In this document: positions 1 through 64,000 of the stretch, piece after piece
How the letters are laid out: the number at the start of each line of letters is the position of its first letter
How positions within the stretch are numbered: position 1 is the first letter of the stretch
Origin: an uncultured Chloroflexia bacterium
GTDB lineage: Bacteria > Chloroflexota > Anaerolineae > CG2-30-64-16
Reading direction: 5' to 3'
NCBI GenBank assembly: GCA_963837925.1
Contig: CAWIPK010000005.1
Span: 79,376 to 143,375 of the forward strand
Length of the DNA stretch: 64,000 nt
Notes under the pieces: generated by a model
Databases searched by the model: none
Told to the model about the DNA's origin: nothing
What the model saw: only the letters and a program-made list of their open reading frames with translations
Made by a program: the position numbers and the translations under genes

Positions 1-2636
1 GATCGCCTGGCTGCGCAAAAACTGGCGGCTCATTCTCGCCACCGAAGCCCTGTTCCTGGCGGTGCTGGCTGCCTGGACGGTCTTTCGGGCCTACAGCGGT
101 GACATCGCCGGCACCGAGAAGCCGATGGAGTTCGCCTTCATCAACGGCATTCTCGATAGCCGTTTCTTCCCGCCGCAGGACCCCTGGCTGTCAGGCTATG
201 CGATCAGTTACTACTACTTCGGCTACGTGATGCTGGCGGCCCTCATCCGGCTGAGCGGCGTCTTGCCCGCCGTCGGTTTCAACGTCGGCGTTGCCATGTG
301 GTACGCACTCACCCTGACCGGCGCCTTTGGCGTGGTCTATGACCTCGTGCGGCTGGCCGGCCTGCGGCGGGCAGCCCCGGCCCCGCCGCCCGTGGGCCCG
401 GGCGCGGAAGAGGAGCCGGCCGGGCGCCCACCCCGGCCCGCCGCGGCGCCGCTCCGGCCCGGCAGCCCCGGCATCGCTCCGCAGGCGGCGCAGGCCTCGG
501 CGCTGCCCCCAGCCGCCTCGGCGTCGCGCGCGCAGCCGGCCCTGGCGGTCGGTCCCTCCACAGGGCAGCCGGTCAGGTTGGGCCAGGCGGCCCTGCCGGA
601 CGTCCGCGAGCGCGCGAGCCGGGCAGAGGCATCGGCGGTCGCCGATCAGGCTGGGGTCGCCAGGGCGATCCGGTTCGGCCTGGTAGGCGCCCTGCTGACG
701 GGCGTGATGGGCAACCTCGAAGGCCTGGTGGAGATGGCCTACAACCGCCGGCTCGTCCCGCTGGCCTGGATCCAGTGGCTTGACATAAAGGGACTGACGG
801 ACAGCGCGCCGAGCGGTGGTTGGGCGGGCGGCTTTTGGTGGTGGTGGCACGCCTCGCGCACGGTCCATGACCAACTGCTCGGCCGCACGCTCGAGGTCAT
901 CGACGAGTTCCCCTTCTTCAGTTTTCTCTTGGGCGACCTGCATCCGCACGTGCTGGCGCTGCCGTTCGTCTTGCTGGCGGTCGGCCTGGCGCTGAACCTG
1001 GTGCTGCAGGCCTCGGAGTTGGTGCTGGCCGCCGATGCTCCTCGGGTCCGCCCGGGGAGCGCCTCCTCGTCCGCACCGCTTGCACGGGGCGGCTCCCTGA
1101 TCGGCGAGTTGTCGAGCGGGTTGGCGCACTTCTGGGCCTTTCTCGGCCGGGTCACCGGCATGGGAGCGCCGGGGATCTTCCTTTACGCCCTGGCGCTGGG
1201 TGCGCTGGCGTTCCTCAACACCTGGGATTTCCCGATCTACCTTGCCTTGGCGGGCCTGGCCCTGGGGGCCGGCCTGGCGCTGCCGAACGGGCTTAACCGG
1301 CGGGTGCTCGGCAGGGTGCTTGGTGCGGGCTTGGTGCTGGGCGCGCTCGGGATCGCGCTCTATTTCCCATTCTACGTTGGCTTCCAATCGCAGGCCGGCG
1401 GGATCTTGCCCAACCTGTTCTTTCCCACGCGCTTCAGCCAGTTCTTCCTGATGTTCGGCCCCTTCCTGGTGGTGACCGTCTTTTTCCTGCTGCTGTTGAG
1501 CGGCGGCTTGCCGCGGCGCACGTTGTTCGGGCACTTATGGCGACTGTGGCTGTGGCTCGTCTTGCTGCCCCTGGCCTTCCTGGGCCTGATCCTCGGCGGG
1601 GCGTTGCTGTTGCCGCAGGGGCGTGCCGTGGCCGATGCCCTCCTGAGCAACGGCGACGTGCGCGCCGCTCTGGGTGGGCGGGACGTCTCGCAGGTCGCTG
1701 CCCTGGTGGTCCAGTTGCGGGCTGCCACTCCCTGGACCTTTCTGGTGCTGGCGATCCTGATCGCCTGGGCGGGAGGGTTGTTGTGGACCTGGCTGGCCGG
1801 GCGCGGGGCTGACCGGCGCGGACGGGCTCGACGCCGCCGGCCCGGTGCGCCGCGCTTGCCCGCCGACCGACTTGTTCGTGACGGTCATGATCGCCCTGGC
1901 GCTGCTGCTTACCCTCAGCGTGGAATTTGTCTACCTGAAGGACTATTTCTCGTCGCGCATGAACACGGTCTTCAAGTTCTATTACCAGGCCTGGATACTA
2001 CTGGCCCTGGCCTCGGCCTACGGGCTGAGCCGCCTGGCTGAGGCCAGGACGCGGCCCGCCCTGGCCCTTCCGGGCCTCGGCCTGGCCGGCCTGTTGATCT
2101 TCGGCGGGCTCTATTACCCGTTGCTTGCCACGCCGAGCAAGGCCAACGACTTCCAGGCTCAGTCGACCGCCCAGGCAGGCGCCTGCCCGGCCGTCCCGAC
2201 GCTCGACGGGCTGAGCTTTCTCTGCCAGAGCGATCGCGCCGACTATCAGGCCATCACCTGGATCCGGGCCAACCTGCCGCCGACCGCCACCGTCCTCGAG
2301 TACGCGGGCGGCTCGTACAGCGCCGAGGGCGCCGAGCGTATCTCCATGTCGACCGGCAATCCGACCCTGCTCGGCTGGGATTTTCACGAGCGGCAATGGC
2401 GCGGCGGCGCCTTCGATGCGCTGGCAGGGGCCCGCCCCGATGCCATCCAGGCCATCTATCGCACGGCCGCTCCGGACGAGCTGCGCGGCCTGCTCGAGCG
2501 CTGGCACGTCGATTACGTGTATGTGGGGGCCCTGGAGCGGAGCAAGTATGGCATTACCGACCCGGTCATGGCGCGTTTTGACCGCGTTCTGCGCAAGGTG
2601 TACGACGAGGATGGCGTGAGGATCTACGCGCGTTGA
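1..2636 (+). CDS. DUF2298 / Chlor_Arch_YYY-type polytopic membrane protein. The N-terminus lies a few codons upstream of the window. The reading frame breaks near 1800-1845, shifting from the frame of ORF 62..2041 to the frame of ORF 1845..2636.
   Basis: Translation from nt 2 reads IAWLRKNWRLILATEALFLAVLAAW, continuing into ORF 62..2041 with the hallmark motif ...GYAISYYYFGYVMLAA. ORF 1845..2636 (...TVMIALALLLTLSVEFVYLKDYF...NTVFKFYYQAWIL...) is the C-terminal part of the same family, in another frame. The frame switch coincides with a G-run (cgcgggg, ~1803-1808). Confidence 0.7.
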
Positions 2637-2659
2637 AGAGTTTTCAAGAGTGGTGACCT

Positions 2660-4603
2660 ATGACCCAAGCTGAACTTACTGCCCGAACGACCGGCGCCGG
2701 CCTCGGCCTGTCCGCCTGGCTGACGACTGAGCGTGTGGCCTATGCCGGGGCCGCCGGCCTGGCACTGTTCCTGCGCCTGCTCGGGCTCGGCCTTCGGCCG
2801 CTGGGTCCGGCGGAAGCTGCCCAGGCCCTGCCGGCCTGGCAGGCCGGGCAAGCCCAGCCGTTTCAGCTATCGGGCCTCAGCCCTTTGCTCTTCGGGCTGC
2901 AGCGTTGGTTGTTCACGCCTCTGGCCGGCAGCGACGGCCTGGCGCGTTGGTGGCCCGCCCTGGCCGGCGGCCTGGCGACGCTGCTGTTCTACGCCTTGCG
3001 CGCTCGCCTGGGGCGCGCTGGGGCCCTGGTCGCCGCGCTGCTCTGGGCCGGCTCACCGCTGGCGGTGTTCATCAGCCGGCAGGCGACCGGTTATGGCCTG
3101 GTGCCGCCGCTGGCGCTGGCCCTGCTCGCCGGCCTTAGCCTGGCGCTGCGGGCGCGGGAAGGACTTGCCCCCTCGCCCACGGCAGAACCGCCGATCGCGA
3201 CCGACAGGCGGGCCGGGGTAGCTGGCGGACGGCCGGCCTCGGGGGAGGGCCGCACGGCCCTCGTCTGGGCGGCCATCGCGCTGGGCGCCCTTCTGGCCGC
3301 GGGTTCCGGTGCCTATACCGTGCTGCTGATCGGACTGGCTGCCGCCCTGCTCTGGCCGGGCACGACCGTTCGCCTCGCCAGCGCCATGCGCGGGCACGCT
3401 CGCCCGGTCTTGCTGGCCGGGGTGCTGTCTTTCGTGCTCTCGTCGACAGCCCTCTTCTCCACCCCTGCCGGTCTCGCCGCAGCCGCTGACCTGCTCGGGG
3501 CCTGGTTGCGGGGCCTCATGCCCGGCCTGACCGGCTACAGCCCGGCCGAGCTGCTGCTGCGGCTGCTGTTGAGCGAGCCGCTCCTGTTAGGATTCGGCAT
3601 CGCCGGGCTGGTGTGGGCCATCCGCCGCAGGGACGGCTTTGGCCTCTTCGCCGGCCTGGCCGCCGGCCTGGCCCTGCTGGTCCCGCTGCTCGGCGGCGGG
3701 CGCCAGGTGGACGACCTGGGTCTCGTGGTGATCCCGTTGCTCCTGCTCGCCGGCCCTGCCATCGCCTGGACGCTGGCGGCCCTCTGGTCCTGGCGCAGGG
3801 AGGTCGACCCCTGGCTCTTGGTGGCGCTCAGCCTGACGCTGCTGGCCGCCGCGGCCATCAGCCTGCCGAGTTTCTATGCCGCCACGGATGCCGGCCACCG
3901 GGTCCTCTACCTCGGCGTGACAGCGGTCACTCTGCTGCTCCTTGCGGGTTTGTGGCTGGTCTACGGCGCGTGGGGGAGCTGGCACACAGTGCGGCGGGCG
4001 CTGCCGGCGGTGGCGCTGCTGGTAGGCGTGGTCTGGGCCTTGAGCCAACTTAACAGCCTGAATTATGACACCAACCCGCTGCAGCGCCCGGGGGTCTTGC
4101 TACGCACGCCGGGTCCGGACTGGGCGGACTTGCGGGCCGAGCTGCGCGACCTTTCGGCGCTCAACTCCGGCGGTGCGCGGGAGGCGCCCATCGACCTCGT
4201 CGTGCCGCTGGACCCGGCTGACCCGTTGACTCCCATGTTGCTCTGGGAGCTGCGTGACCACAGCGCGCTCCGGGTCGGGACCGGCCTGCCGTCGAACCCC
4301 GCCCCGCTCGTGATCACGCCGGCTGACGTTCAGCCGGCCATCGGCGATCGCTCGATCGGAGACCGCTACAGCGGTGCCAGCTTTGATCTGCTCGAGCAGT
4401 GGAGACCCGAAAGCCTGACCGGGCCAGACCCGGCCCAGCAGTGGCTGCGCTGGATCATCTACCGGCAGGCGCCCACGGCGCCCGAGACGACCTGGAAGGC
4501 TGTGCTCTGGGCAGACCGCTTGCCGGCCGGGCAGGGATTTTCGCAAAACAGCCTGAACAATCAGGTGTCACCCGTCGCCTTGCCAGCTGGCAAGGCGCAG
4601 TAA
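2660..4603 (+). CDS. Polytopic membrane protein resembling PMT/ArnT-like GT-C-fold glycosyltransferases, the family typically encoded next to DUF2298/YYY proteins. It has no NHL domain.
   Basis: 647-aa ORF with many predicted TM helices. N-terminal region (LALFLRLLGLGLRPLGPAEAAQALPAWQ ... RWWPALAGGLATLLFYAL ... AGSPLAVFISRQATGYGL) has the same architecture as the N-terminal halves of the next two genes. It lies in the same operon, 23 nt after the DUF2298 gene. Confidence 0.55.
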   Translation: MTQAELTARTTGAGLGLSAWLTTERVAYAGAAGLALFLRLLGLGLRPLGPAEAAQALPAWQAGQAQPFQLSGLSPLLFGLQRWLFTPLAGSDGLARWWPALAGGLATLLFYALRARLGRAGALVAALLWAGSPLAVFISRQATGYGLVPPLALALLAGLSLALRAREGLAPSPTAEPPIATDRRAGVAGGRPASGEGRTALVWAAIALGALLAAGSGAYTVLLIGLAAALLWPGTTVRLASAMRGHARPVLLAGVLSFVLSSTALFSTPAGLAAAADLLGAWLRGLMPGLTGYSPAELLLRLLLSEPLLLGFGIAGLVWAIRRRDGFGLFAGLAAGLALLVPLLGGGRQVDDLGLVVIPLLLLAGPAIAWTLAALWSWRREVDPWLLVALSLTLLAAAAISLPSFYAATDAGHRVLYLGVTAVTLLLLAGLWLVYGAWGSWHTVRRALPAVALLVGVVWALSQLNSLNYDTNPLQRPGVLLRTPGPDWADLRAELRDLSALNSGGAREAPIDLVVPLDPADPLTPMLLWELRDHSALRVGTGLPSNPAPLVITPADVQPAIGDRSIGDRYSGASFDLLEQWRPESLTGPDPAQQWLRWIIYRQAPTAPETTWKAVLWADRLPAGQGFSQNSLNNQVSPVALPAGKAQ

Positions 4604-4620
4604 CTTGAATAACAGGTTCC

Positions 4621-7600
4621 ATGTCTGACTACGACTTCACGCCCGATGCTGGCGCTCCGATCGCCTTGCCCGGCCCCGCCGGAGCGGCCGTCGTCGGCGC
4701 GCCTGCGCGCCCGGCGGCGCCTGGGGCCGCGCCCGCGGCCGGCGCTCCGTCCATGCCGGTGGAGAGCCTGCTGGATCGCCCCTTCCTGCAAGTCGTGCGT
4801 TGGGATGGCGAGAAACTGGCCTGGCTGCTGCTGTTGGCCGCCGCCCTGGCCAGCCGGCTGATCGGCCTCGGCGACCGAGCGATCAGCCACGACGAGAGCC
4901 TGCACGCCCTCTATTCCTGGCACCTGTTCGACGGCCAGGGGTATCAGCACGAAGCCATGATGCACGGGCCGCTCAAGTTCGCCGGCAACGCCTTCATGTA
5001 CTTCATTTTCGGGGTCAACGACTGGAGCGCGCGCATCCAGGTGGCCCTGTTCGGCGTGCTGATGGTGGGGTTGGTGTGGTTGCTGCGGCCGTGGCTGGGG
5101 CGGGTGGGGGCCTTTCTGGCGGCCCTGATGTTCACGATCTCGCCGGCGCTGCTGTTCCACAGCCGCTACATCCGGGATGAGGTGATCCTGTGTGCGCTGC
5201 TGGTGCTGCTGGTGGTGGCGATGTTCCGCTACCTGGCGACACGGCAGACGAAGTGGCTGATCTGGACTGCGGTGGCGTTGGGACTGGCCCTGACGACCAT
5301 GGAGGCCTCGTTCATCTTCGGCGGCATCTTCGGCATCTTCCTGCTCCTGGCCCTCGCCGTGCGCCTCTGGACCTGTCCCTGGCCCTCCGCGGCGGCCACC
5401 GCCCCTTCCGGCGGGGACGGCTACCCTCCCGACGCGGCCGCGCGCGCGCCGGCGCCGGCGGACCGCAGGAAGCTCTATCGCTACCTGGTGGGCGCGGCCG
5501 TGCCGGGGTTGGCCGCCGACACGGCCCTCCTGATCTTCAGGCAATCCCTGCCCGGCCTGGCTCTGGCCGGCCTGGGTGCCCTCTTGGCGCTCGGCGCGGC
5601 CTTCATAGTGGCACTCGCCTGGCGCTCACGCCTGCGCCTTTTCGTCGAGCTGGACCTGCTGGTCCTGCTGTTCACGCTGGTGCTGCCGTTCCTGACGGTT
5701 TTCCCGATGCGGCTGCTGGGCTGGTCTGTGGACCCATTCAAGAAAGCGGACGGCGCCTTCACCCTTGCCACCACCTGGCAGGGTTTTCTCGTCATGGGCA
5801 TCCTGGCCCTGATCAGCCTCGGCATCGGCTGGTACTGGTTGCGCGGGCGCTGGCTCGCGGCGGCCGGCATCTTCTGGGCCATCGAGCTGGTGCTCTTCAC
5901 CTCGTTCCTGACCAACGGCATGGGCGTGGGCACGGGCATCATCGGCTCCCTGGGCTACTGGATCGACCAGCAGGAGGTCATGCGCGGCGGGCAGCCCTGG
6001 TACTACTTCCTGCTGATGGTGCCGCTCTACGAGTTCCTGCCGCTGCTGCTCGCCGCCGGGGGGGCGCTCGCGATCCTCACGCACGGCACCGGCCGGCCTT
6101 TCGCGTCCTCGCTGCCGTCGGGCGACGCGAGCCTGGGCTCCATCCGGCCGCCGGCCGCCGGGCCGCAAAGCTCCTACCAGGGGGAGTCCCGGCCGGAGCT
6201 ATTGCAGGCGCTCGACGTGCGAGCGCTGTTCCCACTCTTCCTGCTCTTCTGGGTCGCCGCCACCTGGGTTGTCTTCACCTACGTAGGTGAGAAGATGCCC
6301 TGGCATGTGGTGTATTTTGCCACGCCCATGGCCCTGCTCGGTGGCTGGTGGCTGGGCCGGGTGATCGAGGGCATTGACTGGGGCGTCGTGCGGGCGCGCG
6401 GGGGCTTCTGGCTTCTGGCCGCGCTGCCGGCATTTTTGCTCGCCCTCAAAGCGATCTTCCCGGTCTCCGCCAATCGGCCTTTCGTCGACATGAGCGTCAA
6501 CGGGCTGGGCACCACCGTCGGCTGGATCGCGGCGCTGCTCGTCGGGTTGGCAGTGCTCTGGCTGGCCTCGGGGCGCGTCGCCGCGCTCGGGCGCGCACAA
6601 AGCGTGCGCCTGCTGGCCGTGGGCCTGGCCGCCCTGCTGGGGATTTATACTGTCGGGGTCGCTTATCGCTTTGCCTACATCAACTACGACTATCCTACCG
6701 AGCCGCTGGTCTACGCTCACGGTACGCCGGACCTGAAGTTGGCGATGAGCCAGGTCGAGGAGATCTCGCGCAAGACCGTGGGCGGCCACAACTTGAAGAT
6801 TGCCTACGATAGCGACGCCCTGTGGCCACTGGAGTGGTACTTGCGGGATTACGGCAACCGGGTCTACTACGGGGAAACCCCCTCGCGCGCCGCCCTGGAC
6901 GCGCCGGTGGTCATCGTGGGCGACGGTGGGCTGGACAAGGCCAAGCCTTACCTGGGCGACCGCTACTACGACTTCACCTACCGCCTCATCTGGTGGCCCC
7001 GCCAGACGTACTGGGACCTGACCTGGCAGCGCATCTGGGATGGGATCCGAGACCCGAAACAGCGCGGCCAGTTCTGGGACGTCGTGCTCAACCGGCGTTA
7101 CACCACGCCGACGGCGGCCTGGGAGCCACCGTACGTGCGCTTCTTCCACTTGTTTGTGCGCAAGGACGTGGCGGCGCAGGTCTGGGACTGGGGGGTGCCG
7201 TCGGCCGCGGCGGCCGCGGCGGCAGTGGATCCGTATGCGGCGGGGCAGAAGGATGTGACGGCGCTGGCGCAGATAGGGACGGCGGGGGTGAGCGGGGCCG
7301 GGGCGGGGCAGTTGGCGACGCCGCGGGCGCTGGCGGTGGCGGGGGACGGGACGGTGTACGTGGCGGACACGGGGAACAATCGGGTGGAGGTGTTTGGGGC
7401 GGACGGGCAGTACCTGCGGGAGTGGGGCGGGACGTGCAAGCTGATCGAGAACAACCAGGGCTGCGTGGGGGACGGGCGGGGGCAGTTCAACGAGCCGTGG
7501 GGGATTGCGGTGGGGAGTGACGGGAGCGTGTACGTGTCGGACACCTGGAACTCGCGGGTGCAGAAGTTTGACCGGGAGGGGAAGTTCGAGGCGATGTGGG

Positions 7601-8172
7601 GGGTGTTCCAGAGCACGAACGGGGAGTTGACGGAGCCTGGGGCGCTGTACGGGCCGCGGGCGATCGCGGTGGGGCAGGACGGGTTGGTGTATGTGATGGA
7701 CACGGGGAACAAGCGGGTGCAGTCGTTCAAGCCGGACGGGACGTTTGTCGGGCAGTACGGTGGGGGAGGGGTGGTGGACGGGAAGTTTGACGAGCCGGTG
7801 GGGCTGGCGCAGGATGCGAGCGGGGACTGGTACGTGACGGACACGTGGAACCACCGGGTGGAGAAGTTTGATGCGAGTTGGAAGTATGTGGGGCAGTGGG
7901 CGGTGAACGGCTGGGGGAGCGAGAGCGTGGTGAACAAGCCGTACGTGGCGGTGGACGGGCAGCGCGGGTTGGTGTACCTGACGGACCCGGAGGGGTACCG
8001 GGTGTTGGTGTTCGGGACGGACGGGAGCTTCAAGGGGATGTGGGGTGGATTTGGGCAGGAAGCGGACACGTTCACGCTGCCGACGGGGATTGCGGTGGGG
8101 GCGGACGGCAAGGTTTACGTGGCCGATGGCGGCGCCAACCGCATCATGATCTTCCCAGCCTTCGGGAGTTAG
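4621..8172 (+). CDS. Fusion protein: N-terminal PMT/ArnT-like GT-C membrane domain (~830 aa, many TM helices, DE-containing first loop ISHDESLH) plus C-terminal NHL-repeat six-bladed beta-propeller (~340 aa).
   Basis: 1183-aa intact ORF. N-terminal LIGLGDRAISHDESLHALYSWHLFDGQG...GPLKF...FYFIFGVNDWSARIQ resembles PMT_2/ArnT-type GT-C enzymes. The C-terminus has repeated NHL blades (LATPRALAVAGDGTVYVADTGNNRVEVF; PWGIAVGSDGSVYVSDTWNSRVQKF; PRAIAVGQDGLVYVMDTGNKRVQSF; PVGLAQDASGDWYVTDTWNHRVEKF; PTGIAVGADGKVYVADGGANRIMIF). An Ala-run linker (PSAAAAAAAVDPY) joins the two domains. Confidence 0.8.
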   Translation: MSDYDFTPDAGAPIALPGPAGAAVVGAPARPAAPGAAPAAGAPSMPVESLLDRPFLQVVRWDGEKLAWLLLLAAALASRLIGLGDRAISHDESLHALYSWHLFDGQGYQHEAMMHGPLKFAGNAFMYFIFGVNDWSARIQVALFGVLMVGLVWLLRPWLGRVGAFLAALMFTISPALLFHSRYIRDEVILCALLVLLVVAMFRYLATRQTKWLIWTAVALGLALTTMEASFIFGGIFGIFLLLALAVRLWTCPWPSAAATAPSGGDGYPPDAAARAPAPADRRKLYRYLVGAAVPGLAADTALLIFRQSLPGLALAGLGALLALGAAFIVALAWRSRLRLFVELDLLVLLFTLVLPFLTVFPMRLLGWSVDPFKKADGAFTLATTWQGFLVMGILALISLGIGWYWLRGRWLAAAGIFWAIELVLFTSFLTNGMGVGTGIIGSLGYWIDQQEVMRGGQPWYYFLLMVPLYEFLPLLLAAGGALAILTHGTGRPFASSLPSGDASLGSIRPPAAGPQSSYQGESRPELLQALDVRALFPLFLLFWVAATWVVFTYVGEKMPWHVVYFATPMALLGGWWLGRVIEGIDWGVVRARGGFWLLAALPAFLLALKAIFPVSANRPFVDMSVNGLGTTVGWIAALLVGLAVLWLASGRVAALGRAQSVRLLAVGLAALLGIYTVGVAYRFAYINYDYPTEPLVYAHGTPDLKLAMSQVEEISRKTVGGHNLKIAYDSDALWPLEWYLRDYGNRVYYGETPSRAALDAPVVIVGDGGLDKAKPYLGDRYYDFTYRLIWWPRQTYWDLTWQRIWDGIRDPKQRGQFWDVVLNRRYTTPTAAWEPPYVRFFHLFVRKDVAAQVWDWGVPSAAAAAAAVDPYAAGQKDVTALAQIGTAGVSGAGAGQLATPRALAVAGDGTVYVADTGNNRVEVFGADGQYLREWGGTCKLIENNQGCVGDGRGQFNEPWGIAVGSDGSVYVSDTWNSRVQKFDREGKFEAMWGVFQSTNGELTEPGALYGPRAIAVGQDGLVYVMDTGNKRVQSFKPDGTFVGQYGGGGVVDGKFDEPVGLAQDASGDWYVTDTWNHRVEKFDASWKYVGQWAVNGWGSESVVNKPYVAVDGQRGLVYLTDPEGYRVLVFGTDGSFKGMWGGFGQEADTFTLPTGIAVGADGKVYVADGGANRIMIFPAFGS
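7149..8160 (+). repeat. 1012-bp segment identical to 10623-11634 (offset 3474 bp). It encodes the linker plus NHL propeller of both paralogs.
   Basis: Direct comparison of the two stretches: every spot-checked line is identical (e.g. 7261-7320 vs 10735-10794, and 7861-7920 vs 11335-11394). The encoded protein sequences are identical from LFVRKDVAAQ to RIMIFPA. Confidence 0.85.
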
Positions 8173-8175
8173 AGA

Positions 8176-11100
8176 ATGCAGGATTCACAAACGACGGTTA
8201 CTCCGCGGCGCGAGGCCCCGGTCGGCCAGGCTCTGCTTGACCGGGCTTTCGTGGCGCTGGTGCATTGGGATGTAGAGAAGCTGGCCTGGGCGGCCCTGCT
8301 GGTCGTCGCCTTGCTCAGTCGCACGATCGGCCTGGGCGACCGCGCGATGAGCCACGACGAGAGCCTGCATTCTTATTACTCATGGAAGCTGTTCGACGGC
8401 CAGGGCTTTCAGCACCAGCCGCTGATGCATGGGCCGCTCAAGTTCATCGTCAACGCCTTCATGTACTTCATTTTCGGGGTCAACGACTGGAGCGCGCGCA
8501 TCCAGGTGGCCCTGTTCGGCGTGCTGATGGTGGGGTTGGTGTGGTTGCTGCGGCCGTGGCTGGGGCGGGTGGGGGCTTTCCTGGCGGCCTTGATGTTCAC
8601 GATCTCGCCGGCGCTGCTGTTCCACAGCCGCTACATCCGGGATGAGGTGATCCTGTGTGCGCTGCTGGTGCTGCTGGTGGTGGCGATGTTCCGCTACCTG
8701 GCGACACGGCAGACGAAGTGGCTGATCTGGACGGCGGTGGCATTGGGACTGGCCCTGACGACCATGGAGGCCTCCTTCATCTTCGGCGGCATCTTCGGCA
8801 TCTTCCTGCTCCTGGCCCTCGCCGTCCAGTGGTGGCAGCTCGACTGGCCGGATGGCCCCGGTCCCCGCGAGAACTTCCGCCGCGCGCTCGTCGTGGGGCT
8901 GCCGGCCCTGGTCGCCGGCCTGATCTTCCTCGTGTTCAAGGAAAAGCTGGCCGGCTTTGTTCTGCTGGGCGCCGGCGGCCTGGCGCTCGCCGCTGCGGTG
9001 CTCCTGGTGGCCACGAGCTGGCGGCTGCGGCTGCGCGCTTTCGCCGAGCTCGACCTGGTCGTCCTGCTGCTGACGCTCGTCCTGCCGTTCCTGTCCGCCG
9101 TCGTCCTCAAGCTGCTGGGCTGGCAGATCAGCCAGTTCACGAGCCCGGGCTCGGTCACTTTGGCCAACGTCTGGCAGGGCGGCATCGTCCTCGTCGTCAT
9201 GTTCATCCTCAGCGTCTCCGTCGGCGCCTACTGGTTGGGCGGGCGCTGGTTCGCGGCCGCGGGCCTCTTCTGGGCGATCGAGGTGCTGCTCTTCACGACT
9301 TTGCTGACCAACGGGCAGGGCATTGCCACCGGCCTGATCGGTTCCCTGGGTTACTGGATCGATCAACAGGAGGTCATGCGTGGCGGCCAACCCTGGTACT
9401 ATTTCTTCCTCTTGGTCCCGCTCTACGAGTTCCTGCCGCTGCTGCTGGCCGCCGGGGGGGCAGTTGCCTGGTTCCTGGGCCTCGGTGCCGGCGGCCAGGC
9501 GACGCGCCTGGCGGCCGAACGGCAGAACGGCAACGCTGGGGCCGACGGGGGCGGCACCGTACTGCCGGTCATGGGCGCAGCCCTGGCCGCAGAATATCCC
9601 GGGCCGAGCAACGTCGTCGAGCTGCGCGGCGCGCCTCCGGCCGTCGGGCCGGTTGAGAGCGTGCTCCACACGACGCCCTCCCAGGCGGGCTCTTCGCCGG
9701 CGAGCCTTTTCGTAGCCTTCCTGGTCTTCTGGGTGTTCGCGGTCTGGGTCGTCTTCACCTACGTAGGTGAGAAGATGCCCTGGCACGTGGTGTATTTCGC
9801 CACGCCCATGGCCCTGCTCGGTGGCTGGTGGTTGGGCCGGGTGATCGAGGGCATTGACTGGGGCGTCGTGCGGGCGCGCGGGGGCTTCTGGCTGCTGGGC
9901 GGCGTCCCGGTGTTCCTCTTCGTGCTCAAAGCCATCTTTCCCGTCCCGGAGCGCCGTCCCTTTGTCGGCGTTAGCACCACCGCGCTCAGCAACACCGTCC
10001 AATGGCTGCTCGCGCTGATCGTCGGCGTCGCGCTCGTCTGGCTGGCCTACCCGCGGATCACAAGCCTCGGTTGGCGCCTCAGCCGGCGACTGATCGTGGT
10101 CGCGCTCGCTGTCGTGCTGGCCGTCTTTACGGTCAACGTGGCATTCCGTTTCGCCTTCGTCGACTACGACTATGCCACCGAGCCGATGGTTTACGCGCAC
10201 GCGACCCCGGATATCAAGCTGGCTATGGGCCAGATCGACGAGATCTCGCGCAAGATCGCCGGCGATCACAGCCTGAAGGTGGCCTACGACGACGATTCGA
10301 GCTGGCCGCTGGTCTGGTATCTGAGGGACTACAAGAATCAGGTCTTCTATGGCGCGAATCCGACCAAGGAGAGCCTGGATGCGCCGGTGGTCATCGCCGG
10401 CGATAAGAACATCGACAAAGTGCGGCCCTATCTCGGCGATCGCTACTACGAGTTCAGCTATCGGCTGATCTGGTGGCCGTCCCAGACCTACTTCGGGCTG
10501 ACCTGGCAGCGCATCTGGGACGGGATCCGAGACCCGAAACAGCGCGGCCAGTTCTGGGACGTCGTGCTCAACCGGCGTTACACCACGCCGACCACCCAGT
10601 GGTCGTTGGTACACCGTTTCAGCTTGTTTGTGCGCAAGGACGTGGCGGCGCAGGTCTGGGACTGGGGGGTGCCGTCGGCCGCGGCGGCCGCGGCGGCAGT
10701 GGATCCGTATGCGGCGGGGCAGAAGGATGTGACGGCGCTGGCGCAGATAGGGACGGCGGGGGTGAGCGGGGCCGGGGCGGGGCAGTTGGCGACGCCGCGG
10801 GCGCTGGCGGTGGCGGGGGACGGGACGGTGTACGTGGCGGACACGGGGAACAATCGGGTGGAGGTGTTTGGGGCGGACGGGCAGTACCTGCGGGAGTGGG
10901 GCGGGACGTGCAAGCTGATCGAGAACAACCAGGGCTGCGTGGGGGACGGGCGGGGGCAGTTCAACGAGCCGTGGGGGATTGCGGTGGGGAGTGACGGGAG
11001 CGTGTACGTGTCGGACACCTGGAACTCGCGGGTGCAGAAGTTTGACCGGGAGGGGAAGTTCGAGGCGATGTGGGGGGTGTTCCAGAGCACGAACGGGGAG

Positions 11101-11643
11101 TTGACGGAGCCTGGGGCGCTGTACGGGCCGCGGGCGATCGCGGTGGGGCAGGACGGGTTGGTGTATGTGATGGACACGGGGAACAAGCGGGTGCAGTCGT
11201 TCAAGCCGGACGGGACGTTTGTCGGGCAGTACGGTGGGGGAGGGGTGGTGGACGGGAAGTTTGACGAGCCGGTGGGGCTGGCGCAGGATGCGAGCGGGGA
11301 CTGGTACGTGACGGACACGTGGAACCACCGGGTGGAGAAGTTTGATGCGAGTTGGAAGTATGTGGGGCAGTGGGCGGTGAACGGCTGGGGGAGCGAGAGC
11401 GTGGTGAACAAGCCGTACGTGGCGGTGGACGGGCAGCGCGGGTTGGTGTACCTGACGGACCCGGAGGGGTACCGGGTGTTGGTGTTCGGGACGGACGGGA
11501 GCTTCAAGGGGATGTGGGGTGGATTTGGGCAGGAAGCGGACACGTTCACGCTGCCGACGGGGATTGCGGTGGGGGCGGACGGCAAGGTTTACGTGGCCGA
11601 TGGCGGCGCCAACCGCATCATGATCTTCCCAGCCTGGCAGTAA
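8176..11643 (+). CDS. Tandem paralog of the previous gene: GT-C-like membrane domain fused to an identical C-terminal NHL beta-propeller.
   Basis: 1155-aa intact ORF that starts 3 nt after the previous stop. It shares near-identical blocks with the previous gene (8431-8825 vs 4966-5360; 9750-9899 vs 6270-6419; 10501-10596 vs 7021-7116) and the perfectly identical 3' block. Other segments are strongly diverged. Confidence 0.8.
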   Translation: MQDSQTTVTPRREAPVGQALLDRAFVALVHWDVEKLAWAALLVVALLSRTIGLGDRAMSHDESLHSYYSWKLFDGQGFQHQPLMHGPLKFIVNAFMYFIFGVNDWSARIQVALFGVLMVGLVWLLRPWLGRVGAFLAALMFTISPALLFHSRYIRDEVILCALLVLLVVAMFRYLATRQTKWLIWTAVALGLALTTMEASFIFGGIFGIFLLLALAVQWWQLDWPDGPGPRENFRRALVVGLPALVAGLIFLVFKEKLAGFVLLGAGGLALAAAVLLVATSWRLRLRAFAELDLVVLLLTLVLPFLSAVVLKLLGWQISQFTSPGSVTLANVWQGGIVLVVMFILSVSVGAYWLGGRWFAAAGLFWAIEVLLFTTLLTNGQGIATGLIGSLGYWIDQQEVMRGGQPWYYFFLLVPLYEFLPLLLAAGGAVAWFLGLGAGGQATRLAAERQNGNAGADGGGTVLPVMGAALAAEYPGPSNVVELRGAPPAVGPVESVLHTTPSQAGSSPASLFVAFLVFWVFAVWVVFTYVGEKMPWHVVYFATPMALLGGWWLGRVIEGIDWGVVRARGGFWLLGGVPVFLFVLKAIFPVPERRPFVGVSTTALSNTVQWLLALIVGVALVWLAYPRITSLGWRLSRRLIVVALAVVLAVFTVNVAFRFAFVDYDYATEPMVYAHATPDIKLAMGQIDEISRKIAGDHSLKVAYDDDSSWPLVWYLRDYKNQVFYGANPTKESLDAPVVIAGDKNIDKVRPYLGDRYYEFSYRLIWWPSQTYFGLTWQRIWDGIRDPKQRGQFWDVVLNRRYTTPTTQWSLVHRFSLFVRKDVAAQVWDWGVPSAAAAAAAVDPYAAGQKDVTALAQIGTAGVSGAGAGQLATPRALAVAGDGTVYVADTGNNRVEVFGADGQYLREWGGTCKLIENNQGCVGDGRGQFNEPWGIAVGSDGSVYVSDTWNSRVQKFDREGKFEAMWGVFQSTNGELTEPGALYGPRAIAVGQDGLVYVMDTGNKRVQSFKPDGTFVGQYGGGGVVDGKFDEPVGLAQDASGDWYVTDTWNHRVEKFDASWKYVGQWAVNGWGSESVVNKPYVAVDGQRGLVYLTDPEGYRVLVFGTDGSFKGMWGGFGQEADTFTLPTGIAVGADGKVYVADGGANRIMIFPAWQ
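10623..11634 (+). repeat. Second copy of the 1012-bp identical block (see 7149-8160).
   Basis: As for 7149-8160. Confidence 0.85.
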
Positions 11644-11686
11644 GTCCAGCGCGGGTAGCTCGCTGACTGATCGCCTTGTCCGGGGA

Positions 11687-11695
11687 TGATATAAT
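11687..11695 (+). promoter_or_regulatory. Extended -10 element (TGaTATAAT) upstream of sucC. No good -35 is present.
   Basis: Sequence gaTGaTATAATgcg sits ~80 nt upstream of the sucC start. Confidence 0.35.
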
Positions 11696-11774
11696 GCGCG
11701 TGTGTCACGGGTGATACGAAGACGTGTCACCCTTTCGTCGTCAGTGACGGGGTTTCTGGTAAGGAGGCATAGCC

Positions 11775-12914
11775 TTGAAACTGCAGGAATACCAGGCCAA
11801 GCAGATCTTCGGTCAGTACGGGGTGCCCGTCCCGCATGGGGATGTGGCCGATACTCCAGCCGGGGCGCGCGCGATCGCCGAGCGGTTGGGCGGGACGGTG
11901 GTGATCAAGTCACAGGTGTTGGTGGGCGGACGCGGCAAGGCCGGCGGCATCAAGCTGGCGAAATCGCCAGTCGAGGCCGAGCAGGTCGCGTCGCGCATCC
12001 TGGGGATGGACCTCAAAGGGTCGACCGTCAAGAAGGTGCTGGTGGATCCCGCGGCCGACATCCGCAAGGAGCTCTACCTGGGCATGGTCATCGACCGGGC
12101 ACGCCGGCGCACGGTTATGATGGCCTCCAGGGAGGGCGGAGTGGATATCGAAGAGGTCGCGGCGACCGCGCCTGAGAAGATCATCCAGGTCGCGATTGAC
12201 CCCTGCCTGGGCATGAAGGACTACCAGGCGCGTGATGCCGCGATGGGGATCGGCCTGCCGCGCGAGCAGTTGGCGGCCTTCTCGCAGATTTGCCAGGCTC
12301 TGTACAACTGCTTTGTCGGTAGCGATGCCAGCCTGGCCGAGATCAACCCCCTGGTCGTCCTCGGCGATGGCAAACTGCTGGCCGTCGATGGCAAAATGGT
12401 GCTCGACGACAACGCCCTCTTCCGCCACCCCGAGCTCGCGGCCTTGCGCGACGACGAAGAGGAGACGCCCGAAGAGCGCCAGGCGCGCGAGGGCGGTCTC
12501 AGCTACGTCAAGCTCGACGGACACATCGGCTGCATGGTCAATGGCGCAGGGCTCGCCATGGCGACGATGGACATCATCAAGTACTACGGCGGTTCGCCTG
12601 CTAACTTCCTCGATATCGGCGGCGGCGCCCGCGCCGATAAGGTGGCCACGGCGCTGCGCATCATCCTCTCCGATCCCAATGTTCACGCCGTGCTCTTCAA
12701 CATTTTCGGCGGCATCACTCGCTGCGATGAGGTGGCGCGCGGCATCGTCCAGTCCTTGCAGGAGGTGCCCACGAAGGTACCGATGGTGGTGCGGCTGGTC
12801 GGCACGAACGACGTCGAGGGCCGGGCTATCCTGCAAGACGCGCAGATGCAGACGGCCGAGACGCTGGCCGAGGCAGCCCAGAAGGCTGTCGCCGCGGCCA
12901 AGGTCCAGGGTTGA
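11775..12914 (+). CDS. sucC: Succinyl-CoA synthetase (ADP-forming) beta subunit.
   Basis: TTG start 7 nt after AAGGAGG. N-terminus [20 protein letters not shown]...[21 protein letters not shown] matches the SucC ATP-grasp N-terminus. 379 aa. Confidence 0.95.
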
Positions 12915-12998
12915 CCGCGTCGGGAAGGGCCAGACGTCGTCCGCCCTCCTTATCAGGGCCAATCTGCGGCACCCGCCTACGTAAATGAAGAGGACAAC

Positions 12999-13868
12999 AT
13001 GAGCATCCTGGTCGACAAAGACACTCGCCTGCTGGTGCAGGGGATCACCGGTCGAGAAGGCGCCTTCCATACTGAGCAGATGATCGCCTATGGCACCAAG
13101 GTCGTGGCCGGCGTGACCCCGGGGAAAGGCGGCAGTTGGGGGGTCGGCAACGTGCCGATCTTCGACACCGTCCGCGAGGCCGTCGACGCCACCGGCGCCA
13201 ACGTCAGCATCATCTACGTGCCCGCCCGCGGCGCGCCCGATGCCATTCTTGAATCGGCCGACGCCGGGCTTGGCCTGGTCGTCTGTATCACCGAGGGGAT
13301 CCCGACCCTGGACATGATCAAGGTGCGGGCCTACCTCGACAACAGCCGTACCCGCTTGATCGGCCCCAACTGTCCCGGCCTTATCACGCCCGGCGAGGCT
13401 AAGGTGGGAATCATGCCCGGCCACATTCACACGCGTGGCCCGGTCGGTGTGGTCAGCCGCTCGGGCACGCTGACTTACGAAGTGGTCTATGCCTTGACCC
13501 TGCGCGGAATCGGCCAATCGACCGCGGTGGGCATCGGCGGCGACCCGATCATCGGCTCGACTTTTGTCGATATCCTGCAGCTCTTCGAGAACGATGCCGA
13601 CACCGAACAGGTCGTCATGATCGGCGAGATCGGCGGCGAGGGTGAGGAACGCGCTGCCGAGTTCATAAGCGAGCACATGACCAAGCCCGTCACCGGGTTC
13701 ATTGCCGGACAGACGGCTCCGCCCGGGAAGCGCATGGGTCACGCCGGGGCCATCATCAGTGGTGGCAAGGGCACCGCGGCCGACAAGATCGCCGCGCTGC
13801 GGGCGGTCGGCGTGCGCATCGCCAGCCACCCCGGCGAGATCGCCGAGACGGTCGCCGAGCTGGCGTAG
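12999..13868 (+). CDS. sucD: Succinyl-CoA synthetase alpha subunit.
   Basis: [45 protein letters not shown] ... SRSGTLTYE ... MGHAGAII is near-colinear with E. coli SucD. 289 aa. RBS GAAGAGGA. Confidence 0.95.
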
Positions 13869-13960
13869 CCGAGGGTGCCCGGCCCTCGCATCTGCCCATC
13901 CCGTGCACCGGCGAGCCGGGCCACAGGTGCGCGGGACGGCCTTCCCGCAAAGGCCACGGC

Positions 13961-15577
13961 ATGCTGACTTTCCCCGACTCAACCATCGCGCGCGTGCTGA
14001 CCCATATCCGCCAGCGGGGCGACCCCGCCTGGCTGGTTGGCGGGACCGTGCGCGACTACTTCCTTGGCCGGGCTACGCATGACCTGGACATTATCGTTCC
14101 CGAGGGCGGCATCCGCTTGGCGCGCTCGGTCGCCGGAGCGTTCGGGGGTGGGTTTTTTGTGCTCGACAAGGTGCGTGACGTGGGTCGGGCCGTCCTGCGT
14201 GGCGATGAGGGCCGGCCGCTCTTCGTGGATGTCGCGCGCCAGCGCGCGCCCGATCTGCTCGCCGATCTTGCCCAGCGCGATTTTACGGTCAATGCCATCG
14301 CCGTGCCCCTGTGGGCCGGCGCCGCTGAGCCTGGGGCGGAGCCGACGGTCGTCGATCCGTTCGACGGGCGCGGTGACGTCGTTCGCCGCTCGCTCCGCGC
14401 CGTTGGGGACACGGCGTTCGTCGACGATCCGCTGCGCATGTTGCGGGCTGTCCGCCTGGCCGCCGAGCTCGGCTTCAGTATTGAATCTTCCACCGCGGAC
14501 ATGGTGCGGGGCGATGCTCATCTGCTGCCGGCTGTCGCCAGCGAGCGCATCCGGGACGAGTTGATGCGCATCGTCACCGTCTCGGGCGCCTGGCGCCATC
14601 TGCGCTGCCTGTCGGCTCTCGGTCTACTGCCGTTCGCCCTGCCCGAGGTCGCCGCTTTGGTGGGCATCGAACAGTCGCTGCCGCACTACCTCGACGTCTT
14701 CGATCACACTCGAGCCGTCGTCGCGCACCTGGAAGGCCTGATTGCCTTCTTGTGGCCCGCAAGCCAGTACTCTCGCCCCCAAGCTATCGCCGGCGACCCG
14801 GTGATCATCGCCGCCGCGGCGCGTTGGGATGAGCTGGCCGCGCTGCTCGAGCCCTACCTCGCCCCCCTGCGCTCGCATCTGGCCCGGCCCCTGGCCGGGG
14901 GGCACTCGCGGCGCGACTGGCTCTTCTGGGCCACGCTCGCGCACGACTGGGGCAAGGCCTTGACTGCCAGCACCGGCCCCGACGGCCGGATGCACTTCTA
15001 CGGACATGAACACGAGAGCGCGCGCCTGGCGGCCCTGCGGGCCAGGGACCTGAGTGCCGCGTCCAGCGAGGTCGATTACCTGAGCCGCATGGTGGACTAT
15101 CACATGCGGCCCGGTCACCTGGCGGGCCGTTACCCGCCTACCCGGCGCGCCTTGTATCATCTGTTCCGCGACGCCGGCGACCTCAGTCCAGATGTCGCCC
15201 TGCTGGCCCTCGCCGATCAACTGGCGACCCATGCGGCCGAGAGCCGGCCGGGCGCAGCCGATGGGCAAGGCGAAGCGGGGATCCTCGAGGGCTGGAACTG
15301 GGCGGATCAGCTCGGCGTGGCCGGCCTGATCCTGGGCAATTACTTCTCGATCGGCGGCCCGCCGGACGGCGAGAGGGTGCTGGCGAACCCGCGCCCGCTG
15401 CTGAATGGCCGGCAGATCATGGCTGAGTTTGGCCTCAACCCCGGCCCCTTGATCGGCCGCCTGATCGCGGCCCTGCGCGAGGCCCAGGCGATCGGCGAGG
15501 TCACGACGGCTGAGGAGGCCTGCCTTTGGATCCGGGCCCAACTGAGTGAGCTTGACGCCGGCCCGGTCGATGAGTAA
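13961..15577 (+). CDS. cca: tRNA nucleotidyltransferase (CCA-adding) / poly(A) polymerase family enzyme with C-terminal HD domain.
   Basis: N-terminal Pol-beta-type NTase head (LVGGTVRDYFLGRATHDLDIIV ... RDFTVNAIA). Downstream HD region (FDHTRAVVAHLE...). 538 aa. Confidence 0.8.
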   Translation: MLTFPDSTIARVLTHIRQRGDPAWLVGGTVRDYFLGRATHDLDIIVPEGGIRLARSVAGAFGGGFFVLDKVRDVGRAVLRGDEGRPLFVDVARQRAPDLLADLAQRDFTVNAIAVPLWAGAAEPGAEPTVVDPFDGRGDVVRRSLRAVGDTAFVDDPLRMLRAVRLAAELGFSIESSTADMVRGDAHLLPAVASERIRDELMRIVTVSGAWRHLRCLSALGLLPFALPEVAALVGIEQSLPHYLDVFDHTRAVVAHLEGLIAFLWPASQYSRPQAIAGDPVIIAAAARWDELAALLEPYLAPLRSHLARPLAGGHSRRDWLFWATLAHDWGKALTASTGPDGRMHFYGHEHESARLAALRARDLSAASSEVDYLSRMVDYHMRPGHLAGRYPPTRRALYHLFRDAGDLSPDVALLALADQLATHAAESRPGAADGQGEAGILEGWNWADQLGVAGLILGNYFSIGGPPDGERVLANPRPLLNGRQIMAEFGLNPGPLIGRLIAALREAQAIGEVTTAEEACLWIRAQLSELDAGPVDE

Positions 15578-15592
15578 AACGCGAAATTCGTT

Positions 15593-15621
15593 TTGACACA
15601 ATCCCGCACCAAAGGTATAAT
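15593..15621 (+). promoter_or_regulatory. Consensus sigma70 promoter for secDF: TTGACA (15593-15598), 17-nt spacer, TATAAT (15616-15621).
   Basis: Sequence ttTTGACAcaatcccgcaccaaaggTATAATcc. The leader is ~90 nt to the secD ATG. Confidence 0.6.
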
Positions 15622-15716
15622 CCGCCTGTTTGCCAGCGCGCGTAACCTGATATAGCAGGCCGCGCGCTGACTTTGATGGGACGCCATTTCGGTATTCTGA
15701 GGGGGGAGACGGAAGC

Positions 15717-17111
15717 ATGCGCGATCGCGACATAGTCATTCTGATCCTGGTCATCGCGCTCGCTTTGCTCGCGGTGTGGATTGACCTGCCGATAGACCAT
15801 CCGCAATGGGCCAAGCAAGCGTTGTTCTGGCAGCAGCCTGCCGAGTTCCGTGATCTTCAGATCAAGGAAGGGCTTGATCTGCAGGGCGGCACGCAGATAT
15901 TGCTTCAAGCAGCCCCTGCGGCGGGTCAGACGGTGACGGCGGACGACATGGCGGCAGCCAAAGCGATCGTCGAGCGCCGCGTCAACGGTCTGGGCGTGAC
16001 CGAGCCCACTATCCAGTCGCAGGGTAACAACCGCATCATCGTCGAACTGCCCGGCATCAGCAATCCTGACGCGGCCGTCCAAACCCTGAAGAGCACCGGC
16101 CAGTTGGAGTTCGTCGAGATCGGCCCCGCGGATCCCAAGATCGCCGATGGCGTCTACTTGCGCACGACCAACAGCCCGGCTCCGCCCAACCAGACCACCC
16201 AGGCCAACGTATCCGATCCCTACCCGGACAAGGTCTACAAGACGATCATGACCGGCCGCGATCTGGCGCAGGTCGGTACTACCACCGACTCATCCGGCGC
16301 TCCGGCGATCAGCTTCCAGCTTTCGGCCGCGGGTTCCGAGACTTTTGCGACCTACACCTCGCAGAATGTCGGTAACGTGCTGGCCATCGTTCTGGACAAC
16401 ATCGTCCTCTCGGCCCCAAGAATCGAGACGGCCATCACCCAGGGTAGCGGCATCATCCAGGGCAAGTTCACGCTCTCCGAGGCCCAGAGCCTGGCCATCC
16501 AGATGCGCTACGGCGCGCTCCCTGTGCCTCTGGAGGTGGTCGATCGCCGCACCGTGGGGGCGACCCTTGGCGCCGATTCGGTGCGCAAGAGCATCACCGC
16601 CGGGCTGATCGGGCTGGTAGCCGTGTTGCTCTTCATCATCATCCAGTACCGTCTGCCGGGTGTTTTCGCGGCCATCGCGCTGATCATCTATGCTCTCCTG
16701 AACCTGATGATCTATAAGTTGGTCCCGGTGACGTTGACATTACCCGGTATCGCCGGTTTCCTGTTATCAATTGGCATGGCCGTGGATGCCAACATTCTCA
16801 TCTTCGAGCGCATGAAGGAAGAACTGCGTTGGGGCCGCTCCGTGCACGCGGCCTTCCTCGCCGGCTTCAGCCGCGCCTGGCCGTCGATCCGTGACTCGAA
16901 CCTCTCGACAATCATAAGCTGCATCATCCTGATCTGGTTCGGCAGCAGCTTTGGAGCGCAGTCCGTGATGGGGTTCGCACTCAACCTGGCGCTCGGTGTC
17001 ATCATCAGCATGTTCACTGCCGTCGTGGTCACCCGCACGTTCATGACCTTCTTGTTCGAGACGCGCGGCAGCGAGCAGTTGCGCGAGAGCCGCTGGCTGC
17101 TGGACTACTAG
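15717..17111 (+). CDS. secD: Protein translocase subunit SecD.
   Basis: N-terminal TM helix followed by the periplasmic domain (LDLQGGTQILLQA ... VERRVNGLGVTEPTIQSQGNNRIIVELPG). The C-terminal part carries 5 more TM helices. 464 aa. Confidence 0.9.
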   Translation: MRDRDIVILILVIALALLAVWIDLPIDHPQWAKQALFWQQPAEFRDLQIKEGLDLQGGTQILLQAAPAAGQTVTADDMAAAKAIVERRVNGLGVTEPTIQSQGNNRIIVELPGISNPDAAVQTLKSTGQLEFVEIGPADPKIADGVYLRTTNSPAPPNQTTQANVSDPYPDKVYKTIMTGRDLAQVGTTTDSSGAPAISFQLSAAGSETFATYTSQNVGNVLAIVLDNIVLSAPRIETAITQGSGIIQGKFTLSEAQSLAIQMRYGALPVPLEVVDRRTVGATLGADSVRKSITAGLIGLVAVLLFIIIQYRLPGVFAAIALIIYALLNLMIYKLVPVTLTLPGIAGFLLSIGMAVDANILIFERMKEELRWGRSVHAAFLAGFSRAWPSIRDSNLSTIISCIILIWFGSSFGAQSVMGFALNLALGVIISMFTAVVVTRTFMTFLFETRGSEQLRESRWLLDY

Positions 17112-17130
17112 AGGGGGTACGGGTAAGAGC

Positions 17131-18081
17131 ATGTTCCATATTGTAGAAAACCGCAGGTGGTATTTTCTGCTGTCTGTCCTGGTCATCGCCCCGGGTTTGA
17201 TCGCAATGATCTATTCGCTGGCGACGTTCGGCGCACCGTTCCGCCTCGGTATCGACTTCACCGGCGGCTCCTTGTGGGAAGTGAGCTTCCCGCAGCCGAT
17301 CCAGTCCCTGGATGTGCGCGCCGTCTTCGCGGACAATGGCTATCCCGATGCCCTGGTGACCACCGTCGGCGACGCCAAGACGGCGGAGATCCGCACTAAG
17401 GCGCTGGACGAGAGCGCACGGCAGACCTTGCTCAAGGCCATGGAGAGCAAGTTCGGCGCGGTCACCGAGGTCCAGTTCTCCTCTGTCGGCCCCACCATCG
17501 GCGCCGAAGTGACCCAGGCTGCCTCTTTGGCTGTGGTTGCCATGGCCTTGGTGATCCTGGTCTTCCTGATCCTGGCTTTCCGTCGGGCGGCGAACTCATT
17601 TCGTTGGGGCGTCTCGGCGGTCGTGGCCATGCTCCATGACCTGTTGGTAACGATGGGCATCTTCAGCATCCTCAGCCTCTTGCTTGGCTGGGAGGCCGAC
17701 GCCCTGTTCCTGACTGCCGTCCTGACGGTGCTCGGCTTCTCGGTGCAGGACACGATCGTGGTCTTCGACCGCATTCGCGAGAACGTCCCGAAGTATCGTG
17801 GCGAGCCGTTGCGGCGCATCGTCGATCGCAGCCTGCTCGAGACCCTCCACCGATCGTTGGCGATCCACTTGACGGCCCTGTTCGTCATGGCGGCCATTCT
17901 CATCTTCGGTGGCGAGACGATCAAGCCGTTCATCGCCGTGATGCTGATCGGTATCACCACGGGCACCTACTCGTCCATCTTCAACGCGTCGCAGATTCTC
18001 GTTGGCTGGGACGAAGGGGACGTCTTGGGTTTGCACACTCATGGACAGATTGAGGCTCCGAAGCCCAGTTTGGCCTCATAG
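17131..18081 (+). CDS. secF: Protein translocase subunit SecF.
   Basis: Starts 19 nt after secD. Sequence FRLGIDFTGGSLWEV ... DTIVVFDRIREN ... is the SecF family. 316 aa. Confidence 0.9.
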   Translation: MFHIVENRRWYFLLSVLVIAPGLIAMIYSLATFGAPFRLGIDFTGGSLWEVSFPQPIQSLDVRAVFADNGYPDALVTTVGDAKTAEIRTKALDESARQTLLKAMESKFGAVTEVQFSSVGPTIGAEVTQAASLAVVAMALVILVFLILAFRRAANSFRWGVSAVVAMLHDLLVTMGIFSILSLLLGWEADALFLTAVLTVLGFSVQDTIVVFDRIRENVPKYRGEPLRRIVDRSLLETLHRSLAIHLTALFVMAAILIFGGETIKPFIAVMLIGITTGTYSSIFNASQILVGWDEGDVLGLHTHGQIEAPKPSLAS

Positions 18082-18106
18082 TCAGACGACACCGAAAAGT
18101 CTCAGG

Positions 18107-18147
18107 CGTAAGGCGCACGTAGTATCTGCGCCTTACGTTTTTCGTTT
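18107..18147 (+). terminator. Intrinsic terminator after secF.
   Basis: 11-bp stem (cgtaaggcgca / tgcgccttacg) with a 9-nt loop, followed by tttttcgttt. Confidence 0.8.
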
Positions 18148-18175
18148 ACTCTTTAGAAGAACCGGCTGAGGTCGA

Positions 18176-19215
18176 ATGCGCGCACTGGTTCTCGACGACG
18201 GCAATCACGTCCTCTATGACCCGGCTTACCCTGACCCGCTCCCGCCGCCCGGTGAGGCGCTGATAAAGGTACGTCTGGCCGGTATCTGCAACACCGACCT
18301 CGAGCTGGTGGCCGGCTATATGGATTTCGCCGGTGTGTTGGGACACGAGTTTGTGGGTGAAGTTCTGAGCTCGCCGGACCCGACCTGGCTCGGTCGGCGG
18401 GTGGTGGGCGACATCAATGCCGCCTGCTACCGCTGCTCAACCTGCCGCGCCGGACGGCACACGCACTGTCCGCAGCGCACGACCCTGGGCATCTCTGGCC
18501 GCGACGGCGCTTTTGCCGACCGGCTGCTTCTGCCCCAGGCCAATCTCTACGCCGTTCCGGACTCCGTTCCGGATGAGGCGGCGGTTTTCGTCGAGCCGTT
18601 GGCCGCCGCTTGCGAGATCCTGAACCAGGTGAGGCTTCGCCCGGCTGATCGGGTCGTGGTGCTCGGCGATGGCAAGCTGGGGCTCCTGGCGGCAGCCGTC
18701 CTTCGGCTGCAGGGCGTCGACCTGACCCTCGTCGGCCGGCATGCCCACAAGCTGGCCCTGGCGGCCGCCTGGGGCGTGCGCGTCTGCCTGCACTCGAGAG
18801 GCAGGGCCGGGGAAGGCCCCCTCGGCCAGCCCTGCCGGGGCGGACGAGGCTGCTGCCGGGCACGCCGCACACCCTGCCCGACGGCTGCGCCGACATAGTG
18901 GTCGAGTGTACCGGCAAGGCAGAAGGCTTCGCCGAGGCCCGCCGGTTGCTGCGGCCGCAGGGCACTCTGGTCTTGAAGAGCACCTACCACGGCCGCCTGA
19001 CCCTGGATATGAGCGCCCTGGTCGTCGACGAGATTACGATCGTCGGCTCACGCTGCGGGCCGTTTGCCCCGGCTTTGCGCCTGCTCCAGTCTGGACTGAT
19101 TGATCCGCGCCCTTTGATCAGCGCGATCTACCCCCTTGCGTTGGGCGAGGCAGCTCTTGCCCATGCCGTTCAGCCCGGAGTGCTCAAGGTGCTGCTCGAT
19201 CCACGAGCTGTGTGA
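18176..19215 (+). CDS. Zn-dependent alcohol dehydrogenase (MDR superfamily). Reading frame is broken between ~18785 and ~18890.
   Basis: ORF 18176..18898 gives the GroES-like and Rossmann parts (GEALIKVRLAGICNTDLELVAGY...GHEFVGEV ... [16 protein letters not shown]). ORF 18898..19215, in another frame, gives the C-terminus. The upstream in-frame extension of that second frame reads ...HTLPDGCADIVVECTGK. The middle runs through GC homopolymer tracts (ggccggggaaggccccctcgg). Confidence 0.7.
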
Positions 19216-19248
19216 CCTTTGGCAATCCGCTCCATGTAGGCATCTGAT

Positions 19249-19782
19249 ATGAGGATAAAAGTGGCTAATCCACAGTCTGTCTGTCGTGGCGCGCGGGGTT
19301 CAACGCCGGCTCTTCTCGCCCTGGCACTGCTGCTCGCCGGTTGTGTGCCCTATGTCGCCATTCCTCGCCTGGCTGCACCCGTCGGAGTGCCCCCGTCAAC
19401 CGTGGAGCCTCGGCAGCATGCCCTCAGCATCCTGAGCGTTGACTTTGATCCCCCGCTCGACGGGCGCGTGCCCGGCATGGGCGGCGTTATGCTGCTGGTC
19501 TCCGTGCGTAACGAGGGACTATCGGATGAGGAAGGCGTCGCCGTCACCGCCCGCCTGCTCGACCCGACCCTGCCGGATGGCCAGAACGAACTCTATCGCG
19601 ATACGGTGGTCGCCGGTTCGCTGCGCCCTGGCGAGCTGCGCGTCGTGCGCTTTGCACCGGTCAGCGGCGTGCCGGCAGTGCTCGGGCAGTATCAACTGGC
19701 AGTTGAGATCGCACCGGGTCCGAATCACCTCTACGCCGGAGACACGCGCAGCTACGACATCGTCATGCGTCAAGGCGATTGA
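19249..19782 (+). CDS. Putative lipoprotein with a CARDB-like beta-sandwich region.
   Basis: Signal peptide with lipobox-like LLLAGC. 177 aa. The start could be GTG at 19261 (MRIK vs VANP), which has a better RBS (GAGGA). Confidence 0.5.
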   Translation: MRIKVANPQSVCRGARGSTPALLALALLLAGCVPYVAIPRLAAPVGVPPSTVEPRQHALSILSVDFDPPLDGRVPGMGGVMLLVSVRNEGLSDEEGVAVTARLLDPTLPDGQNELYRDTVVAGSLRPGELRVVRFAPVSGVPAVLGQYQLAVEIAPGPNHLYAGDTRSYDIVMRQGD

Positions 19783-19804
19783 CCTCTTCAGGTTTCGCAA
19801 ACGC

Positions 19805-19843
19805 AAGAGGGGCTCTGGTTCGCCAGTGCCCCTCTTTTCTGTA
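19805..19843 (+). terminator. Intrinsic terminator shared by the lipoprotein gene (+) and the convergent FmdB gene (-).
   Basis: Stem aagaggggc / gcccctctt with a 14-nt loop, followed by ttctgtatgtgtgg. Confidence 0.65.
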
Positions 19844-19861
19844 TGTGTGGTATACTATTTC

Positions 19862-20107
19862 TCAGTGGCCGCAGGTGGCGCAGTGGCCTCCGCCGCACGA
19901 TCCGCAACCCCCGCCTCCCTGGCTGCCGGCCACCGGCCGGCTGCTCCCGCCGTTGTCCTTGCTGACCGCGGAAAAGACGGAGATCATGCGGCGTGCGCCG
20001 GCGGCGGCGCATTGCGGACAGGCAACGGGGCTGCCAGACTGGTTCATCGGGCGCAGCACCTCGAAAGGCGCAGCGCACTTCTCACAAAAGTATTCATATA
20101 GCGGCAT
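19862..20107 (-). CDS. FmdB-family zinc-ribbon protein.
   Basis: MPLYEYFCEKCAAPFEVL...VACPQCAAAGARRMIS with C-terminal Gly/Cys tail GGGGCGSCGGGHCATCGH. 81 aa. Confidence 0.75.
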   Translation of the reverse strand: MPLYEYFCEKCAAPFEVLRPMNQSGSPVACPQCAAAGARRMISVFSAVSKDNGGSSRPVAGSQGGGGCGSCGGGHCATCGH

Positions 20108-20124
20108 TGGATTACCTCGAGAAG

Positions 20125-21339
20125 ATGACTTGCGAGCATTCTAATCCAGGCGGCCCGGCGCGTCAAGTGCCGGCGACCCGGCCCTGCCCCGCGCTTAGCG
20201 GCCGGCCGGTCGGCCCTCGATGTTGGAAAGCCGTGCCCCACTGGGCCCTGGTTTGCCTGGCGCTGCTCGGCGGCCTGGCCTGCGCCGGTTTTGGCCCACC
20301 CGTCATCCGAGACGGGACCTACCCGCCCGGGCATCTTTACCCGGAGCAGATCGACGCCATGCGGCGCCTGGCAAGCGCACCTGGTATCAGCGCCGCGGCC
20401 GCTCTGGTGCTCGACGTCGACGCCAATCAGACCCTTTACGCCTTGCACGAGCACCAGGCTTTACCCCCCGCCAGTACGGCCAAGCTGATGACGGCCTTGC
20501 TCGTGCTCAACCGCCTGCCCTTGACCGATACGGTGCAGGTGTCTGCCCTGGCCGCGGCGACCGGCGGCAGTACGATGGGCCTGCAGGCCGGTGAGAAACT
20601 CAGCGTGCACGATCTGCTTTACGGCTTGCTGCTGCCCTCCGGCAACGATGCCGCCGTTGCCCTGGCCGAGCGGGTCGGCGGCAGCCAGGCAGCCTTTGTC
20701 GCGCTAATGAACGAGCAAGCTGCCCAGATGGGGCTGGCAGAGAGCCATTTCGCTAACCCTGACGGTGAGGACGTGCCGGAGCAGACGGTGAGCGCCGCCA
20801 ATCTGGTGACCCTCGCACGCGCCGATCTCTCCTACCCGGAGTTCGTGCGCATCGTGGCGACGCAGGAGGCGGATGTTGCCGGGCGACACCTGGTGAACAC
20901 CAACCAGTTGCTGGGCACCTACCCCGACGCGGACGGGATCAAGACCGGCACGACGGACGAGGCGGGCGAGTGCCTGGTCGCTTCGGTCACGCGCCACGGT
21001 CATCGCTTGCTCCTGGTTCTCCTGCACAGCGCCGATCGCTACGCCGACGCACGTGCGCTGCTCGACTACGCTGCCAGCGGTTGGTCTTGGGGAGCCGTGA
21101 CCTTGCCCGACGACGCGCTCGCCTCGGAGATTGGACCCGATGGACGGCGCTATCGGCTGCGCGTTGGGGGCGCTCCTGACTTGTTCATGCCCAACTGGCA
21201 GTGGAGGGTGGCCCGGACGGTGCGCGTGATAGATCGCAAGGCCGTATTCACTGGAGATAAGCCGGTGGGCAGCCTGATCCTAACGCTGGACGGCAATACC
21301 CTGGCCCGCGTCCCGTTGACGGTCTGGCCGGGTCCCTAG
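20125..21339 (+). CDS. D-alanyl-D-alanine carboxypeptidase (serine-type, peptidase S11 / PBP5-6 like). The exact start is uncertain.
   Basis: SXXK (ASTAKLMTALLVL), SGN (LLPSGNDAAVALA) and KTG (GIKTGTTDEAG) motifs are present. N-terminal hydrophobic signal VCLALLGGLACAGF. The ORF is open back to 19993; the first ATG is at 20125. Confidence 0.8.
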   Translation: MTCEHSNPGGPARQVPATRPCPALSGRPVGPRCWKAVPHWALVCLALLGGLACAGFGPPVIRDGTYPPGHLYPEQIDAMRRLASAPGISAAAALVLDVDANQTLYALHEHQALPPASTAKLMTALLVLNRLPLTDTVQVSALAAATGGSTMGLQAGEKLSVHDLLYGLLLPSGNDAAVALAERVGGSQAAFVALMNEQAAQMGLAESHFANPDGEDVPEQTVSAANLVTLARADLSYPEFVRIVATQEADVAGRHLVNTNQLLGTYPDADGIKTGTTDEAGECLVASVTRHGHRLLLVLLHSADRYADARALLDYAASGWSWGAVTLPDDALASEIGPDGRRYRLRVGGAPDLFMPNWQWRVARTVRVIDRKAVFTGDKPVGSLILTLDGNTLARVPLTVWPGP

Positions 21340-21352
21340 ATGAAGTTGGCTC

Positions 21353-22972
21353 ATGTCTGAAGAACGTCTCCAAAAAGTACTGGCGGCCGCCGGCATTGGA
21401 TCGCGGCGCGCTTGTGAAGAGCTGATCATTTCCGGGCGGGTCACCGTCGACGGCCGGGTGGTCAGCGAGTTGGGCGCCAAGGTGGACCCGGTGCAAGCCG
21501 ATATTCGGGTGGACGGGCGGCCCATCGCCGCCGAGCACTACCGCTATATCATGCTCCACAAGCCGGCCGGCTACCTTTCCAACCCCGACCGGCGTGCCGA
21601 ATATCCGGATTGGCAAGAGCTGGTCAAGGTCCCCGAACGTCTCTACGCGGTCGGCCGCCTGGATGTGGACAGCGAGGGCCTTCTATTGTTGACCAACGAC
21701 GGCGGCCTGGCCAACCGCTTGACGCACCCGCGTTACGAACACCCCAAGACCTACCTGGTACAGGTGCGAGGTTACCCCGACCCGCGCAAGCTGCGCCGGA
21801 TGCGGCATGGCGTCATGCTGGACGACGGCCCCACCGCCCCGGCGCTGGTTGAGTTGTTGCACACGCCGCCGCCTGAGGTAGAGCAGGGCCGCATGCGGGC
21901 AGAAGAGCAGCGGCGCAGGCGAGCCGGCCTGGAACCCGGCGTGAGTGAGCCCGGCCCGGCCGGCGGCATGCCGCCGGCTCCCCGCGGGCGCGCCCGTCGA
22001 CCCAGGCCGTCCATTTGGCTCAAGATCACCCTGCGCGAGGGACGGAAGCGGCAGTTGCGGCGCATGGTCTCCCTGCTCGGCCATCCGGCGCTAAGGGTAA
22101 TTCGCATCGGCCTGGGCCCGCTGGCCCTCGGCGACTTACGCCCCGGTAAATGGCGCGACCTGTCTGGCGGTGAAGTGCGGGCCCTGCGTGCTCTGGTTCC
22201 CGCCGCAGCCGGCCCCGCTCGGGCGGCCAGGCCGGACCGCTCCGATGAGACCAAGCCGCAGACCGAAAGGAAAACCAGACCGTTGCCTTCCACAATCGCG
22301 ATCGACGGCCCAGCCGCATCGGGCAAAAGCACCATCGGCGGCAGGTTGGCCGATGAACTGGACTATCTGTATTTCGACACCGGCGTGATGTATCGGGCGA
22401 TCACCTGTCTGGCCCTGGCTAGGGGTGTGCCCATCGGCGACGAAGATGCGGTCGGGCAGCTGGCCGAGGAAGTGCGCCTGGATGTGCTATCCCCTACCGT
22501 CGACGACGGTCGTGACGTCACGGTGCTGGCGGATGGCGAGGATATCACCCCGGAGCTGCGCCGGCCGGAGGTCGACGTGGCAGTCTCGCCCGTCTCGGCC
22601 TACCGCCGCGTGCGTGAGGCCTTGACCGCCCAACAGCGCCGGATCGGTGGGGCGGGACAGGTGATTATGGTCGGCCGTGATATCGGCACGGTGGTCATGC
22701 CCGGTGCCGAACTGAAGATCTATCTCGACGCTGCCCTGCGTGAGCGGGCCCACCGGCGCTACCTGGAGTGCATCGCGCGCGGCCAGCAAACCACTGAGGA
22801 TGAGGTGGCGGAGCGGTTGCGCCGCCGCGACCAGTTTGATTCCAGCCGTCAGCACGCCCCCCTCTCGGTTGCGCCGGATGCCATTGTCGTCGACAGCACC
22901 AGCCTGAGCATCGAGCAGGTGATGGAGCAGATGAGGGTGTTGGTCAGGCGCTGGGGAGAGCGGAAGAAGTAG
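21353..22972 (+). CDS. Fusion of a 23S rRNA pseudouridine synthase (RluB/RsuA family: S4 domain plus catalytic domain) and cytidylate kinase in one ORF.
   Basis: N-terminal S4 (LQKVLAAAGIGSRRACEELIISGRVTVDGR). PseudoU_synth_2 core (HYRYIMLHKPAGYLS ... RLYAVGRLDVDSEGLLLLTNDG ... YLVQVRGYP), with a low-complexity Arg/Pro insert. C-terminal Cmk P-loop (TIAIDGPAASGKSTIGGRLADELDYLYFDTGVMYRA ... GRDIGTVVMPGAELKIYL). 539 aa. Confidence 0.8.
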   Translation: MSEERLQKVLAAAGIGSRRACEELIISGRVTVDGRVVSELGAKVDPVQADIRVDGRPIAAEHYRYIMLHKPAGYLSNPDRRAEYPDWQELVKVPERLYAVGRLDVDSEGLLLLTNDGGLANRLTHPRYEHPKTYLVQVRGYPDPRKLRRMRHGVMLDDGPTAPALVELLHTPPPEVEQGRMRAEEQRRRRAGLEPGVSEPGPAGGMPPAPRGRARRPRPSIWLKITLREGRKRQLRRMVSLLGHPALRVIRIGLGPLALGDLRPGKWRDLSGGEVRALRALVPAAAGPARAARPDRSDETKPQTERKTRPLPSTIAIDGPAASGKSTIGGRLADELDYLYFDTGVMYRAITCLALARGVPIGDEDAVGQLAEEVRLDVLSPTVDDGRDVTVLADGEDITPELRRPEVDVAVSPVSAYRRVREALTAQQRRIGGAGQVIMVGRDIGTVVMPGAELKIYLDAALRERAHRRYLECIARGQQTTEDEVAERLRRRDQFDSSRQHAPLSVAPDAIVVDSTSLSIEQVMEQMRVLVRRWGERKK

Positions 22973-23659
22973 TTGAAGAGAAGTCACATCCCAATCGGCC
23001 GCTACATCTGGCAAGTCGTCCTCGTGTCCCTTGCCTGGCTGTTCGCGCGCGTTACTGCCCGCGAAACGCGGCTCGTGCCGGCTGAGGGCGCCGGGATCAT
23101 CTACTACAATCACATCCACTGGACGGATCCGCCGCTGATCTGCGCCAAGTCGCCTCGCTATGCCGTGCCCCTGGCCAAGATCGAAGCCCGCGGCTGGCCG
23201 GTAGTCGGCTGGCTGCTGCGCTGGTATCACGCGATCTTTATAGCGCGTGGCGTGGTCGACCGCACGGCGCTGAGGGCCACCTGGCAGGTACTGGATGACG
23301 GCGATGTCGCCGTCATCTCCCCGGAAGGACACCGCAGCGAGGATGGCGGGCTGCAGGCGGCCAAAGAGGGCCTGGCCTTCATCGCGCATCACAACCCCGA
23401 CTGCTGGTTGATACCGTGTGCCGTCACCGGCACCCCGGCTTTTGACTTCAAGCACTTCTGGCGCCGTCCCCGCATCACCCTTACCTTCGGCCGTCCATTC
23501 CGTTTCTGCTGGCCGGAGGGCAAGGCCAGCCGAGACGTGCAGCGAGCGATGACAGATGAGGCCATGACCCAATTCCTGCCGCTCTTGCCGCCCGACATGC
23601 ACGGCGATTACGCCGGTCGGGACCCGTCTGCCGTCCGCTGGCTTGAGATTCTGGTCTGA
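22973..23659 (+). CDS. plsC: 1-acyl-sn-glycerol-3-phosphate acyltransferase (PlsC family).
   Basis: TTG start immediately after the cmk stop. HX4D-region equivalent (IYYNHIHWTDPP) and acyltransferase motif (VISPEGHRS). 228 aa. Confidence 0.65.
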   Translation: MKRSHIPIGRYIWQVVLVSLAWLFARVTARETRLVPAEGAGIIYYNHIHWTDPPLICAKSPRYAVPLAKIEARGWPVVGWLLRWYHAIFIARGVVDRTALRATWQVLDDGDVAVISPEGHRSEDGGLQAAKEGLAFIAHHNPDCWLIPCAVTGTPAFDFKHFWRRPRITLTFGRPFRFCWPEGKASRDVQRAMTDEAMTQFLPLLPPDMHGDYAGRDPSAVRWLEILV

Positions 23660-23737
23660 GGGACGGTGCGCCGGGCCGCAGGCCGTGTTTTCTGGAATCG
23701 TGCTTCTAGAAGCCGCTTCTTTCCCTTACGATACTGA

Positions 23738-23766
23738 TTGCGTATTGGCCGGTTTTAGAGTATAGT
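23738..23766 (+). promoter_or_regulatory. Sigma70-like promoter for the glmS leader: TTGCGT (23738-23743), 17-nt spacer, TATAGT (23761-23766).
   Basis: Predicted TSS ~23773, i.e. ~17 nt upstream of the ribozyme cleavage-site motif AGCGCC at 23791. Confidence 0.45.
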
Positions 23767-23784
23767 GAGCCAGTATTCTCTGGG

Positions 23785-23950
23785 GAGAATAGCGCCAGGT
23801 CCGAGCCCAGGTGGGTCGGATGACGAGGTGGAGGTTCCTCACCGCGAGGTGAGTGCTAACCCCGGGCATCTCCGGGGGAACATCGAACAGATCGGCGGAC
23901 GCCTCCAGGACCAGCCACGGTCCTCTTCTCCCCCAACCATATACGTCAGG
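23785..23950 (+). ncRNA. glmS ribozyme (GlcN6P-responsive self-cleaving riboswitch) in the glmS 5' leader.
   Basis: A|GCGCCAGG at 23791. Core strings GACGAGGTGGAGGTT, ACATCGAA and CGGCGGACGCCTCCAGG correspond to the conserved B. subtilis-type core GACGAGGAUGGAGGUU / AUCGAA / CGGCGGAUGCCUCCCGG, with an inserted GC-rich hairpin in the variable loop. The element ends in CAGGGGGACC just before the glmS ATG. Confidence 0.7.
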
Positions 23951-23957
23951 GGGACCC

Positions 23958-25805
23958 ATGTGTGGAATCGTCGCTTACATTGGGCCGCGTAATGCCGCGC
24001 AGATCATCATGGACGGACTGCGCCGGCTCGAATACCGCGGCTATGATTCGGCCGGCATTGCCGTCATTCAGGATGGGCACATTTCCGTCCGGCGCGACGT
24101 CGGCAAGCTGAGCAATCTGGCCCAACGCCTGGCCGAGGCGCCCATCACCGGGCAGACGGGCATCGGCCATACCCGTTGGGCCACCCACGGCCGGCCCAGC
24201 GAGCGCAACGCCCACCCGCACTCCGACGGCAATGGCGGGGTCGTGGTGGTGCAGAACGGCATCGTCGAGAACTTCCGCGAGCTGCGCGCTGAATTGGAGG
24301 CGGAAGGGATCCAGTTTCGCTCCGACACCGACACGGAGGTTATCGCCCATCTGATCGGGCTCTACTACAGCCCCGAGCGTGCCCTGAGCGAAGCGGTGCG
24401 GCTGGCCCTGCGGCGACTGCGCGGACCGAGCGCCATCGTCGCCCTGTCGGCGCGCGAGCCGGACACCCTGGTCGCGGCCCGCCTGGGCAACGCCGGTGGA
24501 GTAGCGATCGGCTTCGGCGAGGGCGAGATGTTCGTCGCCTCCGACATGCCGGCGATTCTGGAACACACCCGGCTCATATCCTTTCTCGAAAACGGTCAGA
24601 TGGCCCTGCTGACCCGCGCCGGTGCCACTTTCAGCCGGCTGGATGGGGAGATCATCCATCCCCGGGTGCAGGACATCCCCTGGGATGCCGTCTCGGCCGC
24701 CAAGGGGGCCTACAAGCACTTCATGCAGAAGGAGATCTACGAACAGGCCGGCTCGTTGACCGACACCATTCGCGGGCGGGTCGACCTGGGGCAGGGCGAG
24801 GTCTGTCTCGAAGAAGTTCACATAACGGAAGAGATGGCGCGCGGGCTGACGGAAGTGGTCGGTGTTGCCTGTGGGACTTCGCATCACTCCGAGCTCGTCG
24901 GCGCCTTCATGTTCGAACAGCTCGCCCGCTTGCCGGTGCGGGTCGAATACGCCTCCGAGTTTCGCTATCGCGATCCGGTGATCGGCCGCAGCTCGCTTCT
25001 GCTCGCCATCACCCAGTCCGGCGAGACGGTGGACACCCTGGCAGCGATGGAAGAGGGCAGGGATAAGGGTGCTCACCTGCTCTCGATCGTCAACGCCATC
25101 GGCAGCCAGGCGGCGCGTGTCTCCGACAGCGTCGTCTACATGCACACCGGTCCCGAGATCGGCGTTGCCTCCACCAAGGCTTTCACGGCTTCCCTGGTCG
25201 ACCAATACCTGCTCGCAGTCAGCCTGGGCACGCTGCGCGGCACCCTGCCGGCCGAGCGGCGCCGGGCCTTGCTCGACGACCTGGCCGCCCTGCCGGCGCT
25301 GGTCGGGCGGCTGCTCGAGCCCTCAGGGCAGGAGTTCTACCGGCAGTTGGCCCAGACCTTCTTCCAACACACCGACTTTCTTTACCTCGGCCGGGGCGTC
25401 AACTTCCCCATCGCTCTCGAAGGCGCGCTGAAGCTCAAGGAGATCAGTTACATCCATGCCGAGGGCTACCCGGCCGGCGAGATGAAACACGGCCCAATCG
25501 CCCTGATCGACGAGCACATGCCGGTGGTCGCCATCGCGCCGCGTGACCGGGTTTACGACAAGATGATCAGCCAGATCGAGCAGGTCAAGGCGCGCGGCGG
25601 CATCGTGATCGCCGTCGCGGACGAGGATGACGACTCCATCCGTACCAAGGCGGACTACATTCTGCCCATCCCGCACGCAGCCGAGCTGCTGACCCCGGTG
25701 CTGGCGGTGGTCCCACTGCAACTGTTGGCCTACTACATCGCCGTCCGCCGCGGCGCCGACGTCGACCAGCCGCGCAATTTGGCCAAGAGCGTCACGGTGG
25801 AGTGA
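23958..25805 (+). CDS. glmS: Glutamine--fructose-6-phosphate aminotransferase (isomerizing).
   Basis: MCGIVAYIG N-terminal nucleophile Cys start. Glutaminase domain plus two SIS domains. The C-terminus ends ...NLAKSVTVE. The ORF is open upstream to 23853, but the catalytic Cys must be residue 2. Confidence 0.95.
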   Translation: MCGIVAYIGPRNAAQIIMDGLRRLEYRGYDSAGIAVIQDGHISVRRDVGKLSNLAQRLAEAPITGQTGIGHTRWATHGRPSERNAHPHSDGNGGVVVVQNGIVENFRELRAELEAEGIQFRSDTDTEVIAHLIGLYYSPERALSEAVRLALRRLRGPSAIVALSAREPDTLVAARLGNAGGVAIGFGEGEMFVASDMPAILEHTRLISFLENGQMALLTRAGATFSRLDGEIIHPRVQDIPWDAVSAAKGAYKHFMQKEIYEQAGSLTDTIRGRVDLGQGEVCLEEVHITEEMARGLTEVVGVACGTSHHSELVGAFMFEQLARLPVRVEYASEFRYRDPVIGRSSLLLAITQSGETVDTLAAMEEGRDKGAHLLSIVNAIGSQAARVSDSVVYMHTGPEIGVASTKAFTASLVDQYLLAVSLGTLRGTLPAERRRALLDDLAALPALVGRLLEPSGQEFYRQLAQTFFQHTDFLYLGRGVNFPIALEGALKLKEISYIHAEGYPAGEMKHGPIALIDEHMPVVAIAPRDRVYDKMISQIEQVKARGGIVIAVADEDDDSIRTKADYILPIPHAAELLTPVLAVVPLQLLAYYIAVRRGADVDQPRNLAKSVTVE

Positions 25806-25859
25806 GTGATAGCAAGTAGCCGAGGACCTGGCATCGCCGGCGGCAGACGGCAGACCGAC

Positions 25860-26486
25860 ATGAGCAAGTTTGAGCCCAACGACTCTAAAGCCTATACCTC
25901 TGGCTTCGACGCGTTTTACTCGCGTTTCAGCGGGATCTACGACTTCCTGGTCAAGCACACCCCGCTCTGGAATGCCTGGATTGGGCCGGCTATCCCTCAC
26001 ATCCATGGCCCTCGCGTGCTTGAGGTCTCCTTCGGGACGGGCTGGCTGCTCAGCCGCTACGCGGGTCGCTTTGATAGCTACGGGATCGATCTGAACGAGG
26101 AGATGATCCGGATCACGTCCCGAAACCTTCAAGCGGCCGGGATCGCTCTTCCGCTTCAAAGGGCGGTGGTCGAGGCGCTCCCTTACGGTAGCGAAGTCTT
26201 CGACACGGTGGTCAACACCATGGCCTTCTCTGGCTATCCCAGGGCTGACGACGCACTGAGCGAGATCCGCCGGGTGCTCAAGCCAGGTGCCCGGCTCGTG
26301 CTCATCGATGTTGGCGTCCCCGCCGATGGCAACTGGGCCGGCAGGGCCCTGGCCCGCTTCGTCGAGGCAACCGGCGATATTCTCAGGGATATGGCCCCGC
26401 TTTTCACCCGGCACGGGTTCGCCTTCAGCCACGAGGCCATCGGCGGCTTCGGCGCAGTCCAGCTGTACGTCGCCGCCAAGAAATGA
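25860..26486 (+). CDS. Class I SAM-dependent methyltransferase.
   Basis: Motif I-like VLEVSFGTGWL and the Methyltransf_11 pattern (VLKPGARLVLIDVG). Starts at ATG 25860, in frame with ORF 25806. Confidence 0.75.
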   Translation: MSKFEPNDSKAYTSGFDAFYSRFSGIYDFLVKHTPLWNAWIGPAIPHIHGPRVLEVSFGTGWLLSRYAGRFDSYGIDLNEEMIRITSRNLQAAGIALPLQRAVVEALPYGSEVFDTVVNTMAFSGYPRADDALSEIRRVLKPGARLVLIDVGVPADGNWAGRALARFVEATGDILRDMAPLFTRHGFAFSHEAIGGFGAVQLYVAAKK

Positions 26487-26701
26487 GTCCCGTATCAACC
26501 GGCGTCGTTTGCGGCCTCGCGACCGCTTTGTCCCTCTTGCGGCAAACGTTTGTTCCATGGTACACTAGTACTGTGAGGGATCGTGGCTGCGTCGTTACGT
26601 CATTGCGTCGTTTGGTCGAGCGCCAGCCGGCGGGCCAGTTGAGACTCTGAGCGAGGGTTGGCACTCCCGCACTCTGACATAGACTGAAGGAGCAATCTGC
26701 T

Positions 26702-27781
26702 ATGGCTACCCTGAACGGCCGAACGTACACTCGGGCTGAACTGCTCAAGCACGTCGGCGAGGTGGACCAGGTCGCGGGCGTCCAGACGGGCGAGCTCGCC
26801 GACGGCTTTGAACGCGGCGTCCGCACGGCCCGCCTCTACACCGGCAGCGGCTTCGATTTCACGGTGCTCGTCGATCGCGGCCTGGACATTGGCCCGGCAA
26901 CCTTCGCCGGTGCCTCCCTGGCTTGGCGCTCGCCGACCGGCGCGCTCTCGCCGGCCTTCTACGAACCCGAAGGCCTTGGATGGCTGCGCGGCTTCGGGGG
27001 AGGCCTCGTAGTGACCTGCGGTCTGTCCACTTACGGGACGCCGAGTCTCGACGAGGGCCAACGGCTCGGCCAGCACGGCCGGGCCTCGTATCTGCCGGCG
27101 ACGCACTTCGCCTATGGTGGCGAGTGGCACGGCGACGAGTATGAGGTGTGGGTTAGCGGCCAGACGCGTGAGGCAGCCGTTTTCGGCGAGAACCTGCGCC
27201 TGCAGAGGCGCATCTCCGCTCGCCTGGGCGAATCCCGGCTCTTCATCGACGACGTCGTCACCAACGATGCTTTCGACCCGGCACCACACATGTTGCTTTA
27301 TCACTGCAACTTCGGCTTTCCACTCCTCGACGAGGGCAGCGAGCTGCTCTGTGATTCCGAGGTTCGCCCACGTGACGACACTGCGGCCCCCGGGCTCAGC
27401 CAATGCCGCCGCTTTGAGCCGCCCACGACCGGCTATCGCGAGCAGGTCTTCTACCACACGCCCGCGGCCGGAGGCGACGGCTATGCCCAGGCGGCGCTGG
27501 TCAACCGGGCCTTTGCGGGGGGGAACGGCCTGGGCGTCTATCTCCGCTTCCTGCCCGACGAACTGCCGTTGTTGATCGAGTGGAAGATGATGGGCGAGGG
27601 CACCTACGTCTGCGGCCTCGAGCCCGGCACCAATGAGGCCGGCGGCCGGGCCGCAGAGCGGGCGGCCGGGCGGCTGCGCTACCTGGCTCCCGGCGAAAGT
27701 CAGCGCTACCACCTCGAGATCGGCGTCCTGCCCTCCGTGGCGGCCATAAACTCCTTCGCGGGCGGCCTGGCTGCCCCTTGA
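26702..27781 (+). CDS. DUF4432 / aldose-1-epimerase-like (galactose mutarotase fold) family protein.
   Basis: 359-aa ORF with the pattern typical of this family (LYHCNFGFPLL ... EWKMMGEGTYVCGLEPGT). The 215-nt 5' leader carries repeated GCGTCGTT(T) motifs. Confidence 0.55.
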   Translation: MATLNGRTYTRAELLKHVGEVDQVAGVQTGELADGFERGVRTARLYTGSGFDFTVLVDRGLDIGPATFAGASLAWRSPTGALSPAFYEPEGLGWLRGFGGGLVVTCGLSTYGTPSLDEGQRLGQHGRASYLPATHFAYGGEWHGDEYEVWVSGQTREAAVFGENLRLQRRISARLGESRLFIDDVVTNDAFDPAPHMLLYHCNFGFPLLDEGSELLCDSEVRPRDDTAAPGLSQCRRFEPPTTGYREQVFYHTPAAGGDGYAQAALVNRAFAGGNGLGVYLRFLPDELPLLIEWKMMGEGTYVCGLEPGTNEAGGRAAERAAGRLRYLAPGESQRYHLEIGVLPSVAAINSFAGGLAAP

Positions 27782-27842
27782 TCGACACCGCTTGTTTTTT
27801 CGGTCCAAGTAGTGTAGAAAGTATTTTCTAGTAGCCTAATCA

Positions 27843-27872
27843 GGGCGGGCACGGGCCCGCCCTTCTCGTCAC
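27843..27872 (+). terminator. Possible intrinsic terminator after the DUF4432 gene.
   Basis: GC hairpin gggcgggc / gcccgccc followed by ttctcgtc. The U-tract is weak. Confidence 0.35.
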
Positions 27873-27894
27873 TTGCCTGGGACAGGAGGTTGAT

Positions 27895-28791
27895 TTGTCG
27901 AGGAAAGACCAGTTGCCCGCCGCGTCCGGCGCGCTGCTGCCGACGGTCGGAAATCCGGGGACGTTCGAATGGTGTGAAGAAGTTGTCGAAGTGATGAACG
28001 CAGCCTGGCGCACGCGCGAAACGGCCGAGCAGGGCTTCCTGGCAGCCGTACGGGCGGCGTACGAGTACCGGATCTGGGAGATGCTCTCACCGCCGCCCCC
28101 CGCAGAGCCGATCACTTCGCTGGACGGCTTGATCCGGCGCCTGGCCGACCCAGGTCAGGCCGAGCCGATGCAGATCGCCATCCGCTTCAGCGGCGTCCTG
28201 GAGCGATCGGCGCCGCAAGACGGCAGGCCGGTGGCTGGCCTCGAGGCCGGGACGATCCCGGGCGACACGGCGAGCGTCCCGGCCGCCGGCCCTGGCCGCG
28301 GCCAGGTCAGCCTGCCGGCGCCCGGCGCCGGGCCGGCCGGCCGGCCGAAGGGCCCGTTGAGCGAAGAAGAAGAGGTCGCCCTCGGCAACGCCTTGCTGGA
28401 CCAGTACGCCGCGGCACCACCCTGGGACGCCTCGCAGCTTGCGTCCGGGGGACAGGGATCGGGGGTGGCCTCCGGTGGAGCGAGTTCTGCCGACCAGCCG
28501 GCTGAAGCGGCCGCGCCACGGCGCACGGCCGCGCAACGCAAGCGCGATCGGCTGGAGCGCACCTATCCCGACCTGGCCGAGGCGGTCGATGCTGGCGAGA
28601 TGACCTTGAAGCAAGCTTACGTCCAGGCCGGGATCGAGAAGGAAGTGCGCACGCTCGACAAGCTGCAGCGTCTCTGGCGCGCGGCCTCAGAAGAAGAACG
28701 CCAGCGCTTCCTGAACTGGATCGAACAGGAAGAAGGGCTCGAGAGCCGCCGCGAGTACGAGAAGCAGATCTACGGTGAGGATGCAGGGTAA
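27895..28791 (+). CDS. Hypothetical protein with no recognised family. It has a Pro/Gly/Ala-rich central linker and a helical C-terminal region.
   Basis: TTG start 5 nt after AGGAGG. 298-aa ORF with ordinary coding composition. C-terminal segment AEAVDAGEMTLKQAYVQAGIEKEV looks HTH-like. Confidence 0.45.
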   Translation: MSRKDQLPAASGALLPTVGNPGTFEWCEEVVEVMNAAWRTRETAEQGFLAAVRAAYEYRIWEMLSPPPPAEPITSLDGLIRRLADPGQAEPMQIAIRFSGVLERSAPQDGRPVAGLEAGTIPGDTASVPAAGPGRGQVSLPAPGAGPAGRPKGPLSEEEEVALGNALLDQYAAAPPWDASQLASGGQGSGVASGGASSADQPAEAAAPRRTAAQRKRDRLERTYPDLAEAVDAGEMTLKQAYVQAGIEKEVRTLDKLQRLWRAASEEERQRFLNWIEQEEGLESRREYEKQIYGEDAG

Positions 28792-28989
28792 GGGTCCGGG
28801 CCGGGCGACCTCCCGTTGCTCTCGCCCAAAGCGCTCCGCGCCTGCCTCCCGCGAAGTTCCCTCTCTTCCGCTGAGCGGAGAGAGGGCCGGGGGTGAGAGA
28901 GGTCGATGTCAGGCAACGGTCCCGATTTCGTCAGGACGGGCCGGCCCAGCCGGAGTTAAATGAGGGCGAGTTCTAGAAGGGGGAGTCGT

Positions 28990-29844
28990 ATGAATCGCAC
29001 CCGGTCGATCTTCCTATTGGCGTTGGCAGCCGCACTGCTGATCCTGGCTAGCTCTCTGGCCCGGCAGGTGATCAGCCCTGACCACCTGCTTCAGATCTAC
29101 GTCGCCAGCACCATCTTCGCCGGCGGCGTGGTGTTGCTCGACGTTGCCGGAGTGCTCGGCGGGCATCACGCCGACGGTCTTGGCGGCCACGATGCGACCG
29201 GCGAGGATTTCGCGGGCCATGATCTTGGTGGTCAAGACCTGGGCGGCCATGATCTTGCAGGAAACGATCTCGGCGGCCACGACCTCGACGGTGACGCCGG
29301 GAATGGCTCGGCCGCTGGCCACGAAGGAGCACAGGCGGACGATGCCGGCGGCCATGACGGCGCGGCGAGCGATGGGCAGACGGCGAGCGCCGCGCACGCG
29401 AGCGCCGCGCACGCGAGCGCCGCTCGCGCCCCCGCTGCCACTGTGGCCCCCATCCTGTCTGTCCTGGCTTACTTGCGTCTGCTCGTCTACTTCTGCCTGG
29501 GCTTCGGTCCGGCCGGCTGGGCCGGCCTGGCAGCCGGCTGGGGCCCCCTGCGCAGCTTGCTGTTGGCCGTTCCGGTCGGGTTGCTGGCTCTCATCCTCGC
29601 CCGCGCCTTCTTTCGCTTTCAACGCCGGGACACTGGCGCCGTGCCGGCTGAGATCGACCTGCTGCGCGAGCAGGCAGAGGTGATCGTCCCGCTGGACGAC
29701 GCGATAATGGGCAAAGTGCGTGTCAGCGTGGGGCAGAGCGTATCCGATCTCTATGCGCTGGCCTCCGAACGGGGCCGCCATTATGAACGGGGCGATGTCG
29801 TGCAGATTGTCGAGGTGACGGACGACTGCGTGCATGTGCGTTGA
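28990..29844 (+). CDS. NfeD-like membrane protein (partner of SPFH/flotillin proteins) with an inserted His/Asp/Gly-rich repeat region.
   Basis: ATG at 28990 after AAGGGGGAG (ORF open from 28960). N-terminal TM helix, central GGHxDxLGGHDL repeats, two further TM helices, and a C-terminal OB-fold tail (IMGKVRVSVGQSVSDLYALASERGRHYERGDVVQIVEVTDDCVHV) comparable to B. subtilis YuaF. It lies directly upstream of the flotillin genes, matching yuaF-floT synteny. Confidence 0.7.
   Translation: MNRTRSIFLLALAAALLILASSLARQVISPDHLLQIYVASTIFAGGVVLLDVAGVLGGHHADGLGGHDATGEDFAGHDLGGQDLGGHDLAGNDLGGHDLDGDAGNGSAAGHEGAQADDAGGHDGAASDGQTASAAHASAAHASAARAPAATVAPILSVLAYLRLLVYFCLGFGPAGWAGLAAGWGPLRSLLLAVPVGLLALILARAFFRFQRRDTGAVPAEIDLLREQAEVIVPLDDAIMGKVRVSVGQSVSDLYALASERGRHYERGDVVQIVEVTDDCVHVR
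29150..29340 (+). repeat. Imperfect tandem ~18-nt coding repeats (ggcggccaygaycttg...) that encode the GHDL/GHDA His-rich repeats of NfeD.
   Basis: Sequence ggcggccacgatgcgacc / gcgggccatgatcttggt / ggcggccatgatcttgca / ggcggccacgacctcgac. Confidence 0.6.
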
Positions 29845-29952
29845 TCCTTCAAACCCGGTTCGCCTGCGCTCGACGAGCGTCGAACGGGCGCAGCCATTAC
29901 CTGATCGCCGGCCGGCTGTACCGACGATTCCATCTGCTGAAGAGGAGGCAAA

Positions 29953-31370
29953 ATGTCTGACGGTAGTGCTGTGGTGATGGTTACGGCCATCGCGGGCGGC
30001 GTGCTGGCCCTGATGCTGTTCTTGATCGTGCTCGGGCTGCTGCGCTCCCTGGTGCGCGTCTGCCCATCCAATCAGGTCCTGGTCGTCACCGGTGGCACGG
30101 AGACCGTGGTCGACGGCCGTAAGTACGGTTTCCGCATCCAGAAGGGCGGCTGGACGTTGGTCATTCCATTCATCCAGACCGCGCAGGCGATCGACCTCAC
30201 CATTCTACCCATCAACGTGCGGGTCGAAGGGGTGAATTCGGCCAACGGCATTGCCGTGGGCGCGGATGCAACGGCTTGCGTTTGTATCAACGATATGAAC
30301 GACACTTTGCTCTACAGCGCCGTGCAGCAGTTGTTGGGCAAGTCCCGGACCCAGATCAAAGACCAGATCCAGCAGACGATGGTGGGCAACTTCCGGGCGG
30401 CGCTCAACAAGACGACCCCGCTGCAGGCGATCGGCATGGTCGAGAGCGCCGAAGGCGTGAACGACGTCGAGCTGGCCGATACCGCCGGTGGGCGCGCTGC
30501 CGGTTCAGTAGCGGAATCGGACTCGGCGAACGCGCCATTTTTCGGCGCTTCCTGCTCGAGGACTGCCGCCAGGACTTGAGCGCCTTCGGCATGGAAGTTG
30601 TCTCTGTCTCCTTGCAGCGCATCTGGGATGACTCGAACTACATTGCTAACCTGGCCAACAAGACGCTTTCCCGCAAACGGCAGGAAGTTGAGATCGAGGA
30701 GGCCCGCCTGCGGGCACGCGCCGAACAGGCCGAGTCTGACGCCGGCCGGCGGATGCTGGTGGCCGAGAACGCGGCCAACGAGCGCATCCTGGCCAAGCAG
30801 CAGGAGGTGGAGCTCTACCGGCGGCAGTGTGAGGCCGAGGTGCGGCGCGCCAAGCTGGAGGCCGACAGTGGTATCGCTCAGGCCGCCAACGGGGGCCAGC
30901 GGCTTGTCCAGGAGGTGCGCGGTGACCTGCAGGTGCTCAAGAACCGCTCCGAGGTGACGCTGGCCGCGGAAGCGCAGCGCCGCTGTGCCGAGGTGCTGGC
31001 CGGTGGCCAGTCCCAGGCCGTGGAGATCGTCCAGCGTGCGCGCAACGCGCTGTTGCAGCAGAAGGTCGATCTGCTGCAGCGGACCGGTGACAAAGGCAAG
31101 ATCGCGCTTTTCATCACGCAATTGCCCTCGTTGTTCCAGGCTTACCAGTCGCACGCTCAGAAGCTGTCCGTGGACGAGTACCTGGTGCTGAGCGAGGATG
31201 ACGGCTTCAACAACGCCGTCAATCGCGGCCCGGCTGCCATGGTCGACTTTATGCAGCGTCTGGAAGAGGGGTTCGGCATCAGCGTCAAGCAACTCCTGTC
31301 CACTTCCGCTTCACCTGCGCCGGCCACATCATCGGCCGAGCCGGGGCCTGCCGCTGCGAAGGAGGCTTGA
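29953..31370 (+). CDS. Flotillin-like SPFH/band-7 protein (FloT-like). Its reading frame is interrupted by a 92-nt insertion at 30436-30527.
   Basis: ORF 29953..30579 covers the TM and SPFH N-terminal part (colinear with FloT up to GNFRAALNKTTPLQAIG). ORF 30276..31370, in another frame, continues exactly where FloT continues (ERAIFRRFLLEDCRQDLSAFGMEVVSVSLQRIWDD..., coiled-coil, C-terminal region). Removing 30436-30527 restores ...LQAIGERAIF... in one frame. Confidence 0.7.
30436..30527 (+). other. 92-nt insertion flanked by the 5-bp direct repeat TCGGC (30431-30435 and 30523-30527). It disrupts the first flotillin gene.
   Basis: The 92-nt length is not a multiple of 3, which accounts for the frame change. 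It has no counterpart in FloT or in the second flotillin paralog in this window. No terminal inverted repeats are evident. Confidence 0.55.
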
Positions 31371-32629
31371 AGATGCTTGCCTTTCTGGTTACACTGCTCG
31401 TTCTGATCCTGATCACGCTGTTCTTACAGCTGGTCATGAAGATGAAACTCGTCCCGCCCAGCCGCCTGGCGGTGGTGCACGGCAAGGGCAAGAGCTTCCG
31501 GATCTATCGCGGCGGCCGCGTCTTCGTGTTCCCGCTCGTAAACCGCTTCAGCACGATGGATCTGACGCCGCAGACCAATACCGTGATCGTCGAATCGGCC
31601 ATCGCGCGGGGCATCGTCCCGCTCACCGTCAAGGCGACGGTCAGTTATGCCGTTTGCCGCTCCGAGCGTGGCATGATCAATGCCGTGAAGCGCATCCTCT
31701 ACCTGACGCATGACTGGGCCGAGTTGAACAACATCGCGACCTCCATGATCGAGGGTCACCTGCGCGATTCGATCGCCGCCATGACGCCCGAAGAGGTGAT
31801 GAGCCACAAGGATCGCCTGATCCAGAACATGATCCAGACCTGCAAGGCCGACCTGGAAGGCATCGGTCTGGAGATCACGACGATGAACATCGCGGACGTG
31901 GAGGATCACCGGCTGGAAGGCGTCAAGGAACCCGATCTTTACATCGCTTTGCTCAAGCGCATCCAAACGGCCAATGCCGAGAGCCAATCGCGCGAGGCCA
32001 AGGCTACGGGGCGAGCCGCTGCCAAAGAACAGGAAGAGAGCCGCCGGGCCGAGGTTGCCATTCGCGCCCTGGAGAACGAGCGTCAGAGCATTGAAGCCCA
32101 GACCCGGGTGCGCCTGGCGACCGAGAACCAGCGCAAGGCGGTGGGCGTGCAAGAGGCGACGCGCAATGCCGAGTCCGACGTAGCCGGCCTGCGGGCCCAG
32201 GTTGAGGCCGAAAAACAGAAGGTTGAGATGGTGAAGGCGCAGTTGGAGGCTACCACCATCATCCCTGCTCAGGCCGACGCCGACCAGATGGTCCAAAACG
32301 CCAGCGGCGAGGCGGCCGGGATCCAGGGACGGGCCCAGGCCGAGTTGAGCCAGCTTTGCGCGACTGTCGACATACTGCAGCGGGGCGGTGACGAGGGGCT
32401 GACGACTTACGTTATTGAGAAGTTCGGCGGCCTGGTGCAGGCCTTCGCGGAGACGATGGACCTCTTCCCGGCCCAGCGCGTGTCTGTGATCGCCGGACGG
32501 CGGCCGGAAGACGGCCCCATCTCGGCGATCCACCCGGGCGCGATCGACGCCAACCTGAACCAGCGCATCTCGGACGTGCTCGGGGCCATTGCCGGCCAGG
32601 CGCCGGCCAAGCTGCCCGCGGGCAAATAA
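31367..32629 (+). CDS. Second flotillin-like SPFH/band-7 protein.
   Basis: Starts with a 4-nt overlap (ATGA) on the previous gene. TM helix, SPFH core (IEGHLRDSIAAMTPEEVMSHKDRLIQNM...LEGIGLEITTMNIADVED) and an Ala/Glu/Gln-rich coiled-coil. 420 aa. Confidence 0.8.
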   Translation: MKMLAFLVTLLVLILITLFLQLVMKMKLVPPSRLAVVHGKGKSFRIYRGGRVFVFPLVNRFSTMDLTPQTNTVIVESAIARGIVPLTVKATVSYAVCRSERGMINAVKRILYLTHDWAELNNIATSMIEGHLRDSIAAMTPEEVMSHKDRLIQNMIQTCKADLEGIGLEITTMNIADVEDHRLEGVKEPDLYIALLKRIQTANAESQSREAKATGRAAAKEQEESRRAEVAIRALENERQSIEAQTRVRLATENQRKAVGVQEATRNAESDVAGLRAQVEAEKQKVEMVKAQLEATTIIPAQADADQMVQNASGEAAGIQGRAQAELSQLCATVDILQRGGDEGLTTYVIEKFGGLVQAFAETMDLFPAQRVSVIAGRRPEDGPISAIHPGAIDANLNQRISDVLGAIAGQAPAKLPAGK

Positions 32630-32656
32630 GCGCCGGCGCAGAAGGCTAAGCCGGAA

Positions 32657-32704
32657 GGAACGGCACGGATCGAGAGACAGCCGTCTTCTCGTCCGTGCCG
32701 TTCC
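32657..32704. terminator. Long palindromic hairpin between the convergent flotillin-2 (+) and fba (-) genes. It is a candidate bidirectional terminator.
   Basis: 13-bp arms ggaacggcacgga / tccgtgccgttcc with a structured 22-nt loop. The flanking U-tracts are weak. Confidence 0.45.
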
Positions 32705-32765
32705 CCGTTAGCTGCCATGTGCGCTAGCCGAAGGCCGGTTGATCGGGCCCTGGCTGCCGGGACGG

Positions 32766-33713
32766 CTAGGCGAGCTCGGGCTGAAGCATTCGGATCTGGC
32801 CGGCGCTGCCCAATTTCTCGTTCTTGTGCGCGATGAACCTGGCGTATTCGTCCATAAAGATTTTGCCGGGATCGCGCAAATCGAACTTTTCGGGATGGTC
32901 GCGGAAGAACTCGCGGTGCACGCGCGTCCACACCAGGCGGCCGTCGGTGTCGATGTTGATCTTGGTCACGCCCAGCTCCGCCGCCCGCTTGAACTGGTTC
33001 TCGTCGACGCCCTTCGCGCCGGCCAGCTTGCCTCCGGCGGCGTTAATGCGCGCGACCTCGTCCTGGGGGACCGAGCTCGAGCCGTGCATGACCAGGGGGA
33101 AACCGGGCAACCGTCGCTGAATCTCCGCCAGGACGTCGAAGTGCAGGCCCTGTGAGCCGCTGAATTTGAAGGCGCCGTGGCTGGTGCCGATGGCGCAAGC
33201 CAGCGAGTCGCAGCCGCTGCGCGTCACGAAGTCCTTGGCCTGCTGGGGATTGGTCAGCTTGGCTTCGGCTTCGCTCACCTGCACGTGTTCCTCCACGCCG
33301 CCGAGTTGCCCCAGCTCTGCCTCGACCACCAGGCCGCGTGCATGAGCGGCGTCGACTACTCGGCGGGTGACCTCGATGTTTCCTTCGTAGGGTAGCGAGC
33401 TGCCGTCGATCATCACCGAGCTGTAGAAGCCGCTGTTGATGCAGTCCATGCAGGTTGCTTCGTCGCCATGGTCCAGGTGCACGGCGAAGATCGCGCTCGG
33501 GAAGATGTCGTTCGCCGTGCGGATCAGCGCCTCGAGCATGTTCTTGTGCGTATACCCGCGGGCGCCCTTGCTGATCTGGATGATGAACGGCGCCTGGCTT
33601 TCGATGCACCCGCGGAACAGGCCCATCGTCTGCTCCAGATTGTTGATGTTGTACGCGCCGATGGCGTATTTGCCATATGCCAACTCGAACAGTTTCTTCG
33701 TGGTAACGATCAT
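32766..33713 (-). CDS. fba: Class II fructose-bisphosphate aldolase.
   Basis: MIVTTKKLFELAYGKYAIGAYNINNLEQ ... HLDHGDEATC ... MHGSSSVPQDEV is colinear with class II FBA. 315 aa. RBS GAGGT. Confidence 0.9.
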   Translation of the reverse strand: MIVTTKKLFELAYGKYAIGAYNINNLEQTMGLFRGCIESQAPFIIQISKGARGYTHKNMLEALIRTANDIFPSAIFAVHLDHGDEATCMDCINSGFYSSVMIDGSSLPYEGNIEVTRRVVDAAHARGLVVEAELGQLGGVEEHVQVSEAEAKLTNPQQAKDFVTRSGCDSLACAIGTSHGAFKFSGSQGLHFDVLAEIQRRLPGFPLVMHGSSSVPQDEVARINAAGGKLAGAKGVDENQFKRAAELGVTKINIDTDGRLVWTRVHREFFRDHPEKFDLRDPGKIFMDEYARFIAHKNEKLGSAGQIRMLQPELA

Positions 33714-33762
33714 GATAACCTCGTTGGAGTAAGGGGAATCGTGTTAAAACGCACAACTAACA

Positions 33763-33791
33763 ATTATAGCTCTCTTTGGGCTTATTGTAAA
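33763..33791 (-). promoter_or_regulatory. Sigma70 promoter for fba on the minus strand: -35 TTTACA (33791..33786), 17-nt spacer, -10 TATAAT (33768..33763).
   Basis: The reverse complement reads ..TTTACAataagcccaaagagagcTATAATtg. The leader is ~45 nt. Confidence 0.55.
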
Positions 33792-33972
33792 ATCATCTGC
33801 TCTCCCGCTCTCCATCCACGAGGCGGGCGCGGCCCGAGCGCACCGGCACGCTTACGTGGGTGCGCTCGTGTGGGTTCCTGCAAACGCGCTCGCCCGGATG
33901 CGTCGGCGTATCCCGATTGCTCGCGCCTGGCCTTTCTCTCCGGCCGCGAGCGACTGTGCAGTCAGCCCCGGT

Positions 33973-35196
33973 CTAGGACGTCTGCATCTGGCCGAGAGTC
34001 ACCTGCACAGTCATCTCCTTGTTGTTGCGCAGGATCGTCAGGGTGATTTTGTCGCCGGGATTGTGAGCCTGGATCAGTTGCGGGAGTCCGGAGTCGCCTA
34101 CCACCGGCTGATCATCCACCTTGGTGATCACGTCACCCTGCTGCAGACCTGCCTGCGCGGCCGGACCACCTGGGGTCACCTGCAGCACGACGGCGCCACT
34201 CTTCACACTGACACCCAGTTGGGCGGCGATCGGCGGATTCAACGGGACATAACCGATGCCCAGTGAGGGGTGCGCGACCTTGCCGTTCTTGACCAATTGG
34301 TCGGCAATCGGCTTGGCCGTGTTCATGGCGATCGCGAAACCGATACCCTGTGCCGGCACGCCCGGCTCGGCCTGCCCGGCCACCAGGGTGTCGATGCCCA
34401 CGACCTGGCCGGCCAGGTTGGTCAGCGGTCCGCCGGAGTTACCGGGATTGATCGGGGCGTCGGTCTGGATGACGTCGAACAGGAATGGGCCATTCGAGGC
34501 GTTTCCGCTCAGCCCGCCCGGCCCACCGCTCGAGCTGCTGCCCGGTTCCTGCACTGTACGCCCGAGCGCGCTGACCACACCCGCCGTCACTGTCGGGCCG
34601 CCGGGCAGCGCCAGCGCGTTGCCGATCGCGACCACCCAGTCGCCCACCTGGAGCTTGCTCGAATCGCCCAACTGCGCTACGGGCAGGTTGTCGCCGCTGA
34701 TCTGGATCACGGCCAGGTCTGTCTGCGGATCGGTGCCGACCACTTTGGCAGGGAACGAGCGCCCGTCTGGCAGCGAGACCAGCAGCTTGGATGCGCCCTC
34801 GACGACATGGTCGTTCGTCAGGATGTGGCCCTCGTTGTCGTAGATCACGCCCGATCCCACGCCGGCCGGTACGGTAAATGGCTGGTTGAACTGCGAGTAC
34901 TGCGTCTGCTGGTTCGTGATCTGCACCACTGCCGGCTTGACCGCCAAGGCTACGTCGCGCACTGCGGTAGACAATACAACAGCCGCGGCCGGGGGGTTGG
35001 TTGCCGCTGGTGCTGGGGCTGCCGGCGCGGCGCTGTTGGAGGGCGCGACGGGCTGCGGCGTTGGCGTTGGCGGTGGCGGTAACGTCGGGGTCGGGGTCGG
35101 ACTTGCACCCGAATTGCAGGCCGAAGCGAGAACCAAGATCAAGAGGCTTGCGATCAGCAATCGCCATCCACTCCGTTTCATTCGCTGCATCTTCAT
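33973..35196 (-). CDS. HtrA/DegP-family trypsin-like serine protease with C-terminal PDZ domain, secreted or lipid-anchored.
   Basis: Start MKMQRMKRSGWRLLIASLLILVLASAC (ORF open to 35295). Pro/Thr linker, trypsin-2 core (ILTNDHVV ... GNSGGPL), PDZ (GAVVLQVTPGGPAAQAGLQQGDVITKVD). Confidence 0.85.
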   Translation of the reverse strand: MKMQRMKRSGWRLLIASLLILVLASACNSGASPTPTPTLPPPPTPTPQPVAPSNSAAPAAPAPAATNPPAAAVVLSTAVRDVALAVKPAVVQITNQQTQYSQFNQPFTVPAGVGSGVIYDNEGHILTNDHVVEGASKLLVSLPDGRSFPAKVVGTDPQTDLAVIQISGDNLPVAQLGDSSKLQVGDWVVAIGNALALPGGPTVTAGVVSALGRTVQEPGSSSSGGPGGLSGNASNGPFLFDVIQTDAPINPGNSGGPLTNLAGQVVGIDTLVAGQAEPGVPAQGIGFAIAMNTAKPIADQLVKNGKVAHPSLGIGYVPLNPPIAAQLGVSVKSGAVVLQVTPGGPAAQAGLQQGDVITKVDDQPVVGDSGLPQLIQAHNPGDKITLTILRNNKEMTVQVTLGQMQTS

Positions 35197-35408
35197 GTAC
35201 CCGAATCCTTTCGTGCCAGTTCTTTTTTCCCGGCAGCATTTTGGATGTGGATTCTGACCCCTCCCGGTTGGCCCACCAATCACTATAAATGGCAAGCGCC
35301 CGGGACGAAAGTTGCCATTACTACCTTTGTGCCGCGTCTCACACGGACCGGCGGCTGTAAGCCTGACCGCGCCTCACGCCTCTCGTTTTTTCGTTTGGCG
35401 TTTTCCGA

Positions 35409-35417
35409 TGCTACAAT
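35409..35417 (+). promoter_or_regulatory. Extended -10 (TGcTACAAT) upstream of the aminotransferase gene.
   Basis: Sequence gaTGcTACAATgg sits 44 nt before the ATG. The -35 is weak. Confidence 0.35.
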
Positions 35418-35460
35418 GGCCGGGTTCTTTCGCACGCATCCTGTCCCTGGAGGTTTCTGC

Positions 35461-36645
35461 ATGAAGGATCGCAAGCTCCTGATGATCCCCGGCCCGATCG
35501 AGTTTGATCCTGCCGTGCTCTCTGCCCTCGGTTCCCCGACCACCAGTCACACGGCTCCTGACTTTGTTGACGCCTTCGGGCAGGCATTGGAGCGCATGCG
35601 CCAGGTCTTTCTCTCGACCGATGGCCAGCCGTTTGTCCTGGCCGGTTCCGGGACGTTGGCCATGGACGCGGCCGGCGCGAACCTCGTCGAGGTGGGTGAC
35701 CGGGTGCTGGTGGTGAACACAGGCTACTTCAGCGACCGCTTCGCGAGCTTGCTCGAGCGCTACGGAGCACGGGTCACCCAGGTGCGCGCCGCCGTCGGCG
35801 GGCGCCCCTCGCTGGGGGAGGTTGAGGATGCTCTGCGAGGAAACCCGCCCAAGCTCCTGGTCATCACCCATGTCGATACCTCCACCGGAGTGATCGCCGA
35901 CGTTCAGGGGCTGGCCGCGCTCGGCCGGCAACACGGCGCACTGGTCGTGGTGGATGGCGTGTGTTCGGTGGCCGCCGAGGAGTTGAGGATGAGCGAGTGG
36001 GGCGTCGATGTCGCGCTCACCGCCTCTCAGAAGGCGATCGGCGTGCCCCCCGGTCTGGCCCTGCTGATGGCCGGGCCGCGTGCGATGGCGGCCTTCCAGA
36101 CGCGCCGGACGCCGGTCGGCAGCTACTATGCCGACTGGAACAACTGGTTGCCCGTCATGCGGGCCTACGAGGCCCGCCAGGTGGCCTATTTCGGTACCCC
36201 CGCCGTGAACCTCGTCTGGGCGCTCAACGTTAGCTTGGCGCAAATCCTGGCCGAGGGCCTGGAGGCGCGCTTCGCCCGCCACCGGGCCCTGGCTCGTTCG
36301 CTGCGTGCGGCCGTTTCAGCCTTGGGCCTGACCCAGGTCCCGCTCGAGGAGCTTTTCGTCGCCAGCACGATGACCGCGCCGCGCTTCCCGGTGGGCGTGA
36401 CCGCAGCCGGCTTCTTGCCACGCGTCTCGGCAGCCGGCGTCACCCTGGCAGGCGGGCTGCACCCGGCCATCAAGAGCGAGTACTTTCGGGTCGGCCACAT
36501 GGGCTCGACCAATCTCGGCGACATTCTCGCTACCGTCGGCGCCATCGAAACCGGCCTGGAAAGCTGCGGACACGCCTTCGCCTGGGGGGCGGGGGTCGCC
36601 GCCGCGCAGGCCGCGTACCACGAGGCCAATCCGCAGCCGGCCTGA
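35461..36645 (+). CDS. Class V (PLP-dependent) aminotransferase of the alanine-glyoxylate / serine-pyruvate aminotransferase type.
   Basis: MKDRKLLMIPGPIEFDPAVL start with RBS GGAGG. PLP-lysine region TASQKAIGVPPGLALL. 394 aa. The ORF is open upstream to 35245. Confidence 0.85.
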   Translation: MKDRKLLMIPGPIEFDPAVLSALGSPTTSHTAPDFVDAFGQALERMRQVFLSTDGQPFVLAGSGTLAMDAAGANLVEVGDRVLVVNTGYFSDRFASLLERYGARVTQVRAAVGGRPSLGEVEDALRGNPPKLLVITHVDTSTGVIADVQGLAALGRQHGALVVVDGVCSVAAEELRMSEWGVDVALTASQKAIGVPPGLALLMAGPRAMAAFQTRRTPVGSYYADWNNWLPVMRAYEARQVAYFGTPAVNLVWALNVSLAQILAEGLEARFARHRALARSLRAAVSALGLTQVPLEELFVASTMTAPRFPVGVTAAGFLPRVSAAGVTLAGGLHPAIKSEYFRVGHMGSTNLGDILATVGAIETGLESCGHAFAWGAGVAAAQAAYHEANPQPA

Positions 36646-36748
36646 CGCGGTCCGATCGGCGGCTGGGCTCGCCAGAAAGCAAAGAGGCCCGGGAACGGGC
36701 GGCGCGAGAACGGACGGCGGGAGACCCGGGCGATTTCGCGCCCTGTGC

Positions 36749-36778
36749 TTTGCGTCCCCGGCCTCTTCGCGGTAAAAT
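36749..36778 (+). promoter_or_regulatory. Candidate promoter: TTTGCG, 18-nt spacer, TAAAAT. The predicted TSS falls at or adjacent to the GTG of the small ORF, giving a leaderless or near-leaderless transcript.
   Basis: Sequence cTTTGCGtccccggcctcttcgcggTAAAATcccccGTG. Confidence 0.35.
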
Positions 36779-36784
36779 CCCCCG

Positions 36785-36991
36785 GTGCAACGTAAGATCT
36801 TGAAGCGCGTCACTTCCTTCAGGGACGCCGGCTGCGGATTGCTGACCATTCTCCTCGTGACGCTTCCGCTCTGGGTGATCACGCTTGCCCTGCGCGGGCC
36901 GGTCTTCGCGCTCGGCGCCCTGGCAGTTCTGGTTCTGGTGGTCTTTGCGATGGGCTGGCTCAACAGGGTGCTGGGCGAGAGACGCGACTGA
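36785..36991 (+). CDS. Small hydrophobic protein (68 aa, two predicted TM helices). Its stop overlaps the GT4 start codon (TGATG).
   Basis: ORF MQRKILKRVTSFRDAGCGLLTILLVTLPLWVITLALRGPVFALGALAVLVLVVFAMGWLN. GTG start. Stop/start overlap with the downstream gene. Confidence 0.35.
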   Translation: MQRKILKRVTSFRDAGCGLLTILLVTLPLWVITLALRGPVFALGALAVLVLVVFAMGWLNRVLGERRD

Positions 36992-38166
36992 TGCGCATCG
37001 CTCTTGTTGCTCCTTTTGGCCTGCGCGCCAAGGGCACCGGGCGTGCGCGCGCGCTGCCCCTCGGGCGGGCACTTGCACGCCGGGGTCACCAGGTTGCTCT
37101 GTTTGTTCCGCCCTACGACGGTGCTGCAGATTCGGGGTTGTGCTGGCCGGACGGTGGCGTAGCGGTGATCAACGTCCGTCTGCCCGCAGGCTTTATGCTC
37201 TCTCTACCGCCCCTCGCGCCCCTCTGGCAACTGGTCCTCGCCTGGCGGCTGGTGCTTGCCGTGCGTGCCTGGCGGCCGGAAGTGGTCCACGTTTTCAAGC
37301 CCAAGGGTCCCTCGGGCCTGGCCGGCGTGGCCTTCTGGCTGCTCAGAGATCGGCTCGTAATCGACACAGATGACTGGGAAGGGCCGGGTGGCTGGAACGA
37401 CGACCCCCGCGCCGGCTATTCCGCACTGCAACGCCGGTTCTTTGCCTGGCAGGAGCGCTTTGGCCTTTCGCATGCCCGGGCCTGGACCTCCGCCAGTCGC
37501 TGTCTACGCCGGCGGGCTATCGACTTCGGCGCGACCCAGGGCCGAGTCTTTCTTCTGCCCAATGGCATAGACGAGGACCCGCTGCCGGCCGGTGCAGCGC
37601 TGCCTGCTGACCGGCAAAGAGCGTGTGAAGGGCTGCGCGTGCTGCTCTACACGCGCTTTGCCGGGGTGCGCGTCGCAGCTGTGGTCGGCATCTGGCGGCA
37701 GGTGATCGCTGCTTGTCCGGCGGCGCGGCTGACCGTCGTCGGGCAAGGGCTCGCCGGTGAGGAGAACGAGCTGGTGCCGAGGATGGCCAATGTCGAACTC
37801 GCCGGCTGGCTCCAGCCCACGGAGATGCCGGCCCTCTTCGCGCGCATGTGCCTCGCAATAGTGCCCTGGACAGACACGCCCGCGAACCAGGCGCGCAACA
37901 GCGCCAAGGTGCTGGAGTTGATGGCTGCCGGCCTGCCGATGGTGGCCTATGCGGTCGGCGAATTGCCGGCCACGGTGGGCGGCGGCGCTGTCCTCGTCCC
38001 GCCCGCCGACGAGATGGGATTCGTTCGGGCAGTGGTTGGCCTGCTGAACGCGCCCGAGCGAGCGGTTCAGCTCGGCGCCGAGGCGCGCCGGCGGGTGCTC
38101 GCCGAATATACTTGGGACAAGTTGGTGGAGCGAGCGCTCGAGGCGTATGAGAGGACGATGACGTGA
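36991..38166 (+). CDS. GT4-family glycosyltransferase.
   Basis: N-terminal Glyco_trans_4-like region (MRIALVAPFG...GRALARRGHQVALF). C-terminal Glycos_transf_1 region (ELMAAGLPMVAYAVGELPATV). 391 aa. Confidence 0.8.
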   Translation: MRIALVAPFGLRAKGTGRARALPLGRALARRGHQVALFVPPYDGAADSGLCWPDGGVAVINVRLPAGFMLSLPPLAPLWQLVLAWRLVLAVRAWRPEVVHVFKPKGPSGLAGVAFWLLRDRLVIDTDDWEGPGGWNDDPRAGYSALQRRFFAWQERFGLSHARAWTSASRCLRRRAIDFGATQGRVFLLPNGIDEDPLPAGAALPADRQRACEGLRVLLYTRFAGVRVAAVVGIWRQVIAACPAARLTVVGQGLAGEENELVPRMANVELAGWLQPTEMPALFARMCLAIVPWTDTPANQARNSAKVLELMAAGLPMVAYAVGELPATVGGGAVLVPPADEMGFVRAVVGLLNAPERAVQLGAEARRRVLAEYTWDKLVERALEAYERTMT

Positions 38167-38558
38167 AGCGGGGACAGATCATAAAGGGCCAGCCACTGCG
38201 CTGGGCCACCGTGCTGCTCTGGATGGCCTTGATTTTCTTCTTGTCGGCGCAGTCTCAGTTGCCGAACCTGACCCCCGCCGCGCCCGGCCTGGAGGAGATC
38301 GGTGGGCACCTGTCTGCCTATTTCGTACTGGCGCTCTTGCTGCGCTGGACCCTTGCCGGCGCCGGCGTGCGCCACCCCGCCTGGTGGGCGGTGGGACTCT
38401 GTGCCCTCTACGGCATCAGCGACGAATTCCATCAGAGTTTCGTCCCGCATCGCGACCCGGCGGTCGGCGACTGGATGAACGACGTGCTGGGAGCCAGCGC
38501 CGCCATGCTCCTCAGCTGGCTGGCAACTCGCCTCACGCTTCGGCATCGTTCTCGCTGA
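38163..38558 (+). CDS. VanZ-family membrane protein.
   Basis: 131 aa. VanZ signature LYGISDEFHQSFVPHRDPAVGDWMNDVLGA. Overlaps the GT4 stop by 4 nt. Confidence 0.7.
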   Translation: MKRGQIIKGQPLRWATVLLWMALIFFLSAQSQLPNLTPAAPGLEEIGGHLSAYFVLALLLRWTLAGAGVRHPAWWAVGLCALYGISDEFHQSFVPHRDPAVGDWMNDVLGASAAMLLSWLATRLTLRHRSR

Positions 38559-39321
38559 CGCCATTTCCATTGGCCGAGATCTCCGCCCCCTCTACCGGCC
38601 GGATGACGATCTCGCCAAAGAGCAGGCTCTGCTCGGCCTGCACCTGGTGGCGCTTCAACAACTCCAGCAAGGCCTGCAGGGTCACGATGATCTCCACCCG
38701 ATTGCGCGTGAACCGGAGCAGCGAACCGAACACGACCGGACGGTTTCCGGCTGTCGCCTGGGCGATCAGCCGTATCTGGTCATGGATGGTCACGGTGAAT
38801 GGTGCCACGACTGTGCCCACCGGGGGCTTTGGTAGCTCGACCACGAACGCTGCCTGCGCGGCAGCCAGCAGGTCCGCCAGCGACATGGCGTCACTTTCAA
38901 GGTGGCGCTCGAGCTCTGGCGGACCGGCCACGCGCAGGTAACTGCGCAATCCCCGTTCCTCGATGAACCGCAAGGCCTCCGCCGCGTCACGGAAGCGCTT
39001 GTACTCGCGCAACTGCCGGGCCAGCGCCTCGCCGGGATCCTCTTCGTCCTCGCCGTTCTCGCTATTGGTGGGCTGAGGCAGCAGCAGGCGCGACTTGATG
39101 TAGACCAGCCGGGCGGCCATCACCAGGAAGTCCGCCAGCGTGCCCGGCTGCACCTTCTCGATCGATCTGACGAAGTCCAGGAACTGGTCCGCGATCTGCG
39201 CCAGCGAGACGGCGGTGATATCGAGCTTCTCGCGCTCGATCAGGTGCAAGAGCAGGTCCAGCGGACCTTCGAAGACCGGCAGACGCACCTGGTAGGCTTC
39301 ATTCTGTAAGGAAGCGAGCAT
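38533..39321 (-). CDS. scpA: Segregation and condensation protein A.
   Basis: FEGPLDLLLHLIEREKLDITAVSLAQIADQFLDFV is the ScpA N-terminal signature. 262 aa. Confidence 0.85.
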   Translation of the reverse strand: MLASLQNEAYQVRLPVFEGPLDLLLHLIEREKLDITAVSLAQIADQFLDFVRSIEKVQPGTLADFLVMAARLVYIKSRLLLPQPTNSENGEDEEDPGEALARQLREYKRFRDAAEALRFIEERGLRSYLRVAGPPELERHLESDAMSLADLLAAAQAAFVVELPKPPVGTVVAPFTVTIHDQIRLIAQATAGNRPVVFGSLLRFTRNRVEIIVTLQALLELLKRHQVQAEQSLLFGEIVIRPVEGAEISANGNGVSENDAEA

Positions 39322-39362
39322 CAGACCTCAAAACGCTGGGAATTGAACCTTCGACGCCAACA

Positions 39363-42300
39363 TCAGGCGTCGAAGGTCTTGAACTCTTTGCCGGCCGCCG
39401 CCATATCGTCCAGTATTTGCTTTGTTTCTGCGAACGAGGCGCCGCCTATGCGTTCCACTTTGCAGCCTGCCGCCCGCAGGTCTTGCTCGACCTGGTCGGG
39501 AATCCCTAGCGGCCCGCCCACGATGGTCACGTACCGGGCGCTACGGGCGTCTTCGGCCGAGAAGCCGGCCGTCGGCTGGAAGCGGGCGATGTAGTTGATG
39601 GCCCCGTTCCAGTCATCCCTGGCCCAATCGGTCGCACTTCGCCAGAAAAGCAGATAGTGGTTGACGCTCGCGCAGCCTGCTGCCGCCGCCTGGACTGCCC
39701 GCACCCGCGTCTGCAGCAGGTCACGCCACTTCTGGCCAGACTGCCATTGATTGCCAGGGCACTCTGTTGCGCTCTCCGGATACTCCCTGTGGCCCAGCAC
39801 CCGCTCGATGGGGATGCCTAGTTCCTGCATCAGCCAGGCCACCAGGTCCCCCAGCCGCTCGATCTGCAGTGGGGTGGGGATCACGTCGTTGAAGTTACCG
39901 GCCGTACAAATGCCCACCAGGCAACTGTTGTTATTGTACACGTTGTAGGCGATTGTCTCCAAGCGGTTGACCTGATAGATCGTCCCGTCCGCTTCGACCA
40001 GGAAATGGTAGCCGATCCCCGGCCAACCCTGGCTCACGTGGTAGGCGGCGATCGATGAGGGCGCCACATTCGCTGGCGCCGCGCTGTGATGGATGGCCAG
40101 GTGCGTGATGCTGCCCTGCGCCCGCGTGTCGTAGCGCAAATTTGGGTGCTTGGGTAACTGGTCGGTGATGTCTTTGATCGCGGGACGTGCCGCCCGCGCC
40201 GGTGCCGCGGGTTGTGCCGGGCCGGCCTGCAGAGACTGGATGCATGCCTGCAAATCGCTGATCTGCTGCTGCATCGCAGCCAGTTGCGCCGCCAACTGCT
40301 CGTTGTCGCCGGTGAGGGCTTGGATCCGCTGCGCCAGCTCGCTCTGATCGACCGTCAGCGCCTGCACCTGTCCCAGCAGCTTCGCCTTGTCATCTGCCAG
40401 CGCGCCGGTCTCGGCCTGTAGTTCATCGCGTTCGCGGGTCAATGCGGCCAGGCTGTTTTGAGCCGCCAATAGGCTGGCCTGGAGGCCGGCCAGGTCGTCT
40501 GCGGCGGGCGCAGGCGCCGGGCTGCCTTGCAGGCGGGTGATGGCGTCGAGGAGCAGGTTTTTCCAGGCCTTGCCCTGCGACCACTGTAGCCCCGGGGATT
40601 GCGTGGCGATGAAGTCGCTGGCGCCCTTGACGCGCTCCGCCGGGATCTGGTACTCCTGCATCAGCCACGCGCTTAGCCGGGCGGCCGAGTCCATTTGAGC
40701 TTGCGCCGGCACGTCTTCGTTGAAGTTGCCGGCCAGCCCGATATTGATCCCCTGCGCGATCCAGGTCTGCGATAGATCCACTGCCGCCTCGATCGGTTCG
40801 GTCTGCAGGATCGAGCCGTCGGGTCCGATGAAAAACTGGTACAGGATCGCTCCCCAGCGCTTCTGATGGGCGGCGGCCACGCGTTCGACGCCGACCGTGG
40901 CGTCGACTGCCGTGTGGTTGAAGACCAGAAAGCGAATCTGGTCGGCCGGCCGGCTCTTGAGCGCGCCATCGTTGTGGGGTAAGCGCGCGCTGATATCGGT
41001 CAGGGGTGGGGCGCTGAGCAGTTGTTCCGCGGCCCGTGAAGGTGGCCGGTTGGTTTCTCGACCCAGCTCTGGCGTCGCGCCGTCCTCGAGGCTGACGATC
41101 TCGACGCCGGGCAGGATCAAGCGGCGCTCGCTCTCGGCGGCCTGCGCGGCCGGGCTCACGGCATCATCCCCGGCGTCTGATCGTGCTTGTGGCGCCGGTG
41201 CCTGCGGCTGATCGCCCAGCGCACGTTGTCCGGCGTGCTCGGCCTGCCCCGTCTGCAGTTGCTCGCTGCGGGTTTGTGTGCCCAGAATGGCCCGGACTTG
41301 CTGCAGCAGCATATCCTTCCAACGCCAGCCGCTCATCCACTGTATCCCGGGCGATTGGGTGGCAACAAACTCGCTGGCGCCGCGCAAGGCGCTTTCGTCC
41401 AGGCCGTATTTTGCCAGCAACCAGGCCACCAACTGGGACAGAGCGCTCAGTTGCGCGGGAGACGGCACTGTCTCGTTGAAGTTGCCCGCCACATAGATGT
41501 TGATGCCATTATAGAACCAGGCCAAATCTGGGGTGACGGCTTCGTCCAGCGGTTCCGTCTGCTGGATCTGTCCGTCACCGCAAACGTAATACTGGCTGAC
41601 AATCCCAGGCCAACGCGCCCGTTGTGCGCGCGCCACGGCCGCCGCGCCGACCTCGGGTCGCACGGCCGTATGATTGACGACGACGTACTTGACGTCTCCG
41701 GCAGAACGTTTTGCGAAACCGGCCGGGTCACGCGGCAATTGGAGCGTAATGTCCGTGACCGGTGGCATGGGCAGCTGCCCGCCGCCCTCCTTCGCCAGTT
41801 GAGCGGCGATCTCTGCCTGCAACTGGACGATCAGCCCCTGCAGCTGGCTAACCTGGCTCTGCAGCGAGCCGTTCTGCTTCTGGAGCACACTGTTCTGCGC
41901 CTGCAACTCGGCCACCTGGGCCCTGAGCTGAGCGATTTGCTGGCTAACGTCCACTTGTTGCACCTTTACCTCCACCGAAACCGGCTTGCTGGCTTTCATT
42001 GCGGCAAACCAGCCGTCGCTATCTTCTACCAGGTCCCACTGTAGCCGGTAGGCGCCGGCATCACCCGGTGCCGCCACGCGGGCCTGAATCGACACAGTCT
42101 CATCTGGTTGCACCGTTCGTGCGAGTGGCGTGCGCAGCGCGGGCTGAGGGGCCGCGGCCACGGGCTCCCCGCGGCTGTTCAGCCACTGATAGCCCAGCCG
42201 GACCCGCTCGCAGTCCCACGGTTTGCACCCCGAATTGCGCAGTACGAGCGCCACCTCCACCGTCTGCCCGGCGTCCATCTGCGATGGCGTGTTCTGGCTG

Positions 42301-43349
42301 AGGAAGTCCACGCCGTAGATCGGGGGCGGTGGGATGCTCGGCCAGCCGTACTGGTAGGCCATGGCCTGTCGGAGATCCTCGATGACCCCGCCCTTGCCGT
42401 CGATGACCCACTGGTCGTCCCTCGACCAGCGATAGAGGATAACGGCGCGAATCGTCTGATGGCATGGCTGCCGGTTCCACCAGTCGATCTCGCCGTATAC
42501 TCGCTGCACCCAGCCAGTGTTCTTGTCGAGCCACGGTTCGCCCTGGTCTGTCTCCGTCAGGTAGACCGGCAAAGCGCGCATGGCGCGCGGTACGGCGTCC
42601 AGGAAGTCCTGGTAGCAGCGAAAGTCGTAATGCCGATGCGCGAACGGTGGCTGCATCCAGGTGTCGGTATAGACGAGGCTGGGATCTTGACCATGAGTAT
42701 AAGCGTGAAGCGCAATTCCGTCGCAATTGCTTGGTCCTATTGTCTTGAGCAGATCCTGCAGGTAGGTGACCCAGTCTCCCAGCGGGTTACCGGTGTAGGT
42801 CGTCTGGTTGTTCCATGGCCCGACCCCCGCGACCAACACCTGGTCCGCCCCATGGCCGGGCAGGGCTTTAATGGCTTTGCGACAGCGGAGGTAGCAGTCG
42901 GCATATAGTCCCGGGACGATCACCTCGCCGGAAAGTGTCGGCTTGCCACCGCCGTCGAAGCCGACGCCTGGTCTTTCGATCGGTAGGTTGGGTTCATTGC
43001 CGATGACCCAAATATGGCAGCCGGGCGAGGCAGCCGCCCAGTTCGCGCAGCGCTGCGCGAACTGGGCGTAGCGTCTGGAGTGGGGGATGGTGCCTTCGGG
43101 CGCGTAGCCGTTGTTGAGGCGCGCGATGATTCCGAAGCCTCGGTTGGCCCAGGGACTGTAGTCGTGGCCCGAATGGTCGCTCGGATCGCTTCCCAGCTTC
43201 TCGGTGAAGAGGATCCAGCCGAACAGGTTGCGCTCGGCCAAAACGCTTTCGCCGCCTGGATCGTGCAGGCCGTACAGGTATGGTGAGTCGTTCAGTGGGC
43301 GGGGCATGGCCCCCTCCATGGGTGGTAGAGCAGGCGGAAGCAACCACAA
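39363..43349 (-). CDS. Multidomain secreted cell-wall hydrolase (1328 aa). It has an N-terminal GH5-like TIM-barrel glycosidase domain, a beta-sandwich region, coiled-coil segments, three Amidase_2 (N-acetylmuramoyl-L-alanine amidase / PGRP-like) domains of which only the third keeps the Zn ligands, and a C-terminal cell-wall-binding-repeat-like tail.
   Basis: GH5-like motifs IWVIGNEPN and YLTETDQ. Q/L-rich heptad stretches (LRAQVAELQAQNSVLQKQNGSLQSQVSQLQ). Amidase_2 copy 3 has HHSA, GYHF, GHRE and TECPG. Copies 1 and 2 have NHTA, YYV/YQF, GASEF/GASDF and TQSPG. The tail reads ERIGGASFAETKQIL. Confidence 0.75.
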   Translation of the reverse strand: MWLLPPALPPMEGAMPRPLNDSPYLYGLHDPGGESVLAERNLFGWILFTEKLGSDPSDHSGHDYSPWANRGFGIIARLNNGYAPEGTIPHSRRYAQFAQRCANWAAASPGCHIWVIGNEPNLPIERPGVGFDGGGKPTLSGEVIVPGLYADCYLRCRKAIKALPGHGADQVLVAGVGPWNNQTTYTGNPLGDWVTYLQDLLKTIGPSNCDGIALHAYTHGQDPSLVYTDTWMQPPFAHRHYDFRCYQDFLDAVPRAMRALPVYLTETDQGEPWLDKNTGWVQRVYGEIDWWNRQPCHQTIRAVILYRWSRDDQWVIDGKGGVIEDLRQAMAYQYGWPSIPPPPIYGVDFLSQNTPSQMDAGQTVEVALVLRNSGCKPWDCERVRLGYQWLNSRGEPVAAAPQPALRTPLARTVQPDETVSIQARVAAPGDAGAYRLQWDLVEDSDGWFAAMKASKPVSVEVKVQQVDVSQQIAQLRAQVAELQAQNSVLQKQNGSLQSQVSQLQGLIVQLQAEIAAQLAKEGGGQLPMPPVTDITLQLPRDPAGFAKRSAGDVKYVVVNHTAVRPEVGAAAVARAQRARWPGIVSQYYVCGDGQIQQTEPLDEAVTPDLAWFYNGINIYVAGNFNETVPSPAQLSALSQLVAWLLAKYGLDESALRGASEFVATQSPGIQWMSGWRWKDMLLQQVRAILGTQTRSEQLQTGQAEHAGQRALGDQPQAPAPQARSDAGDDAVSPAAQAAESERRLILPGVEIVSLEDGATPELGRETNRPPSRAAEQLLSAPPLTDISARLPHNDGALKSRPADQIRFLVFNHTAVDATVGVERVAAAHQKRWGAILYQFFIGPDGSILQTEPIEAAVDLSQTWIAQGINIGLAGNFNEDVPAQAQMDSAARLSAWLMQEYQIPAERVKGASDFIATQSPGLQWSQGKAWKNLLLDAITRLQGSPAPAPAADDLAGLQASLLAAQNSLAALTRERDELQAETGALADDKAKLLGQVQALTVDQSELAQRIQALTGDNEQLAAQLAAMQQQISDLQACIQSLQAGPAQPAAPARAARPAIKDITDQLPKHPNLRYDTRAQGSITHLAIHHSAAPANVAPSSIAAYHVSQGWPGIGYHFLVEADGTIYQVNRLETIAYNVYNNNSCLVGICTAGNFNDVIPTPLQIERLGDLVAWLMQELGIPIERVLGHREYPESATECPGNQWQSGQKWRDLLQTRVRAVQAAAAGCASVNHYLLFWRSATDWARDDWNGAINYIARFQPTAGFSAEDARSARYVTIVGGPLGIPDQVEQDLRAAGCKVERIGGASFAETKQILDDMAAAGKEFKTFDA

Positions 43350-43409
43350 AATGCTGCATCAATATTATACAACAAAAGCCTATTACGTGTCTAGCGTGTA
43401 TTTTCGCGT

Positions 43410-43437
43410 TTGCGAAACCAATTCCTTCAGGTATAAT
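43410..43437 (+). promoter_or_regulatory. Sigma70 promoter for the MBL-fold hydrolase gene: TTGCGA, 16-nt spacer, TATAAT.
   Basis: Sequence tTTGCGAaaccaattccttcaggTATAATcat, ~40 nt before the GTG start with GGGAGG RBS. Confidence 0.5.
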
Positions 43438-43475
43438 CATTTTCGTTTCGCCATTCAGATGGGAGGCAAGTTTCC

Positions 43476-44120
43476 GTGGATATTGATTGGTTTGGGCACT
43501 CCTGTTTTCGGCTGCGAGAGCAGGGTGTCACCATCGTAACCGACCCGTACGACAAGAGCATCGGCTACACCATACCGCGCGTGCGGGCGGATATTGTCAC
43601 GGTCAGCCACGAGTCGCCCGGACATACGGGAGTGAGCGCGATCAAAGGCGAGTTCAAGGTGCTCGACCGACCGGGCGAGTACGAGGTCAAGGGCGTTTTC
43701 ATCACCGGGGTTCAGACCTGGCGCAAGGCCGGCGCCCAGGGTGAGCCGACACAGGGAAATGTCGTCTACGTTTTTGAGTTCAATGACCTGACGCTTTGCC
43801 ACCTGGGAGATCTCTCGCAGGTCCTGACACAGGTTCAGGTCGAGGCCCTGCCAAACATCGATGTATTGATCGTGCCGGTGGGTGGGGGCACTGCCCTGAA
43901 CGCCGACGAGGCTGCGGAGGTCATCAGCCTGGTTGAGCCAAGCATCGTGATCCCAATGCATTACCAGACCCCGGTCGAGGTAGTGCATCTAGATCCCCTC
44001 AGCAAGTTCCTGAAGGAAATGGGCGTCACCGAGCACGCGCCGCAGGACAGTCTGCGCGTCACCCGCTCCGACCTGCCGCAGGAAACGCAGGTGGTGGTGC
44101 TCGGCTATAAGCAAGGCTGA
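43476..44120 (+). CDS. MBL-fold metal-dependent hydrolase.
   Basis: DWFGHSCFRL ... TDPY ... VTVSHESPGH ... HLGD ... pattern of beta-lactamase superfamily III hydrolases. 214 aa. GTG start. Confidence 0.75.
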   Translation: MDIDWFGHSCFRLREQGVTIVTDPYDKSIGYTIPRVRADIVTVSHESPGHTGVSAIKGEFKVLDRPGEYEVKGVFITGVQTWRKAGAQGEPTQGNVVYVFEFNDLTLCHLGDLSQVLTQVQVEALPNIDVLIVPVGGGTALNADEAAEVISLVEPSIVIPMHYQTPVEVVHLDPLSKFLKEMGVTEHAPQDSLRVTRSDLPQETQVVVLGYKQG

Positions 44121-44167
44121 GGTCCGGACCGCCCTCAGCCGGTCAGGACCCGGACCGAGGGGGAATC

Positions 44168-44893
44168 GTGCGGCGCCTGATCTCCAGTGGCGTTTGGGTC
44201 GGGCTGGCCGGCCTGCTTTTGTTTCTGGCCGGCTGCGCGAGCGGCGCGACCGCCGGCCGGCCTACCGCGCTGCCTCCCCGGCCCGCCGGCGCCACTCCGC
44301 AGGTGTCCGGCAGAGCTGGTGGGGACGTGACATCGCACCTGGGCGCCGGCGATGCCGCGTTCAGGGCAGGGGACCTGGCGACGGTTGAGCAGGAGCACCG
44401 TTCTGCTCTCGCACTCGATCCGGCCTCGACCGAGGCGAACTTCGGGTTGGGCAACGTGTATTTGCGAGCGGCCAGGCTGGACGAGGCGCAGGCTGCGTAC
44501 GAGGCGGCGCTGCGAGCCGATCCCGGCCAGTTGAACGCGCGGGCCGACCTGGGGGTGGTCTATTACCAGATGGGCGACTACATCAAGGCTGCCGAGCAGT
44601 ACAACCTCGTCTTGGAGGCCAACCCACACGATGCCCAGTCCCTCTATCTCCTTGCCGCCGTACGCCTGCAAGAACAGAACCTCCCCGAAGCCGAGCAGCT
44701 CCTGTTCAAGGCCCGCGACGCCAGACCCGATCTGCCCGAGACGTACTACGGTCTGGGCGCGCTGTACCAGCTCCAGGGGAAGAAAGACCAGGCGATTGCC
44801 AACTTCGAGAAGTTCTTGCAGATCGGTCCCGGTCAGGACCCGGCCGCCAAGGGATACGCGGAGCAGCAGCTCGAGCTGTTGAGGGGGCAGTGA
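44168..44893 (+). CDS. Tetratricopeptide-repeat lipoprotein.
   Basis: Lipobox LFLAGCAS. Several TPR units (ANFGLGNVYLRAARLDEAQAAYEAALRADP ...). 241 aa. Confidence 0.7.
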   Translation: MRRLISSGVWVGLAGLLLFLAGCASGATAGRPTALPPRPAGATPQVSGRAGGDVTSHLGAGDAAFRAGDLATVEQEHRSALALDPASTEANFGLGNVYLRAARLDEAQAAYEAALRADPGQLNARADLGVVYYQMGDYIKAAEQYNLVLEANPHDAQSLYLLAAVRLQEQNLPEAEQLLFKARDARPDLPETYYGLGALYQLQGKKDQAIANFEKFLQIGPGQDPAAKGYAEQQLELLRGQ

Positions 44894-44957
44894 CAGATCG
44901 GAGCGAGGAGGCTTGCCTCCGAAGAAGCGGAACTCCTTCTGCTCCCCCGGCAGCGCC

Positions 44958-47279
44958 TTAGCTTCTGCGCCGCCGGACCGGCCACCTCACGTAACGTCTG
45001 GCCAAACGCTTCCATAGGAGCGGCTCGAGCAGCCGCCATTCTCCGGCCACTGTCCGGAGAGTCTCGGGTGCGAATTGTTGGCGCCCGTATTGTTGGGCCA
45101 CCAGCAGACCCGTCAGGCGGTTGACAGGCTCACGGGCCTCGGGCAACGCCTGACCAAACGTGCGTGCGTGCTCCAGCGGGGTCATGCTCGCTGCCCACGG
45201 GACGTGCAGGCGCTCTGCCCATCGGTTCAGCAGTTCGAACAGCCGTAACAGCAGCCCGTTGTCGAGCTGGAACAGATCGCGGTTGCGGCGCCACACGAAC
45301 AGTGCCATTCCGCCGGCCATAGCGATGCCCAGCGCCCCAAGCCCAAGGCCAAGCGCATGGCTCTTGATCCAGTCTGCCGGTCCCGCCGTCTGCGCGGTGT
45401 CCACGGTCCCAACCGGCCCCGAACCTGCGTCCCGTTTCTGCTGCCGGATGTCTTGCATGTCCTGGTTAGGATCGCTCACGCCGCCGACGGGTGGCAGTGC
45501 CTGCTCCGGCGCTTGGGTCGGCCGCAGAAGCACCGGCTCCGAGGCCGTCGGCTCGAACTGCACCCAGCCATAAGACGGGAAGAATACCTCGACCCAGGCG
45601 TGTGCATTCTGCTCGAGCACCACGTAAGTCCCGGTCTGGCTGTCATAGTTCCCCGGCGCGTAGCCTGCCACGAAGCGTGCCGGAATGCCGATCGAGCGCA
45701 GCATCATCACCATTGCGCTGGCATAGTAGTCGCAATAACCCTGCTTGACGCCGAACAAGAAGTAATCAACCCCGTCTGCACCCGGGGGCGGGGCCGAGAT
45801 CTGCGTATTGTAGGGGAACTGGCGCAGATAGGCCTCGATGGCGGATGCCTTATCGAACTCGTTCTCCTGCCTGCCCGCCACACGTTGTGCCAACTGGTGC
45901 ACGCGGGCCGGCAGTTCCTTGGGCACCTGCAGGAAGCGTTGCTTGACCCAATCCGGGTAGTCGGTATTGTCGGCCCGCAGAACGCTTGGTGGCGCCATAC
46001 TGACGGCCGAGGACACCGTGTAGACGGTATCCTTGCGCAGGCTCACGCGGCTGCGCAGCATCGACACCAGCACCTGGCCGCCGCTCGCGCTGTCATCGAG
46101 CGGCGTCACATCCGCGTTGACCGGCAGGGAAGTGCCGATCGGCGTGGGCGGGCCAAAGAGCACGTTCTGGCCGGATTGAAGGGTATGGATCGTGGCAGTG
46201 ACCGCGCCGGTCATCTCGAAGATCGGCTGCGGGAAGCGCTTGCCCTGGTCGATCTGCACCACCTGCTGGTCGGTATTCAACCATCCCGACCCCGTGTATG
46301 TGTCATAGGTCGCGCCACGCCAGTAAGCGCGCATGGGCGCGCTTGCCTCGAAGACCGGTCTGTCGGTCAGCGAGACCGGCCCGCCGAGAGTGAGTGTTTT
46401 GCCGTAGGTGCTTACGTAGGTGGTGTTCTTGTACTTGAGCGACGTAAACATGCGCTGCCAGTCTTGCTGAACCTGCTGCCAGGGCTGGTGCAGCGGCTGG
46501 ATGATGTCGTCCAGTTTTGTCCCGTTTGTGTTGACGGCGGGCAGGAACCAGGCGGCGACCACGACAGTCACGGCGAAGATCAGGCCGTTCTTCAGAAAAT
46601 CCAGGTACATGTCCGGCGCGTAGCGGATGTGCTCCATTTGCCAGCGCGCTTCGTTACGTGCCAACTCAACGCGCACGGCCAGGAGCAAGACAGCGATCAG
46701 AAACGCTACCACGTAACCGCGCACATCCTGCGGTGCATAGTAAGCGTTAACCAGGATGCCGACGCCGGCCGGCAGCATCGCCTGCCAGACGCGCTGATGG
46801 CGGAAAAGCGTCCAGATCGCGAAGAAGGCGATCCACCAGCCAATGATGCACAACTGGATCACGAATACCCAGTTATCGCCGCTCGCCCGGCCGCTGACAA
46901 GGGCGTAATACCACTGTGAGTAGTGATGGGCCAGGACGATCAGGCCGTCGTGCACGTCTGAGGTTTGCACCAGGGTGCGGACCAGGCCGGTCGCGATCCA
47001 TGGGATGCTGCCCAGAAAGCCGTAGAAGATCGAAAAGCCACTGCCCCAGCGGGTCAGCGCGAGCAAAAACGCAAAAAGTCCGCCACCCAACACAGCGCTC
47101 TGCACGAGTCCCAGGCCGTCCGTCCAGCCCGCAGCTTCGACCGAGGCGGCGACGGTGAACAGCATCGCCAGGGCAAGCAGCAAGGCCAACCAACCTCCGC
47201 CGCGGTACAGCCTTTCGGCGGGACTGGAGGCCGGCGGCAGCTCGGTTATGACGGGCAACGAATGCGTATTAGCAGCCAC
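44958..47279 (-). CDS. Transglutaminase-like domain membrane protein (TgpA/DUF3488-DUF4129 type).
   Basis: N-terminal multi-TM region. Transglutaminase core GYCDYYASAMVMMLRSIGIPARFVAGY ... HAWVEVF. C-terminal TM plus DUF4129-like tail. 773 aa. Confidence 0.8.
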   Translation of the reverse strand: MAANTHSLPVITELPPASSPAERLYRGGGWLALLLALAMLFTVAASVEAAGWTDGLGLVQSAVLGGGLFAFLLALTRWGSGFSIFYGFLGSIPWIATGLVRTLVQTSDVHDGLIVLAHHYSQWYYALVSGRASGDNWVFVIQLCIIGWWIAFFAIWTLFRHQRVWQAMLPAGVGILVNAYYAPQDVRGYVVAFLIAVLLLAVRVELARNEARWQMEHIRYAPDMYLDFLKNGLIFAVTVVVAAWFLPAVNTNGTKLDDIIQPLHQPWQQVQQDWQRMFTSLKYKNTTYVSTYGKTLTLGGPVSLTDRPVFEASAPMRAYWRGATYDTYTGSGWLNTDQQVVQIDQGKRFPQPIFEMTGAVTATIHTLQSGQNVLFGPPTPIGTSLPVNADVTPLDDSASGGQVLVSMLRSRVSLRKDTVYTVSSAVSMAPPSVLRADNTDYPDWVKQRFLQVPKELPARVHQLAQRVAGRQENEFDKASAIEAYLRQFPYNTQISAPPPGADGVDYFLFGVKQGYCDYYASAMVMMLRSIGIPARFVAGYAPGNYDSQTGTYVVLEQNAHAWVEVFFPSYGWVQFEPTASEPVLLRPTQAPEQALPPVGGVSDPNQDMQDIRQQKRDAGSGPVGTVDTAQTAGPADWIKSHALGLGLGALGIAMAGGMALFVWRRNRDLFQLDNGLLLRLFELLNRWAERLHVPWAASMTPLEHARTFGQALPEAREPVNRLTGLLVAQQYGRQQFAPETLRTVAGEWRLLEPLLWKRLARRYVRWPVRRRRS

Positions 47280-47395
47280 AACTCCCTCGTGTTAATCTAC
47301 TCTATGGTTGATCTATTGTACGGGATAGCAGGCGTCTGTCAAGTGTCGAGCCTCTCAAACCGGTTTGACGCCGAGACGGCGCTCCGCCTACTCTG

Positions 47396-47424
47396 TTGAC
47401 ACGCCGCGTTCCCGCAGGTACAAT
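47396..47424 (+). promoter_or_regulatory. Consensus sigma70 promoter for the M42 peptidase cluster: TTGACA (47396-47401), 17-nt spacer, TACAAT (47419-47424).
   Basis: Sequence ctgTTGACAcgccgcgttcccgcaggTACAATcag. The leader is ~25 nt with AAGGAG RBS. Confidence 0.6.
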
Positions 47425-47456
47425 CAGTCTTGTTTTTCCGCCAAAGGAGTATGTCT

Positions 47457-48569
47457 ATGGACAAAGTGGAAATCGGACGGATGTTGAGCCTGCTGACACA
47501 GGCCGACGGCTTGTCAGGGGCCGAAGAGCGCGTCGCCGCCGTGGTCCAGGATCTCGCCCGCCCCTACGCGGCTGAAGTGCGCGTGACCCCACTCGGCAGC
47601 GTCATCGCCTTCAAGCCGGGGACGGGCAGTGGTGAGCCGGGTCCACGCGAAACCGGGGCACCGGCCCGCGGCCGGGTGATGTTGGCGGCTCACATGGACG
47701 AGATCGGCCTGATCGTCACCAGGGTCGAAGGAAGCTTCCTGCACGTCGCTCGGGTCGGTGGCGTGGACCCTCGCTCCCTGCTTGCCCAGGAGGTGACGGT
47801 CTATGCCTCCGGTCCGGGTGCTTGTCGGCACCCGGACGGTTTAGCCGGCTATATTGGCAGCCGTCCGCCGCACGTGCTCTCCGAACAGGAGCGCTCCAAA
47901 GTGGTGGCGCTCGAGTCATTGCGGATCGACGTAGGCGCGCCGTCCATCGGCGCCCTCGTCCGCGTCGGCGATCGCGTCGCGGTGCGCGGCGCCTACAGCG
48001 AACTGCTGGGTGGCCGGGTGGTCAGCAAGGCCTTGGATGACCGCGCCGGCGTGGCGGCGATGCTCGGGGCGCTGGGCTATCTCGCCGAGATGCAGCACAG
48101 TTGGGACGTCTATGCCGTCGCCACGATCCAGGAGGAAGTTGGCGAAATGGGCGCGGCGACGGTCGCGTTCGGCGTCGCACCGGACGTCGCGATCGCCCTC
48201 GACGTGACCTTCGCCGACACGCCGGGCCTCGACGATGCCCAGACGGTCGAAATGGACAAAGGCCCGGTCATCAGCTGGGGGCCAAACCTACACCCCGGCA
48301 TGGTCAAGAAACTCCGGGAGGTGGCCGACGGTATCGAGCTCGGCTATGTCAGCGAGCCGGTCCCCGGCCATTCCGGAACCGATGCCTGGGCCATTCAAGT
48401 CAGCCGGGCAGGGGTGCCGACCGCCCTGGTGGGCATGGCGGTCCGCTACATGCACTCCGCCACCGAGATGGCCGCGCTGGCGGACGTTGACCGGACCGCG
48501 CGCTTGTTGGCAGCCTTTGTCAGCCGGCTGGACGGCGAGTTTCTCGCTCAGCTGCCGGAGGAGGTTTAG
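47457..48569 (+). CDS. M42-family (TET/FrvX/YsdC-type) aminopeptidase, paralog 1.
   Basis: HMDEIGLIVT, ALDDRAGVAA, EEVG and D-V-A-I-A-L-D motifs of M42 peptidases. ATG at 47457, 6 nt after AAGGAG (ORF open from 47430). Confidence 0.85.
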   Translation: MDKVEIGRMLSLLTQADGLSGAEERVAAVVQDLARPYAAEVRVTPLGSVIAFKPGTGSGEPGPRETGAPARGRVMLAAHMDEIGLIVTRVEGSFLHVARVGGVDPRSLLAQEVTVYASGPGACRHPDGLAGYIGSRPPHVLSEQERSKVVALESLRIDVGAPSIGALVRVGDRVAVRGAYSELLGGRVVSKALDDRAGVAAMLGALGYLAEMQHSWDVYAVATIQEEVGEMGAATVAFGVAPDVAIALDVTFADTPGLDDAQTVEMDKGPVISWGPNLHPGMVKKLREVADGIELGYVSEPVPGHSGTDAWAIQVSRAGVPTALVGMAVRYMHSATEMAALADVDRTARLLAAFVSRLDGEFLAQLPEEV

Positions 48570-48572
48570 GGC

Positions 48573-49649
48573 ATGAGCATGGTCGATCTACGTGGCCTGC
48601 TGGAAAGATTGTCAAACGAGATGGGTGTCTCGGGCCGCGAACGGGCCGTGCGCACGCTCGTGAAGAACGAGGTAGAAGCCCTGGTCGATCGCCTGGAAGT
48701 CGATGCGCTGGGCAACCTGATCACCTACAAGGCGGGTGATGGCCCTGAGCCGCGATTGCGGATCATGCTCTCGGCTCACATGGACGAAGTCGGTTTCATG
48801 ATCACCAAGGTCGAGAAAAACGGCCTCTTGCGCTTCGCCGGCGTCGGTGGGCCTGACCGGCGCACGCTCTTGGGCAAGCGGCTGATCATCGGCGACGAAC
48901 GACTGGTGGGCATCATCGGGGCCCAGCCGCCTCATCTGCTGAACCGCGATCAGTGTGATCGGAGCGTCCCTATCGAAGAGCTCGCCATCGACATCGGGGC
49001 CACCAGTGACAAAGAGGCCGGTGGCAAGGTGAAGGTCGGCGATTATGCCACTTTTGCGACGCGTTTCAGCGTGCTCAGCGAGGACCCGGCCTTTCCGACT
49101 GTCCGCGGCAAGGCTTTCGACGATCGCGTTGGCTGCAGCGCCCTGATCGGCCTGCTGGCCGAGCGATACCCAGTTGACATAGTCGGCCTCTTCAGCGTGC
49201 AGGAAGAGGTCGGCTTGCGGGGGGCGCGCGTGGCGGCCTACCGAACTGAGCCGGATGCGGCAATCGCCCTGGAAGGCAACACCTGTGACGACACTCCGAG
49301 GCCGCCCGACGAAGAGGGCACGCCTGTGACGCGCGTCGGTGACGGCCCGGCCATCACCATCATGGATCGCAGCTTCTTCACGCATCCTGGCATGCTTCGT
49401 CTGTTCCGAGAGACGGCGGAGGCGGAGGGCATACCCATCCAGTATCGGGCGCCGGGTTTTGGCGGCACCGACACGGGCGCGATCCACCTCAGCCGGGCGG
49501 GAGTGCCATCCATCCAGGCCGGGATCCCGTGCCGCTATATCCACGGCCCGGCCAGCATCCTGAACCTGAACGATCTGACCAACACCGTGCGCCTGGTCGG
49601 TGCAGCGCTGCAGCGCATCGACCGCGGCTACCTGATGCGCCAAGACTAG
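48573..49649 (+). CDS. M42-family aminopeptidase, paralog 2.
   Basis: HMDEVGFMIT, AFDDRVGCSA, QEEVGLRGA, AIALEGN. Starts 3 nt after paralog 1. Confidence 0.85.
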   Translation: MSMVDLRGLLERLSNEMGVSGRERAVRTLVKNEVEALVDRLEVDALGNLITYKAGDGPEPRLRIMLSAHMDEVGFMITKVEKNGLLRFAGVGGPDRRTLLGKRLIIGDERLVGIIGAQPPHLLNRDQCDRSVPIEELAIDIGATSDKEAGGKVKVGDYATFATRFSVLSEDPAFPTVRGKAFDDRVGCSALIGLLAERYPVDIVGLFSVQEEVGLRGARVAAYRTEPDAAIALEGNTCDDTPRPPDEEGTPVTRVGDGPAITIMDRSFFTHPGMLRLFRETAEAEGIPIQYRAPGFGGTDTGAIHLSRAGVPSIQAGIPCRYIHGPASILNLNDLTNTVRLVGAALQRIDRGYLMRQD

Positions 49650-49664
49650 CGATAGGAGTGACTT

Positions 49665-50666
49665 ATGCAAGAGTTGACTGGCCGCCTGACGGGGGCCTTC
49701 GGCATATCGGGCCACGAGGATGAGATCCGTACGGTGATTCGCGAAGAGATCGCGGGGCTGGTGGACGAGCAGCATGTCGACGCGATGGGGAACCTCGTCA
49801 CCCTGCGCCGCGGCCAGGGCGGGGGCAGGCGGGTCATGCTGGCGGCCCACATGGACGAGATCGGCGCGATGGTGAACTACGTCGACGAGCAAGGCTTCAT
49901 GCGCTTTGCCCCGGTGGGCGGGCTTTATCCCTCGATCTGCCTGGGACAGCAAGTCCTGTTTGCCGACGGTACGGTTGGCAGCATCGGATTGGACGGACGG
50001 GCAGACCGCAACCAGGCGCCCAAGCTGACCGATCTCTTCATTGACGTCGGGGCCGGCTCCCGTAGTGAGGTCAAGCAGAAGCCGGGCGATCCGGCCGTTT
50101 TCCGCCAGCGCTTCGCCGCGCAGGGGAACGCCTGGTTTGCGCCCAACCTGGATGACCGTATCGGCTGCGTGGTTCTGATCCAGTTGCTGCGCGAGCTCAA
50201 GGGGAAGGACATCGCCCACGACATCTACGGTGTTTTCACTTCACAGGAAGAGGTCGGCACCCGCGGCGCGGCGACTTCCGCCTATGCCGTCAATCCAGAC
50301 ATGGCGATAGCGCTTGACGTTACCCTTACCGGCGATACGCCGCACGCCAATCCGGCCATGGAGGTGTACATGGGGCGCGGCGCGGCGATCAAGGTCCAGG
50401 ACAGCGGCATGATCGGCCACGTCGGGCTGAACCGTCTGCTCATCGCCGCCGCTGAGCGCTCGCAGGTGCCCTACCAGATGGAGGTGCTGACGGGCGGCAG
50501 CACCGACGCGCGTGCCATGCAGATCGCACGCGAAGGCGTGCCGGCCAGTGCGATCTCCGTGCCCAGCCGGCACGTTCACAGCCCATCGCAGATCGTCGAC
50601 CGGCGCGATGTCGAGGCCTCTGTCGCCTTGCTGGTGTCGTTGCTCGGGGCCCCGATACAGCTCTAG
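49665..50666 (+). CDS. M42-family aminopeptidase, paralog 3.
   Basis: HMDEIGAMV, NLDDRIGCVV, QEEVGTRGA, AIALDVT. RBS GGAG. Confidence 0.85.
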   Translation: MQELTGRLTGAFGISGHEDEIRTVIREEIAGLVDEQHVDAMGNLVTLRRGQGGGRRVMLAAHMDEIGAMVNYVDEQGFMRFAPVGGLYPSICLGQQVLFADGTVGSIGLDGRADRNQAPKLTDLFIDVGAGSRSEVKQKPGDPAVFRQRFAAQGNAWFAPNLDDRIGCVVLIQLLRELKGKDIAHDIYGVFTSQEEVGTRGAATSAYAVNPDMAIALDVTLTGDTPHANPAMEVYMGRGAAIKVQDSGMIGHVGLNRLLIAAAERSQVPYQMEVLTGGSTDARAMQIAREGVPASAISVPSRHVHSPSQIVDRRDVEASVALLVSLLGAPIQL

Positions 50667-50693
50667 CCGCGGACCGTACCATCACCCCGGGAC

Positions 50694-50747
50694 GAACACG
50701 CCGGCCGACGAGGCTTGACCCGCGGCCGGCGTGTTCATTCTCTCGGG
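50694..50747 (+). terminator. Intrinsic terminator after the M42 cluster.
   Basis: Perfect 14-bp stem gaacacgccggccg / cggccggcgtgttc, followed by attctctc. Confidence 0.55.
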
Positions 50748-50772
50748 CCGGCGCCTGGTTGCCGCCCGCACG

Positions 50773-52782
50773 CTAGGCCCAACGCCAGACGACGAAGGCA
50801 ATGACTGCCAACGCCAGCGCTCCGCCTGCGCCAATCCCCAGGATGCGCTCGTAACGCAGGGCAACGCTGTCCGCGGCCATGATGCGAGCCGCTCCGGCCT
50901 GCACGACCCATTGACGGCTCAGGCCGGCCTGCGGCAGCGCAATGCTGTATTCTGCTCGGCTGGCTGCGGCCAGGGACCGCCAGGCGGACGCGTCGCGGGT
51001 CCAGAGGACCGTCTGTAGCTGGGCCAGCTGTGCCGTCGCGTCCTGCCCTTGCGCCGCCTCTTGCCTGGCCTGCGCCGCGCTGTCAATGCGGTCCGCCAAG
51101 CTCTCCCACGTGGCGCGCACCGCCTGCAAGTCTGCCCGCTCCACGTAATGTGACCGGCGCTGGTACGGCTTCTCGTCGACGTCGAACGATGTTTGGTCGG
51201 TACTGAGCATCGCGGCCAAAAGAGCCAGCTCGGGATTGGTGGGCAGGGCTGCGCCAATTGAATGCTGCAGGCCGGTCAGATTGGCCAGATCGGTATAGGG
51301 GAGCTTGAGGGCCAGCCAATCGGTGGCAGACGAAACCTGCACTCCCGGCACGTCCCGGATGGCCTCGGCCGCGCGGTCGAGCATAGCCTCCACGGCGACG
51401 GGCTCACGGAAATCGCCGAGGGTCAAGCGAATCAGGCGCTGCCCGGGCCGCGTCTGCACGACCAACACCGCCTGTTCGGCCAGTGGGCGGGCTGCACCGG
51501 TCACTTCGGCCGCGTCCTGCCCGTACATCGCCGCGATCGTCTGGCGCGCGCTTTCCTGGTCACCCAGTGCGATCTGCTCGGCTGCTACCTGCAGCCGGGT
51601 GGCCTGCTGTTGTTCCGAGCCGGCGCCCGCTTGCGCAGTCGGGTCGATGGCTGCCAGGCGGTTCAGGTAGTCACTCGCCGTCGTCGCGTTCCCGCTGGCG
51701 GCTGCGCTGGAGGCGAGTTGACGGTAAGCATCGGCGACCAACTGCCGCAGCGCCGAATCGTCCACTCCAGATGTCAAGGCCAGCTGCGCTTCGGTGGCGG
51801 CCAACTGCAGGTAGAGGTCGCCACCGCTGGCGCCCAGCCGCGCCACCTGCTGTTCGTAAAGGGTGGCGAGCAGGCCGTGTACGCGGCCTTCCTCGGCCGG
51901 TTGGCCGGCTGTCCTGGCGGCGTCGATGGCGCTTTGCAGTGCGCCCACTGCGGCGGGATAGTAACGGACGTAAAGATCCAGTTCGGGGCGGAAGGGCAGG
52001 CGAGGCAAGGCTGCCAGCTGCTGATAAAGCTTGCTGAGGGCCACCTCCTCGGCTGCTCCGGCGCCCGACGCGGCCGCCGCTCCGCGCGTCGAGTTGAACC
52101 CGGCCCACCAATCTGGCGCCATAAACGCCAGCCAAACGTCCTCGCCGGCTCGTTCGCCGGTCACCTCCCAGCTCAGGGTTTGCCCGTCAAATCTGTCGGC
52201 CAGCGGTGACTGTCCGAGGATCTGCTCGGCCTGCAGAGCGCCGGCGAACTTGACGGTCACCCGCATAGATTCTGGCGTGCCTGCCCACCGGCCTCCGGCC
52301 GTGAGCGGGTAGGCGAAGAGGACCAGCCCGTCGTTCTCGGGCAGCACCTGCCGGTAACTGAGACGCACGGAAACGCTGCCCTGGCCACGGAGCTCGAGCG
52401 GAACGAGCAAACCGCCGCCCTCGGCCGGCTGAAGCTCCTGAGGCTCATCCTCAATGCTCAACTGGATGTCGAGCGGCAAGCTCTGCCCCATGACCTTCGC
52501 CATTGCCTCATCGGCAGGGCCGGGCAGGGCAAGGTCCACGCTGACCGCGTCGACGAGCGGGTTGTTCAGGCGCAGCCAGACCTGCGTGTCGGCCCAGACT
52601 TGACCATCAACCTGGCTGATGTTCACGTCTACGGTCTGCGACCGCAGCTCTATGCCCTGCGCTCGGCCACCTGCCGGAGCGACCGCCATCGGCTCGCTGC
52701 CAGGTCCTGCGGCCAGTGCCGGGCGCGCGAAGAGGAGTGCGCAGAAAACCAATCCTGATGCCAGCATTTTGATGACTTGCAT
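50773..52782 (-). CDS. Large hypothetical secreted protein with N-terminal signal peptide and C-terminal TM anchor. No recognised catalytic family.
   Basis: Start MQVIKMLASGLVFCALLFARPALAA (ORF open to 53136). C-terminus GAGGALALAVIAFVVWRWA. Ala/Gln/Leu-rich helical central region. Confidence 0.5.
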   Translation of the reverse strand: MQVIKMLASGLVFCALLFARPALAAGPGSEPMAVAPAGGRAQGIELRSQTVDVNISQVDGQVWADTQVWLRLNNPLVDAVSVDLALPGPADEAMAKVMGQSLPLDIQLSIEDEPQELQPAEGGGLLVPLELRGQGSVSVRLSYRQVLPENDGLVLFAYPLTAGGRWAGTPESMRVTVKFAGALQAEQILGQSPLADRFDGQTLSWEVTGERAGEDVWLAFMAPDWWAGFNSTRGAAAASGAGAAEEVALSKLYQQLAALPRLPFRPELDLYVRYYPAAVGALQSAIDAARTAGQPAEEGRVHGLLATLYEQQVARLGASGGDLYLQLAATEAQLALTSGVDDSALRQLVADAYRQLASSAAASGNATTASDYLNRLAAIDPTAQAGAGSEQQQATRLQVAAEQIALGDQESARQTIAAMYGQDAAEVTGAARPLAEQAVLVVQTRPGQRLIRLTLGDFREPVAVEAMLDRAAEAIRDVPGVQVSSATDWLALKLPYTDLANLTGLQHSIGAALPTNPELALLAAMLSTDQTSFDVDEKPYQRRSHYVERADLQAVRATWESLADRIDSAAQARQEAAQGQDATAQLAQLQTVLWTRDASAWRSLAAASRAEYSIALPQAGLSRQWVVQAGAARIMAADSVALRYERILGIGAGGALALAVIAFVVWRWA

Positions 52783-52842
52783 AAACCCATCTATTCTGGT
52801 ATTCTCAGCACGGCCATACATACTCAGAGAGGGTGGCGACGC

Positions 52843-53142
52843 ATGGTGAAATTGCTCATGAGCTGGGATATCAAGTCGGGACGCGAACAACCGTACTTTG
52901 AGTTCGTTGTGCGGGAGTTTGCACCCGGGCTGATGCGGCTCGGGCTGCAGCCGACCGAAGCTTGGTACACCGTTTATGGCAAGGGCGCCCAGATTCTGAC
53001 GGGCGCCGTGTCCGACGACATCGACACAATGCGTCGTATCTTGAATGGTGATGATTGGCGGAAGCTGCGGGATCAACTGCTCGAATATGTGAGCAACTTC
53101 CAGCAGAAAGTCATCAACGCGAGCGGGCGTTTTCAACTCTGA
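52843..53142 (+). CDS. Small hypothetical cytoplasmic protein (99 aa), divergently transcribed from the large secreted protein.
   Basis: ORF MVKLLMSWDIKSGREQPYFEFVVREFAPGLMRLGLQPTEAWYTVYGKGAQILTG... has ordinary amino-acid composition, unlike the Arg/Pro-rich spurious ORFs. RBS GAGGGTGG. Confidence 0.4.
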   Translation: MVKLLMSWDIKSGREQPYFEFVVREFAPGLMRLGLQPTEAWYTVYGKGAQILTGAVSDDIDTMRRILNGDDWRKLRDQLLEYVSNFQQKVINASGRFQL

Positions 53143-53228
53143 TCGGCTCCCCCACAGGTATTGGCCGGCGATGGCCGTCTATGCGATCGTGTCCCCCTCT
53201 CGGGTTCAGTCTCTCCAACCGGCAGCGT

Positions 53229-55439
53229 TCAGCACTCGCGTACCCAACCCGGTCCCGGTTTGGCCAGGGTATCGGCCAGATGCCGCCAAGCCATGAACGC
53301 CTCTTCCTTGGGCCGCCCGGTGGTCCAGTCCATCTGTGCCAATGCATCGGCGAGAGGAGTAATCTCGACGCCCCGCCCGTGAATGCCGACCACGCTCGCG
53401 CCCGAACGTCCGGCCTGGATGTCTTCCATCAGCTGCCTGACTGCCCATAAACCGAGCCGGGTGCCCTGGATACGGTCGAAAGCGGTCGGTACGCCGCCAC
53501 GTTGCAGGTGCCCCAGGATTACGGTGCGCACGTCGAACGCCCCGCCGGCCTCAGCCTCCAGCACCTGGCGTACGAAGGTCGCATCATAATAGGGTGACGC
53601 GCCTTCGGACATCACCACGATACTCAACTTCTTGCCCCGCTCAAAGCCCTCGCGCAACCTTTCCACATCCGCCTCGAGGCACTTCAGGGTGAGCCGGTCT
53701 TCTGGCAGCAATTCCATCTCGGCCCCGGTCGCGATGCCGCTGGACAGCCCCAGGTAGCCGCACTCGCGCCCCATCACCTCGACAACGTATGCCCGGTGAG
53801 CTGCCCCGGCGGTGTACTTGATCTTGTCCACGGCGTCGGTGATATTGTTGAGCGCGGTGTCGGCGCCGATGCATACCTCCGTCGCCGGCAGGTTATTGTC
53901 AATCGTTGCCGGCACACAGATGGTCGGGATGTTCAGTTCGGGGTGTCTCTCGCGCGCCGCCACCAGTTTGTCGACCTCGGTGTAAGTGTCCAGCCCGCCC
54001 ACCGCGATCAGCCCGCGGATGTCCCACTTGCGTATGGTGTCCGCGACCGACGCGATCTCCTGCTCGGTCAGAACGTGGCGTACCGCGCCCAACTCGCTGC
54101 CGCCCTGCGCCATCCAGGATTGGACGTCCATCCACTGCAGATCCCAGATGTCTTCCCGTGCCAGCCCCGCGAAGCCGTAGCGCACGCCCACCACATCTTG
54201 CCCTTCGTTCATCGCGTAGCGCAGCACCGTTCGCAGAACGGCGTTCATGCCCGGCGAATCCGGACCGCCGGTCAGCATGGCGATACGTCCGCGCTCACCT
54301 ATCTCCTCGCGTGGTTGCGCGCGGCTGAGGGTCTTCAGGAGGTTCAGGGCATCGATGAAACTGCTGCCCCGCAATTCCAGCGCTTGCTCGAAGCGCCCCT
54401 GCTCGATCTCGACGTTGACAGCCTGGCTCTTGCTGATCACTTCGCTGAGGGGAGTGGCCACCGGCCGGTTATGGAGCAAGCCGATCATCACCGGCGTCGC
54501 GTCCGGCCCGGCCAGGTAGTCGACCGCCGCGGCACCCAGCCGGCTGGCGAGGACCCGGTCGAACGCGCTCGGGGAACCGCCCCGCTGTACGTGACCGAGC
54601 ACGGTCACGCGTGCTTCCATCCCGGTTCGCGCGCGCAAGACTTCCTGAATCGTCTCCGCACGGATGGGCAAGCCATCATTGTGACGCGCGCCTTCGGCAA
54701 ACAGAATGATGTCGTGCCGCCGCCCGGCAGCCCGGCCGTGTTTCAAGGCATCTGCCATGCGAATGTGCCAGCGCGCATCCATTTCCTCTTCGGGGATCAA
54801 CACCCAGTCCGCGCCGGTGGCGACTGCGCCCATCAATGCCAGGTAGCCGCAGCGACGGCCCATGACCTCGACAATGAAGGTGCGCTGGTGCGCGTCAGCC
54901 GTCGACGTCAGCTTGTCAACCGCCTGCACGATCGTGTTCAGGGCCGTATCGGCGCCGTGGCTCATGTCCGTGCCGTACAGGTCGTTGTCGATCGAGCCGG
55001 GCAGGCCAACGATGAGGAATGGCTGAGCGCCGGTCGCCTTCTCCACCGGGATCACCTCGGTCGCCGCCAGCGCCTTGAGATGCTCTTCCCACTCCTCGTG
55101 CAAGACCAGCGCGCCGGTCAGCGAGCCGTCGCCGCCGATCACCACCAAACCATCAATGCCGGCTTCGACCAGGTGGCGCACGGCCTGGCGCCTGCCCTCC
55201 AAGGTGCGGAAGGCATCCGAGCGGGCCGTGCCCAGGACTGTGCCGCCCGCTTGCAGGATGCCGCCGGCGCTGCGCCAGTTGAAGGGCTCGAAATACCGGC
55301 CACCCATGAACACGCCTTGCCACCCTTCGTGGATGCCGACGACTTCCATCCCTTTATCCAGGGCGCAGCGCGTCACTGCCCGGATGCACGCATTCATGCC
55401 CGGAGCATCGCCGCCGCTGGTTATGATGCCGATGCGCAT
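53229..55439 (-). CDS. Tandem-duplicated (eukaryote-like, ~736 aa) 6-phosphofructokinase. The N-terminal half is catalytically intact and the C-terminal half is degenerate.
   Basis: Start MRIGIITSGGDAPGMNACIRA after GGAGG. N-half has GGDGSLTGA, PGSIDNDL and MGRRCGY. C-half has GGPDSPGMNA, GGLDTYT, PATIDNNL (catalytic Asp -> Asn) and MGRECGY. The ORF is open upstream to 55472. Confidence 0.85.
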   Translation of the reverse strand: MRIGIITSGGDAPGMNACIRAVTRCALDKGMEVVGIHEGWQGVFMGGRYFEPFNWRSAGGILQAGGTVLGTARSDAFRTLEGRRQAVRHLVEAGIDGLVVIGGDGSLTGALVLHEEWEEHLKALAATEVIPVEKATGAQPFLIVGLPGSIDNDLYGTDMSHGADTALNTIVQAVDKLTSTADAHQRTFIVEVMGRRCGYLALMGAVATGADWVLIPEEEMDARWHIRMADALKHGRAAGRRHDIILFAEGARHNDGLPIRAETIQEVLRARTGMEARVTVLGHVQRGGSPSAFDRVLASRLGAAAVDYLAGPDATPVMIGLLHNRPVATPLSEVISKSQAVNVEIEQGRFEQALELRGSSFIDALNLLKTLSRAQPREEIGERGRIAMLTGGPDSPGMNAVLRTVLRYAMNEGQDVVGVRYGFAGLAREDIWDLQWMDVQSWMAQGGSELGAVRHVLTEQEIASVADTIRKWDIRGLIAVGGLDTYTEVDKLVAARERHPELNIPTICVPATIDNNLPATEVCIGADTALNNITDAVDKIKYTAGAAHRAYVVEVMGRECGYLGLSSGIATGAEMELLPEDRLTLKCLEADVERLREGFERGKKLSIVVMSEGASPYYDATFVRQVLEAEAGGAFDVRTVILGHLQRGGVPTAFDRIQGTRLGLWAVRQLMEDIQAGRSGASVVGIHGRGVEITPLADALAQMDWTTGRPKEEAFMAWRHLADTLAKPGPGWVREC

Positions 55440-55483
55440 CTCGACCTCCAAGATCGTCCTGAAAGCGAACAACCGATGACGGA

Positions 55484-55512
55484 TGACGGGCCTATTGTAA
55501 CAATTTACCAGA
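55484..55512 (-). promoter_or_regulatory. Sigma70-like promoter for pfk on the minus strand: -35 TTGCGC (55512..55507), 17-nt spacer, -10 TACAAT (55489..55484).
   Basis: The reverse complement reads TTGCGCgaagtctggtaaattgtTACAATagg. Confidence 0.45.
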
Positions 55513-55608
55513 CTTCGCGCAACACGCCTTTTGCCGCCCTCCCAGTTCGTGGCCGAAGCGCCTCGAAGGTGAGGCTGCCTTAGCCTTTGACCTCAGGCTG
55601 TGCTTGGC

Positions 55609-58600
55609 CTAGCCTTGGGCAGGCGCTCGGCCCAGTCGCCGGCCCGGCAGCCTGGCCCGAATCACCGCAAAGTCGTCGCCGCTGAAGGTGCGCGTGATGA
55701 GGAGGGCTACCAGGTAGGCCAGGAAGCCGGCCAGAAGCCCGAGCGCCAGGGGCAGGCCGGCCCGGTTCATCCCCCAGACGATGACCACGTCGAGTATCGC
55801 TCCCAGAATCGGGCGCCCGGTCAACGCCAGCCACGGCATCGGCGCCACGTAACGGTGCACGGCCCAGGCGAACGGGATGAACAGCGACAGTTCGGCCGGG
55901 ATGAGGATCGCCGATGCGGCCAATGAGCCATAGCGCGGCACGAAGAGAAGGTTGGCCAGGGTGCTGAAGATGACGCCGATGAGGAACGCTTTGGTGAGGA
56001 AGCGCTGTTGATTCACCGCGATCAGGACATACTGCGTTACGGAGTTTATGAAGCCGATCGGGATCGACCAGATCATGACGCTGAAGCTGGTGGCCGAATC
56101 GGGCAGGAAGGCGGTCCCGCCGGCGATCTGGACCAGTGGGGTGGCGGCGAAAGAGGCAAAGACGGCGATCGGCAGCGCGACGATCAGCAGCAGTTGGACG
56201 GCCAGCCGGTAGGCCTTCACCAGCCCATCGCCGCCCGCGTAGGCGTACCGGCTCATCAACGGGAAAATCGCCTGCGTCGAGAAGGCGGGGATCACGTTCA
56301 GGCCGTCCAGGAACTTGACGCCAACCGAAAAGATACCCAGGGCGGTCGCGCTGGTGGCGCCGCGCAGCACGAATTGGCTTATGCGCCAGAAGACAGTGGC
56401 CAGCAGATTATTGATCATGAGCGGCGCCGATTCGCGCAGCATCTCGCCTTGCAGCTTCCAGTCGAAGCGCAGTGGAGCCGCGGCCCAGCTCAGGCGAGGC
56501 CGGAACGATGTGCGCCTGCTGACCGGTTCGACGCCCTCGAAGGCCGGCTCCGCCGCGCCGTGCCCCTTCTGCCGGGGTTTGAGCACCTTTTGCTCCAACA
56601 CCACGTACAACCAGACCACCTGCACGATGTTCATGAACAACGAAACAACGGTCAGGCCGACAAAACCGAGGCTCAACGGGGGCAGCAGGATGAGCGCGCC
56701 CAGCGCTACCTTGCCCACCGTCGTCGCCGTGGCCAGCGCGGCCGGGTATTCCATTTCTTCATAGGCATTGAAGACAGCGCTGATCGCGTCCGCGATATTG
56801 GCGAAGAACAGCGCCACCGCGAAGATGGCGATCGCCTGGCCCTCAGGTCCGCTCAGTTTGCCCCCGGCCCGGTAGGCCATTGCGGCGAGGAAGATGATCG
56901 GCAGGCTGGCGAGCCAGAGGAGAGTGCGCAGGCCGAGGACATTGACCATGTAGCGTCTGCCCTGGCTACGGTCACGCGCAACGTCGCGCGTTAGTAGGGT
57001 ACCCAGGCCCCAACGGATAAGGATGTCGAACACCATGTAGAAGTTGATGGCGTTGACGTAGCTCCCCTCGCCCTCCGGGCCGAGGATACGCAAGCGCAGC
57101 ATTGTGAAAGCGAAGTCGATGCCGCGGTTTACCAGTTGCATCACCACCAGCACCACGGTGTTCTTGGCCGCGGTGCCGACTTCGCTGCGCATCCCGCGGT
57201 AATAGCGGTTCCAGGCCCAGGCCCCGGCCAGCAGCGCGAGCGTGACCGCGCACAAAAAGCTTAGGTAGATGCCCAGCAGAAAGCTCTGTGGCGAGTAAAC
57301 GAAGCGGATTGTCCATTGGCCCGCCCGGTCGAGATAGACGGCTCTGAAGGTGCCATCTGCCCGATAGAGCGTCATCTGCTTCTCTACCGAATCACCCGAC
57401 GCGCTCACGCCCTCGCCTTGGGCGCCGAAAGGCCGGATGTAAGCTTTCCACCCGGGGAAGAAATTCTCAGTGAAGACCAACCAACCCCGGTCGCTGACGT
57501 TGACGTCGACCATAACCTGGCGCATGCCGCGCGCGCTGATGCGCGCCTCATGCACTTGCGGTGCGGACGGCGCTGGGACCGCATCGGCGTTCAGCCCCTC
57601 CAGAACGACCGTCTGGGCCGGGTCTACCTCTTGCAGCGCGTCCAGCGCGGCCTGCTGATCTGGGGCTGCCTCCGCCGTCGAGGCGATGAACACGCGTGGC
57701 AAAGCCCTGGTGTTCTCGTAGACGCGCACCTCTCCCGCCACCGGGCGATGATCCGTCGGATAGGCCAGCCGGTAACCCTGGTTGACCACGTCCTGAGTCG
57801 TCATCACGAAGCGCACGCCGAGGAGGTTCAGCAGCCCGTTGTCAAGCGCATCGCTCCATTCCCCGCTGCCAGGTCCATAGAAGGGAGCAATGCGGTTGTA
57901 GAGCAGCTCACCCTGGTTCTGGATGCGCTGCATGTAGGCCACATACTGGCTCGGGATCATCGAGTCGTAGCCGCGGATGTCCTCCAGCCCATAGGACATG
58001 GCCGCGTTAGCGTTCAGCAGCTTCTCGCCCGGTGCGTCGTAGGTGGTAAAACGCCAGGGCTGGCTGTTGTCGATCATGCCCTGCAACCAGCCGATGACAG
58101 GCGGCTTATAGGCCAGAAGCCGCGGATCACTGGCCGGGTTGAAGGCGTGCCCGAACAACCAGAGGTCGAGTATCAGCACGCCGATTGCCGCGATAGGCCA
58201 GGCTCGCAGGCGGGGGCTGCCTGGTTTGGGAGCATGTCCTGCTCTGCCGCCCGTAGCAGTGCCCGAGAACAGGACAGCCGCGGAGAGCGCGGCCAGCGCG
58301 CCAAAGCGCGCCAGGCCGGACGCCTCGTAGCTCCAGGCCATCGCGCCGTCGGCGAAGCCCCGCGTGCGCGCCAGTTCCGAGGTCGCCAGCAGCCTATCGC
58401 CCAGGGCCACGAACGGGCCGGGCAGGATCAGGCTGAGTGCGACGGCCGCCAGGCTACCCAGGCCCGCCAGGGCCGTCAACGCTGCCAGCACGCGTACCGC
58501 GCGCCGCAAGTGGGGGGAGAGACCCCCGCGCAGCAGCAGATCCAGGCCAAAGCCGGCGAGCAATGCCATGCTGAGCGTGTACGGAAACACCCAGCGGAAA

Positions 58601-60075
58601 GCCGAATGTAGCTGATTGTAGCCGGGCACCAGGTAAAAAAGCACCGCGTAGACCGGCGTGCCGAAGGCGAAAAGAAGCGAGAGGACCGCCAGAACCAGGA
58701 ACCCCGTCTTCGGACCGGATGGAAGCCCGCTGGACAGGCTCGGACCGGGCAGAGACGAGCCGTCGGTCCTGTTCCGCCGCAGGCCGGCCCAGCTCGTCGT
58801 TAGCACGGAGAAAGACGCCACCAGCGCCAGCAGCAGCGTCAGCAGGCCGAGGTAGTTGGCGCCCTCGACGTAGTTCTTGATGCCCCAGTCGATCGCACCG
58901 TTCGTGATGCTCTTCAGCGGTTGGCCGAGCGCGTTCAGGTTGACCGGCACCCATGACCGCTGCCAGATATCGAAGTAACTGTGACTGGTGGGATTGCCGA
59001 AGAAATCAGGCAGGACGAAGGTGAGGATCTGCTTTTTCGGCCACGCCCAGTTGATGACCTGCTGCAGGTCGGCCGACCCTTGCCGGAAGTTTTGCGCGGC
59101 CAGCTCGTACATCGGCACGAGCTGCACTCCGGCCAGACCCATGCCGAGCACCACCATCCCCAACAGCCAGGCCGCGGCCTGCAGCGTGCGGGCCCAGCGT
59201 GCCTTGGGGGACAGACCAGCAGAACGCAGTCGCAGCCAGCTGCCGCCCAGCCGCCAGGCCGCGTAGAATGCGCTGACCATCAGCACGTAATAGGTGATTT
59301 CGACGTGGCCGGCCAGGGCTTGCAGCCCGAAGAGGACCGCACCCAAGGCCACATACGGGATTGGGCCGGCGGGGCCACGCTCGCGACGGGCCGGCGCGGT
59401 CACACTCTGCCCTGGCTGCCCGACTCCCGCCTCCTCCCTGCCCGTCACGACCGTCCGCACCACCAGCTCGATCGCGGCCAGGATCAGCGGCAGCCAGGCC
59501 GCGGCTGCGATGATCATGGTGAAGTTCACGCTGCTGATGAAGAAGCCGGAAAAGCTGAAGGCCACAGCCGCGAGGAAAGCCGCCGGCCGGCGCTGGCCGA
59601 GCAGACGGGCGAACAGATAGGTCCCTGCCGCGGCCAACCCCAACTGGAGCCAGGTGAAGACGCCATACGCGAGCCAGAGTGGCAAGACGTAGAAGACGAC
59701 GCTCAACGGATAGAGGGCGGAGTGCTGACCGGCGGCGAGAAAGGGTATCCCGGCGAACAGCCGCGAGTTCCAAAGTGGGATCTGACCGTCGCTCAAAGCG
59801 TCGCGCAGCAGTGACTTCCACTGGTAGTTTTCAAGCACGAGATCGCTGACCAGCGGATTTTGCGGCACGCCCGCGTCAAAGGCAGCGGACGCTCCGGCCC
59901 AAGGCTCAAAGGCGTACAGGTTTTCCGCGGGAAGAAGAGTTTTGCCGCCGAGGGTTTGCGGCCCAAACCAGAGCAGGGGCAGCAGGAGCAGCAAAAGCAG
60001 TATCAGGGCGTCTTGCCTGCGCGACGATTTCAAGTCAATACCTGAGATTCGCGATCTCTCTTCGGGCGACCTCAC
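55609..60075 (-). CDS. 1488-aa fusion: N-terminal YfhO-family GT-C-fold membrane glycosyltransferase (~900 aa) plus C-terminal Wzx/MOP-type polysaccharide flippase domain (~500 aa).
   Basis: N-terminal part has the YfhO pattern (ENYQWKSLLRDALSDGQIPLWNSRLFAGIPF ... many TM helices). C-terminal part matches Polysacc_synt/MOP flippases (LRLRILGPEGEGSYVNAINFYMVFDIL ... 12+ TM helices). It is a single uninterrupted ORF with a GTG start that overlaps the upstream GT2 gene by 41 nt. Confidence 0.75.
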   Translation of the reverse strand: MRSPEERSRISGIDLKSSRRQDALILLLLLLLPLLWFGPQTLGGKTLLPAENLYAFEPWAGASAAFDAGVPQNPLVSDLVLENYQWKSLLRDALSDGQIPLWNSRLFAGIPFLAAGQHSALYPLSVVFYVLPLWLAYGVFTWLQLGLAAAGTYLFARLLGQRRPAAFLAAVAFSFSGFFISSVNFTMIIAAAAWLPLILAAIELVVRTVVTGREEAGVGQPGQSVTAPARRERGPAGPIPYVALGAVLFGLQALAGHVEITYYVLMVSAFYAAWRLGGSWLRLRSAGLSPKARWARTLQAAAWLLGMVVLGMGLAGVQLVPMYELAAQNFRQGSADLQQVINWAWPKKQILTFVLPDFFGNPTSHSYFDIWQRSWVPVNLNALGQPLKSITNGAIDWGIKNYVEGANYLGLLTLLLALVASFSVLTTSWAGLRRNRTDGSSLPGPSLSSGLPSGPKTGFLVLAVLSLLFAFGTPVYAVLFYLVPGYNQLHSAFRWVFPYTLSMALLAGFGLDLLLRGGLSPHLRRAVRVLAALTALAGLGSLAAVALSLILPGPFVALGDRLLATSELARTRGFADGAMAWSYEASGLARFGALAALSAAVLFSGTATGGRAGHAPKPGSPRLRAWPIAAIGVLILDLWLFGHAFNPASDPRLLAYKPPVIGWLQGMIDNSQPWRFTTYDAPGEKLLNANAAMSYGLEDIRGYDSMIPSQYVAYMQRIQNQGELLYNRIAPFYGPGSGEWSDALDNGLLNLLGVRFVMTTQDVVNQGYRLAYPTDHRPVAGEVRVYENTRALPRVFIASTAEAAPDQQAALDALQEVDPAQTVVLEGLNADAVPAPSAPQVHEARISARGMRQVMVDVNVSDRGWLVFTENFFPGWKAYIRPFGAQGEGVSASGDSVEKQMTLYRADGTFRAVYLDRAGQWTIRFVYSPQSFLLGIYLSFLCAVTLALLAGAWAWNRYYRGMRSEVGTAAKNTVVLVVMQLVNRGIDFAFTMLRLRILGPEGEGSYVNAINFYMVFDILIRWGLGTLLTRDVARDRSQGRRYMVNVLGLRTLLWLASLPIIFLAAMAYRAGGKLSGPEGQAIAIFAVALFFANIADAISAVFNAYEEMEYPAALATATTVGKVALGALILLPPLSLGFVGLTVVSLFMNIVQVVWLYVVLEQKVLKPRQKGHGAAEPAFEGVEPVSRRTSFRPRLSWAAAPLRFDWKLQGEMLRESAPLMINNLLATVFWRISQFVLRGATSATALGIFSVGVKFLDGLNVIPAFSTQAIFPLMSRYAYAGGDGLVKAYRLAVQLLLIVALPIAVFASFAATPLVQIAGGTAFLPDSATSFSVMIWSIPIGFINSVTQYVLIAVNQQRFLTKAFLIGVIFSTLANLLFVPRYGSLAASAILIPAELSLFIPFAWAVHRYVAPMPWLALTGRPILGAILDVVIVWGMNRAGLPLALGLLAGFLAYLVALLITRTFSGDDFAVIRARLPGRRLGRAPAQG

Positions 60076-60820
60076 GGTGGCGTCGTCGCATCTTGATGAC
60101 GTCTACGGCCCCCTGGAGTTTTACCCGGACGCTCATTTTCGACATGCCGATGCGCCGATCTTCGAAGTAGATCGGGATCTCCTTGATTCGATAGCTCAAG
60201 CGCTCCGCCAGATAGGTCATTTCCACCTGAAAGGCGTAACCATTGGACTGGATATGATCCAGTCCAATGCCCAGCAAGGTGGCGCGGCGCCAGCAGCGGA
60301 ACCCGGCCGTGATGTCCTTCGTCTTCAGTTGCAGGATCTGGCGCGCCCAGACTTCATTGGCCCACCAGCTCAGCAATCGACGCTCCCAACCCCAGCGCTC
60401 GTCCAGTTGGCCCCCGCTCACGTAGCGCGAGCCAATCACCACGTCGCAATCCTGGATGGCTTGCAGCATGATTGGGATAGTGCTCGGCGAGTGCGAGAAG
60501 TCGGCGTCCATCTGAATGATGAAGTCGGCCCCAGACTGCAGCGCGCAAGTGAAGCCAGCCACGTAGGCGCGCCCCAGCCCCTGCTTCTGCGCGCGGTGAA
60601 GGACCAGGATCAGACCGGGAAAACGCTCGGCAAGGGTGTCCGCGATCTCACCCGTTCCGTCGGGCGACCGGTCATCCACGATCAGCAGGGTGAGACCGGG
60701 GATGCCGAGAGACAGTAATTCCCCCACCAGGTTCGGGAGGTTGGTCGCCTCGTTGTAGGTGGGTACGACGACCGTAGTATTAGTGCCAGGGGGAAGAACG
60801 GGAAGTTCGTCGGGACGCAT
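60035..60820 (-). CDS. GT2-family polyprenyl-phosphate glycosyltransferase (Dpm1 / dolichyl-phosphate beta-glucosyl- or mannosyl-transferase-like).
   Basis: VVVPTYNEATNL ... LLIVDDRSPDGT ... QMDADFSH ... typical of Dpm1/CsbB-type GT2 enzymes. 261 aa. Confidence 0.85.
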   Translation of the reverse strand: MRPDELPVLPPGTNTTVVVPTYNEATNLPNLVGELLSLGIPGLTLLIVDDRSPDGTGEIADTLAERFPGLILVLHRAQKQGLGRAYVAGFTCALQSGADFIIQMDADFSHSPSTIPIMLQAIQDCDVVIGSRYVSGGQLDERWGWERRLLSWWANEVWARQILQLKTKDITAGFRCWRRATLLGIGLDHIQSNGYAFQVEMTYLAERLSYRIKEIPIYFEDRRIGMSKMSVRVKLQGAVDVIKMRRRHREVARREIANLRY

Positions 60821-60829
60821 ATGTAAGCA

Positions 60830-60858
60830 ATTCTACCATCAGCGTCGCGAAACGTCAA
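60830..60858 (-). promoter_or_regulatory. Sigma70 promoter for the GT2 / YfhO-Wzx operon: -35 TTGACG (60858..60853), 17-nt spacer, -10 TAGAAT (60835..60830). Predicted TSS is ~3-4 nt upstream of the ATG, so the transcript is near-leaderless.
   Basis: The reverse complement reads TTGACGtttcgcgacgctgatggTAGAATtgcttacatATG. There is no room for an SD. Confidence 0.5.
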
Positions 60859-60903
60859 AGCGGCCCTTCTGGTCGTTCTGACAGAATTGATTCGCAAGAC
60901 CAG

Positions 60904-60932
60904 TTGCCATTTCACGGCCGCTGCAGTATAAT
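60904..60932 (+). promoter_or_regulatory. Sigma70 promoter for the response-regulator gene: TTGCCA (60904-60909), 17-nt spacer, TATAAT (60927-60932).
   Basis: Sequence agTTGCCAtttcacggccgctgcagTATAATccc. RBS GGGAGAGG before ATG 60973. Confidence 0.55.
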
Positions 60933-60972
60933 CCCAATACAGGGCCGCACGGTGTGCCGGGGGAGAGGACAC

Positions 60973-61653
60973 ATGGGACGCGATCTCAACACTAGACCGG
61001 TCGAAATCCTCTACATTGGCCAGCCAGACCCAACCCACGAGAAGCTGTGGGAGCAATTGCCCCGAGAGGGAATATCGGTTGAGTTTGCGCGAACGCAGAA
61101 GGCGGGTCTCGATCTGACTGCTGATCTGCAACCGCAGGTGGTGGTGATTAACCTGGTGGAAGCTCAGTTCTCCGGTGAACGTCTCTGCCAGACCCTGGGC
61201 CGCCGATTGCCCAGCGCCCGCCGCCTGGTCATCGCGGATCGGAACTCTGCCACGTCCAAGGTCCCGTGCGAACAGCGTCTTGTCCGTCCGTTCACGCTGC
61301 GCAAGCTGCGGGATACGGTTTTCAAGCTCCTCGAGGAAGCCGCTCCACACCTCGTCACTGCGGGTTGTCTGCAACTGGACGTGGTCGCGCGGGTAGTGAC
61401 CGGTCCCAAAGGGCAGCAACACCTCACTCCCAAGCAGTGCAACCTGCTGACCGTCTTCATGCAGCATCCGAACCAGGTAATCTCGCGCAAAGACCTGATG
61501 GACCGGATCTGGGACACTGCCTATCTGGGGGACACGCGCACGCTCGACGTCCACATCCGCTGGCTGCGCGAGAAGATCGAAACTGACCCCACCCGCCCCA
61601 ACTTGCTCACGACCCACCGCGGGGTGGGCTACGTCCTGAACGTTCCCGCCTGA
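60973..61653 (+). CDS. OmpR-family winged-helix transcriptional regulator with an atypical (pseudo-)receiver domain.
   Basis: The C-terminal trans_reg_C region is clear (LTPKQCNLLTVFMQHPNQVISRKDLMDRIW ... TRTLDVHIRWLREKIE ... LTTHRGVGYVL). The receiver-like N-terminus has Asn at the phospho-acceptor position (QVVVINLVEAQ instead of ...D...) and R instead of the conserved K (RPF). The ORF is open from 60904; the ATG with RBS is at 60973. Confidence 0.8.
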   Translation: MGRDLNTRPVEILYIGQPDPTHEKLWEQLPREGISVEFARTQKAGLDLTADLQPQVVVINLVEAQFSGERLCQTLGRRLPSARRLVIADRNSATSKVPCEQRLVRPFTLRKLRDTVFKLLEEAAPHLVTAGCLQLDVVARVVTGPKGQQHLTPKQCNLLTVFMQHPNQVISRKDLMDRIWDTAYLGDTRTLDVHIRWLREKIETDPTRPNLLTTHRGVGYVLNVPA

Positions 61654-61685
61654 CAAAGCAAAATCGGCGCCCGCCGGCACCGATT
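61651..61685 (-). terminator. Intrinsic terminator for rpsT. It is bidirectional and also follows the + strand regulator gene.
   Basis: On the minus-strand RNA: AAUCGGUGCC-GGCG-GGCGCCGAUU followed by UUGCUUUG. Confidence 0.5.
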
Positions 61686-61729
61686 CTTGGATATCTTGGG
61701 GCAAAAACCCGAACGCTGAAGACCTGTGT

Positions 61730-62008
61730 TCAGGCGGACTTCGCCTTGTTCAGGGCGGCCATCAAGCGCGACTTGTGGCGGGCAGCGTTGTTCTTGTGGA
61801 TCACGCCCTTCTCGGCCGCCTTGTCCAGTTTACTGATGGCGACCTGCACTGCCTCGGTCGCAGCCTCCACCTTCCCGGCCGCTACCAGGGTGTGGGCTTT
61901 CTTCAACTGAGTGCGAGTGCTGCTGCGCACCCGGCCCCGATATGTCGCCTTGCGTTCACTGCTGCGCATGCGCTTCAATACAGTCCGGCTCTTTTTCTTG
62001 ACAGCCAA
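61730..62008 (-). CDS. rpsT: 30S ribosomal protein S20.
   Basis: 92-aa basic protein ...KKSRTVLKRMRSSERKATYRGRVRSSTRTQLKKA ... AARHKSRLMAALNKA. TTG start 7 nt after GGAGG. Confidence 0.85.
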   Translation of the reverse strand: MAVKKKSRTVLKRMRSSERKATYRGRVRSSTRTQLKKAHTLVAAGKVEAATEAVQVAISKLDKAAEKGVIHKNNAARHKSRLMAALNKAKSA

Positions 62009-62055
62009 CTTTCAGCCTCCGCTAAAGATAAGGGAAAAACGTTCTCCGGCCAGTA

Positions 62056-62084
62056 AATATACCGCAGGTGAGGCTTCTTGTCCA
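62056..62084 (-). promoter_or_regulatory. Sigma70 promoter for rpsT: -35 TGGACA (62084..62079), 17-nt spacer, -10 TATATT (62061..62056).
   Basis: The reverse complement reads aacTGGACAagaagcctcacctgcggTATATTtac. Confidence 0.45.
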
Positions 62085-62196
62085 GTTTTGCCCCCGCAGC
62101 GCGCGGCTTGCGCTGAACGCCGGGTTTTACCGGCCTGAGCGACCGGCAGGCAGAGCCGGCCTTGTGCCGATCGCATCCGCGCACCGGCACAGCCAC

Positions 62197-62880
62197 TCAG
62201 CGCACCGGCGCCGTCTTGAGCACGTCGTCCATCGCCTCCTGAACGTACGGGTAGGCCAGCCAGACTGAGGCATAGCCGAACAGCACGCCGGTGATCGTGC
62301 GCAAGTACCAGTTGCTCTCGCGGAAACCGAAAAGCTGCGTAAAGCCGTCGATTGCCATCGGCACCAGGAACAGCGCGTAAGCCCACAATGGCAGTTTGCG
62401 CACGCTGCGGCCGCTGCCCGGCCTACCACGCACCAGCGCGAACCCAATCCCCGCTAGCAGGATGCTGGCATAAATGGCCGCGTCCCGCTCGCAGAAGGCC
62501 ACTTTGTAGCCAATCTGCGCATTGCCGGGGTAGCGCAGCAATTCTTGTTGGAACAGATTCAGACCCGGGGGCATCGCGCCCACCGCCTCGAGTTGCGCCT
62601 CCGAGTAGACCACTTGCGGTCCAAAGAAGAAATAGGATCGCTCGGGCAACTGGTGGCAGGTGGGGCTGTAGGCGATGTAGATCAAATGGCCCACCCCGGG
62701 TGAGCCGATGTGCATGAATACCGGGGCCAGGAACGGCAGGGTCACGAAAATCGCCACCACTGTGTTGAACACCGCCAGCCAGTGCCGGGCCAGCCAGCGG
62801 ACAAAGCGATCAATGGCCGTGACCAGTCGCCCATTCGGCGCCCGCACGACTACTTTCGGGTCTCTCTCCGCAACAGCCAC
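62197..62880 (-). CDS. DUF2085-family membrane protein.
   Basis: Hallmark CHQLPERSYFF motif plus TM helices. The ORF is open to 62901 (TTG), but GTG at 62880 has an upstream GAGGTGGG RBS. Confidence 0.65.
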   Translation of the reverse strand: MAVAERDPKVVVRAPNGRLVTAIDRFVRWLARHWLAVFNTVVAIFVTLPFLAPVFMHIGSPGVGHLIYIAYSPTCHQLPERSYFFFGPQVVYSEAQLEAVGAMPPGLNLFQQELLRYPGNAQIGYKVAFCERDAAIYASILLAGIGFALVRGRPGSGRSVRKLPLWAYALFLVPMAIDGFTQLFGFRESNWYLRTITGVLFGYASVWLAYPYVQEAMDDVLKTAPVR

Positions 62881-62991
62881 AATCCCACCTCTGCACAACA
62901 ACGATCACACAGTTACAGGCTCTGGCGCCCGACGCACTACCCACCTATACGCACCCGCCCGCCCGCGAGTTTCAGCCGGCGGACACACCCA

Positions 62992-63891
62992 TCAGTCGCT
63001 GCCTGTTCCTGCAAGCTCTCCTGCAGCGGCCGCGGCTGCTCTCTCGGCACTCGGCGCCTCAGCCTCCGGGGCCGCCGACACCGCGGTGCCGCTGAGATAG
63101 CCGATGTAGGCCGGGATCAGCGGCAGCACACAGGGCGACAGGAAGGAAAGCAAACCGGCGACGAACGCGATCGGCAGCGTCATCATGGCCGAACCACCGC
63201 CACCGTTGAAGCTCGCCAACCCGGTACCGAAGCGGGAGACGAAGAACACGTTAATCAGGGTCATCTCTCCGCTGAAGAGCATGGCGCCGAGCAGGATCAG
63301 GAATACCCCCGTGATCTTCGACACCAGTCCGAGATGGCGATTCATCCTGCGCAGCCAGCCACTGGCCGTGCCGAGGGCTGCGCCGGTCAGCAGGAACGGA
63401 ATGCCCAGGCCGAGCGCGTATACCAACAACAGCAGCGCTCCCCGGCCCACCGTCCCCGTGTCGCTCGCCAGCAGGTAGATGGCCGCGAGCACCGGTCCGA
63501 CGCACGGGATCCAGCCGGCTGAGAAGAAGACGCCCATCAACGACGACGAGAGATAGCCCCAACTGCGGTCGTTCTGCACCTGGATGCGGCCCTCGGTGTA
63601 CATGAGGCGCGCCAGGCCGTCCGCGAAGCCCAGGTAGATACGGGCCGGCAATGAACCGCCCGCCGCGGAGTAACGCAGCCGCTCGGCGACCCAGCCGAAG
63701 ACTCCGGACACCTGCAGGCCGAAGATGATCACCGCGATACCGCCGACCTTGACCACGGGAGCCAGGTATTGGTTCAGCGAATAGCCCACGAATGCCACGG
63801 AGGCGCCGAGAGCGACGAAGACCAGGCTAAAGCCGATTACGAAGGCCAGGGCGTGGAAAAACACCTCCCTTCGGCTCGCCGACGATTCCAT
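62992..63891 (-). CDS. ccdA: Cytochrome c-type biogenesis protein CcdA (DsbD transmembrane-domain family).
   Basis: Two conserved Cys in TM segments (...FSAGWIPCVGPVLAAI... and ...LSFLSPCVLPLIPAYIGYL...). 299 aa. The ATG lies 5 nt after the upstream gene's stop. Confidence 0.8.
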   Translation of the reverse strand: MESSASRREVFFHALAFVIGFSLVFVALGASVAFVGYSLNQYLAPVVKVGGIAVIIFGLQVSGVFGWVAERLRYSAAGGSLPARIYLGFADGLARLMYTEGRIQVQNDRSWGYLSSSLMGVFFSAGWIPCVGPVLAAIYLLASDTGTVGRGALLLLVYALGLGIPFLLTGAALGTASGWLRRMNRHLGLVSKITGVFLILLGAMLFSGEMTLINVFFVSRFGTGLASFNGGGGSAMMTLPIAFVAGLLSFLSPCVLPLIPAYIGYLSGTAVSAAPEAEAPSAERAAAAAAGELAGTGSD

Positions 63892-63895
63892 GGGC

Positions 63896-64000
63896 TTACC
63901 TCACGGTCGGGCTTGGCACGTAGTCAGGCGTCTCGTGACCCAGCGTGGACTGGTCCTCGCCCGCCATGTCGCGCAGCGCCTGAAGCTCCTGCCGCAGTTG
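63896..64000 (-). CDS. 3' end of an unidentified gene. The gene continues beyond the window.
   Basis: Minus-strand frame reads ...QLRQELQALRDMAGEDQSTLGHETPDYVPSPTVR-stop (TAA, complement at 63896-63898). Only ~34 codons are visible. Confidence 0.35.
   Translation of the reverse strand, partial: QLRQELQALRDMAGEDQSTLGHETPDYVPSPTVR

What the first reader, a model, noticed from the sequence alone, without database searches (positions are those of the whole stretch)
23785..23950. glmS ribozyme with an expanded GC-rich peripheral hairpin in a high-GC, non-Firmicute-looking genome
The leader of glmS contains the cleavage-site motif AGCGCC and the conserved core strings (GACGAGG.GGAGGUU ... AUCGAA ... 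CGGCGGAcGCCUCCaGG) of the glucosamine-6-phosphate ribozyme. It carries a ~43-nt GC-rich insertion where the B. subtilis element has a short loop. A predicted promoter places the TSS ~17 nt upstream of the cleavage site, consistent with ribozyme biology. It is useful both as a regulatory annotation and as a phylogenetic marker pointing away from Actinobacteria and towards Chloroflexota or Deinococcota.
Basis: partly seen in the sequence, partly recalled or inferred. Interest (0 to 1): 0.55.

Follow-up and report, generated by a model that had tools for sequence, protein, structure and literature searches.

The report
Stripped-down glmS ribozyme, Chloroflexota type
The leader of the glmS gene really is a glucosamine-6-phosphate ribozyme, of a Chloroflexota-specific build (two extra hairpins in the core, no P4 domain) whose leader, a pyrimidine tract and the ribosome-binding site look wired so that self-cleavage could also shut off translation.

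Summary
Confirmed. Rfam RF00234 (glmS) matches window 23780-23963 (+) over the full model, at 38.0 bits against a gathering score of 37 (E 2.4e-5). It ends at the start of a bona fide glmS gene (23958-25805).

The "expanded hairpin" is a 45-nt insertion (23837-23881) made of two hairpins inside the P2 loop. It is not a one-off. The same module occurs in 54 Chloroflexota genome loci, and in all 45 ribozymes found upstream of the closest metagenomic GlmS homologues. Both hairpins covary.

- The canonical P4/P4.1 accessory domain is absent here, and also in relatives L080 (93% GlmS identity) and L081 (81%).
- A purine run upstream of the cleavage site (23782-89) pairs with a pyrimidine tract after P3 (23926-33). 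I call this helix "P0". It covaries across about 85 loci.
- The same tract is complementary to the Shine-Dalgarno sequence (23949-54), and the two pairings exclude each other.

I infer that cleavage releases the leader strand and lets the tract sequester the Shine-Dalgarno sequence. This is supported by modelling only (probability about 0.4).

The ribozyme itself is a known kind. This architecture is a new variant of it.

The parts
23738..23743 (+). -35-like hexamer TTGCGT
   Evidence: Read from the sequence. Identical in L080 with the same 17-nt spacing while the flanks diverge. Not called by the consensus scan.
23761..23766 (+). -10-like hexamer TATAGT; implied TSS about 23772-23774
   Evidence: The TSS is inferred from the usual spacing of about 7 nt and has not been mapped.
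23773..23791 (+). Leader, which is the predicted 5' cleavage fragment (GUAUUCUCUGGGGAGAAUA). It can also fold on itself (23774-80 with 23785-91, 7 bp, -5.3 kcal/mol).
   Evidence: Identical to L080 from 23774 to the cleavage site. Hairpin energy.
23782..23789 (+). P0 5' strand GGGGAGAA. It pairs with 23926-23933.
   Evidence: 8 Watson-Crick pairs, -13.2 kcal/mol. In the MFE. Predicted independently by RNAalifold for window, L080 and L081. Own-versus-cross tests.
23791..23792 (+). Predicted scissile bond between A-1 (23791) and G1 (23792)
   Evidence: Position in the Rfam alignment, and the AGCGCC motif conserved in relatives. Cleavage itself was not tested.
23793..23796 (+). P2.2 5' strand CGCC. 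It pairs with GGCG at 23894-23897 (pseudoknot).
   Evidence: Pairs form in 98% of cells of alignment A1; invariant.
23799..23821 (+). P1 hairpin
   Evidence: 5 of 6 pairs show changes on both sides across 46 sequences. Compensatory changes against L080.
23822..23828 (+). Core strand GACGAGG. Its CGA (23824-26) pairs with UCG 23883-85 (P2.1 pseudoknot).
   Evidence: The P2.1 pairs are named C38-G55 and G39-C54 in B. subtilis numbering (PMC11602151).
23830..23834 (+). P2 5' strand GGAGG. It pairs with CCUCC at 23902-23906.
   Evidence: It is invariant, partly because the search pattern imposed it.
23837..23881 (+). 45-nt lineage-specific insertion in the P2 loop. Hairpin a is 23838-53 (GCGA loop), linker UGCUAA, hairpin b is 23860-77, linker GAAC.
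   Evidence: Rfam alignment shows 53 nt where the consensus has 8. 4 of 7 pairs in hairpin a and 4 of 4 in hairpin b show changes on both sides. The module is present in 54 Chloroflexota loci and 45 of 45 metagenomic ribozymes.
23882..23899 (+). Core 3' strands AUCGAA...UCGGCGGA (3' strands of P2.1 and P2.2)
23907..23924 (+). P3 hairpin (6 bp, loop AGCCAC)
   Evidence: 5 of 6 pairs covary. The loop keeps the GCCAC that pairs with GUGGC (P3.1) in relatives.
23925..23934 (+). Pyrimidine tract CUUCUCCCCC. 23926-33 is the P0 3' strand. 23929-34 (UCCCCC) is the anti-SD strand.
   Evidence: The two pairings share 23929-33.
23949..23954 (+). Shine-Dalgarno GGGGGA. It pairs with 23929-34 (6 bp, 14-nt loop). 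Rfam's alignment places this hairpin where P4 belongs.
   Evidence: The same arrangement is seen in L080 and L081.
23962..23965 (+). GUGG in glmS codons 2-3; a possible P3.1 3' strand pairing with CCAC at 23915-18
   Evidence: Only 4 bp, read from the sequence. It sits in the topologically correct place after the P4-like hairpin. Speculative.
23958..25805 (+). glmS coding sequence (615 aa)

Best explanation
This is a GlcN6P-dependent self-cleaving glmS ribozyme in the 5' UTR of glmS, in an Anaerolineae-like Chloroflexota genome.

Shown:
- The canonical double-pseudoknot core (P1, P2, P2.1, P2.2) and P3 are intact.
- A conserved two-hairpin module is inserted in the P2 loop.
- The canonical P4/P4.1 accessory domain is absent.
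- The leader segment 23782-89, upstream of the scissile bond, pairs with a pyrimidine tract directly after P3. This helix (P0) is conserved by covariation throughout Chloroflexota glmS leaders.
- The same tract is complementary to the Shine-Dalgarno sequence, in an overlapping register.

Inferred mechanism:
1. Transcription starts at about 23773.
2. P0 forms as soon as the tract is made, which leaves the SD free. This is the ON state.
3. When GlcN6P is high, the RNA cleaves between A23791 and G23792.
4. The 19-nt 5' fragment carrying the P0 strand is no longer tethered. It can fold into its own hairpin and leave.
5. The tract pairs with the SD (23929-34 with 23949-54). Translation initiation falls, and the 5'-OH mRNA is left exposed to 5'-to-3' decay.

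My probabilities: ribozyme identity about 0.95; negative feedback by cleavage about 0.85; the cleavage-triggered SD-sequestration step about 0.4-0.45.
For: **Identity.** Rfam GA hit and gene context. P2.1 and P2.2 pair. P1, P3 and both insertion hairpins covary: 93% of cells paired, 18 pairs with double changes, 0 of 500 shuffles as high, slid controls 39-59%.

**Selection on this particular build.** L080 (93% GlmS identity) and L081 (81%) share the P4-less layout and show compensatory changes in P1 and hairpin b.

**P0.**
- Cognate leader-tract duplexes are stronger than non-cognate ones in two independently gathered sets: -13.7 vs -11.5 kcal/mol and -12.9 vs -11.0, both with permutation p<1e-4.
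- The result holds for 37 mutually diverged representatives: -12.3 vs -9.8, and 7.1 vs 6.1 bp, p<2e-5.
- Shuffled leaders give -9.4.
- RNAalifold predicts P0 on its own.

**Tract:SD pairing.**
- Cognate pairs beat cross-locus pairs.
- Contiguous helices are longer than with other windows from the same locus that contain the same 5-mer SD core: 6.2 vs 5.1 bp Watson-Crick, p=5e-8, with 44% of loci in the top decile.
- The P0 and SD footprints on the tract overlap by at least 2 nt in 82 of 85 loci.

**Modelling.**
- With the native core imposed, the window precursor prefers the P0 state (-76.0 vs -72.0 kcal/mol). The 3' product adopts the anti-SD:SD hairpin.
- With the core replaced by a surrogate hairpin, predicted SD accessibility falls from 0.31 to 0.15 across 82 loci on removal of the leader (p=6e-11). 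No locus rises by more than 0.2. With a shuffled leader it is 0.20. For the window it falls from 0.71 to 0.17.
Against: - No experiment: cleavage, ligand dependence and SD occlusion are all untested.
- The Rfam score is only 1 bit above the gathering score.
- An energy-based control shows no excess. The real SD windows pair with the tract no better than other windows from the same locus that contain the same SD core (median percentile 0.47, p=0.79; the window itself is at 0.77).
- Unconstrained folding of the longer window precursor already shows the anti-SD:SD hairpin in its MFE. The unconstrained ensemble shift across loci is modest.
- Fold z-scores are unremarkable, -0.5 to -1.
- In many relatives the SD lies 130-350 nt from the tract.
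- In about a third of loci the model predicts no change.
- Three loci (L022, L032, L079) lack the purine leader.
- The SD complementarity in the window is only 6 bp, and any CCUCC-like tract will match any SD.
- P0 may be purely architectural.
- I could not read McCown et al. 2011, so some of this may already be described.
Confidence: 0.5

Rival explanations
1. It is a genuine glmS ribozyme that regulates only in the classical way: cleavage leaves a 5'-OH that an RNase J-type 5' exonuclease degrades. P0 and the insertion are purely architectural clamps that replace the lost P4 domain. The tract-SD complementarity is incidental, arising because a pyrimidine tract meets a purine-rich SD.
For: - P0 also exists in relatives that keep a complete P4.
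- The energy-based same-core control is null.
- SD distances reach up to 350 nt.
- The canonical mechanism is the only one documented (PMC10907184).
- Many relatives carry a strong 16S-complementary GAAAGGAGGUGA motif in the leader. It would act as a 5' stabiliser that cleavage severs, which fits a decay-only logic.
Against: - Contiguous tract:SD helices exceed same-core controls and cross-locus pairings.
- The tract keeps a CCUCC-type extension beyond what P0 uses.
- The two footprints overlap almost everywhere.
- Removing the leader specifically lowers predicted SD accessibility.
- In the window clade the SD is itself the 3' strand of the only helix left where P4 should be.
Confidence: 0.35
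2. It is a decaying or inactive relic. Loss of P4/P4.1 (the IL4 purine stack on P2.1 and the L4-P1 contact) has disabled the ribozyme, and glmS here is controlled by other means.
For: - P4/P4.1 is absent.
- The accessory domain is what allows activity at physiological Mg2+ (PMC1635283; PMC11602151).
- Some close GlmS relatives (L082-L085, 75-78% identity) have no ribozyme at all.
- The Rfam score is marginal.
Against: - Every core nucleotide string and both pseudoknots are intact.
- The same reduced layout is kept in L080 and L081, with compensatory substitutions in P1 and hairpin b, while loops and flanks drift.
- The leader is 100% conserved against L080 although the promoter flanks have diverged.
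Confidence: 0.07
3. It is a chance resemblance to the glmS model in GC-rich DNA.
For: - The score is 1 bit above the gathering score.
- The degenerate core pattern also hit 22 loci in which neither the insertion module nor a downstream glmS was found. They come from Actinomycetota, Alphaproteobacteria and other GC-rich groups, and only 2 of them have an AGCGCC upstream.
Against: - E 2.4e-5 for the window, and it is the only hit.
- Exact position and strand before glmS.
- About 100 homologous leaders share covarying helices.
Confidence: 0.01

Closest known systems
Canonical glmS ribozyme of Firmicutes (Rfam RF00234; B. subtilis, B. anthracis, T. tengcongensis)
   Same: - A^GCGCC cleavage site.
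- P1 and the P2/P2.1/P2.2 double pseudoknot, with GACGAGG, AUCGA and GGCGGA strands.
- P3.
- Location in the glmS 5' UTR.
- Expected GlcN6P cofactor use and negative feedback (PMC11602151).
   Different: - 45-nt two-hairpin insertion between the P2 5' strand and the P2.1 3' strand.
- No P4/P4.1, IL4 or L4.
- An 8-bp helix that uses nucleotides -3 to -10. The canonical ribozyme begins 1 nt before the cleavage site (PMC1635283).
- The SD and start codon lie inside the Rfam match.
- The three Oscillospiraceae leaders retrieved here have a single different hairpin at the same site and no P0.
Full-size Chloroflexota glmS ribozymes
   Same: - Same insertion module (one or two hairpins, UUCC...GNRA...GG-CUAA-CC...GG-GAAA).
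- Same P0 and the same pyrimidine tract after P3.
- Same P3 loop GCCAC.
   Different: - They keep P4/P4.1 with CAAA/ACAA internal-loop adenines, a GNRA L4 and a GUGGC P3.1 strand.
- They place the SD 120-350 nt further on.
- Many also carry a GAAAGGAGGUGA motif 30-50 nt before the cleavage site, which the window lacks.
Deinococcus-Thermus structural variants of glmS ribozymes (McCown, Roth and Breaker 2011, RNA 17:728)
   Same: As I recall the abstract, these variants carry additional stems within the catalytic core and altered core-supporting substructures. That is the same kind of deviation as seen here.
   Different: Different phylum. I could not read the paper or obtain those sequences. 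Whether the insertion is homologous, and whether P0 or the SD pairing was described, is unknown. This rests on memory only.
SD-sequestering (translational) riboswitch expression platforms and engineered ribozyme switches that mask or unmask an RBS
   Same: A three-element logic with mutually exclusive helices: anti-anti-SD, anti-SD and SD.
   Different: Here the trigger would be irreversible strand scission that physically removes the anti-anti-SD strand, not ligand-induced refolding. [quoted passage not shown]

Membership tests
glmS ribozyme (Rfam RF00234) | Covariance-model score at or above the curated gathering score | tested here: met
   38.0 bits against GA 37, E 2.4e-5, full model 1-167. 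Marginal. 8 of 20 related leaders fall below GA.
glmS ribozyme (Rfam RF00234) | Cleavage-site motif A^GCGCC followed by the P1 hairpin | tested here: met
   AGCGCC at 23791-96 and P1 at 23799-23821. P1 covaries, with 5 of 6 pairs changed on both sides.
glmS ribozyme (Rfam RF00234) | Double pseudoknot: P2, P2.1 (CGA/UCG) and P2.2 (CGCC/GGCG), with conserved GACGAGG, AUCGA and GGCGGA | tested here: met
   All pairs can form. 99% of cells are paired in A1 against 15-35% when slid. They are invariant, so there is no covariation, and the 3' strands were imposed by the search pattern.
glmS ribozyme (Rfam RF00234) | Accessory domain: P3 with the P3.1 pseudoknot | tested here: inconclusive
   P3 is present and covaries. 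The only P3.1 candidate is 4 bp, CCAC 23915-18 with GUGG 23962-65 inside glmS codons 2-3.
glmS ribozyme (Rfam RF00234) | Accessory domain: P4/P4.1 with the A-rich internal loop IL4 docking on P2.1 and the L4 tetraloop docking on P1 | tested here: not met
   Only 15 nt lie where the model has 37. The single hairpin there is UCCCCC/GGGGGA, which is the anti-SD:SD pairing. This domain is accessory rather than catalytic (PMC1635283), so its absence lowers typicality but does not exclude membership.
glmS ribozyme (Rfam RF00234) | Located in the 5' UTR of glmS on the coding strand | tested here: met
   The hit ends at the glmS start codon at 23958. The product has GATase plus two SIS domains.
glmS ribozyme (Rfam RF00234) | GlcN6P-dependent self-cleavage yielding 2',3'-cyclic phosphate and 5'-OH ends | not testable with these tools
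   Requires an in vitro cleavage assay.
glmS ribozyme (Rfam RF00234) | Down-regulation through RNase J-type decay of the 5'-OH product | not tested
   No RNase J gene was sought, and only a 64-kb window of the genome is available.
Chloroflexota-type glmS ribozyme (operational class defined here) | Structured insertion between the P2 5' strand and AUCGA (UUCC-stem-GNRA-stem, with or without CUAA-stem-loop-stem, then GAAA) | tested here: met
   Window 23837-81. Present in 54 genome loci and 45 of 45 metagenomic ribozymes. Both hairpins covary.
Chloroflexota-type glmS ribozyme (operational class defined here) | P0: a purine run 1-5 nt upstream of A-1 paired to a pyrimidine tract just 3' of P3 | tested here: met
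   Window 23782-89 with 23926-33, 8 bp. Family-wide own-versus-cross tests give p<1e-4 in two sets and p<2e-5 with 37 diverged representatives. RNAalifold also predicts it.
SD-sequestering translational switch | An anti-SD strand complementary to the SD, mutually exclusive with an alternative pairing | tested here: met
   23929-34 pairs with 23949-54 (6 bp) and shares 23929-33 with P0. Footprints overlap by at least 2 nt in 82 of 85 loci.
SD-sequestering translational switch | Evolutionary support that the SD pairing is selected | tested here: inconclusive
   Positive by contiguous helix length against same-core controls (p=5e-8) and by cross-locus permutation. Null by duplex energy against same-core controls (p=0.79).
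SD-sequestering translational switch | A signal-dependent change in ribosome access | not testable with these tools
   Thermodynamic models only. Needs toeprinting, probing or reporters.

The most novel reading that the evidence does not exclude
Chloroflexota glmS ribozymes carry a real expression platform. The strand that keeps an anti-SD tract occupied (P0) lies on the 5' side of the scissile bond, so GlcN6P-triggered cleavage physically removes it and the tract then sequesters the ribosome-binding site. This would be a cleavage-operated, irreversible translational switch. The window's P4-less version would be its most compact natural form, with the SD helix sitting where P4 used to be.
Probability: 0.4. 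Interest if true: 0.75.

Novelty: new variant of a known kind. Interest (0 to 1): 0.5.

Why it matters
- **Annotation.** glmS here is under ribozyme control. The Rfam model only just detects this lineage: the window is 1 bit above threshold and 8 of 20 relatives fall below it. A lineage-specific model would recover many unannotated ribozymes.
- **RNA architecture.** This is a natural glmS ribozyme without P4/P4.1, but with a core insertion and a helix spanning the cleavage site. It is a test case for how peripheral elements are swapped while a catalytic core is kept (compare PMC11602151).
- **Mechanism.** Current expert opinion is that the glmS RNA has no expression platform and acts only through RNase J-type decay (PMC10907184). 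If cleavage here also flips an SD-sequestering switch, that view changes. It would also show how the ribozyme can regulate where 5'-OH-dependent decay is weak.
- **Taxonomy.** The insertion module is a practical signature of Chloroflexota glmS leaders.

Tried and rejected
- **Promoter and terminator scan of 23400-24100.** It found nothing. I keep the promoter only because it is conserved in L080.
- **Fold z-scores.** Values of -0.5 to -1 are not informative in this GC-rich RNA.
- **Core pattern scan of genome contigs.** It also returned 22 loci with no module and no glmS. I treated these as chance matches. Core invariance in my alignments is partly imposed by that pattern and is not used as evidence.
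- **Pair counts for P0 on alignment A1.** Abandoned. MAFFT leaves the leader and tract ungapped and out of register between lineages, so I used register-free own-versus-cross tests instead.
- **Energy-based same-core control for tract:SD.** Null. Reported as evidence against.
- **Idea that the upstream GAAAGGAGGUGA motif of relatives heads a small ORF.** Set aside for now: my scan found a start codon 8-19 nt after the motif start in only 12 of 47 loci, and it missed closer ones such as the AUG in GGAGGUGAUG.
- **Idea that GGGGG (SD) with CCCCC (tract) in the window clade is a clean compensatory pair relative to GGAGG with CCUCC.** Not claimed, because the registers are ambiguous.
- **Literature.** McCown 2011 and 2012 and Ferre-D'Amare 2010 are not held. 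Seven full-text searches found no description of a leader-tract helix or an SD switch for glmS.
- **Source genome.** The exact GlmS sequence is in the protein collection, on a 364,812-bp contig and unnamed. No encoding contig could be retrieved.
Full report
**Observation**

The window has a single Rfam hit above gathering score. It is RF00234 (glmS ribozyme) at 23780-23963 on the + strand, matching the full model, at 38.0 bits against a gathering score of 37 (E 2.4e-5).

The hit runs into an ORF whose true start is ATG 23958 (MCGIVAYIG...). The ORF is 615 aa, with glutamine amidotransferase and two SIS domains, so it is GlmS. The upstream gene is an acyltransferase ending at 23659, and the downstream gene is a methyltransferase. 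The window is 60-72% GC.

**Anatomy in the window (coordinates verified)**

- Promoter-like TTGCGT (23738-43), 17-nt spacer, TATAGT (23761-66)
- Leader 23773-23791
- Scissile bond A23791/G23792
- P2.2: CGCC 23793-96 with GGCG 23894-97
- P1: 23799-23821
- GACGAGG 23822-28, with P2.1 formed by CGA 23824-26 and UCG 23883-85
- P2: GGAGG 23830-34 with CCUCC 23902-06
- P3: 23907-24
- Pyrimidine tract CUUCUCCCCC 23925-34
- 14-nt loop
- SD GGGGGA 23949-54
- AUG 23958

Between the P2 5' strand and AUCGAA lies a 45-nt insertion (23837-81, 69% GC). It is built from hairpin a (23838-53, GCGA loop), linker UGCUAA, hairpin b (23860-77) and linker GAAC. In the Rfam alignment this is 53 nt where the consensus has 8. 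Only 15 nt lie where the consensus has the 37-nt interior of P4.

**Relatives**

I gathered relatives in two ways.

*Genome set.* A degenerate core pattern that allowed a 22-52-nt gap was scanned over one genome per species and returned 79 loci.
- 54 loci, all from Chloroflexota records (Anaerolineae, Caldilineae, Chloroflexia), carry the same module. It reads UUCC-stem-GNRA-like loop-stem, optionally CUAA-stem-loop-stem, then GAAA.
- Three Oscillospiraceae leaders have a different single hairpin at the same site.
- In the other 22 loci I found neither the module nor a downstream glmS. I treat them as chance matches in GC-rich DNA.
- 52 loci have glmS right after the match. The closest are Anaerolineae MAGs at 81, 79, 77 and 77% protein identity.

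*Metagenome set.* A protein-seeded metagenome search does not depend on any RNA pattern. It gave the 80 closest GlmS homologues.
- 45 of the 79 that could be examined have a ribozyme upstream.
- All 45 carry the insertion, at 23-102 nt.
- Some close relatives (L082-L085, 75-78% identity) have no ribozyme.

**Covariation of the standard helices and the insertion**

The counts below come from the 46-sequence MAFFT alignment A1, which is unaware of structure.
- 93% of cells are paired, against 39-59% when the partner columns are slid.
- 18 of 28 pairs show changes on both sides.
- None of 500 shuffles reaches the observed values.
- Support comes from P1 (5 of 6 pairs), hairpin a (4 of 7), hairpin b (4 of 4) and P3 (5 of 6).
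- P2, P2.1 and P2.2 are invariant and always able to pair. Part of that invariance was imposed by my search pattern.

The insertion is therefore a conserved, structured, lineage-wide module. It is not a local expansion.

**What is missing**

Most Chloroflexota relatives keep a canonical accessory domain. They have P4/P4.1 with CAAA and ACAA internal-loop adenines, a GNRA L4, and a GUGGC strand pairing with GCCAC in the P3 loop. In the crystallised ribozymes these features make the IL4-P2.1 purine stack, the L4-P1 contact and the P3.1 pseudoknot (PMC11602151).

The window has none of P4/P4.1. From the end of the conserved GGCGGANGCC core strand (23903) to the start codon there are only 54 nt. 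The same reduced layout occurs in L080 (metagenome contig Ga0209746_1000769, 93% GlmS identity, 56 nt) and L081 (81% identity, 73 nt). The L007/L012/L121 group (92-93 nt) is also reduced.

Between the window and L080, P1 and hairpin b changed in a compensatory way and loops drifted, while the core and leader stayed identical. That argues for a functional RNA and against a relic.

**A helix across the cleavage site (P0)**

GGGGAGAA (23782-89) lies 2 nt before A-1. It is perfectly complementary to UUCUCCCC (23926-33), which starts 1 nt after P3 (-13.2 kcal/mol). The pairing is in the MFE of the Rfam-matched stretch. RNAalifold predicts it unprompted for the window, L080 and L081.

Across relatives the helix sits in the same place while its sequence changes. 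Examples are GGGGAAGA/UCUUCCCC, GGAGAAGCA/UGCUUCUCC, GAGAAGC/GCUUCUC, GGAGGGAAAG/CUUUCCCUCC, GGGAAAGA/UCUUUCCC, GGGAGUU/AACUCCC and GGGCAA/UUGCCC.

Both strands are low-complexity and cannot be aligned in register without using the pairing. I therefore used register-free tests.

| Test | Cognate | Non-cognate or control | Significance |
|---|---|---|---|
| Duplex energy, genome set (46 loci) | -13.7 kcal/mol | -11.5 | p<1e-4 |
| Duplex energy, shuffled leaders | -13.7 kcal/mol | -9.4 | not computed |
| Duplex energy, metagenome set (40 loci) | -12.9 kcal/mol | -11.0 | p<1e-4 |
| Duplex energy, 37 mutually diverged representatives | -12.3 kcal/mol | -9.8 | p<2e-5 |
| Gap-free helix length, same 37 representatives | 7.1 bp | 6.1 bp | p<2e-5 |

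[quoted passage not shown] P0 therefore lies outside the known architecture. The three Firmicute leaders in hand show no equivalent. Three Chloroflexota loci (L022, L032, L079) have a replaced 5' region without it.

**The tract and the Shine-Dalgarno sequence**

The tract is also complementary to the SD. In the window, UCCCCC 23929-34 pairs with GGGGGA 23949-54. This shares five tract nucleotides with P0. Rfam's alignment places this hairpin in the P4 position.

Evidence for the pairing:
- Across 85 distinct leaders, the P0 footprint and the SD footprint on the tract overlap by at least 2 nt in 82.
- Some complementarities are long: L126 12 bp and L127 10 bp gap-free (RNAduplex extends both to about 13 pairs with bulges), L068 11 bp, L115 10 bp, L146 9 bp.
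- Cognate pairs beat cross-locus pairs: -11.3 vs -10.2 kcal/mol, and 7.0 vs 6.4 bp, both p<1e-4.
- I compared each real SD window with other windows in the same locus that contain the same 5-mer SD core. The real windows make longer contiguous helices: 6.2 vs 5.1 bp Watson-Crick, p=5e-8, with 44% of loci in the top decile.

Evidence against:
- The same comparison by duplex energy shows nothing (median percentile 0.47, p=0.79; the window is at 0.77). A likely reason is that GC-rich coding windows form bulged duplexes easily.

I regard selection for SD pairing as likely but not established.

**Modelling the consequence of cleavage**

- For the window, I imposed the native helices and kept the pseudoknot strands unpaired. 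The precursor then prefers the P0 state, with the SD in a hairpin loop, over the leader hairpin plus anti-SD:SD state (-76.0 vs -72.0 kcal/mol). The 3' product adopts the anti-SD:SD hairpin.
- Unconstrained folds are ambiguous. The 184-nt stretch shows P0, while the 203-nt precursor shows the SD hairpin.
- I replaced the ribozyme core by a surrogate hairpin in 82 loci. Predicted SD accessibility falls from 0.31 to 0.15 when the leader is removed (p=6e-11). It drops by more than 0.2 in 28 loci and rises by more than 0.2 in none. With shuffled leaders it is 0.20 (p=2.5e-7). For the window it goes from 0.71 to 0.17, for L080 from 0.50 to 0.05, and for L081 from 0.40 to 0.00.
- The fully unconstrained version gives only a modest shift.
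- The released 19-nt fragment can fold into its own 7-bp hairpin (-5.3 kcal/mol). That would favour its departure.

**Promoter**

The consensus scan calls nothing. However, TTGCGT-17-TATAGT is identical in L080, while the spacer differs at 5 of 17 positions. The 7 nt after the -10 hexamer differ at 6 of 7, and the upstream DNA differs throughout. From about 23774 to the cleavage site the two sequences are identical.

There is no terminator-like structure between the ribozyme and glmS.

**Comparison with what is known**

The core, the gene context and the expected chemistry are those of the known glmS ribozyme family, and membership is met on every catalytic-core criterion I could test. The P4/P4.1 accessory criterion is not met.

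From memory, McCown et al. 2011 reported Deinococcus-Thermus variants with extra stems in the catalytic core and altered supporting substructures. Insertions of this general kind are therefore probably not new. I could not read that paper.

I found no description of a leader-tract helix or of SD sequestration coupled to glmS cleavage in seven full-text searches. [quoted passage not shown]

**Verdict**

- As an annotation it is a member of a known family.
- As an architecture it is a new variant of a known kind: core insertion, no P4, P0, and the SD built into the fold.
- The cleavage-operated translational switch is my best mechanistic reading, at a probability of about 0.4. It rests on covariation of P0, mixed comparative evidence for the SD pairing, and thermodynamic models.
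- The main rival is that P0 and the insertion are only structural braces and that regulation is by decay alone.

Noticed in passing
Relatives only, e.g. L011, L044, L005, L071, L146, L121: 30-50 nt upstream of the ribozyme cleavage site. Absent from window 23660-23790.: A very strong SD-like motif, GAAAGGAGGUGA, which is the complement of the 16S 3' tail. The strict form is in 47 of 84 leaders, peaking at -35 to -49, and weaker AAGGAG forms occur in others. My scan rarely found a start codon at a workable spacing. It looks like a ribosome-binding 5' mRNA stabiliser (compare the cryIIIA STAB-SD, from memory) that ribozyme cleavage would sever from the message.
   Followed up: partly
window 23702-23713; L080 1237-1248: A perfect 12-nt palindrome, GCTTCTAGAAGC, lies about 25 nt upstream of the -35 hexamer. 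L080 has CCTTCTAGAAGG at the equivalent place, with the outer bases swapped symmetrically so that the dyad is kept. It may be an operator for a transcription factor acting on glmS. A second TTCTAGAA occurs at window 28971.
   Followed up: partly
L080-L159 (metagenome loci), tested subset: Rfam's glmS model reaches its gathering score in only 12 of 20 Chloroflexota leaders that clearly contain the ribozyme. The window passes by 1 bit. This lineage is therefore under-annotated by standard pipelines.
   Followed up: partly
L082, L083, L084, L085: GlmS homologues at 75-78% identity to the window protein have no ribozyme upstream. In L082, and apparently in L084, an upstream coding region appears to run almost up to glmS. 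The predicted C-terminus of the L084 upstream ORF resembles that of the window's acyltransferase, by eye. The ribozyme has therefore been lost or gained within this clade.
   Followed up: partly
L032, L036, L039, L022, L079 (Caldilineales-type), between the ribozyme and the glmS SD: Spacers of 100-150 nt are made of tandem GGTAGATTGG-like units followed by their complements (CCAATCTACC). They should fold into one long hairpin that brings the SD next to the ribozyme's 3' end.
   Followed up: no
L022, L032, L079: The 5' part of the ribozyme is replaced. A hairpin (GCGATGATTTCAATCATCGC) directly abuts AGCGCA or GGCGCC, there is no purine P0 strand, and complementarity for P1 is poor. These may be a further variant or disabled copies.
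   Followed up: no
window 21353-22972 (+): A single 539-aa ORF combines an S4 domain, an RluB-type pseudouridine synthase domain and a cytidylate kinase domain. This is an apparent gene fusion.
   Followed up: no
window 1-64000: No tRNA, rRNA or any other Rfam family reaches its gathering score anywhere in the 64 kb apart from the glmS ribozyme.
   Followed up: no
L026, L028, L040 (Oscillospiraceae): These Firmicute glmS ribozymes also carry a single hairpin at the same point of the P2 loop, with an unrelated sequence. The site seems to tolerate insertions in more than one phylum.
   Followed up: no

Follow-up and report, generated by a model that had tools for sequence, protein, structure and literature searches.

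Phage endolysins are phage-encoded, leaderless and located next to a holin; they include the modular clostridial enzymes CD27L and CTP1L, in which an Amidase_3 or GH25 domain is joined to a C-terminal "trigger and release" domain, and T7-lysozyme-type enzymes such as LysT. A host-encoded relative of phage lysins is LytA of Streptococcus pneumoniae, a leaderless Amidase_2 autolysin that reaches the wall without Sec and has a single catalytic domain with a His/His/Asp zinc triad, choline-binding repeats and a C-terminal wall-polymer-binding region. The Sec-exported proteins PcsB, EnvC and RipC, which are regulated by FtsEX, join long coiled coils to a hydrolase-type domain and are linked to cell division. 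The Amidase_2 fold also occurs in Drosophila PGRP-SA, a non-catalytic sensor. Filamentous Chloroflexota abound in activated sludge, sediments and hot springs and, to our knowledge, their division, cell separation and filament breakage have been little studied.

We analyzed a gene in a 64,000-nucleotide stretch of DNA (the window) whose product, from a filamentous Chloroflexota bacterium, shares features with each of these systems. Like the modular phage endolysins the protein is leaderless, and all of its module types occur in phage lysis enzymes. Unlike them, its gene lies on the chromosome, in conserved synteny with housekeeping genes and with no holin beside it; the protein is four to five times larger and also carries long coiled coils and two amidase copies that are catalytically dead. 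The definition of a phage endolysin given above describes the relatives of its N-terminal barrel rather than the window protein itself. LytA, by contrast, lacks a glycosidase, coiled coils and pseudo-amidases. PcsB, EnvC and RipC gave weak coiled-coil matches and share no homology with the window protein beyond coiled-coil composition; no ftsEX was seen adjoining the window gene. A literature search found no paper on this protein family. With moderate confidence, we lean towards the protein being an endolysin-type autolysin, a leaderless, multi-domain enzyme that hydrolyses the cell envelope in filamentous Anaerolineae and Caldilineae, is chromosomally encoded and vertically inherited, is built from the same kinds of module as phage endolysins and is linked to the cell cycle.

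The gene and its domain layout

The original prediction described a protein of 1328 amino acids. The ORF at 39363..43349 (minus strand) is indeed a single 1328-codon frame, opening at TTG, but the start was moved to Met15, giving a protein of 1314 amino acids. Translation almost certainly begins at the ATG at 43307, which lies 14 codons into the ORF, as judged from a GGAGG located 5 nt upstream, a predicted promoter approximately 57 nt upstream, the length of the database protein P0001 (100% identical to the window protein and 1314 aa long) and the N-termini shared by homologs, nearly all of which begin with the equivalent MxRPLNDSPY. The window protein has a mass of 145 kDa. All of the motifs listed in the original prediction were present at the sequence level. 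The features, all on the minus strand and with amino acids in ORF numbering, were as follows.

43364..43393, minus strand: sigma-70-like promoter TAGACA-18-TATAAT, 11/12 consensus matches (consensus match only)
43310..43317, minus strand: Shine-Dalgarno GGAGGGGG before the Met15 ATG, read directly from the sequence
39363..43307, minus strand: most likely coding sequence, 1314 aa and a stop codon; the ORF as called mechanically opens at the TTG at 43349
42330..43307, minus strand: predicted (beta/alpha)8 clan GH-A glycosidase domain, aa 15-340
42006..42284, minus strand: Nbr1-FW/Ig-like beta-sandwich, PF16158, aa 356-448
41790..41969, minus strand: coiled-coil spacer 1 with Q/L heptads, aa ~461-520; many coiled-coil families match
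41289..41738, minus strand: predicted pseudo-amidase 1 (Amidase_2 fold), aa 538-687; N-S-A-T-S replaces H-Y-H-T-C
40983..41288, minus strand: low-complexity Q/A/P-rich linker, aa 688-789
40542..40982, minus strand: predicted pseudo-amidase 2, aa 790-936; N-Y-A-T-S at the catalytic positions, TQSPG motif
40224..40505, minus strand: coiled-coil spacer 2, aa ~949-1042; coiled-coil families match
39696..40157, minus strand: predicted intact N-acetylmuramoyl-L-alanine amidase, T7-lysozyme/PGRP type, aa 1065-1218
39366..39665, minus strand: C-terminal alpha/beta (Rossmann-like) domain, aa 1229-1328
38533..39321, minus strand: scpA (SMC kleisin), PF02616, 87 bits, 41 bp downstream on the same strand

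The domain order is therefore GH-A barrel, Nbr1-FW/Ig-like domain, coiled coil, pseudo-amidase 1, linker, pseudo-amidase 2, coiled coil, intact amidase and C-terminal alpha/beta domain.

The N-terminal barrel

The barrel has the hallmarks of clan GH-A, with an Asn-Glu acid/base after strand 4 and a nucleophile Glu at strand 7. The putative acid/base is Glu119 (GNEP, within IGNEPN at aa 116-121) and the putative nucleophile Glu266 (TETD, within LTETDQ at aa 264-269), in ORF numbering. The GH-A signature (R63, N104-E105, H201-x-Y203, E252 and W294) was conserved in virtually all of the 120 family members (Y203 in 118/120, W294 in 119/120 and the other positions in 120/120), in viral homologs wherever the region was present (W294 in 33/44) and in 91-98% of 141 newly fetched barrel representatives. 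From these residues the barrel is predicted to be a catalytically intact clan GH-A glycosidase, and it is presumably retaining, as that clan is.

The barrel had originally been called GH5-like. A glycosidase barrel with GNEP and TETD stands; the assignment to GH5 specifically does not, as there is no Pfam glycoside hydrolase match and the domain falls within neither Pfam Cellulase (PF00150) nor a CAZy GH5 subfamily. Searched alone, it had no meaningful match in Pfam (E <= 10), in PHROGs or in a PDB sequence search, and the region had none in NCBIfam when the full-length protein was searched. Compared with GH-A structures (GH39 5jvk and 1w91, PslG 4zn2, GH128, GH51, GH26 and GH5) it was 7-18% identical, with GH39/PslG and GH128 structurally nearer than GH5. 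Membership of GH39/PslG was not indicated by sequence (no Pfam match, 13-17% identity), and a beta-sandwich (the FW domain) follows the barrel. The domain family comprises 1,291 cluster representatives at 50% identity and probably merits a family of its own; with no model in Pfam, NCBIfam or PHROGs, and with its recurrence in lysins of uncultured phages, it is a candidate for a new family in CAZy. The described GH-A glycoside hydrolases belong to a biomass degradation context, whereas the context here is wall-lytic, and we know of no peptidoglycan-cleaving member of the clan.

The barrel was 36-53% identical to leaderless lysins of uncultured-phage lysis cassettes, in which M23, GH108, SLT or muramidase domains are joined to it; its closest relatives outside the family are phage lysins adjoining a holin. 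The domain is absent from isolated-phage collections (tblastn against 50,697 isolated-phage genomes gave zero matches), and a BFVD fold search found only remote GH5-like phage proteins (TM 0.45-0.6). The phage resemblance noted originally is real, and reflects homology rather than a likeness, given these relatives and the fold of the C-terminal tail. The accompanying comparison with spore-cortex enzymes found no support, as no similarity to SleB, CwlJ or GH18 appeared anywhere in the results. Some barrel relatives carry classical signal peptides which, together with fusions to LysM, SH3_3, M23, muramidase, GH108 and SLT, implies an extracytoplasmic substrate. Because the barrel recurs in uncultured-phage lysins, its family might also supply lysins for use against filaments that cause bulking.

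Amidase copies, spacers and tail

Each amidase copy, including the first two, passed the Pfam gathering score for Amidase_2 (PF01510, 26 bits) by itself, with 45.8, 55.4 and 81.7 bits for copies 1, 2 and 3, so the three domains proposed originally were all recovered. Copy 3 has the motifs HHSA, GHRE and TECPG and retains the His/His/Cys zinc ligands as well as the catalytic Tyr and Thr (H-Y-H-T-C), as in catalytic members of PF01510, where Asp can take the place of Cys and Lys that of Thr. Copies 1 and 2, which have NHTA, GASEF or GASDF, and TQSPG, do not. The last copy is a predicted zinc amidase that would cut the MurNAc-L-Ala bond of peptidoglycan. It matched best to endolysin families (PHROGs) and to the solved phage and clostridial amidases 6srt, 6fhg and 1lba; the alignment to 6srt retains TECPG.

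Across the 120 homologs examined, the last copy was H-Y-H-T-C in nearly all proteins in which it was complete (HCHTC in four, HWHTC in one), and the upstream copies lacked His2 and Cys with one exception. Mean pairwise identity was 58% for the active copy, 47-48% for the dead copies and 28-30% for the linkers, indicating that the dead copies are under purifying selection. Loss of the zinc ligands, and the retention of this degeneracy throughout the family, argue for retained binding modules, and the original suggestion that copies 1 and 2 are probably non-catalytic and bind peptidoglycan is upheld at the level of sequence. These copies appear to be conserved, catalytically dead modules resembling PGRP-SA, to which copy 2 aligned with E = 4e-6 and an identical TQSPG motif. 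As in PGRP-SA and PGRP-LC/LE, whose function is binding rather than amidase cleavage, an Amidase_2 fold has its zinc-binding Cys changed to Ser; for the window modules, a binding role is putative. Unlike those proteins, the window modules are bacterial, are internal to a hydrolase and have also lost both His ligands. They may represent a bacterial parallel to the peptidoglycan sensors of animals.

The Nbr1-FW/Ig-like domain, a probable glycan-binding or spacer module, was marginal when scanned alone (PF16158, N_BRCA1_IG, 30.6 bits against a gathering score of 28) and scored 25.4 bits in the full-length protein; the match is precomputed for P0001. The coiled-coil spacers of the original prediction were confirmed by matches to coiled-coil families in both regions. 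Matches to SMC, ZapB, DivIC, FtsL, PcsB and IcmG were rejected as compositional, being far under cutoffs and confined to the coiled coils. A known defence system was likewise rejected, as PADLOC gave only chance-level coiled-coil matches for the protein and three barrel-containing relatives. The linker between the pseudo-amidases is poorly conserved and varies from 33 to 153 aa across the family, and the whole linker from pseudo-amidase 2 to the active amidase from 45 to 314 aa.

The C-terminal domain is likely a wall-binding or oligomerisation module. Its best fold matches are the C-domains of clostridial phage endolysins and it also resembles CWB2 wall anchors, which agrees with the cell-wall-binding-like tail first proposed; it does not qualify as a CWB2 repeat in the strict sense of a PF04122 match and three tandem copies that form a pseudo-trimer. 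A profile search with the tail retrieved little beyond fragmentary or split members of the same family, and gave no independent functional clue.

Export, neighbourhood and role

The description of the protein as secreted found no support, since the whole family is leaderless, with no signal peptide, twin-arginine motif or membrane anchor. No signal peptide, Tat motif or TM segment was found in any of the 120 homologs examined; the RR motif was absent from all 120, and the 115 with complete N-termini begin directly with the barrel. The highest Kyte-Doolittle hydropathy over any 19-residue window was 1.11. No holin-like gene adjoins the window gene. The lack of any export signal across the family counts against the autolysin reading and makes it of interest by what means a large lysin can pass the membrane with no holin gene beside its own.

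A rival reading, which we regard as unlikely, is that the protein is a programmed-death or altruistic-lysis effector, stored in the cytoplasm and freed when the membrane is breached by phage, stress or a developmental signal; lysis of the cell would then halt phage spread along the filament or break it at sacrificial cells. The family is leaderless like endolysins, the barrel's nearest outside relatives are phage lysins beside a holin, and Caldilineae-type loci carry a second leaderless barrel-M23 lysin in tandem. The same barrel is elsewhere fused to EAD1, STAND ATPase and WD40 domains, which are typical of conflict and cell-death systems in multicellular bacteria; effectors of the lysozyme and peptidoglycan-peptidase kinds linked to EAD1 have been noted in such systems (PMC7159879). 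However, no sensor domain, whether EAD, STAND or another, occurs in the window protein, no defence-system model matches it, its neighbours are housekeeping genes, the conserved linkage is to scpA rather than to a trigger or holin, and universal vertical conservation fits a core cell-cycle role better than an accessory defence gene.

The absence of an export signal would also suit cytoplasmic peptidoglycan recycling, with a NagZ-like barrel and an AmpD-like amidase acting on imported muropeptides; a glycosidase and an amidase form a recycling pair, and several homologs are named "AmpD" by JGI. We consider this very improbable. The zinc triad of AmpD is His/His/Asp, whereas the one predicted here is His/His/Cys together with Tyr and Thr, the arrangement of T7 lysozyme and PGRPs, and endolysins are the best family matches. 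An enzyme acting on a soluble substrate would have no use for two pseudo-domains that bind the wall, an Ig-like domain, long coiled coils and a tail of the CWB2/endolysin kind, and the barrel's relatives are secreted or lie within phage lysins.

A degenerating prophage remnant, or an antibacterial lysin released on lysis against competitors, would share the module set of phage lysins but is most doubtful, since there are no phage genes nearby, relatives in different orders retain the synteny and the full-length architecture down to 31-36% local identity and the catalytic residues are invariant or nearly so, all of which points to long-term purifying selection as a host gene. The statement that no phage genes are nearby held in a Pfam scan of the 21 neighbouring ORFs; neither a tRNA nor an integrase-type prophage boundary turned up, and the window contains no tRNA. 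The gene is chromosomal and occurs widely among Anaerolineae and Caldilineae, with at least 470 loci in GTDB species genomes, the best 80 of which were Chloroflexota MAGs (one labelled only "uncultured bacterium"). Together with the housekeeping neighbours and an upstream synteny common to relatives (MBL, TPR, TgpA and M42), this indicates a host gene and not a prophage.

If the protein is a host autolysin, as we favour, the barrel would cleave a wall glycan, which could be the backbone of peptidoglycan or a secondary polysaccharide linked to it. By binding muropeptide, the dead amidase copies would keep the enzyme attached to the sacculus, the Ig-like and C-terminal CD27L/CWB2-like domains would add wall binding or oligomerisation, and the variable coiled coils would space or regulate the two catalytic heads. 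The target would be the septal wall during or after division, for daughter-cell separation or filament breakage. The wall would be reached by a Sec/Tat-independent route, as for pneumococcal LytA and endolysins, through membrane permeabilisation or an exporter. We speculate further, with low confidence in the whole, that the barrel founds a new glycoside hydrolase family, used by Chloroflexota phages and their hosts, that cuts a wall glycan no known lysin domain attacks, and that the host protein, with the Caldilineae barrel-M23 paralog and scpA co-transcription, executes a Sec-independent, cell-cycle- or death-gated wall opening that sets the sites of filament separation or breakage.

The link to scpA noted originally, from co-directionality in the window, was strengthened by its conservation: scpA lies directly downstream in 6/9 independent lineages and the adjacency is missing in the other three checked. 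The window gene and scpA are probably co-transcribed, given the 41 bp gap with no terminator-like site. Such co-transcription in most lineages would imply expression alongside the chromosome-segregation machinery, and the adjacency could also be a neutral operon remnant. As a near-universal and mostly scpA-linked putative autolysin, the protein is a concrete candidate for a role in division or separation of filamentous Chloroflexota. A downstream scpA was seen for the window gene, P0002, P0015, P0041, P0060, P0070 and P0075, at distances of 6-41 bp with one case of 166 bp; in best local alignments with the window protein, the last five proteins reached 33-45% identity.

Gene start and modular anatomy

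Our analyses showed the protein to be a predicted two-headed endolysin-type wall hydrolase, leaderless and with conserved, putatively binding-only amidase modules. Its gene is chromosomal and in most cases forms an operon-like pair with scpA. The protein belongs with the known modular autolysins and endolysins; no description of its family was found in the literature searched. Three aspects make it worthy of attention: an uncatalogued family of lysin glycosidases, conserved PGRP-SA-like pseudo-amidases and a leaderless lysin linked to scpA. The observation underlying the original prediction was right and most of its interpretation stands, with the exception of the labels "GH5" and "secreted".

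The gene was confirmed as a single ORF containing all the motifs that had been quoted for it:

39363-43349, minus strand: hydrolase ORF, 1328 codons, mechanical start TTG

GNEP and TETD were found within residues 1-270 of the ORF, copy 3 of the amidase carried HHSA, GHRE and TECPG, and copies 1 and 2 carried NHTA, GASEF or GASDF, and TQSPG. The predicted length of 1328 aa is correct for the ORF, but the functional protein is very probably 1314 aa, with translation beginning at an ATG at 43307, 14 codons inside the TTG-started ORF. This start was supported by a GGAGG 5 nt upstream, a promoter-like site (TAGACA-18-TATAAT at 43393-43364, minus strand), the length (1314 aa) of the 100% identical database protein P0001, and the equivalent of M-x-R-P-L-N-D-S-P-Y being the N-terminus of nearly all homologs with complete N-termini in a set of 120. 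The in-frame extension from the TTG to the ATG contributes only MWLLPPALPPMEGA.

Scanned singly, the three Amidase_2 copies scored 45.8, 55.4 and 81.7 bits, such that each of the three exceeded the Pfam gathering score (26) alone, in agreement with the proposed homology of the first two repeats. An Nbr1-FW/Ig-like domain (PF16158) scored 30.6 against a cutoff of 28, and coiled-coil families matched at residues ~461-520 and ~949-1042. Neither the N-terminal 326 residues nor the C-terminal 112 residues had a match in Pfam, NCBIfam or PHROG, and structure models of both regions were built from family alignments. The C-tail was modeled as a small alpha/beta fold (pLDDT 89.4), and phmmer gave it a weak match to SlpA (E = 0.027).

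Relatives varied in their modules. Many (P0004, P0006, P0008, P0015 and others) had a conserved ~55-aa module, F-x-x-T-G-(H/K)-T-A-(R/K)-G-x-F-...-Y-G-L-D-x-T-G-Y-P-I, after the barrel and ahead of coiled coil 1, where in some it substitutes for the FW/Ig domain; the module had no Pfam match and is absent from the window protein. A short form of ~785 aa (P0090, P0096-P0112) was built from the barrel, a single pseudo-amidase, one coiled coil and the live amidase, without the FW domain, the second pseudo-amidase or the C-tail; at one such locus (L005) the upstream synteny was kept and the scpA adjacency was not. Two assemblies each had a truncated member of the family together with a standalone C-tail ORF (P0278 with P0057, P0274 with P0120); within each pair the contigs were equal in length (208,660 and 794,025 bp) and are presumably one and the same. 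Such pairs would reflect gene splitting or a frameshift, or else tails translated independently as in CD27L and CTP1L.

Dead and live amidase copies

Three-way alignment of the copies, used to map the T7-lysozyme/PGRP catalytic positions, gave H-Y-H-T-C for copy 3, N-S-A-T-S for copy 1 and N-Y-A-T-S for copy 2. The Zn-ligand positions thus bore out the view that only the last copy is intact, and the pattern was family-wide. Among the 120 homologs, only five proteins departed from H-Y-H-T-C in a complete last copy, four with HCHTC and one with HWHTC. In the upstream copies, bar one exception, A, V, L or I stood at the second His position and Ser at that of the Cys, and most had also lost the first His (N or S instead).

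Mean pairwise identity was 47–48% for the dead copies, 58% for the live copy and 28–30% for the linkers, and this greater conservation than that of the linkers indicated that the dead copies are maintained by selection. Copy 2 aligned with Drosophila PGRP-SA, a non-catalytic peptidoglycan sensor (E = 4e-6), and TQSPG is present in both. The best PHROG matches of the live copy were endolysins and amidases, and its best matches among solved structures were the amidases 6srt and 6ssc, the Thermus phage endolysin LysT, T7 lysozyme and catalytic PGRPs.

The barrel and its lysin relatives

The N-domain model consisted of eight beta-alpha units (pLDDT 93.9) with the clan GH-A signature: Arg63, Asn104-Glu105 just past beta4, His201-x-Tyr203, Glu252 in beta7 and Trp294. 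The signature was retained in essentially 120/120 family members (Phe replaced Tyr203 in two and Tyr replaced Trp294 in one), in 91–98% of 141 newly fetched barrel representatives and, wherever the region was present, in viral homologs, although Trp294 was found in just 33 of 44 of these. Based on the model and this conservation, "GH5-like" was correct for the clan but wrong for the family, and the modeled barrel should be named "unclassified clan GH-A" rather than "GH5".

A barrel profile search identified 1,291 cluster representatives, and among the 141 newly fetched the barrel opened the protein at its N-terminus in 111. In IMG/VR, 45 loci were 36–53% identical to it. Their proteins were leaderless and 320–770 aa long, with the barrel followed by M23, M23+SLT, the muramidase PF11860 or SH3+GH108; among the uncultured-phage loci L038, L042, L033 and L007 the barrel was combined with M23+SLT, SH3+M23, muramidase or SH3+GH108. 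These lysin genes were located in phage lysis and packaging modules:

L038, 5450-8301: lysin, its start overlapped by a holin-like gene (phrog_199) directly upstream; terminase downstream
L042, 5992-8088: lysin, after a 1663-aa tail-fibre or minor-head protein
L015: lysin, preceding the terminase

The barrel was not found in 50,697 isolated-phage genomes or in PHROGs, and a BFVD fold search returned remote GH5-like folds and nothing closer. The phage resemblance noted previously was stronger than claimed, as the sequence comparisons demonstrated homology with lysins of uncultured phages. We regard the barrel as an uncatalogued lysin glycosidase family of predicted activity. Its co-occurrence with muramidase, SLT or GH108 in phage lysins suggests that it cuts a bond that these do not, which would be either the other glycosidic linkage of peptidoglycan or one in a polysaccharide attached to it.

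Other barrel proteins (P0156, P0175, P0178, P0173, P0209, P0217) carried EAD1+SH3_3, STAND ATPase+PD40, WD40 propellers+Amidase_2, RHH+LysM or muramidase PF11860, tying this wall-lytic domain to conflict or cell-death-type architectures of multicellular bacteria. EAD1-, STAND- and WD40-type domains typify the conflict systems of such bacteria, and EAD1-linked lysozyme and peptidoglycan-peptidase effectors have been noted in them (PMC7159879). Because of the EAD1, STAND ATPase and WD40 fusions, the window protein might alternatively, though less probably, be a death or abortive-lysis effector, although it has no sensor domain of these types and matched no defence model.

Export, chromosomal setting and proposed function

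The label "secreted" has to be dropped. The conserved barrel begins at residue 1–10, no homolog has an N-terminal extension, the top hydrophobicity of any 19-residue stretch of the window protein (1.11) is under the transmembrane range, and a twin-arginine motif was found in 0/120 homologs. Nonetheless, the barrel substrate must be extracytoplasmic, given its recurrent fusion to LysM, SH3_3, M23, muramidase, GH108 and SLT domains and the classical N-terminal signal peptides of some distant relatives (P0195, P0197, P0208, P0225, P0243). The latter indicated that the barrel is Sec-exported in some lineages, whereas it is leaderless in the window family and phages. A cytoplasmic recycling role would fit a leaderless protein but is at odds with an active site of the T7/PGRP type, with the wall-binding modules and with relatives that are secreted or come from phages.

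As originally stated, no phage genes were nearby: the neighbours identified were housekeeping genes (scpA, VanZ, GT4 glycosyltransferase, aminotransferase, HtrA, MBL-fold, TPR, TgpA, three M42 peptidases, PFK, polysaccharide flippase), and the window contained no tRNA. GTDB species genomes held at least 470 loci; of the best 80, 79 had titles naming Chloroflexota MAGs, under Anaerolineae, Caldilineae or related labels, and one just "uncultured bacterium". Full-length relatives preserved the architecture down to 31–36% local identity. Conserved synteny and invariant or nearly invariant catalytic residues argue against a prophage remnant.

The co-directional adjacency to scpA was confirmed and recurred in six homologs.

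Gap to scpA directly downstream
Window: 41 bp, no terminator-like site between
P0002: 37 bp
P0075: 18 bp
P0041: 26 bp
P0070: 6 bp
P0060: 8 bp
P0015: 166 bp

In P0021, P0017 and the short-form P0101, scpA was not downstream and only the upstream synteny was retained. Caldilineae-type loci had a second leaderless paralog 10–24 bp upstream of the amidase gene, giving the cluster order lysin-lysin-scpA:

L001, 4839-7976: paralog of 1045 aa; GH-A barrel, SH3-like repeats, C-terminal Peptidase_M23
L131, 2231-4990: paralog of 919 aa; same domains

The window contained no M23 copy.

We propose that the hydrolase works on the septal wall of the cell that makes it, coordinated with chromosome segregation. 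Its anchors would be the dead copies, the Ig-like domain and the C-tail. The variable coiled coils, which lie in interdomain linkers 33–153 aa and 45–314 aa long across the family, may space or gate both active sites. LytA and endolysins get to the wall independently of Sec and Tat, and by analogy this protein may do likewise.

Three other regions of the window were noted:

47430-50666, plus strand: three M42 aminopeptidase paralogs in tandem
53229-55472, minus strand: 747-aa phosphofructokinase with two PFK stretches (643 bits)
55609-60075, minus strand: 1488-aa ORF, YfhO-like membrane region fused to a Polysacc_synt (Wzx-type flippase) domain

The M42 block and the TgpA, TPR and MBL-fold genes were syntenic with relatives at L005, L133 and L135. 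The two PFK stretches indicated a duplicated long-form enzyme, and the YfhO-like fusion is an envelope-polysaccharide protein of unusual size.

Follow-up and report, generated by a model that had tools for sequence, protein, structure and literature searches.

The question raised by this locus is whether two adjacent genes can encode a complete lipid-linked glycosylation pathway, comprising a synthase, a flippase and an extracytoplasmic transferase, with the latter two joined in one protein. The window, defined as the whole stretch of 64,000 nucleotides that was analysed, contains both open reading frames in which the first-pass annotation had seen such a pathway. These and the features belonging to them are the following:

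60904..61653, (+): divergent OmpR-type regulator, Pfam Trans_reg_C at aa 173-245
60830..60858, (-): promoter-like sequence (TTGACG-17-TAGAAT, with TG), 10 nt ahead of the ATG of GT2
60035..60820, (-): GT2 gene, 261 aa, ATG start; predicted Dpm1/DPMS-like polyprenyl-phosphate glycosyltransferase, no transmembrane helix
55609..60075, (-): GT-C-MOP fusion, maximal ORF of 1488 aa from GTG at 60075
TTG at 60033, (-): probable true start of the fusion gene, product 1474 aa
58141..60033, (-): GT-C membrane domain, aa 15-645, about 13 predicted transmembrane helices
57286..58140, (-): extracytoplasmic domain of the YfhO-like half (aa 646-930), built mostly of beta strands
57160..57285, (-): last GT-C transmembrane helix (aa 931-958) and short basic cytoplasmic junction (W955...AKN972)
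55612..57159, (-): MOP-superfamily (Wzx/PST-type) domain, aa 973-1488; 14 helices, two lobes, Arg-rich C-terminal tail
55609..55611, (-): stop codon of the fusion gene

The two genes had been described as overlapping by 41 nt, and this part of the description did not hold, as the overlap arises solely when the longest ORF is read from the GTG. The N-terminus MKSSRRQD of the identical database protein (P0001, 1474 aa) and of most homologues corresponds to the TTG at 60033, located 1 nt past the GT2 stop codon TGA (60037..60035; TGAcTTG), and this TTG is the likelier start. The overlap was probably created by choosing the longest ORF, and the GT2 and fusion genes probably abut; both arrangements fit co-translation from one transcript. 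Promoter-like sites were identified by consensus match only, with 2 sites against an expectation of 0.8 from shuffled sequence, and by this measure none was present between GT2 and the fusion gene.

An assembly chimera, a sequencing error hiding a stop codon or frameshift, or the decay of one half could in principle simulate a long ORF, and nothing specific speaks for this apart from the window being a single sequence. Against it stand the best 80 loci, all Chloroflexota and from different assemblies, which read in a single frame in 80 of 80 cases with no stop or frameshift splitting the halves, as expected of the single giant ORF originally annotated. The frame was open for at least 1340 aa in 77 of these, and the remaining three were at contig ends. 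A homology search returned more than 120 full-length homologous protein clusters of about 1400-1500 aa with 48-100% identity; at 50% identity, 46 representative clusters were at least 1290 aa long, and the fusion was found in at least 77 related species-level Chloroflexota genomes. Shadow ORFs on the opposite strand gave no significant Pfam match. The two halves were equally conserved relative to homologues, with 50-85% identity for the N-terminal and 50-89% for the C-terminal half, and invariant charged and other polar residues were numerous in each. The junction between them was conserved in sequence and in length, being 18 or 21 residues in 12/12 aligned homologues (51-69% identity to the query). 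The ORF is a genuine fusion with a wide distribution in the Chloroflexota, and the artefact reading, effectively refuted by the homologue set and the single-frame loci, retains next to no probability.

The N-terminal half had been annotated as a YfhO-like GT-C domain, and both profile and structure agreed with this. The YfhO model PF09586 matched aa 119-208 of the fusion with 33.3 bits (cut-off 28.5), covering profile positions 74-165 of 835, and the predicted structure of this half displayed a GT-C fold. In relatives the matches to the YfhO model were collinear, scored 40-50 bits and covered positions 73-170, 280-595 and 755-832 of 835, and a precomputed PF09586 match was present in most of the 120 homologues. 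In P0139 it is residues 780-863, the last stretch before the C-terminus, that match positions 755-832 of the HMM. By its profile matches the N-terminal half is a distant branch of the YfhO family.

YfhO of B. subtilis has about 13 transmembrane helices, with a large extracellular domain inserted ahead of the final one (PMC5836110). This topology was reproduced in the fusion, for which hydropathy, the positive-inside pattern and the model helices placed the outside domain after 13 transmembrane helices and before a single last one. The outside domain (aa 646-930), a hydrophilic segment of 286 residues flanked by transmembrane helices, is the counterpart of the large extracellular loop of B. subtilis YfhO, and the AF2 model contained beta strands there with pLDDT of about 80-93. 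The description of YfhO itself defines no conserved motif (PMC5836110). In the present family D78 and E82 of the motif SDLxLEN, in a first outside loop (aa 43-120) with AF2 pLDDT below 50, were invariant both in 12 and in 24 sequences, and a second conserved outside loop (aa 321-408) harboured the invariant residues D357 and D369. If this half acts as a transferase, the outside loops and the beta-rich outside domain would probably supply the active site and acceptor binding.

For the C-terminal half, the assignment as a full MOP/Wzx-type domain was confirmed by near-complete profile coverage and by fold. Polysacc_synt (PF01943) matched aa 970-1277 with 74.8 bits (cut-off 28.2) over profile positions 2-273 of 274, and Polysacc_synt_3 (PF13440) matched the fusion with 43.4 bits (cut-off 23). 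The AF2 model of this half (pLDDT 74.6, pTM 0.73) contained about 14 helices after the terminal GT-C helix, as read by eye from its DSSP list. Foldseek matched it to MurJ with probability 1.0, E=2.7e-8 and a target-normalised TM-score of up to 0.76, and to WzxE with probability 1.0 and a target-normalised TM-score of 0.69-0.77, while MATE transporters scored lower than these two. The likeness to WzxE (9g9n and related) and MurJ (5t77/6nc6/6cc4) lies in the fold and the two-lobe architecture, and the Arg-rich C-terminal tail is as noted for WzxE; a profile HMM detected no sequence similarity between the C-terminal half and solved MOP members. Many charged or polar residues were invariant in this half, and the conservation of such residues within the membrane argues for an active transporter.

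The alignment with 14-helix MurJ extended over about 530 columns, more than with 12-helix WzxE, and several homologues had a weaker secondary match to the MurJ model PF03023 below Polysacc_synt, amounting to 38 bits in P0118 against a cut-off of 27.4. Such data could suggest that the C-terminal domain is a lipid II flippase equivalent to MurJ and the YfhO-like half an accessory cell-wall glycosyltransferase, the fusion then linking peptidoglycan precursor export to wall glycosylation. The window protein itself, however, matched neither PF03023 nor the NCBIfam MurJ model at E≤0.1, Polysacc_synt was the top match in every member, and the conserved partner gene is a predicted polyprenyl-P-sugar synthase and not a mur or fts gene. 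The 14-helix architecture is also common among Gram-positive PST/Wzx proteins. Filing the C-terminal half as MurJ was rejected on the model matches, and a lipid II flippase is considered highly improbable here.

The last GT-C helix, where the two halves meet, was modelled as residues 931-958 in the N-terminal model and as helix 2-31 in the C-terminal one. Topology was predicted from the basic-loop pattern, hydropathy and the helices of the AF2 models, and has the N-terminus inside, followed by 13 helices, the outside domain, one helix back, the basic junction and the 14-helix MOP domain. Since the GT-C half ends inside and continues into the basic junction, the MOP domain would start and end in the cytoplasm, as MurJ and Wzx do, and the predicted orientations of the two domains are mutually consistent.

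The product of the upstream gene had been called a Dpm1-like GT2, and this reading was well supported. It matched Pfam Glycos_transf_2 (PF00535) with 96 bits, and its best solved relative was the Dol-P-Man synthase of Pyrococcus furiosus (5mlz, E=2.2e-28, aa 15-235), with whose DPMS motifs (DD, DAD) the GT2 sequences VDDRSPDG and MDADFSH align. The next solved relatives were ArnC-type Und-P-sugar synthases with E about 3e-9. Among NCBIfam models the top partial matches were AglJ, PpgS and ArnC, and no equivalog cut-off was reached (52 vs 325, 49 vs 370 and 43 vs 529, respectively). The GT2 is most likely a Dpm1/DPMS-like enzyme that makes the lipid-linked sugar; mannose as that sugar derives solely from automatic names, such as the JGI label dolichol-phosphate mannosyltransferase for the homologues (247-297 aa), and from DPMS being the best solved match. 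The maximum 19-residue hydropathy of the GT2 was 1.72 and located in the Rossmann core. In its length of about 260 aa, its lack of a transmembrane helix and its need for membrane recruitment the GT2 resembles DPM1-type synthases, among which human DPM1 with DPM3 and the catalytic domain of mycobacterial Ppm1 are anchorless. Recruitment may occur by docking on the fusion protein or via a basic C-terminal helix.

That GT2 and the fusion form a conserved gene pair was substantiated by 68 of the 74 informative loci, in which a GT2 orthologue (56-75% identity) was located upstream on the same strand; the other six kept the fusion and lacked the adjacent GT2. The layout was unchanged at 48% identity in locus L089. 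The GT2 was the sole near-universally conserved neighbour of the fusion, and no phosphoglycosyl transferase or repeat-unit glycosyltransferase was conserved near the fusion loci. Complete unfused YfhO-like relatives were represented by at least 12 representative clusters, and the GT-C half thus appears able to work without a covalently attached flippase. The three complete unfused relatives examined had no MOP gene nearby, and this GT2 was likewise absent from their surroundings.

The domain calls, the conserved pair and the genuine fusion together make three activities in two genes, as was the central claim of the first-pass annotation, the best-supported explanation, and it is with somewhat better than even confidence that the operon is read as a three-activity lipid-linked glycosylation module with flippase and transferase fused. 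On the cytoplasmic side, the soluble GT2 would use a nucleotide sugar to load polyprenyl monophosphate with a hexose, possibly mannose; the C-terminal MOP domain would move the polyprenyl-P-sugar to the outer leaflet, and the N-terminal GT-C domain would pass the sugar on to an extracytoplasmic acceptor, which may be a cell-wall polymer, a lipid or a protein. The six loci without an adjacent GT2, the unfused YfhO-like relatives and the low model confidence of the D78/E82 loop weigh against this reading. The short, length-conserved cytoplasmic junction would keep both membrane domains side by side, so that the flipped donor would have at most a few nanometres to diffuse, if any. The conserved fusion and its linkage to GT2 constitute strong comparative evidence that both activities act on the same lipid, from which a direct substrate hand-off, as first proposed, may follow, with the MOP domain as the putative flippase of the GT2 product. 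[quoted passage not shown]

The substrates so far established for Wzx and MurJ are polyprenyl-diphosphate (PP)-linked glycans and not monophosphate sugars, whereas the MOP domain of the fusion sits behind a GT-C domain and has a monophosphate-linked monosaccharide as its presumed substrate. The MOP domain might instead flip a PP-linked oligosaccharide or repeat unit that the GT-C domain decorates, transfers or polymerises. The flipped molecule could then be the acceptor, with the GT2-made polyprenyl-P-sugar flipped by another protein or spontaneously, or it could be transferred en bloc or polymerised in an OST-, Wzy- or ligase-like manner, and the fusion would couple the flipping of an acceptor or PP-donor to its processing and not serve the flipping of a monophosphate donor. 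MurJ and WzxE being the best structural matches of the C-terminal half is consistent with this alternative, as is the genomic setting of the unfused relative P0161 (L087), whose polysaccharide cluster includes Wzy_C-TPR and PMT_2 proteins along with several GT4/GT2 genes. The GT-C folds closest to the N-terminal half include the oligosaccharyltransferases STT3B, PglB and AglB, enzymes with PP-linked donors, and the GT-C fold can therefore not tell donor types apart. Flipped subunits are also glycosylated further on the outside in the proposed SCWP pathway of B. anthracis (PMC8035078). This alternative is nevertheless at odds with a monophosphate-sugar synthase of Dpm1-like type as the sole near-universal partner and with the lack of conserved phosphoglycosyl transferase or repeat-unit glycosyltransferase genes near the fusion loci. 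The operon in the window is moreover flanked by the regulator and a phosphofructokinase and not by polysaccharide genes, and the module would be left without a flippase for the GT2 product. A PP-linked substrate is overall judged unlikely, although considerably less so than a lipid II flippase.

Under the favoured reading, in which the MOP domain flips the GT2 product, the operon has several counterparts, and the multi-component transmembrane glycosylation systems described so far (GT-A synthase, flippase and GT-C) consist of separate polypeptides (PMC8035078). The three-component systems for lipoteichoic-acid glycosylation are CsbB/GtcA/YfhO in Bacillus subtilis and GtlA/GtcA/GtlB in Listeria (PMC5836110, PMC7389260). 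As in the csbB-yfhO operon, a predicted polyprenyl-P-sugar GT2 is located directly upstream of a YfhO-family GT-C, and the latter shares with B. subtilis YfhO its numerous membrane-spanning helices, the last of which follows a large outside domain. The flippase differs, being a 14-helix MOP domain fused to the GT-C here and a 4-helix GtrA-type protein there, the two C-terminal transmembrane helices of CsbB/GtlA are absent from this GT2, the host belongs to the Chloroflexota, and the match to the YfhO model is distant (33 bits, 90 residues).

The side-chain GlcNAc system GacI/GacJ/GacK/GacL of S. pyogenes has in its published model (PMC8035078; bioRxiv 10.1101/180810) the same cast, with a GT-A lacking its own anchor, a Wzx-type (MOP) flippase whose proposed substrate is a polyprenyl-monophosphate sugar, and a transferase of the GT-C type. 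In S. pyogenes the flippase (GacK) and the transferase (GacL) are two polypeptides and not one as here, and GacI depends on the small membrane protein GacJ, whereas no such small gene is conserved beside the Chloroflexota GT2. AglD/AglR/AglS of Haloferax volcanii, which attach the last mannose to the S-layer N-glycan (PMC3871713), likewise comprise a Dol-P-Man-type synthase, a proposed Dol-P-Man flippase or helper and an outside-acting mannosyltransferase. Unlike the fusion, these are encoded by separate genes. AglR is presumably a Wzx/MOP homologue. The flippase roles of both GacK and AglR are proposed ones (bioRxiv 10.1101/180810; PMC3871713). The emphasis initially placed on a Wzx-type flippase accompanying the GT-C was consequently justified as to class, which differs from the GtrA type, but the pairing has precedents in GacI/J/K/L and AglD/R/S. 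A natural fusion of a flippase domain with the AglD GT2 enzyme was predicted by Makarova et al. (PMC5898192); that flippase domain is MprF-like and not MOP, and it is joined to the synthase and not to the transferase.

A literature search yielded no publication describing a GT-C-MOP fusion, and the reviews consulted on multi-component transmembrane glycosylation mention no fusion. The arrangement is in this sense undescribed, as had been claimed, but hundreds of such proteins are deposited in databases, where they are named only 'oligosaccharide flippase family protein' and the transferase half is thereby hidden by current annotation. As judged from the domain architecture, the novelty is the presence of flippase and GT-C in one polypeptide, the three-part system itself being already known.

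The carriers of polyprenyl-monophosphate sugars across membranes are still poorly settled, as is direct lipid hand-over from such carriers to outward-facing GT-C transferases, and the support for GtrA-type and Wzx-type flippase candidates is mostly genetic. The identity of the Dol-P-Man and Dol-P-Glc flippases is unsolved, the eukaryotic Dol-P-Man flippase being to our knowledge still unidentified, and what RFT1, a MOP protein, does in eukaryotes is disputed. A single polypeptide offers a purifiable object for cryo-EM or reconstitution of the flippase-transferase interface. The fusion also points to an envelope glycosylation pathway, uncharacterised and apparently widespread, in Anaerolineae and Caldilineae, groups with a cell-surface chemistry that is, as far as we know, largely unknown. 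The synthase-flippase-transferase machine, if true, would provide the first MOP-class flippase for monophosphate-linked sugars that is defined by sequence and genetically hard-wired, and a natural 'Rosetta stone' for flippase and GT-C transferase as a physical unit, and would bear on both the missing dolichol-linked flippases and RFT1.

The OmpR-type regulator divergent from the operon may control it. In 26 of the 80 related loci a homologue lay upstream and was encoded on the other strand, and the layout of the window was also found at L089. The start of the regulator is probably M24, near 60973, because a promoter-like site overlaps the TTG at 60904. A 27th regulator match (L050) lay immediately 3' of the fusion, in the same orientation.

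The YfhO-like GT-C domain and full flippase domain that the first-pass annotation had read in one large protein were both placed on it by family models. The N-terminal half matched YfhO (PF09586) at aa 119-208 with 33.3 bits against a cut-off of 28.5, a model matched collinearly along its length by the relatives, and the C-terminal half matched nearly the whole of Polysacc_synt (PF01943; aa 970-1277, 74.8 bits) as well as Polysacc_synt_3 (aa 1202-1324). The protein search brought up over 120 full-length homologues, roughly 1400-1500 aa long and 48-100% identical; all have a Polysacc_synt match and most have PF09586 too. A survey of one genome per species gave 224 stretches encoding a relative, and the best 80 of these, all from Chloroflexota (Anaerolineales, Caldilineales, Caldilinea and Litorilinea MAGs), were analysed and showed the fusion to be widespread in that phylum. 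No stop codon or frameshift separates the halves: the match lies in a single reading frame in all 80 loci, and in 77 of them the frame stays open for 1340 aa or more, the remaining three being cut at contig ends. Together with the full-length homologues, this excludes an assembly or frameshift artefact. The two halves are equally conserved (50-85% identity to homologues in the N-half and 50-89% in the C-half), each with many invariant charged or polar residues; R994, R996, D1096 and R1231 are among the conserved residues of the flippase domain. The junction W955...AKN972, from the last GT-C helix to the first flippase helix, is either 18 or 21 residues long throughout the alignment.

A PDB profile search with a 12-sequence alignment gave nothing relevant, and the folds were therefore established from AF2 models. 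The N-half scored highest against the GT-C enzymes AftD (19.5), STT3B (18.9), PglB (18.5), Pmt2 (18.2) and Pmt4 (17.1), followed by ALG9 (14.4), by ALG12, AglB and AftA between 14.3 and 13.8, and by ArnT (13.7). The topology predicted from hydropathy, the modelled helices and the positive-inside pattern starts with a cytoplasmic N-terminus and 13 transmembrane helices; a beta-rich outside domain of 286 residues (aa 646-930) follows, and a last helix (931-958) returns the chain to the cytoplasm. B. subtilis YfhO has been reported to have this layout (PMC5836110). The invariant D78 and E82 of the motif 'SDLxLEN', in a first outside loop modelled at low confidence, are candidates for the GT-C catalytic acid, as judged from residue conservation.

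The model of the C-half (aa 928-1488; pLDDT 74.6, pTM 0.73) is all-helical, with about 14 helices counted after the GT-C terminal helix. Its best structural matches were MurJ (Foldseek E=2.7e-8, TM-score up to 0.76, target-normalised) and WzxE (TM-score 0.69-0.77), both ahead of MATE transporters. That the C-half should be a MurJ equivalent, as the first of these matches might propose, is very improbable, since no MurJ-specific model of Pfam or NCBIfam matched the window protein and the gene has no mur/fts context; the domain is classed as a PST/Wzx-type MOP domain and not as MurJ. Since the junction is cytoplasmic and basic, both termini of this MOP domain lie on the cytoplasmic side, as in free-standing MOP flippases, and the fusion, with about 28 predicted helices in total, is thus topologically sound.

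The fusion gene and the GT2 gene directly upstream of it are flanked as follows in the window, where G+C is about 65%:

53229..55472, minus strand: phosphofructokinase of 747 aa, the next gene downstream of the fusion, matched by the PFK domain in two stretches (643 bits)
55609..60075, minus strand: fusion ORF in its longest form, 1488 aa, GTG start
60035..60820, minus strand: GT2 ORF, 261 aa, ATG start
60904..61653, plus strand: divergent OmpR-type regulator flanking the pair upstream, with Trans_reg_C as the sole Pfam domain detected

Bounded by the divergent regulator and the phosphofructokinase, the pair forms a two-gene operon. Both ORFs were as first annotated; the 41-nt overlap between them, which appears when the longest ORFs are taken, is probably not real. 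In the database, the identical protein P0001 (1474 aa) starts with 'MKSSRRQD', as do most homologues; this corresponds to a TTG start at 60033, 1 nt past the GT2 stop (TGAcTTG), and the overlap thus probably arises only from the choice of the longest ORFs. The two genes would then abut, an arrangement compatible with translational coupling. By consensus matching only, a promoter-like site was found just upstream of GT2 and none between GT2 and the fusion gene. Long ORFs on the opposite strand were rejected as genes, being shadows without a significant Pfam family match. The real start of the regulator is probably near 60973. In its N-terminal receiver-like region, inspected by eye, 'ILYIGQPD' and 'VVVINL' stand at the expected sites of the acidic pocket and the phospho-acceptor Asp, and the regulator may be atypical and phosphorylation-independent.

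GT2 matched PF00535 with 96 bits, and its description as Dpm1-like was borne out by its closest solved relative, the dolichol-phosphate mannose synthase of Pyrococcus furiosus (5mlz, E=2.2e-28, aa 15-235), with which the DD and DAD motifs align. ArnC-type Und-P-sugar synthases came next among solved structures. No NCBIfam equivalog cut-off was reached, so that family models do not fix the sugar. GT2 has no transmembrane helices and its close homologues are all 247-297 aa. Among ORFs of at least 100 aa, the size range in which flanking ORFs were clustered and below which smaller partner genes would escape, no small membrane partner like GacJ or DPM3 was found beside the operon.

Enough DNA upstream of the fusion is available in 74 of the 80 loci, and 68 of these have an orthologue of GT2 (56-75% identity) there on the same strand. 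GT2 is the only near-universal neighbour of the fusion in the 80 loci. A divergent OmpR-type regulator homologue was found upstream in 26 of the 80 and a phosphofructokinase homologue (~740 aa) downstream in 17, and the layout of regulator, GT2 and fusion recurs in L089, the locus of a relative at 48% identity. Six loci (L026, L030, L033, L048, L051 and L058) have an intact fusion of 1365-1453 aa, other genes upstream and no adjacent GT2. L026 and L030 have in common an upstream gene of ~700 aa on the opposite strand, and the other four a distinctive N-terminus, 'SELKRD...PLLFFGP'. From these N-terminal sequences and upstream genes the six seem to fall into two related groups, which points to roughly two separate events of GT2 relocation or loss. 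In L045, a further locus, the upstream GT2 match (5197..5864) is split over two frames, query aa 22-136 lying at 5197-5541 and aa 135-244 at 5535-5864; this indicates a frameshift in that MAG, from gene decay (a pseudogene) or from a sequencing error.

The three-step pathway in two genes proposed earlier has a solid architecture and gene linkage, from which we infer its function. On the favoured reading, GT2 would load a hexose onto polyprenyl phosphate on the cytoplasmic side, the MOP domain would flip the lipid-linked sugar, and the attached GT-C domain would transfer it to an outside acceptor, possibly with channelling between the two domains. In the main rival reading, which is unlikely, the MOP domain would flip a PP-linked oligosaccharide of the canonical type and the GT-C half would then decorate or transfer it. 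Against it, nothing would flip the product of GT2, and the conserved neighbours include neither a phosphoglycosyl transferase nor a repeat-unit glycosyltransferase. The proposed pathway is not of a new kind. The operon logic of GT2 with YfhO is like that of CsbB/GtcA/YfhO in Bacillus and Listeria, which differs in its small GtrA-type flippase and separate proteins (PMC5836110, PMC7389260). The view of Wzx as an unusual partner needs tempering, because in the published GacI/GacJ/GacK/GacL model of S. pyogenes a GT-A without an anchor, a Wzx-type flippase and a GT-C are already brought together (PMC8035078; 10.1101/180810); a comparable combination with Dol-P-Man is AglD/AglR/AglS of Haloferax (PMC3871713). 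Archaeal AglD is a different predicted fusion, of GT2 with an MprF-like flippase domain (PMC5898192). No description of a GT-C-MOP fusion was found in the reviews or literature searched, in keeping with the earlier claim that it is undescribed, but hundreds are already present in databases, unrecognised and misleadingly named, the source names of the homologues being only 'oligosaccharide flippase family protein' or 'O-antigen/teichoic acid export membrane protein'. The fusion is a clean natural 'Rosetta stone' that connects three components, a MOP flippase, a GT-C transferase and a Dpm1-like synthase, and would be a good single-polypeptide target for structural and reconstitution studies of the membrane passage of polyprenyl-monophosphate sugars.

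Searched exhaustively with the N-half, 1.84 billion representatives yielded 21274 matches at an E-value threshold of 1e-3, 8462 at 1e-10 and 803 at 1e-30. The best 150 matches included 46 fused proteins of at least 1290 aa and at least 12 apparently complete unfused YfhO-like proteins (~810-915 aa), which share 33-48% identity with the N-half, mostly near full length, and end a few residues past the last helix. Completeness was confirmed on contigs for P0145, P0147 and P0161, and was called for nine further proteins only from C-terminal tails ending just past the last transmembrane helix. P0138 (cut by a contig end), P0143 (a truncated fused protein), and P0144 and P0149 (tails resembling the fusion junction) were excluded from the unfused set. 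The P0145 and P0147 genes stand alone on their contigs. P0161 (870 aa) lies inside a polysaccharide cluster (L087, 5371..15780) with a divergent PMT_2 gene ahead of it and, behind it, a 661-aa Wzy_C and TPR protein, four more complete GT4/GT2 genes and a fifth cut at the locus end; no MOP flippase was found within 16 kb in L087. Neither a MOP gene nor this GT2 was found near any of the three confirmed proteins. In a neighbour-joining tree of the GT-C half, star-like and without support values, unfused proteins stand at about six places among the fused ones, which hints at an old or ancestral fusion whose MOP half was lost repeatedly.

Elsewhere in the window the following genes were recorded:

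4621..8172 and 8176..11643, plus strand: tandem paralogous genes, 1183 and 1155 aa
39363..43349, minus strand: amidase of 1328 aa with three Amidase_2 (N-acetylmuramoyl-L-alanine amidase) stretches
44958..47279, minus strand: TgpA-like membrane transglutaminase of 773 aa (TgpA_N, Transglut_core and DUF4129)
47430..50666, plus strand: three tandem M42 glutamyl-aminopeptidase genes, 379, 358 and 333 aa

In the tandem paralogues an N-terminal PMT_2/PMT membrane domain (GT-C, protein-O-mannosyltransferase-like) is fused to C-terminal NHL beta-propeller repeats. They are candidates for further polyprenyl-P-sugar-dependent GT-C enzymes of this genome and might likewise draw on the lipid that the GT2-fusion operon would make and flip. 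The 1328-aa amidase, an unusually large cell-wall hydrolase, also has long coiled-coil-like regions and an Ig-like segment.
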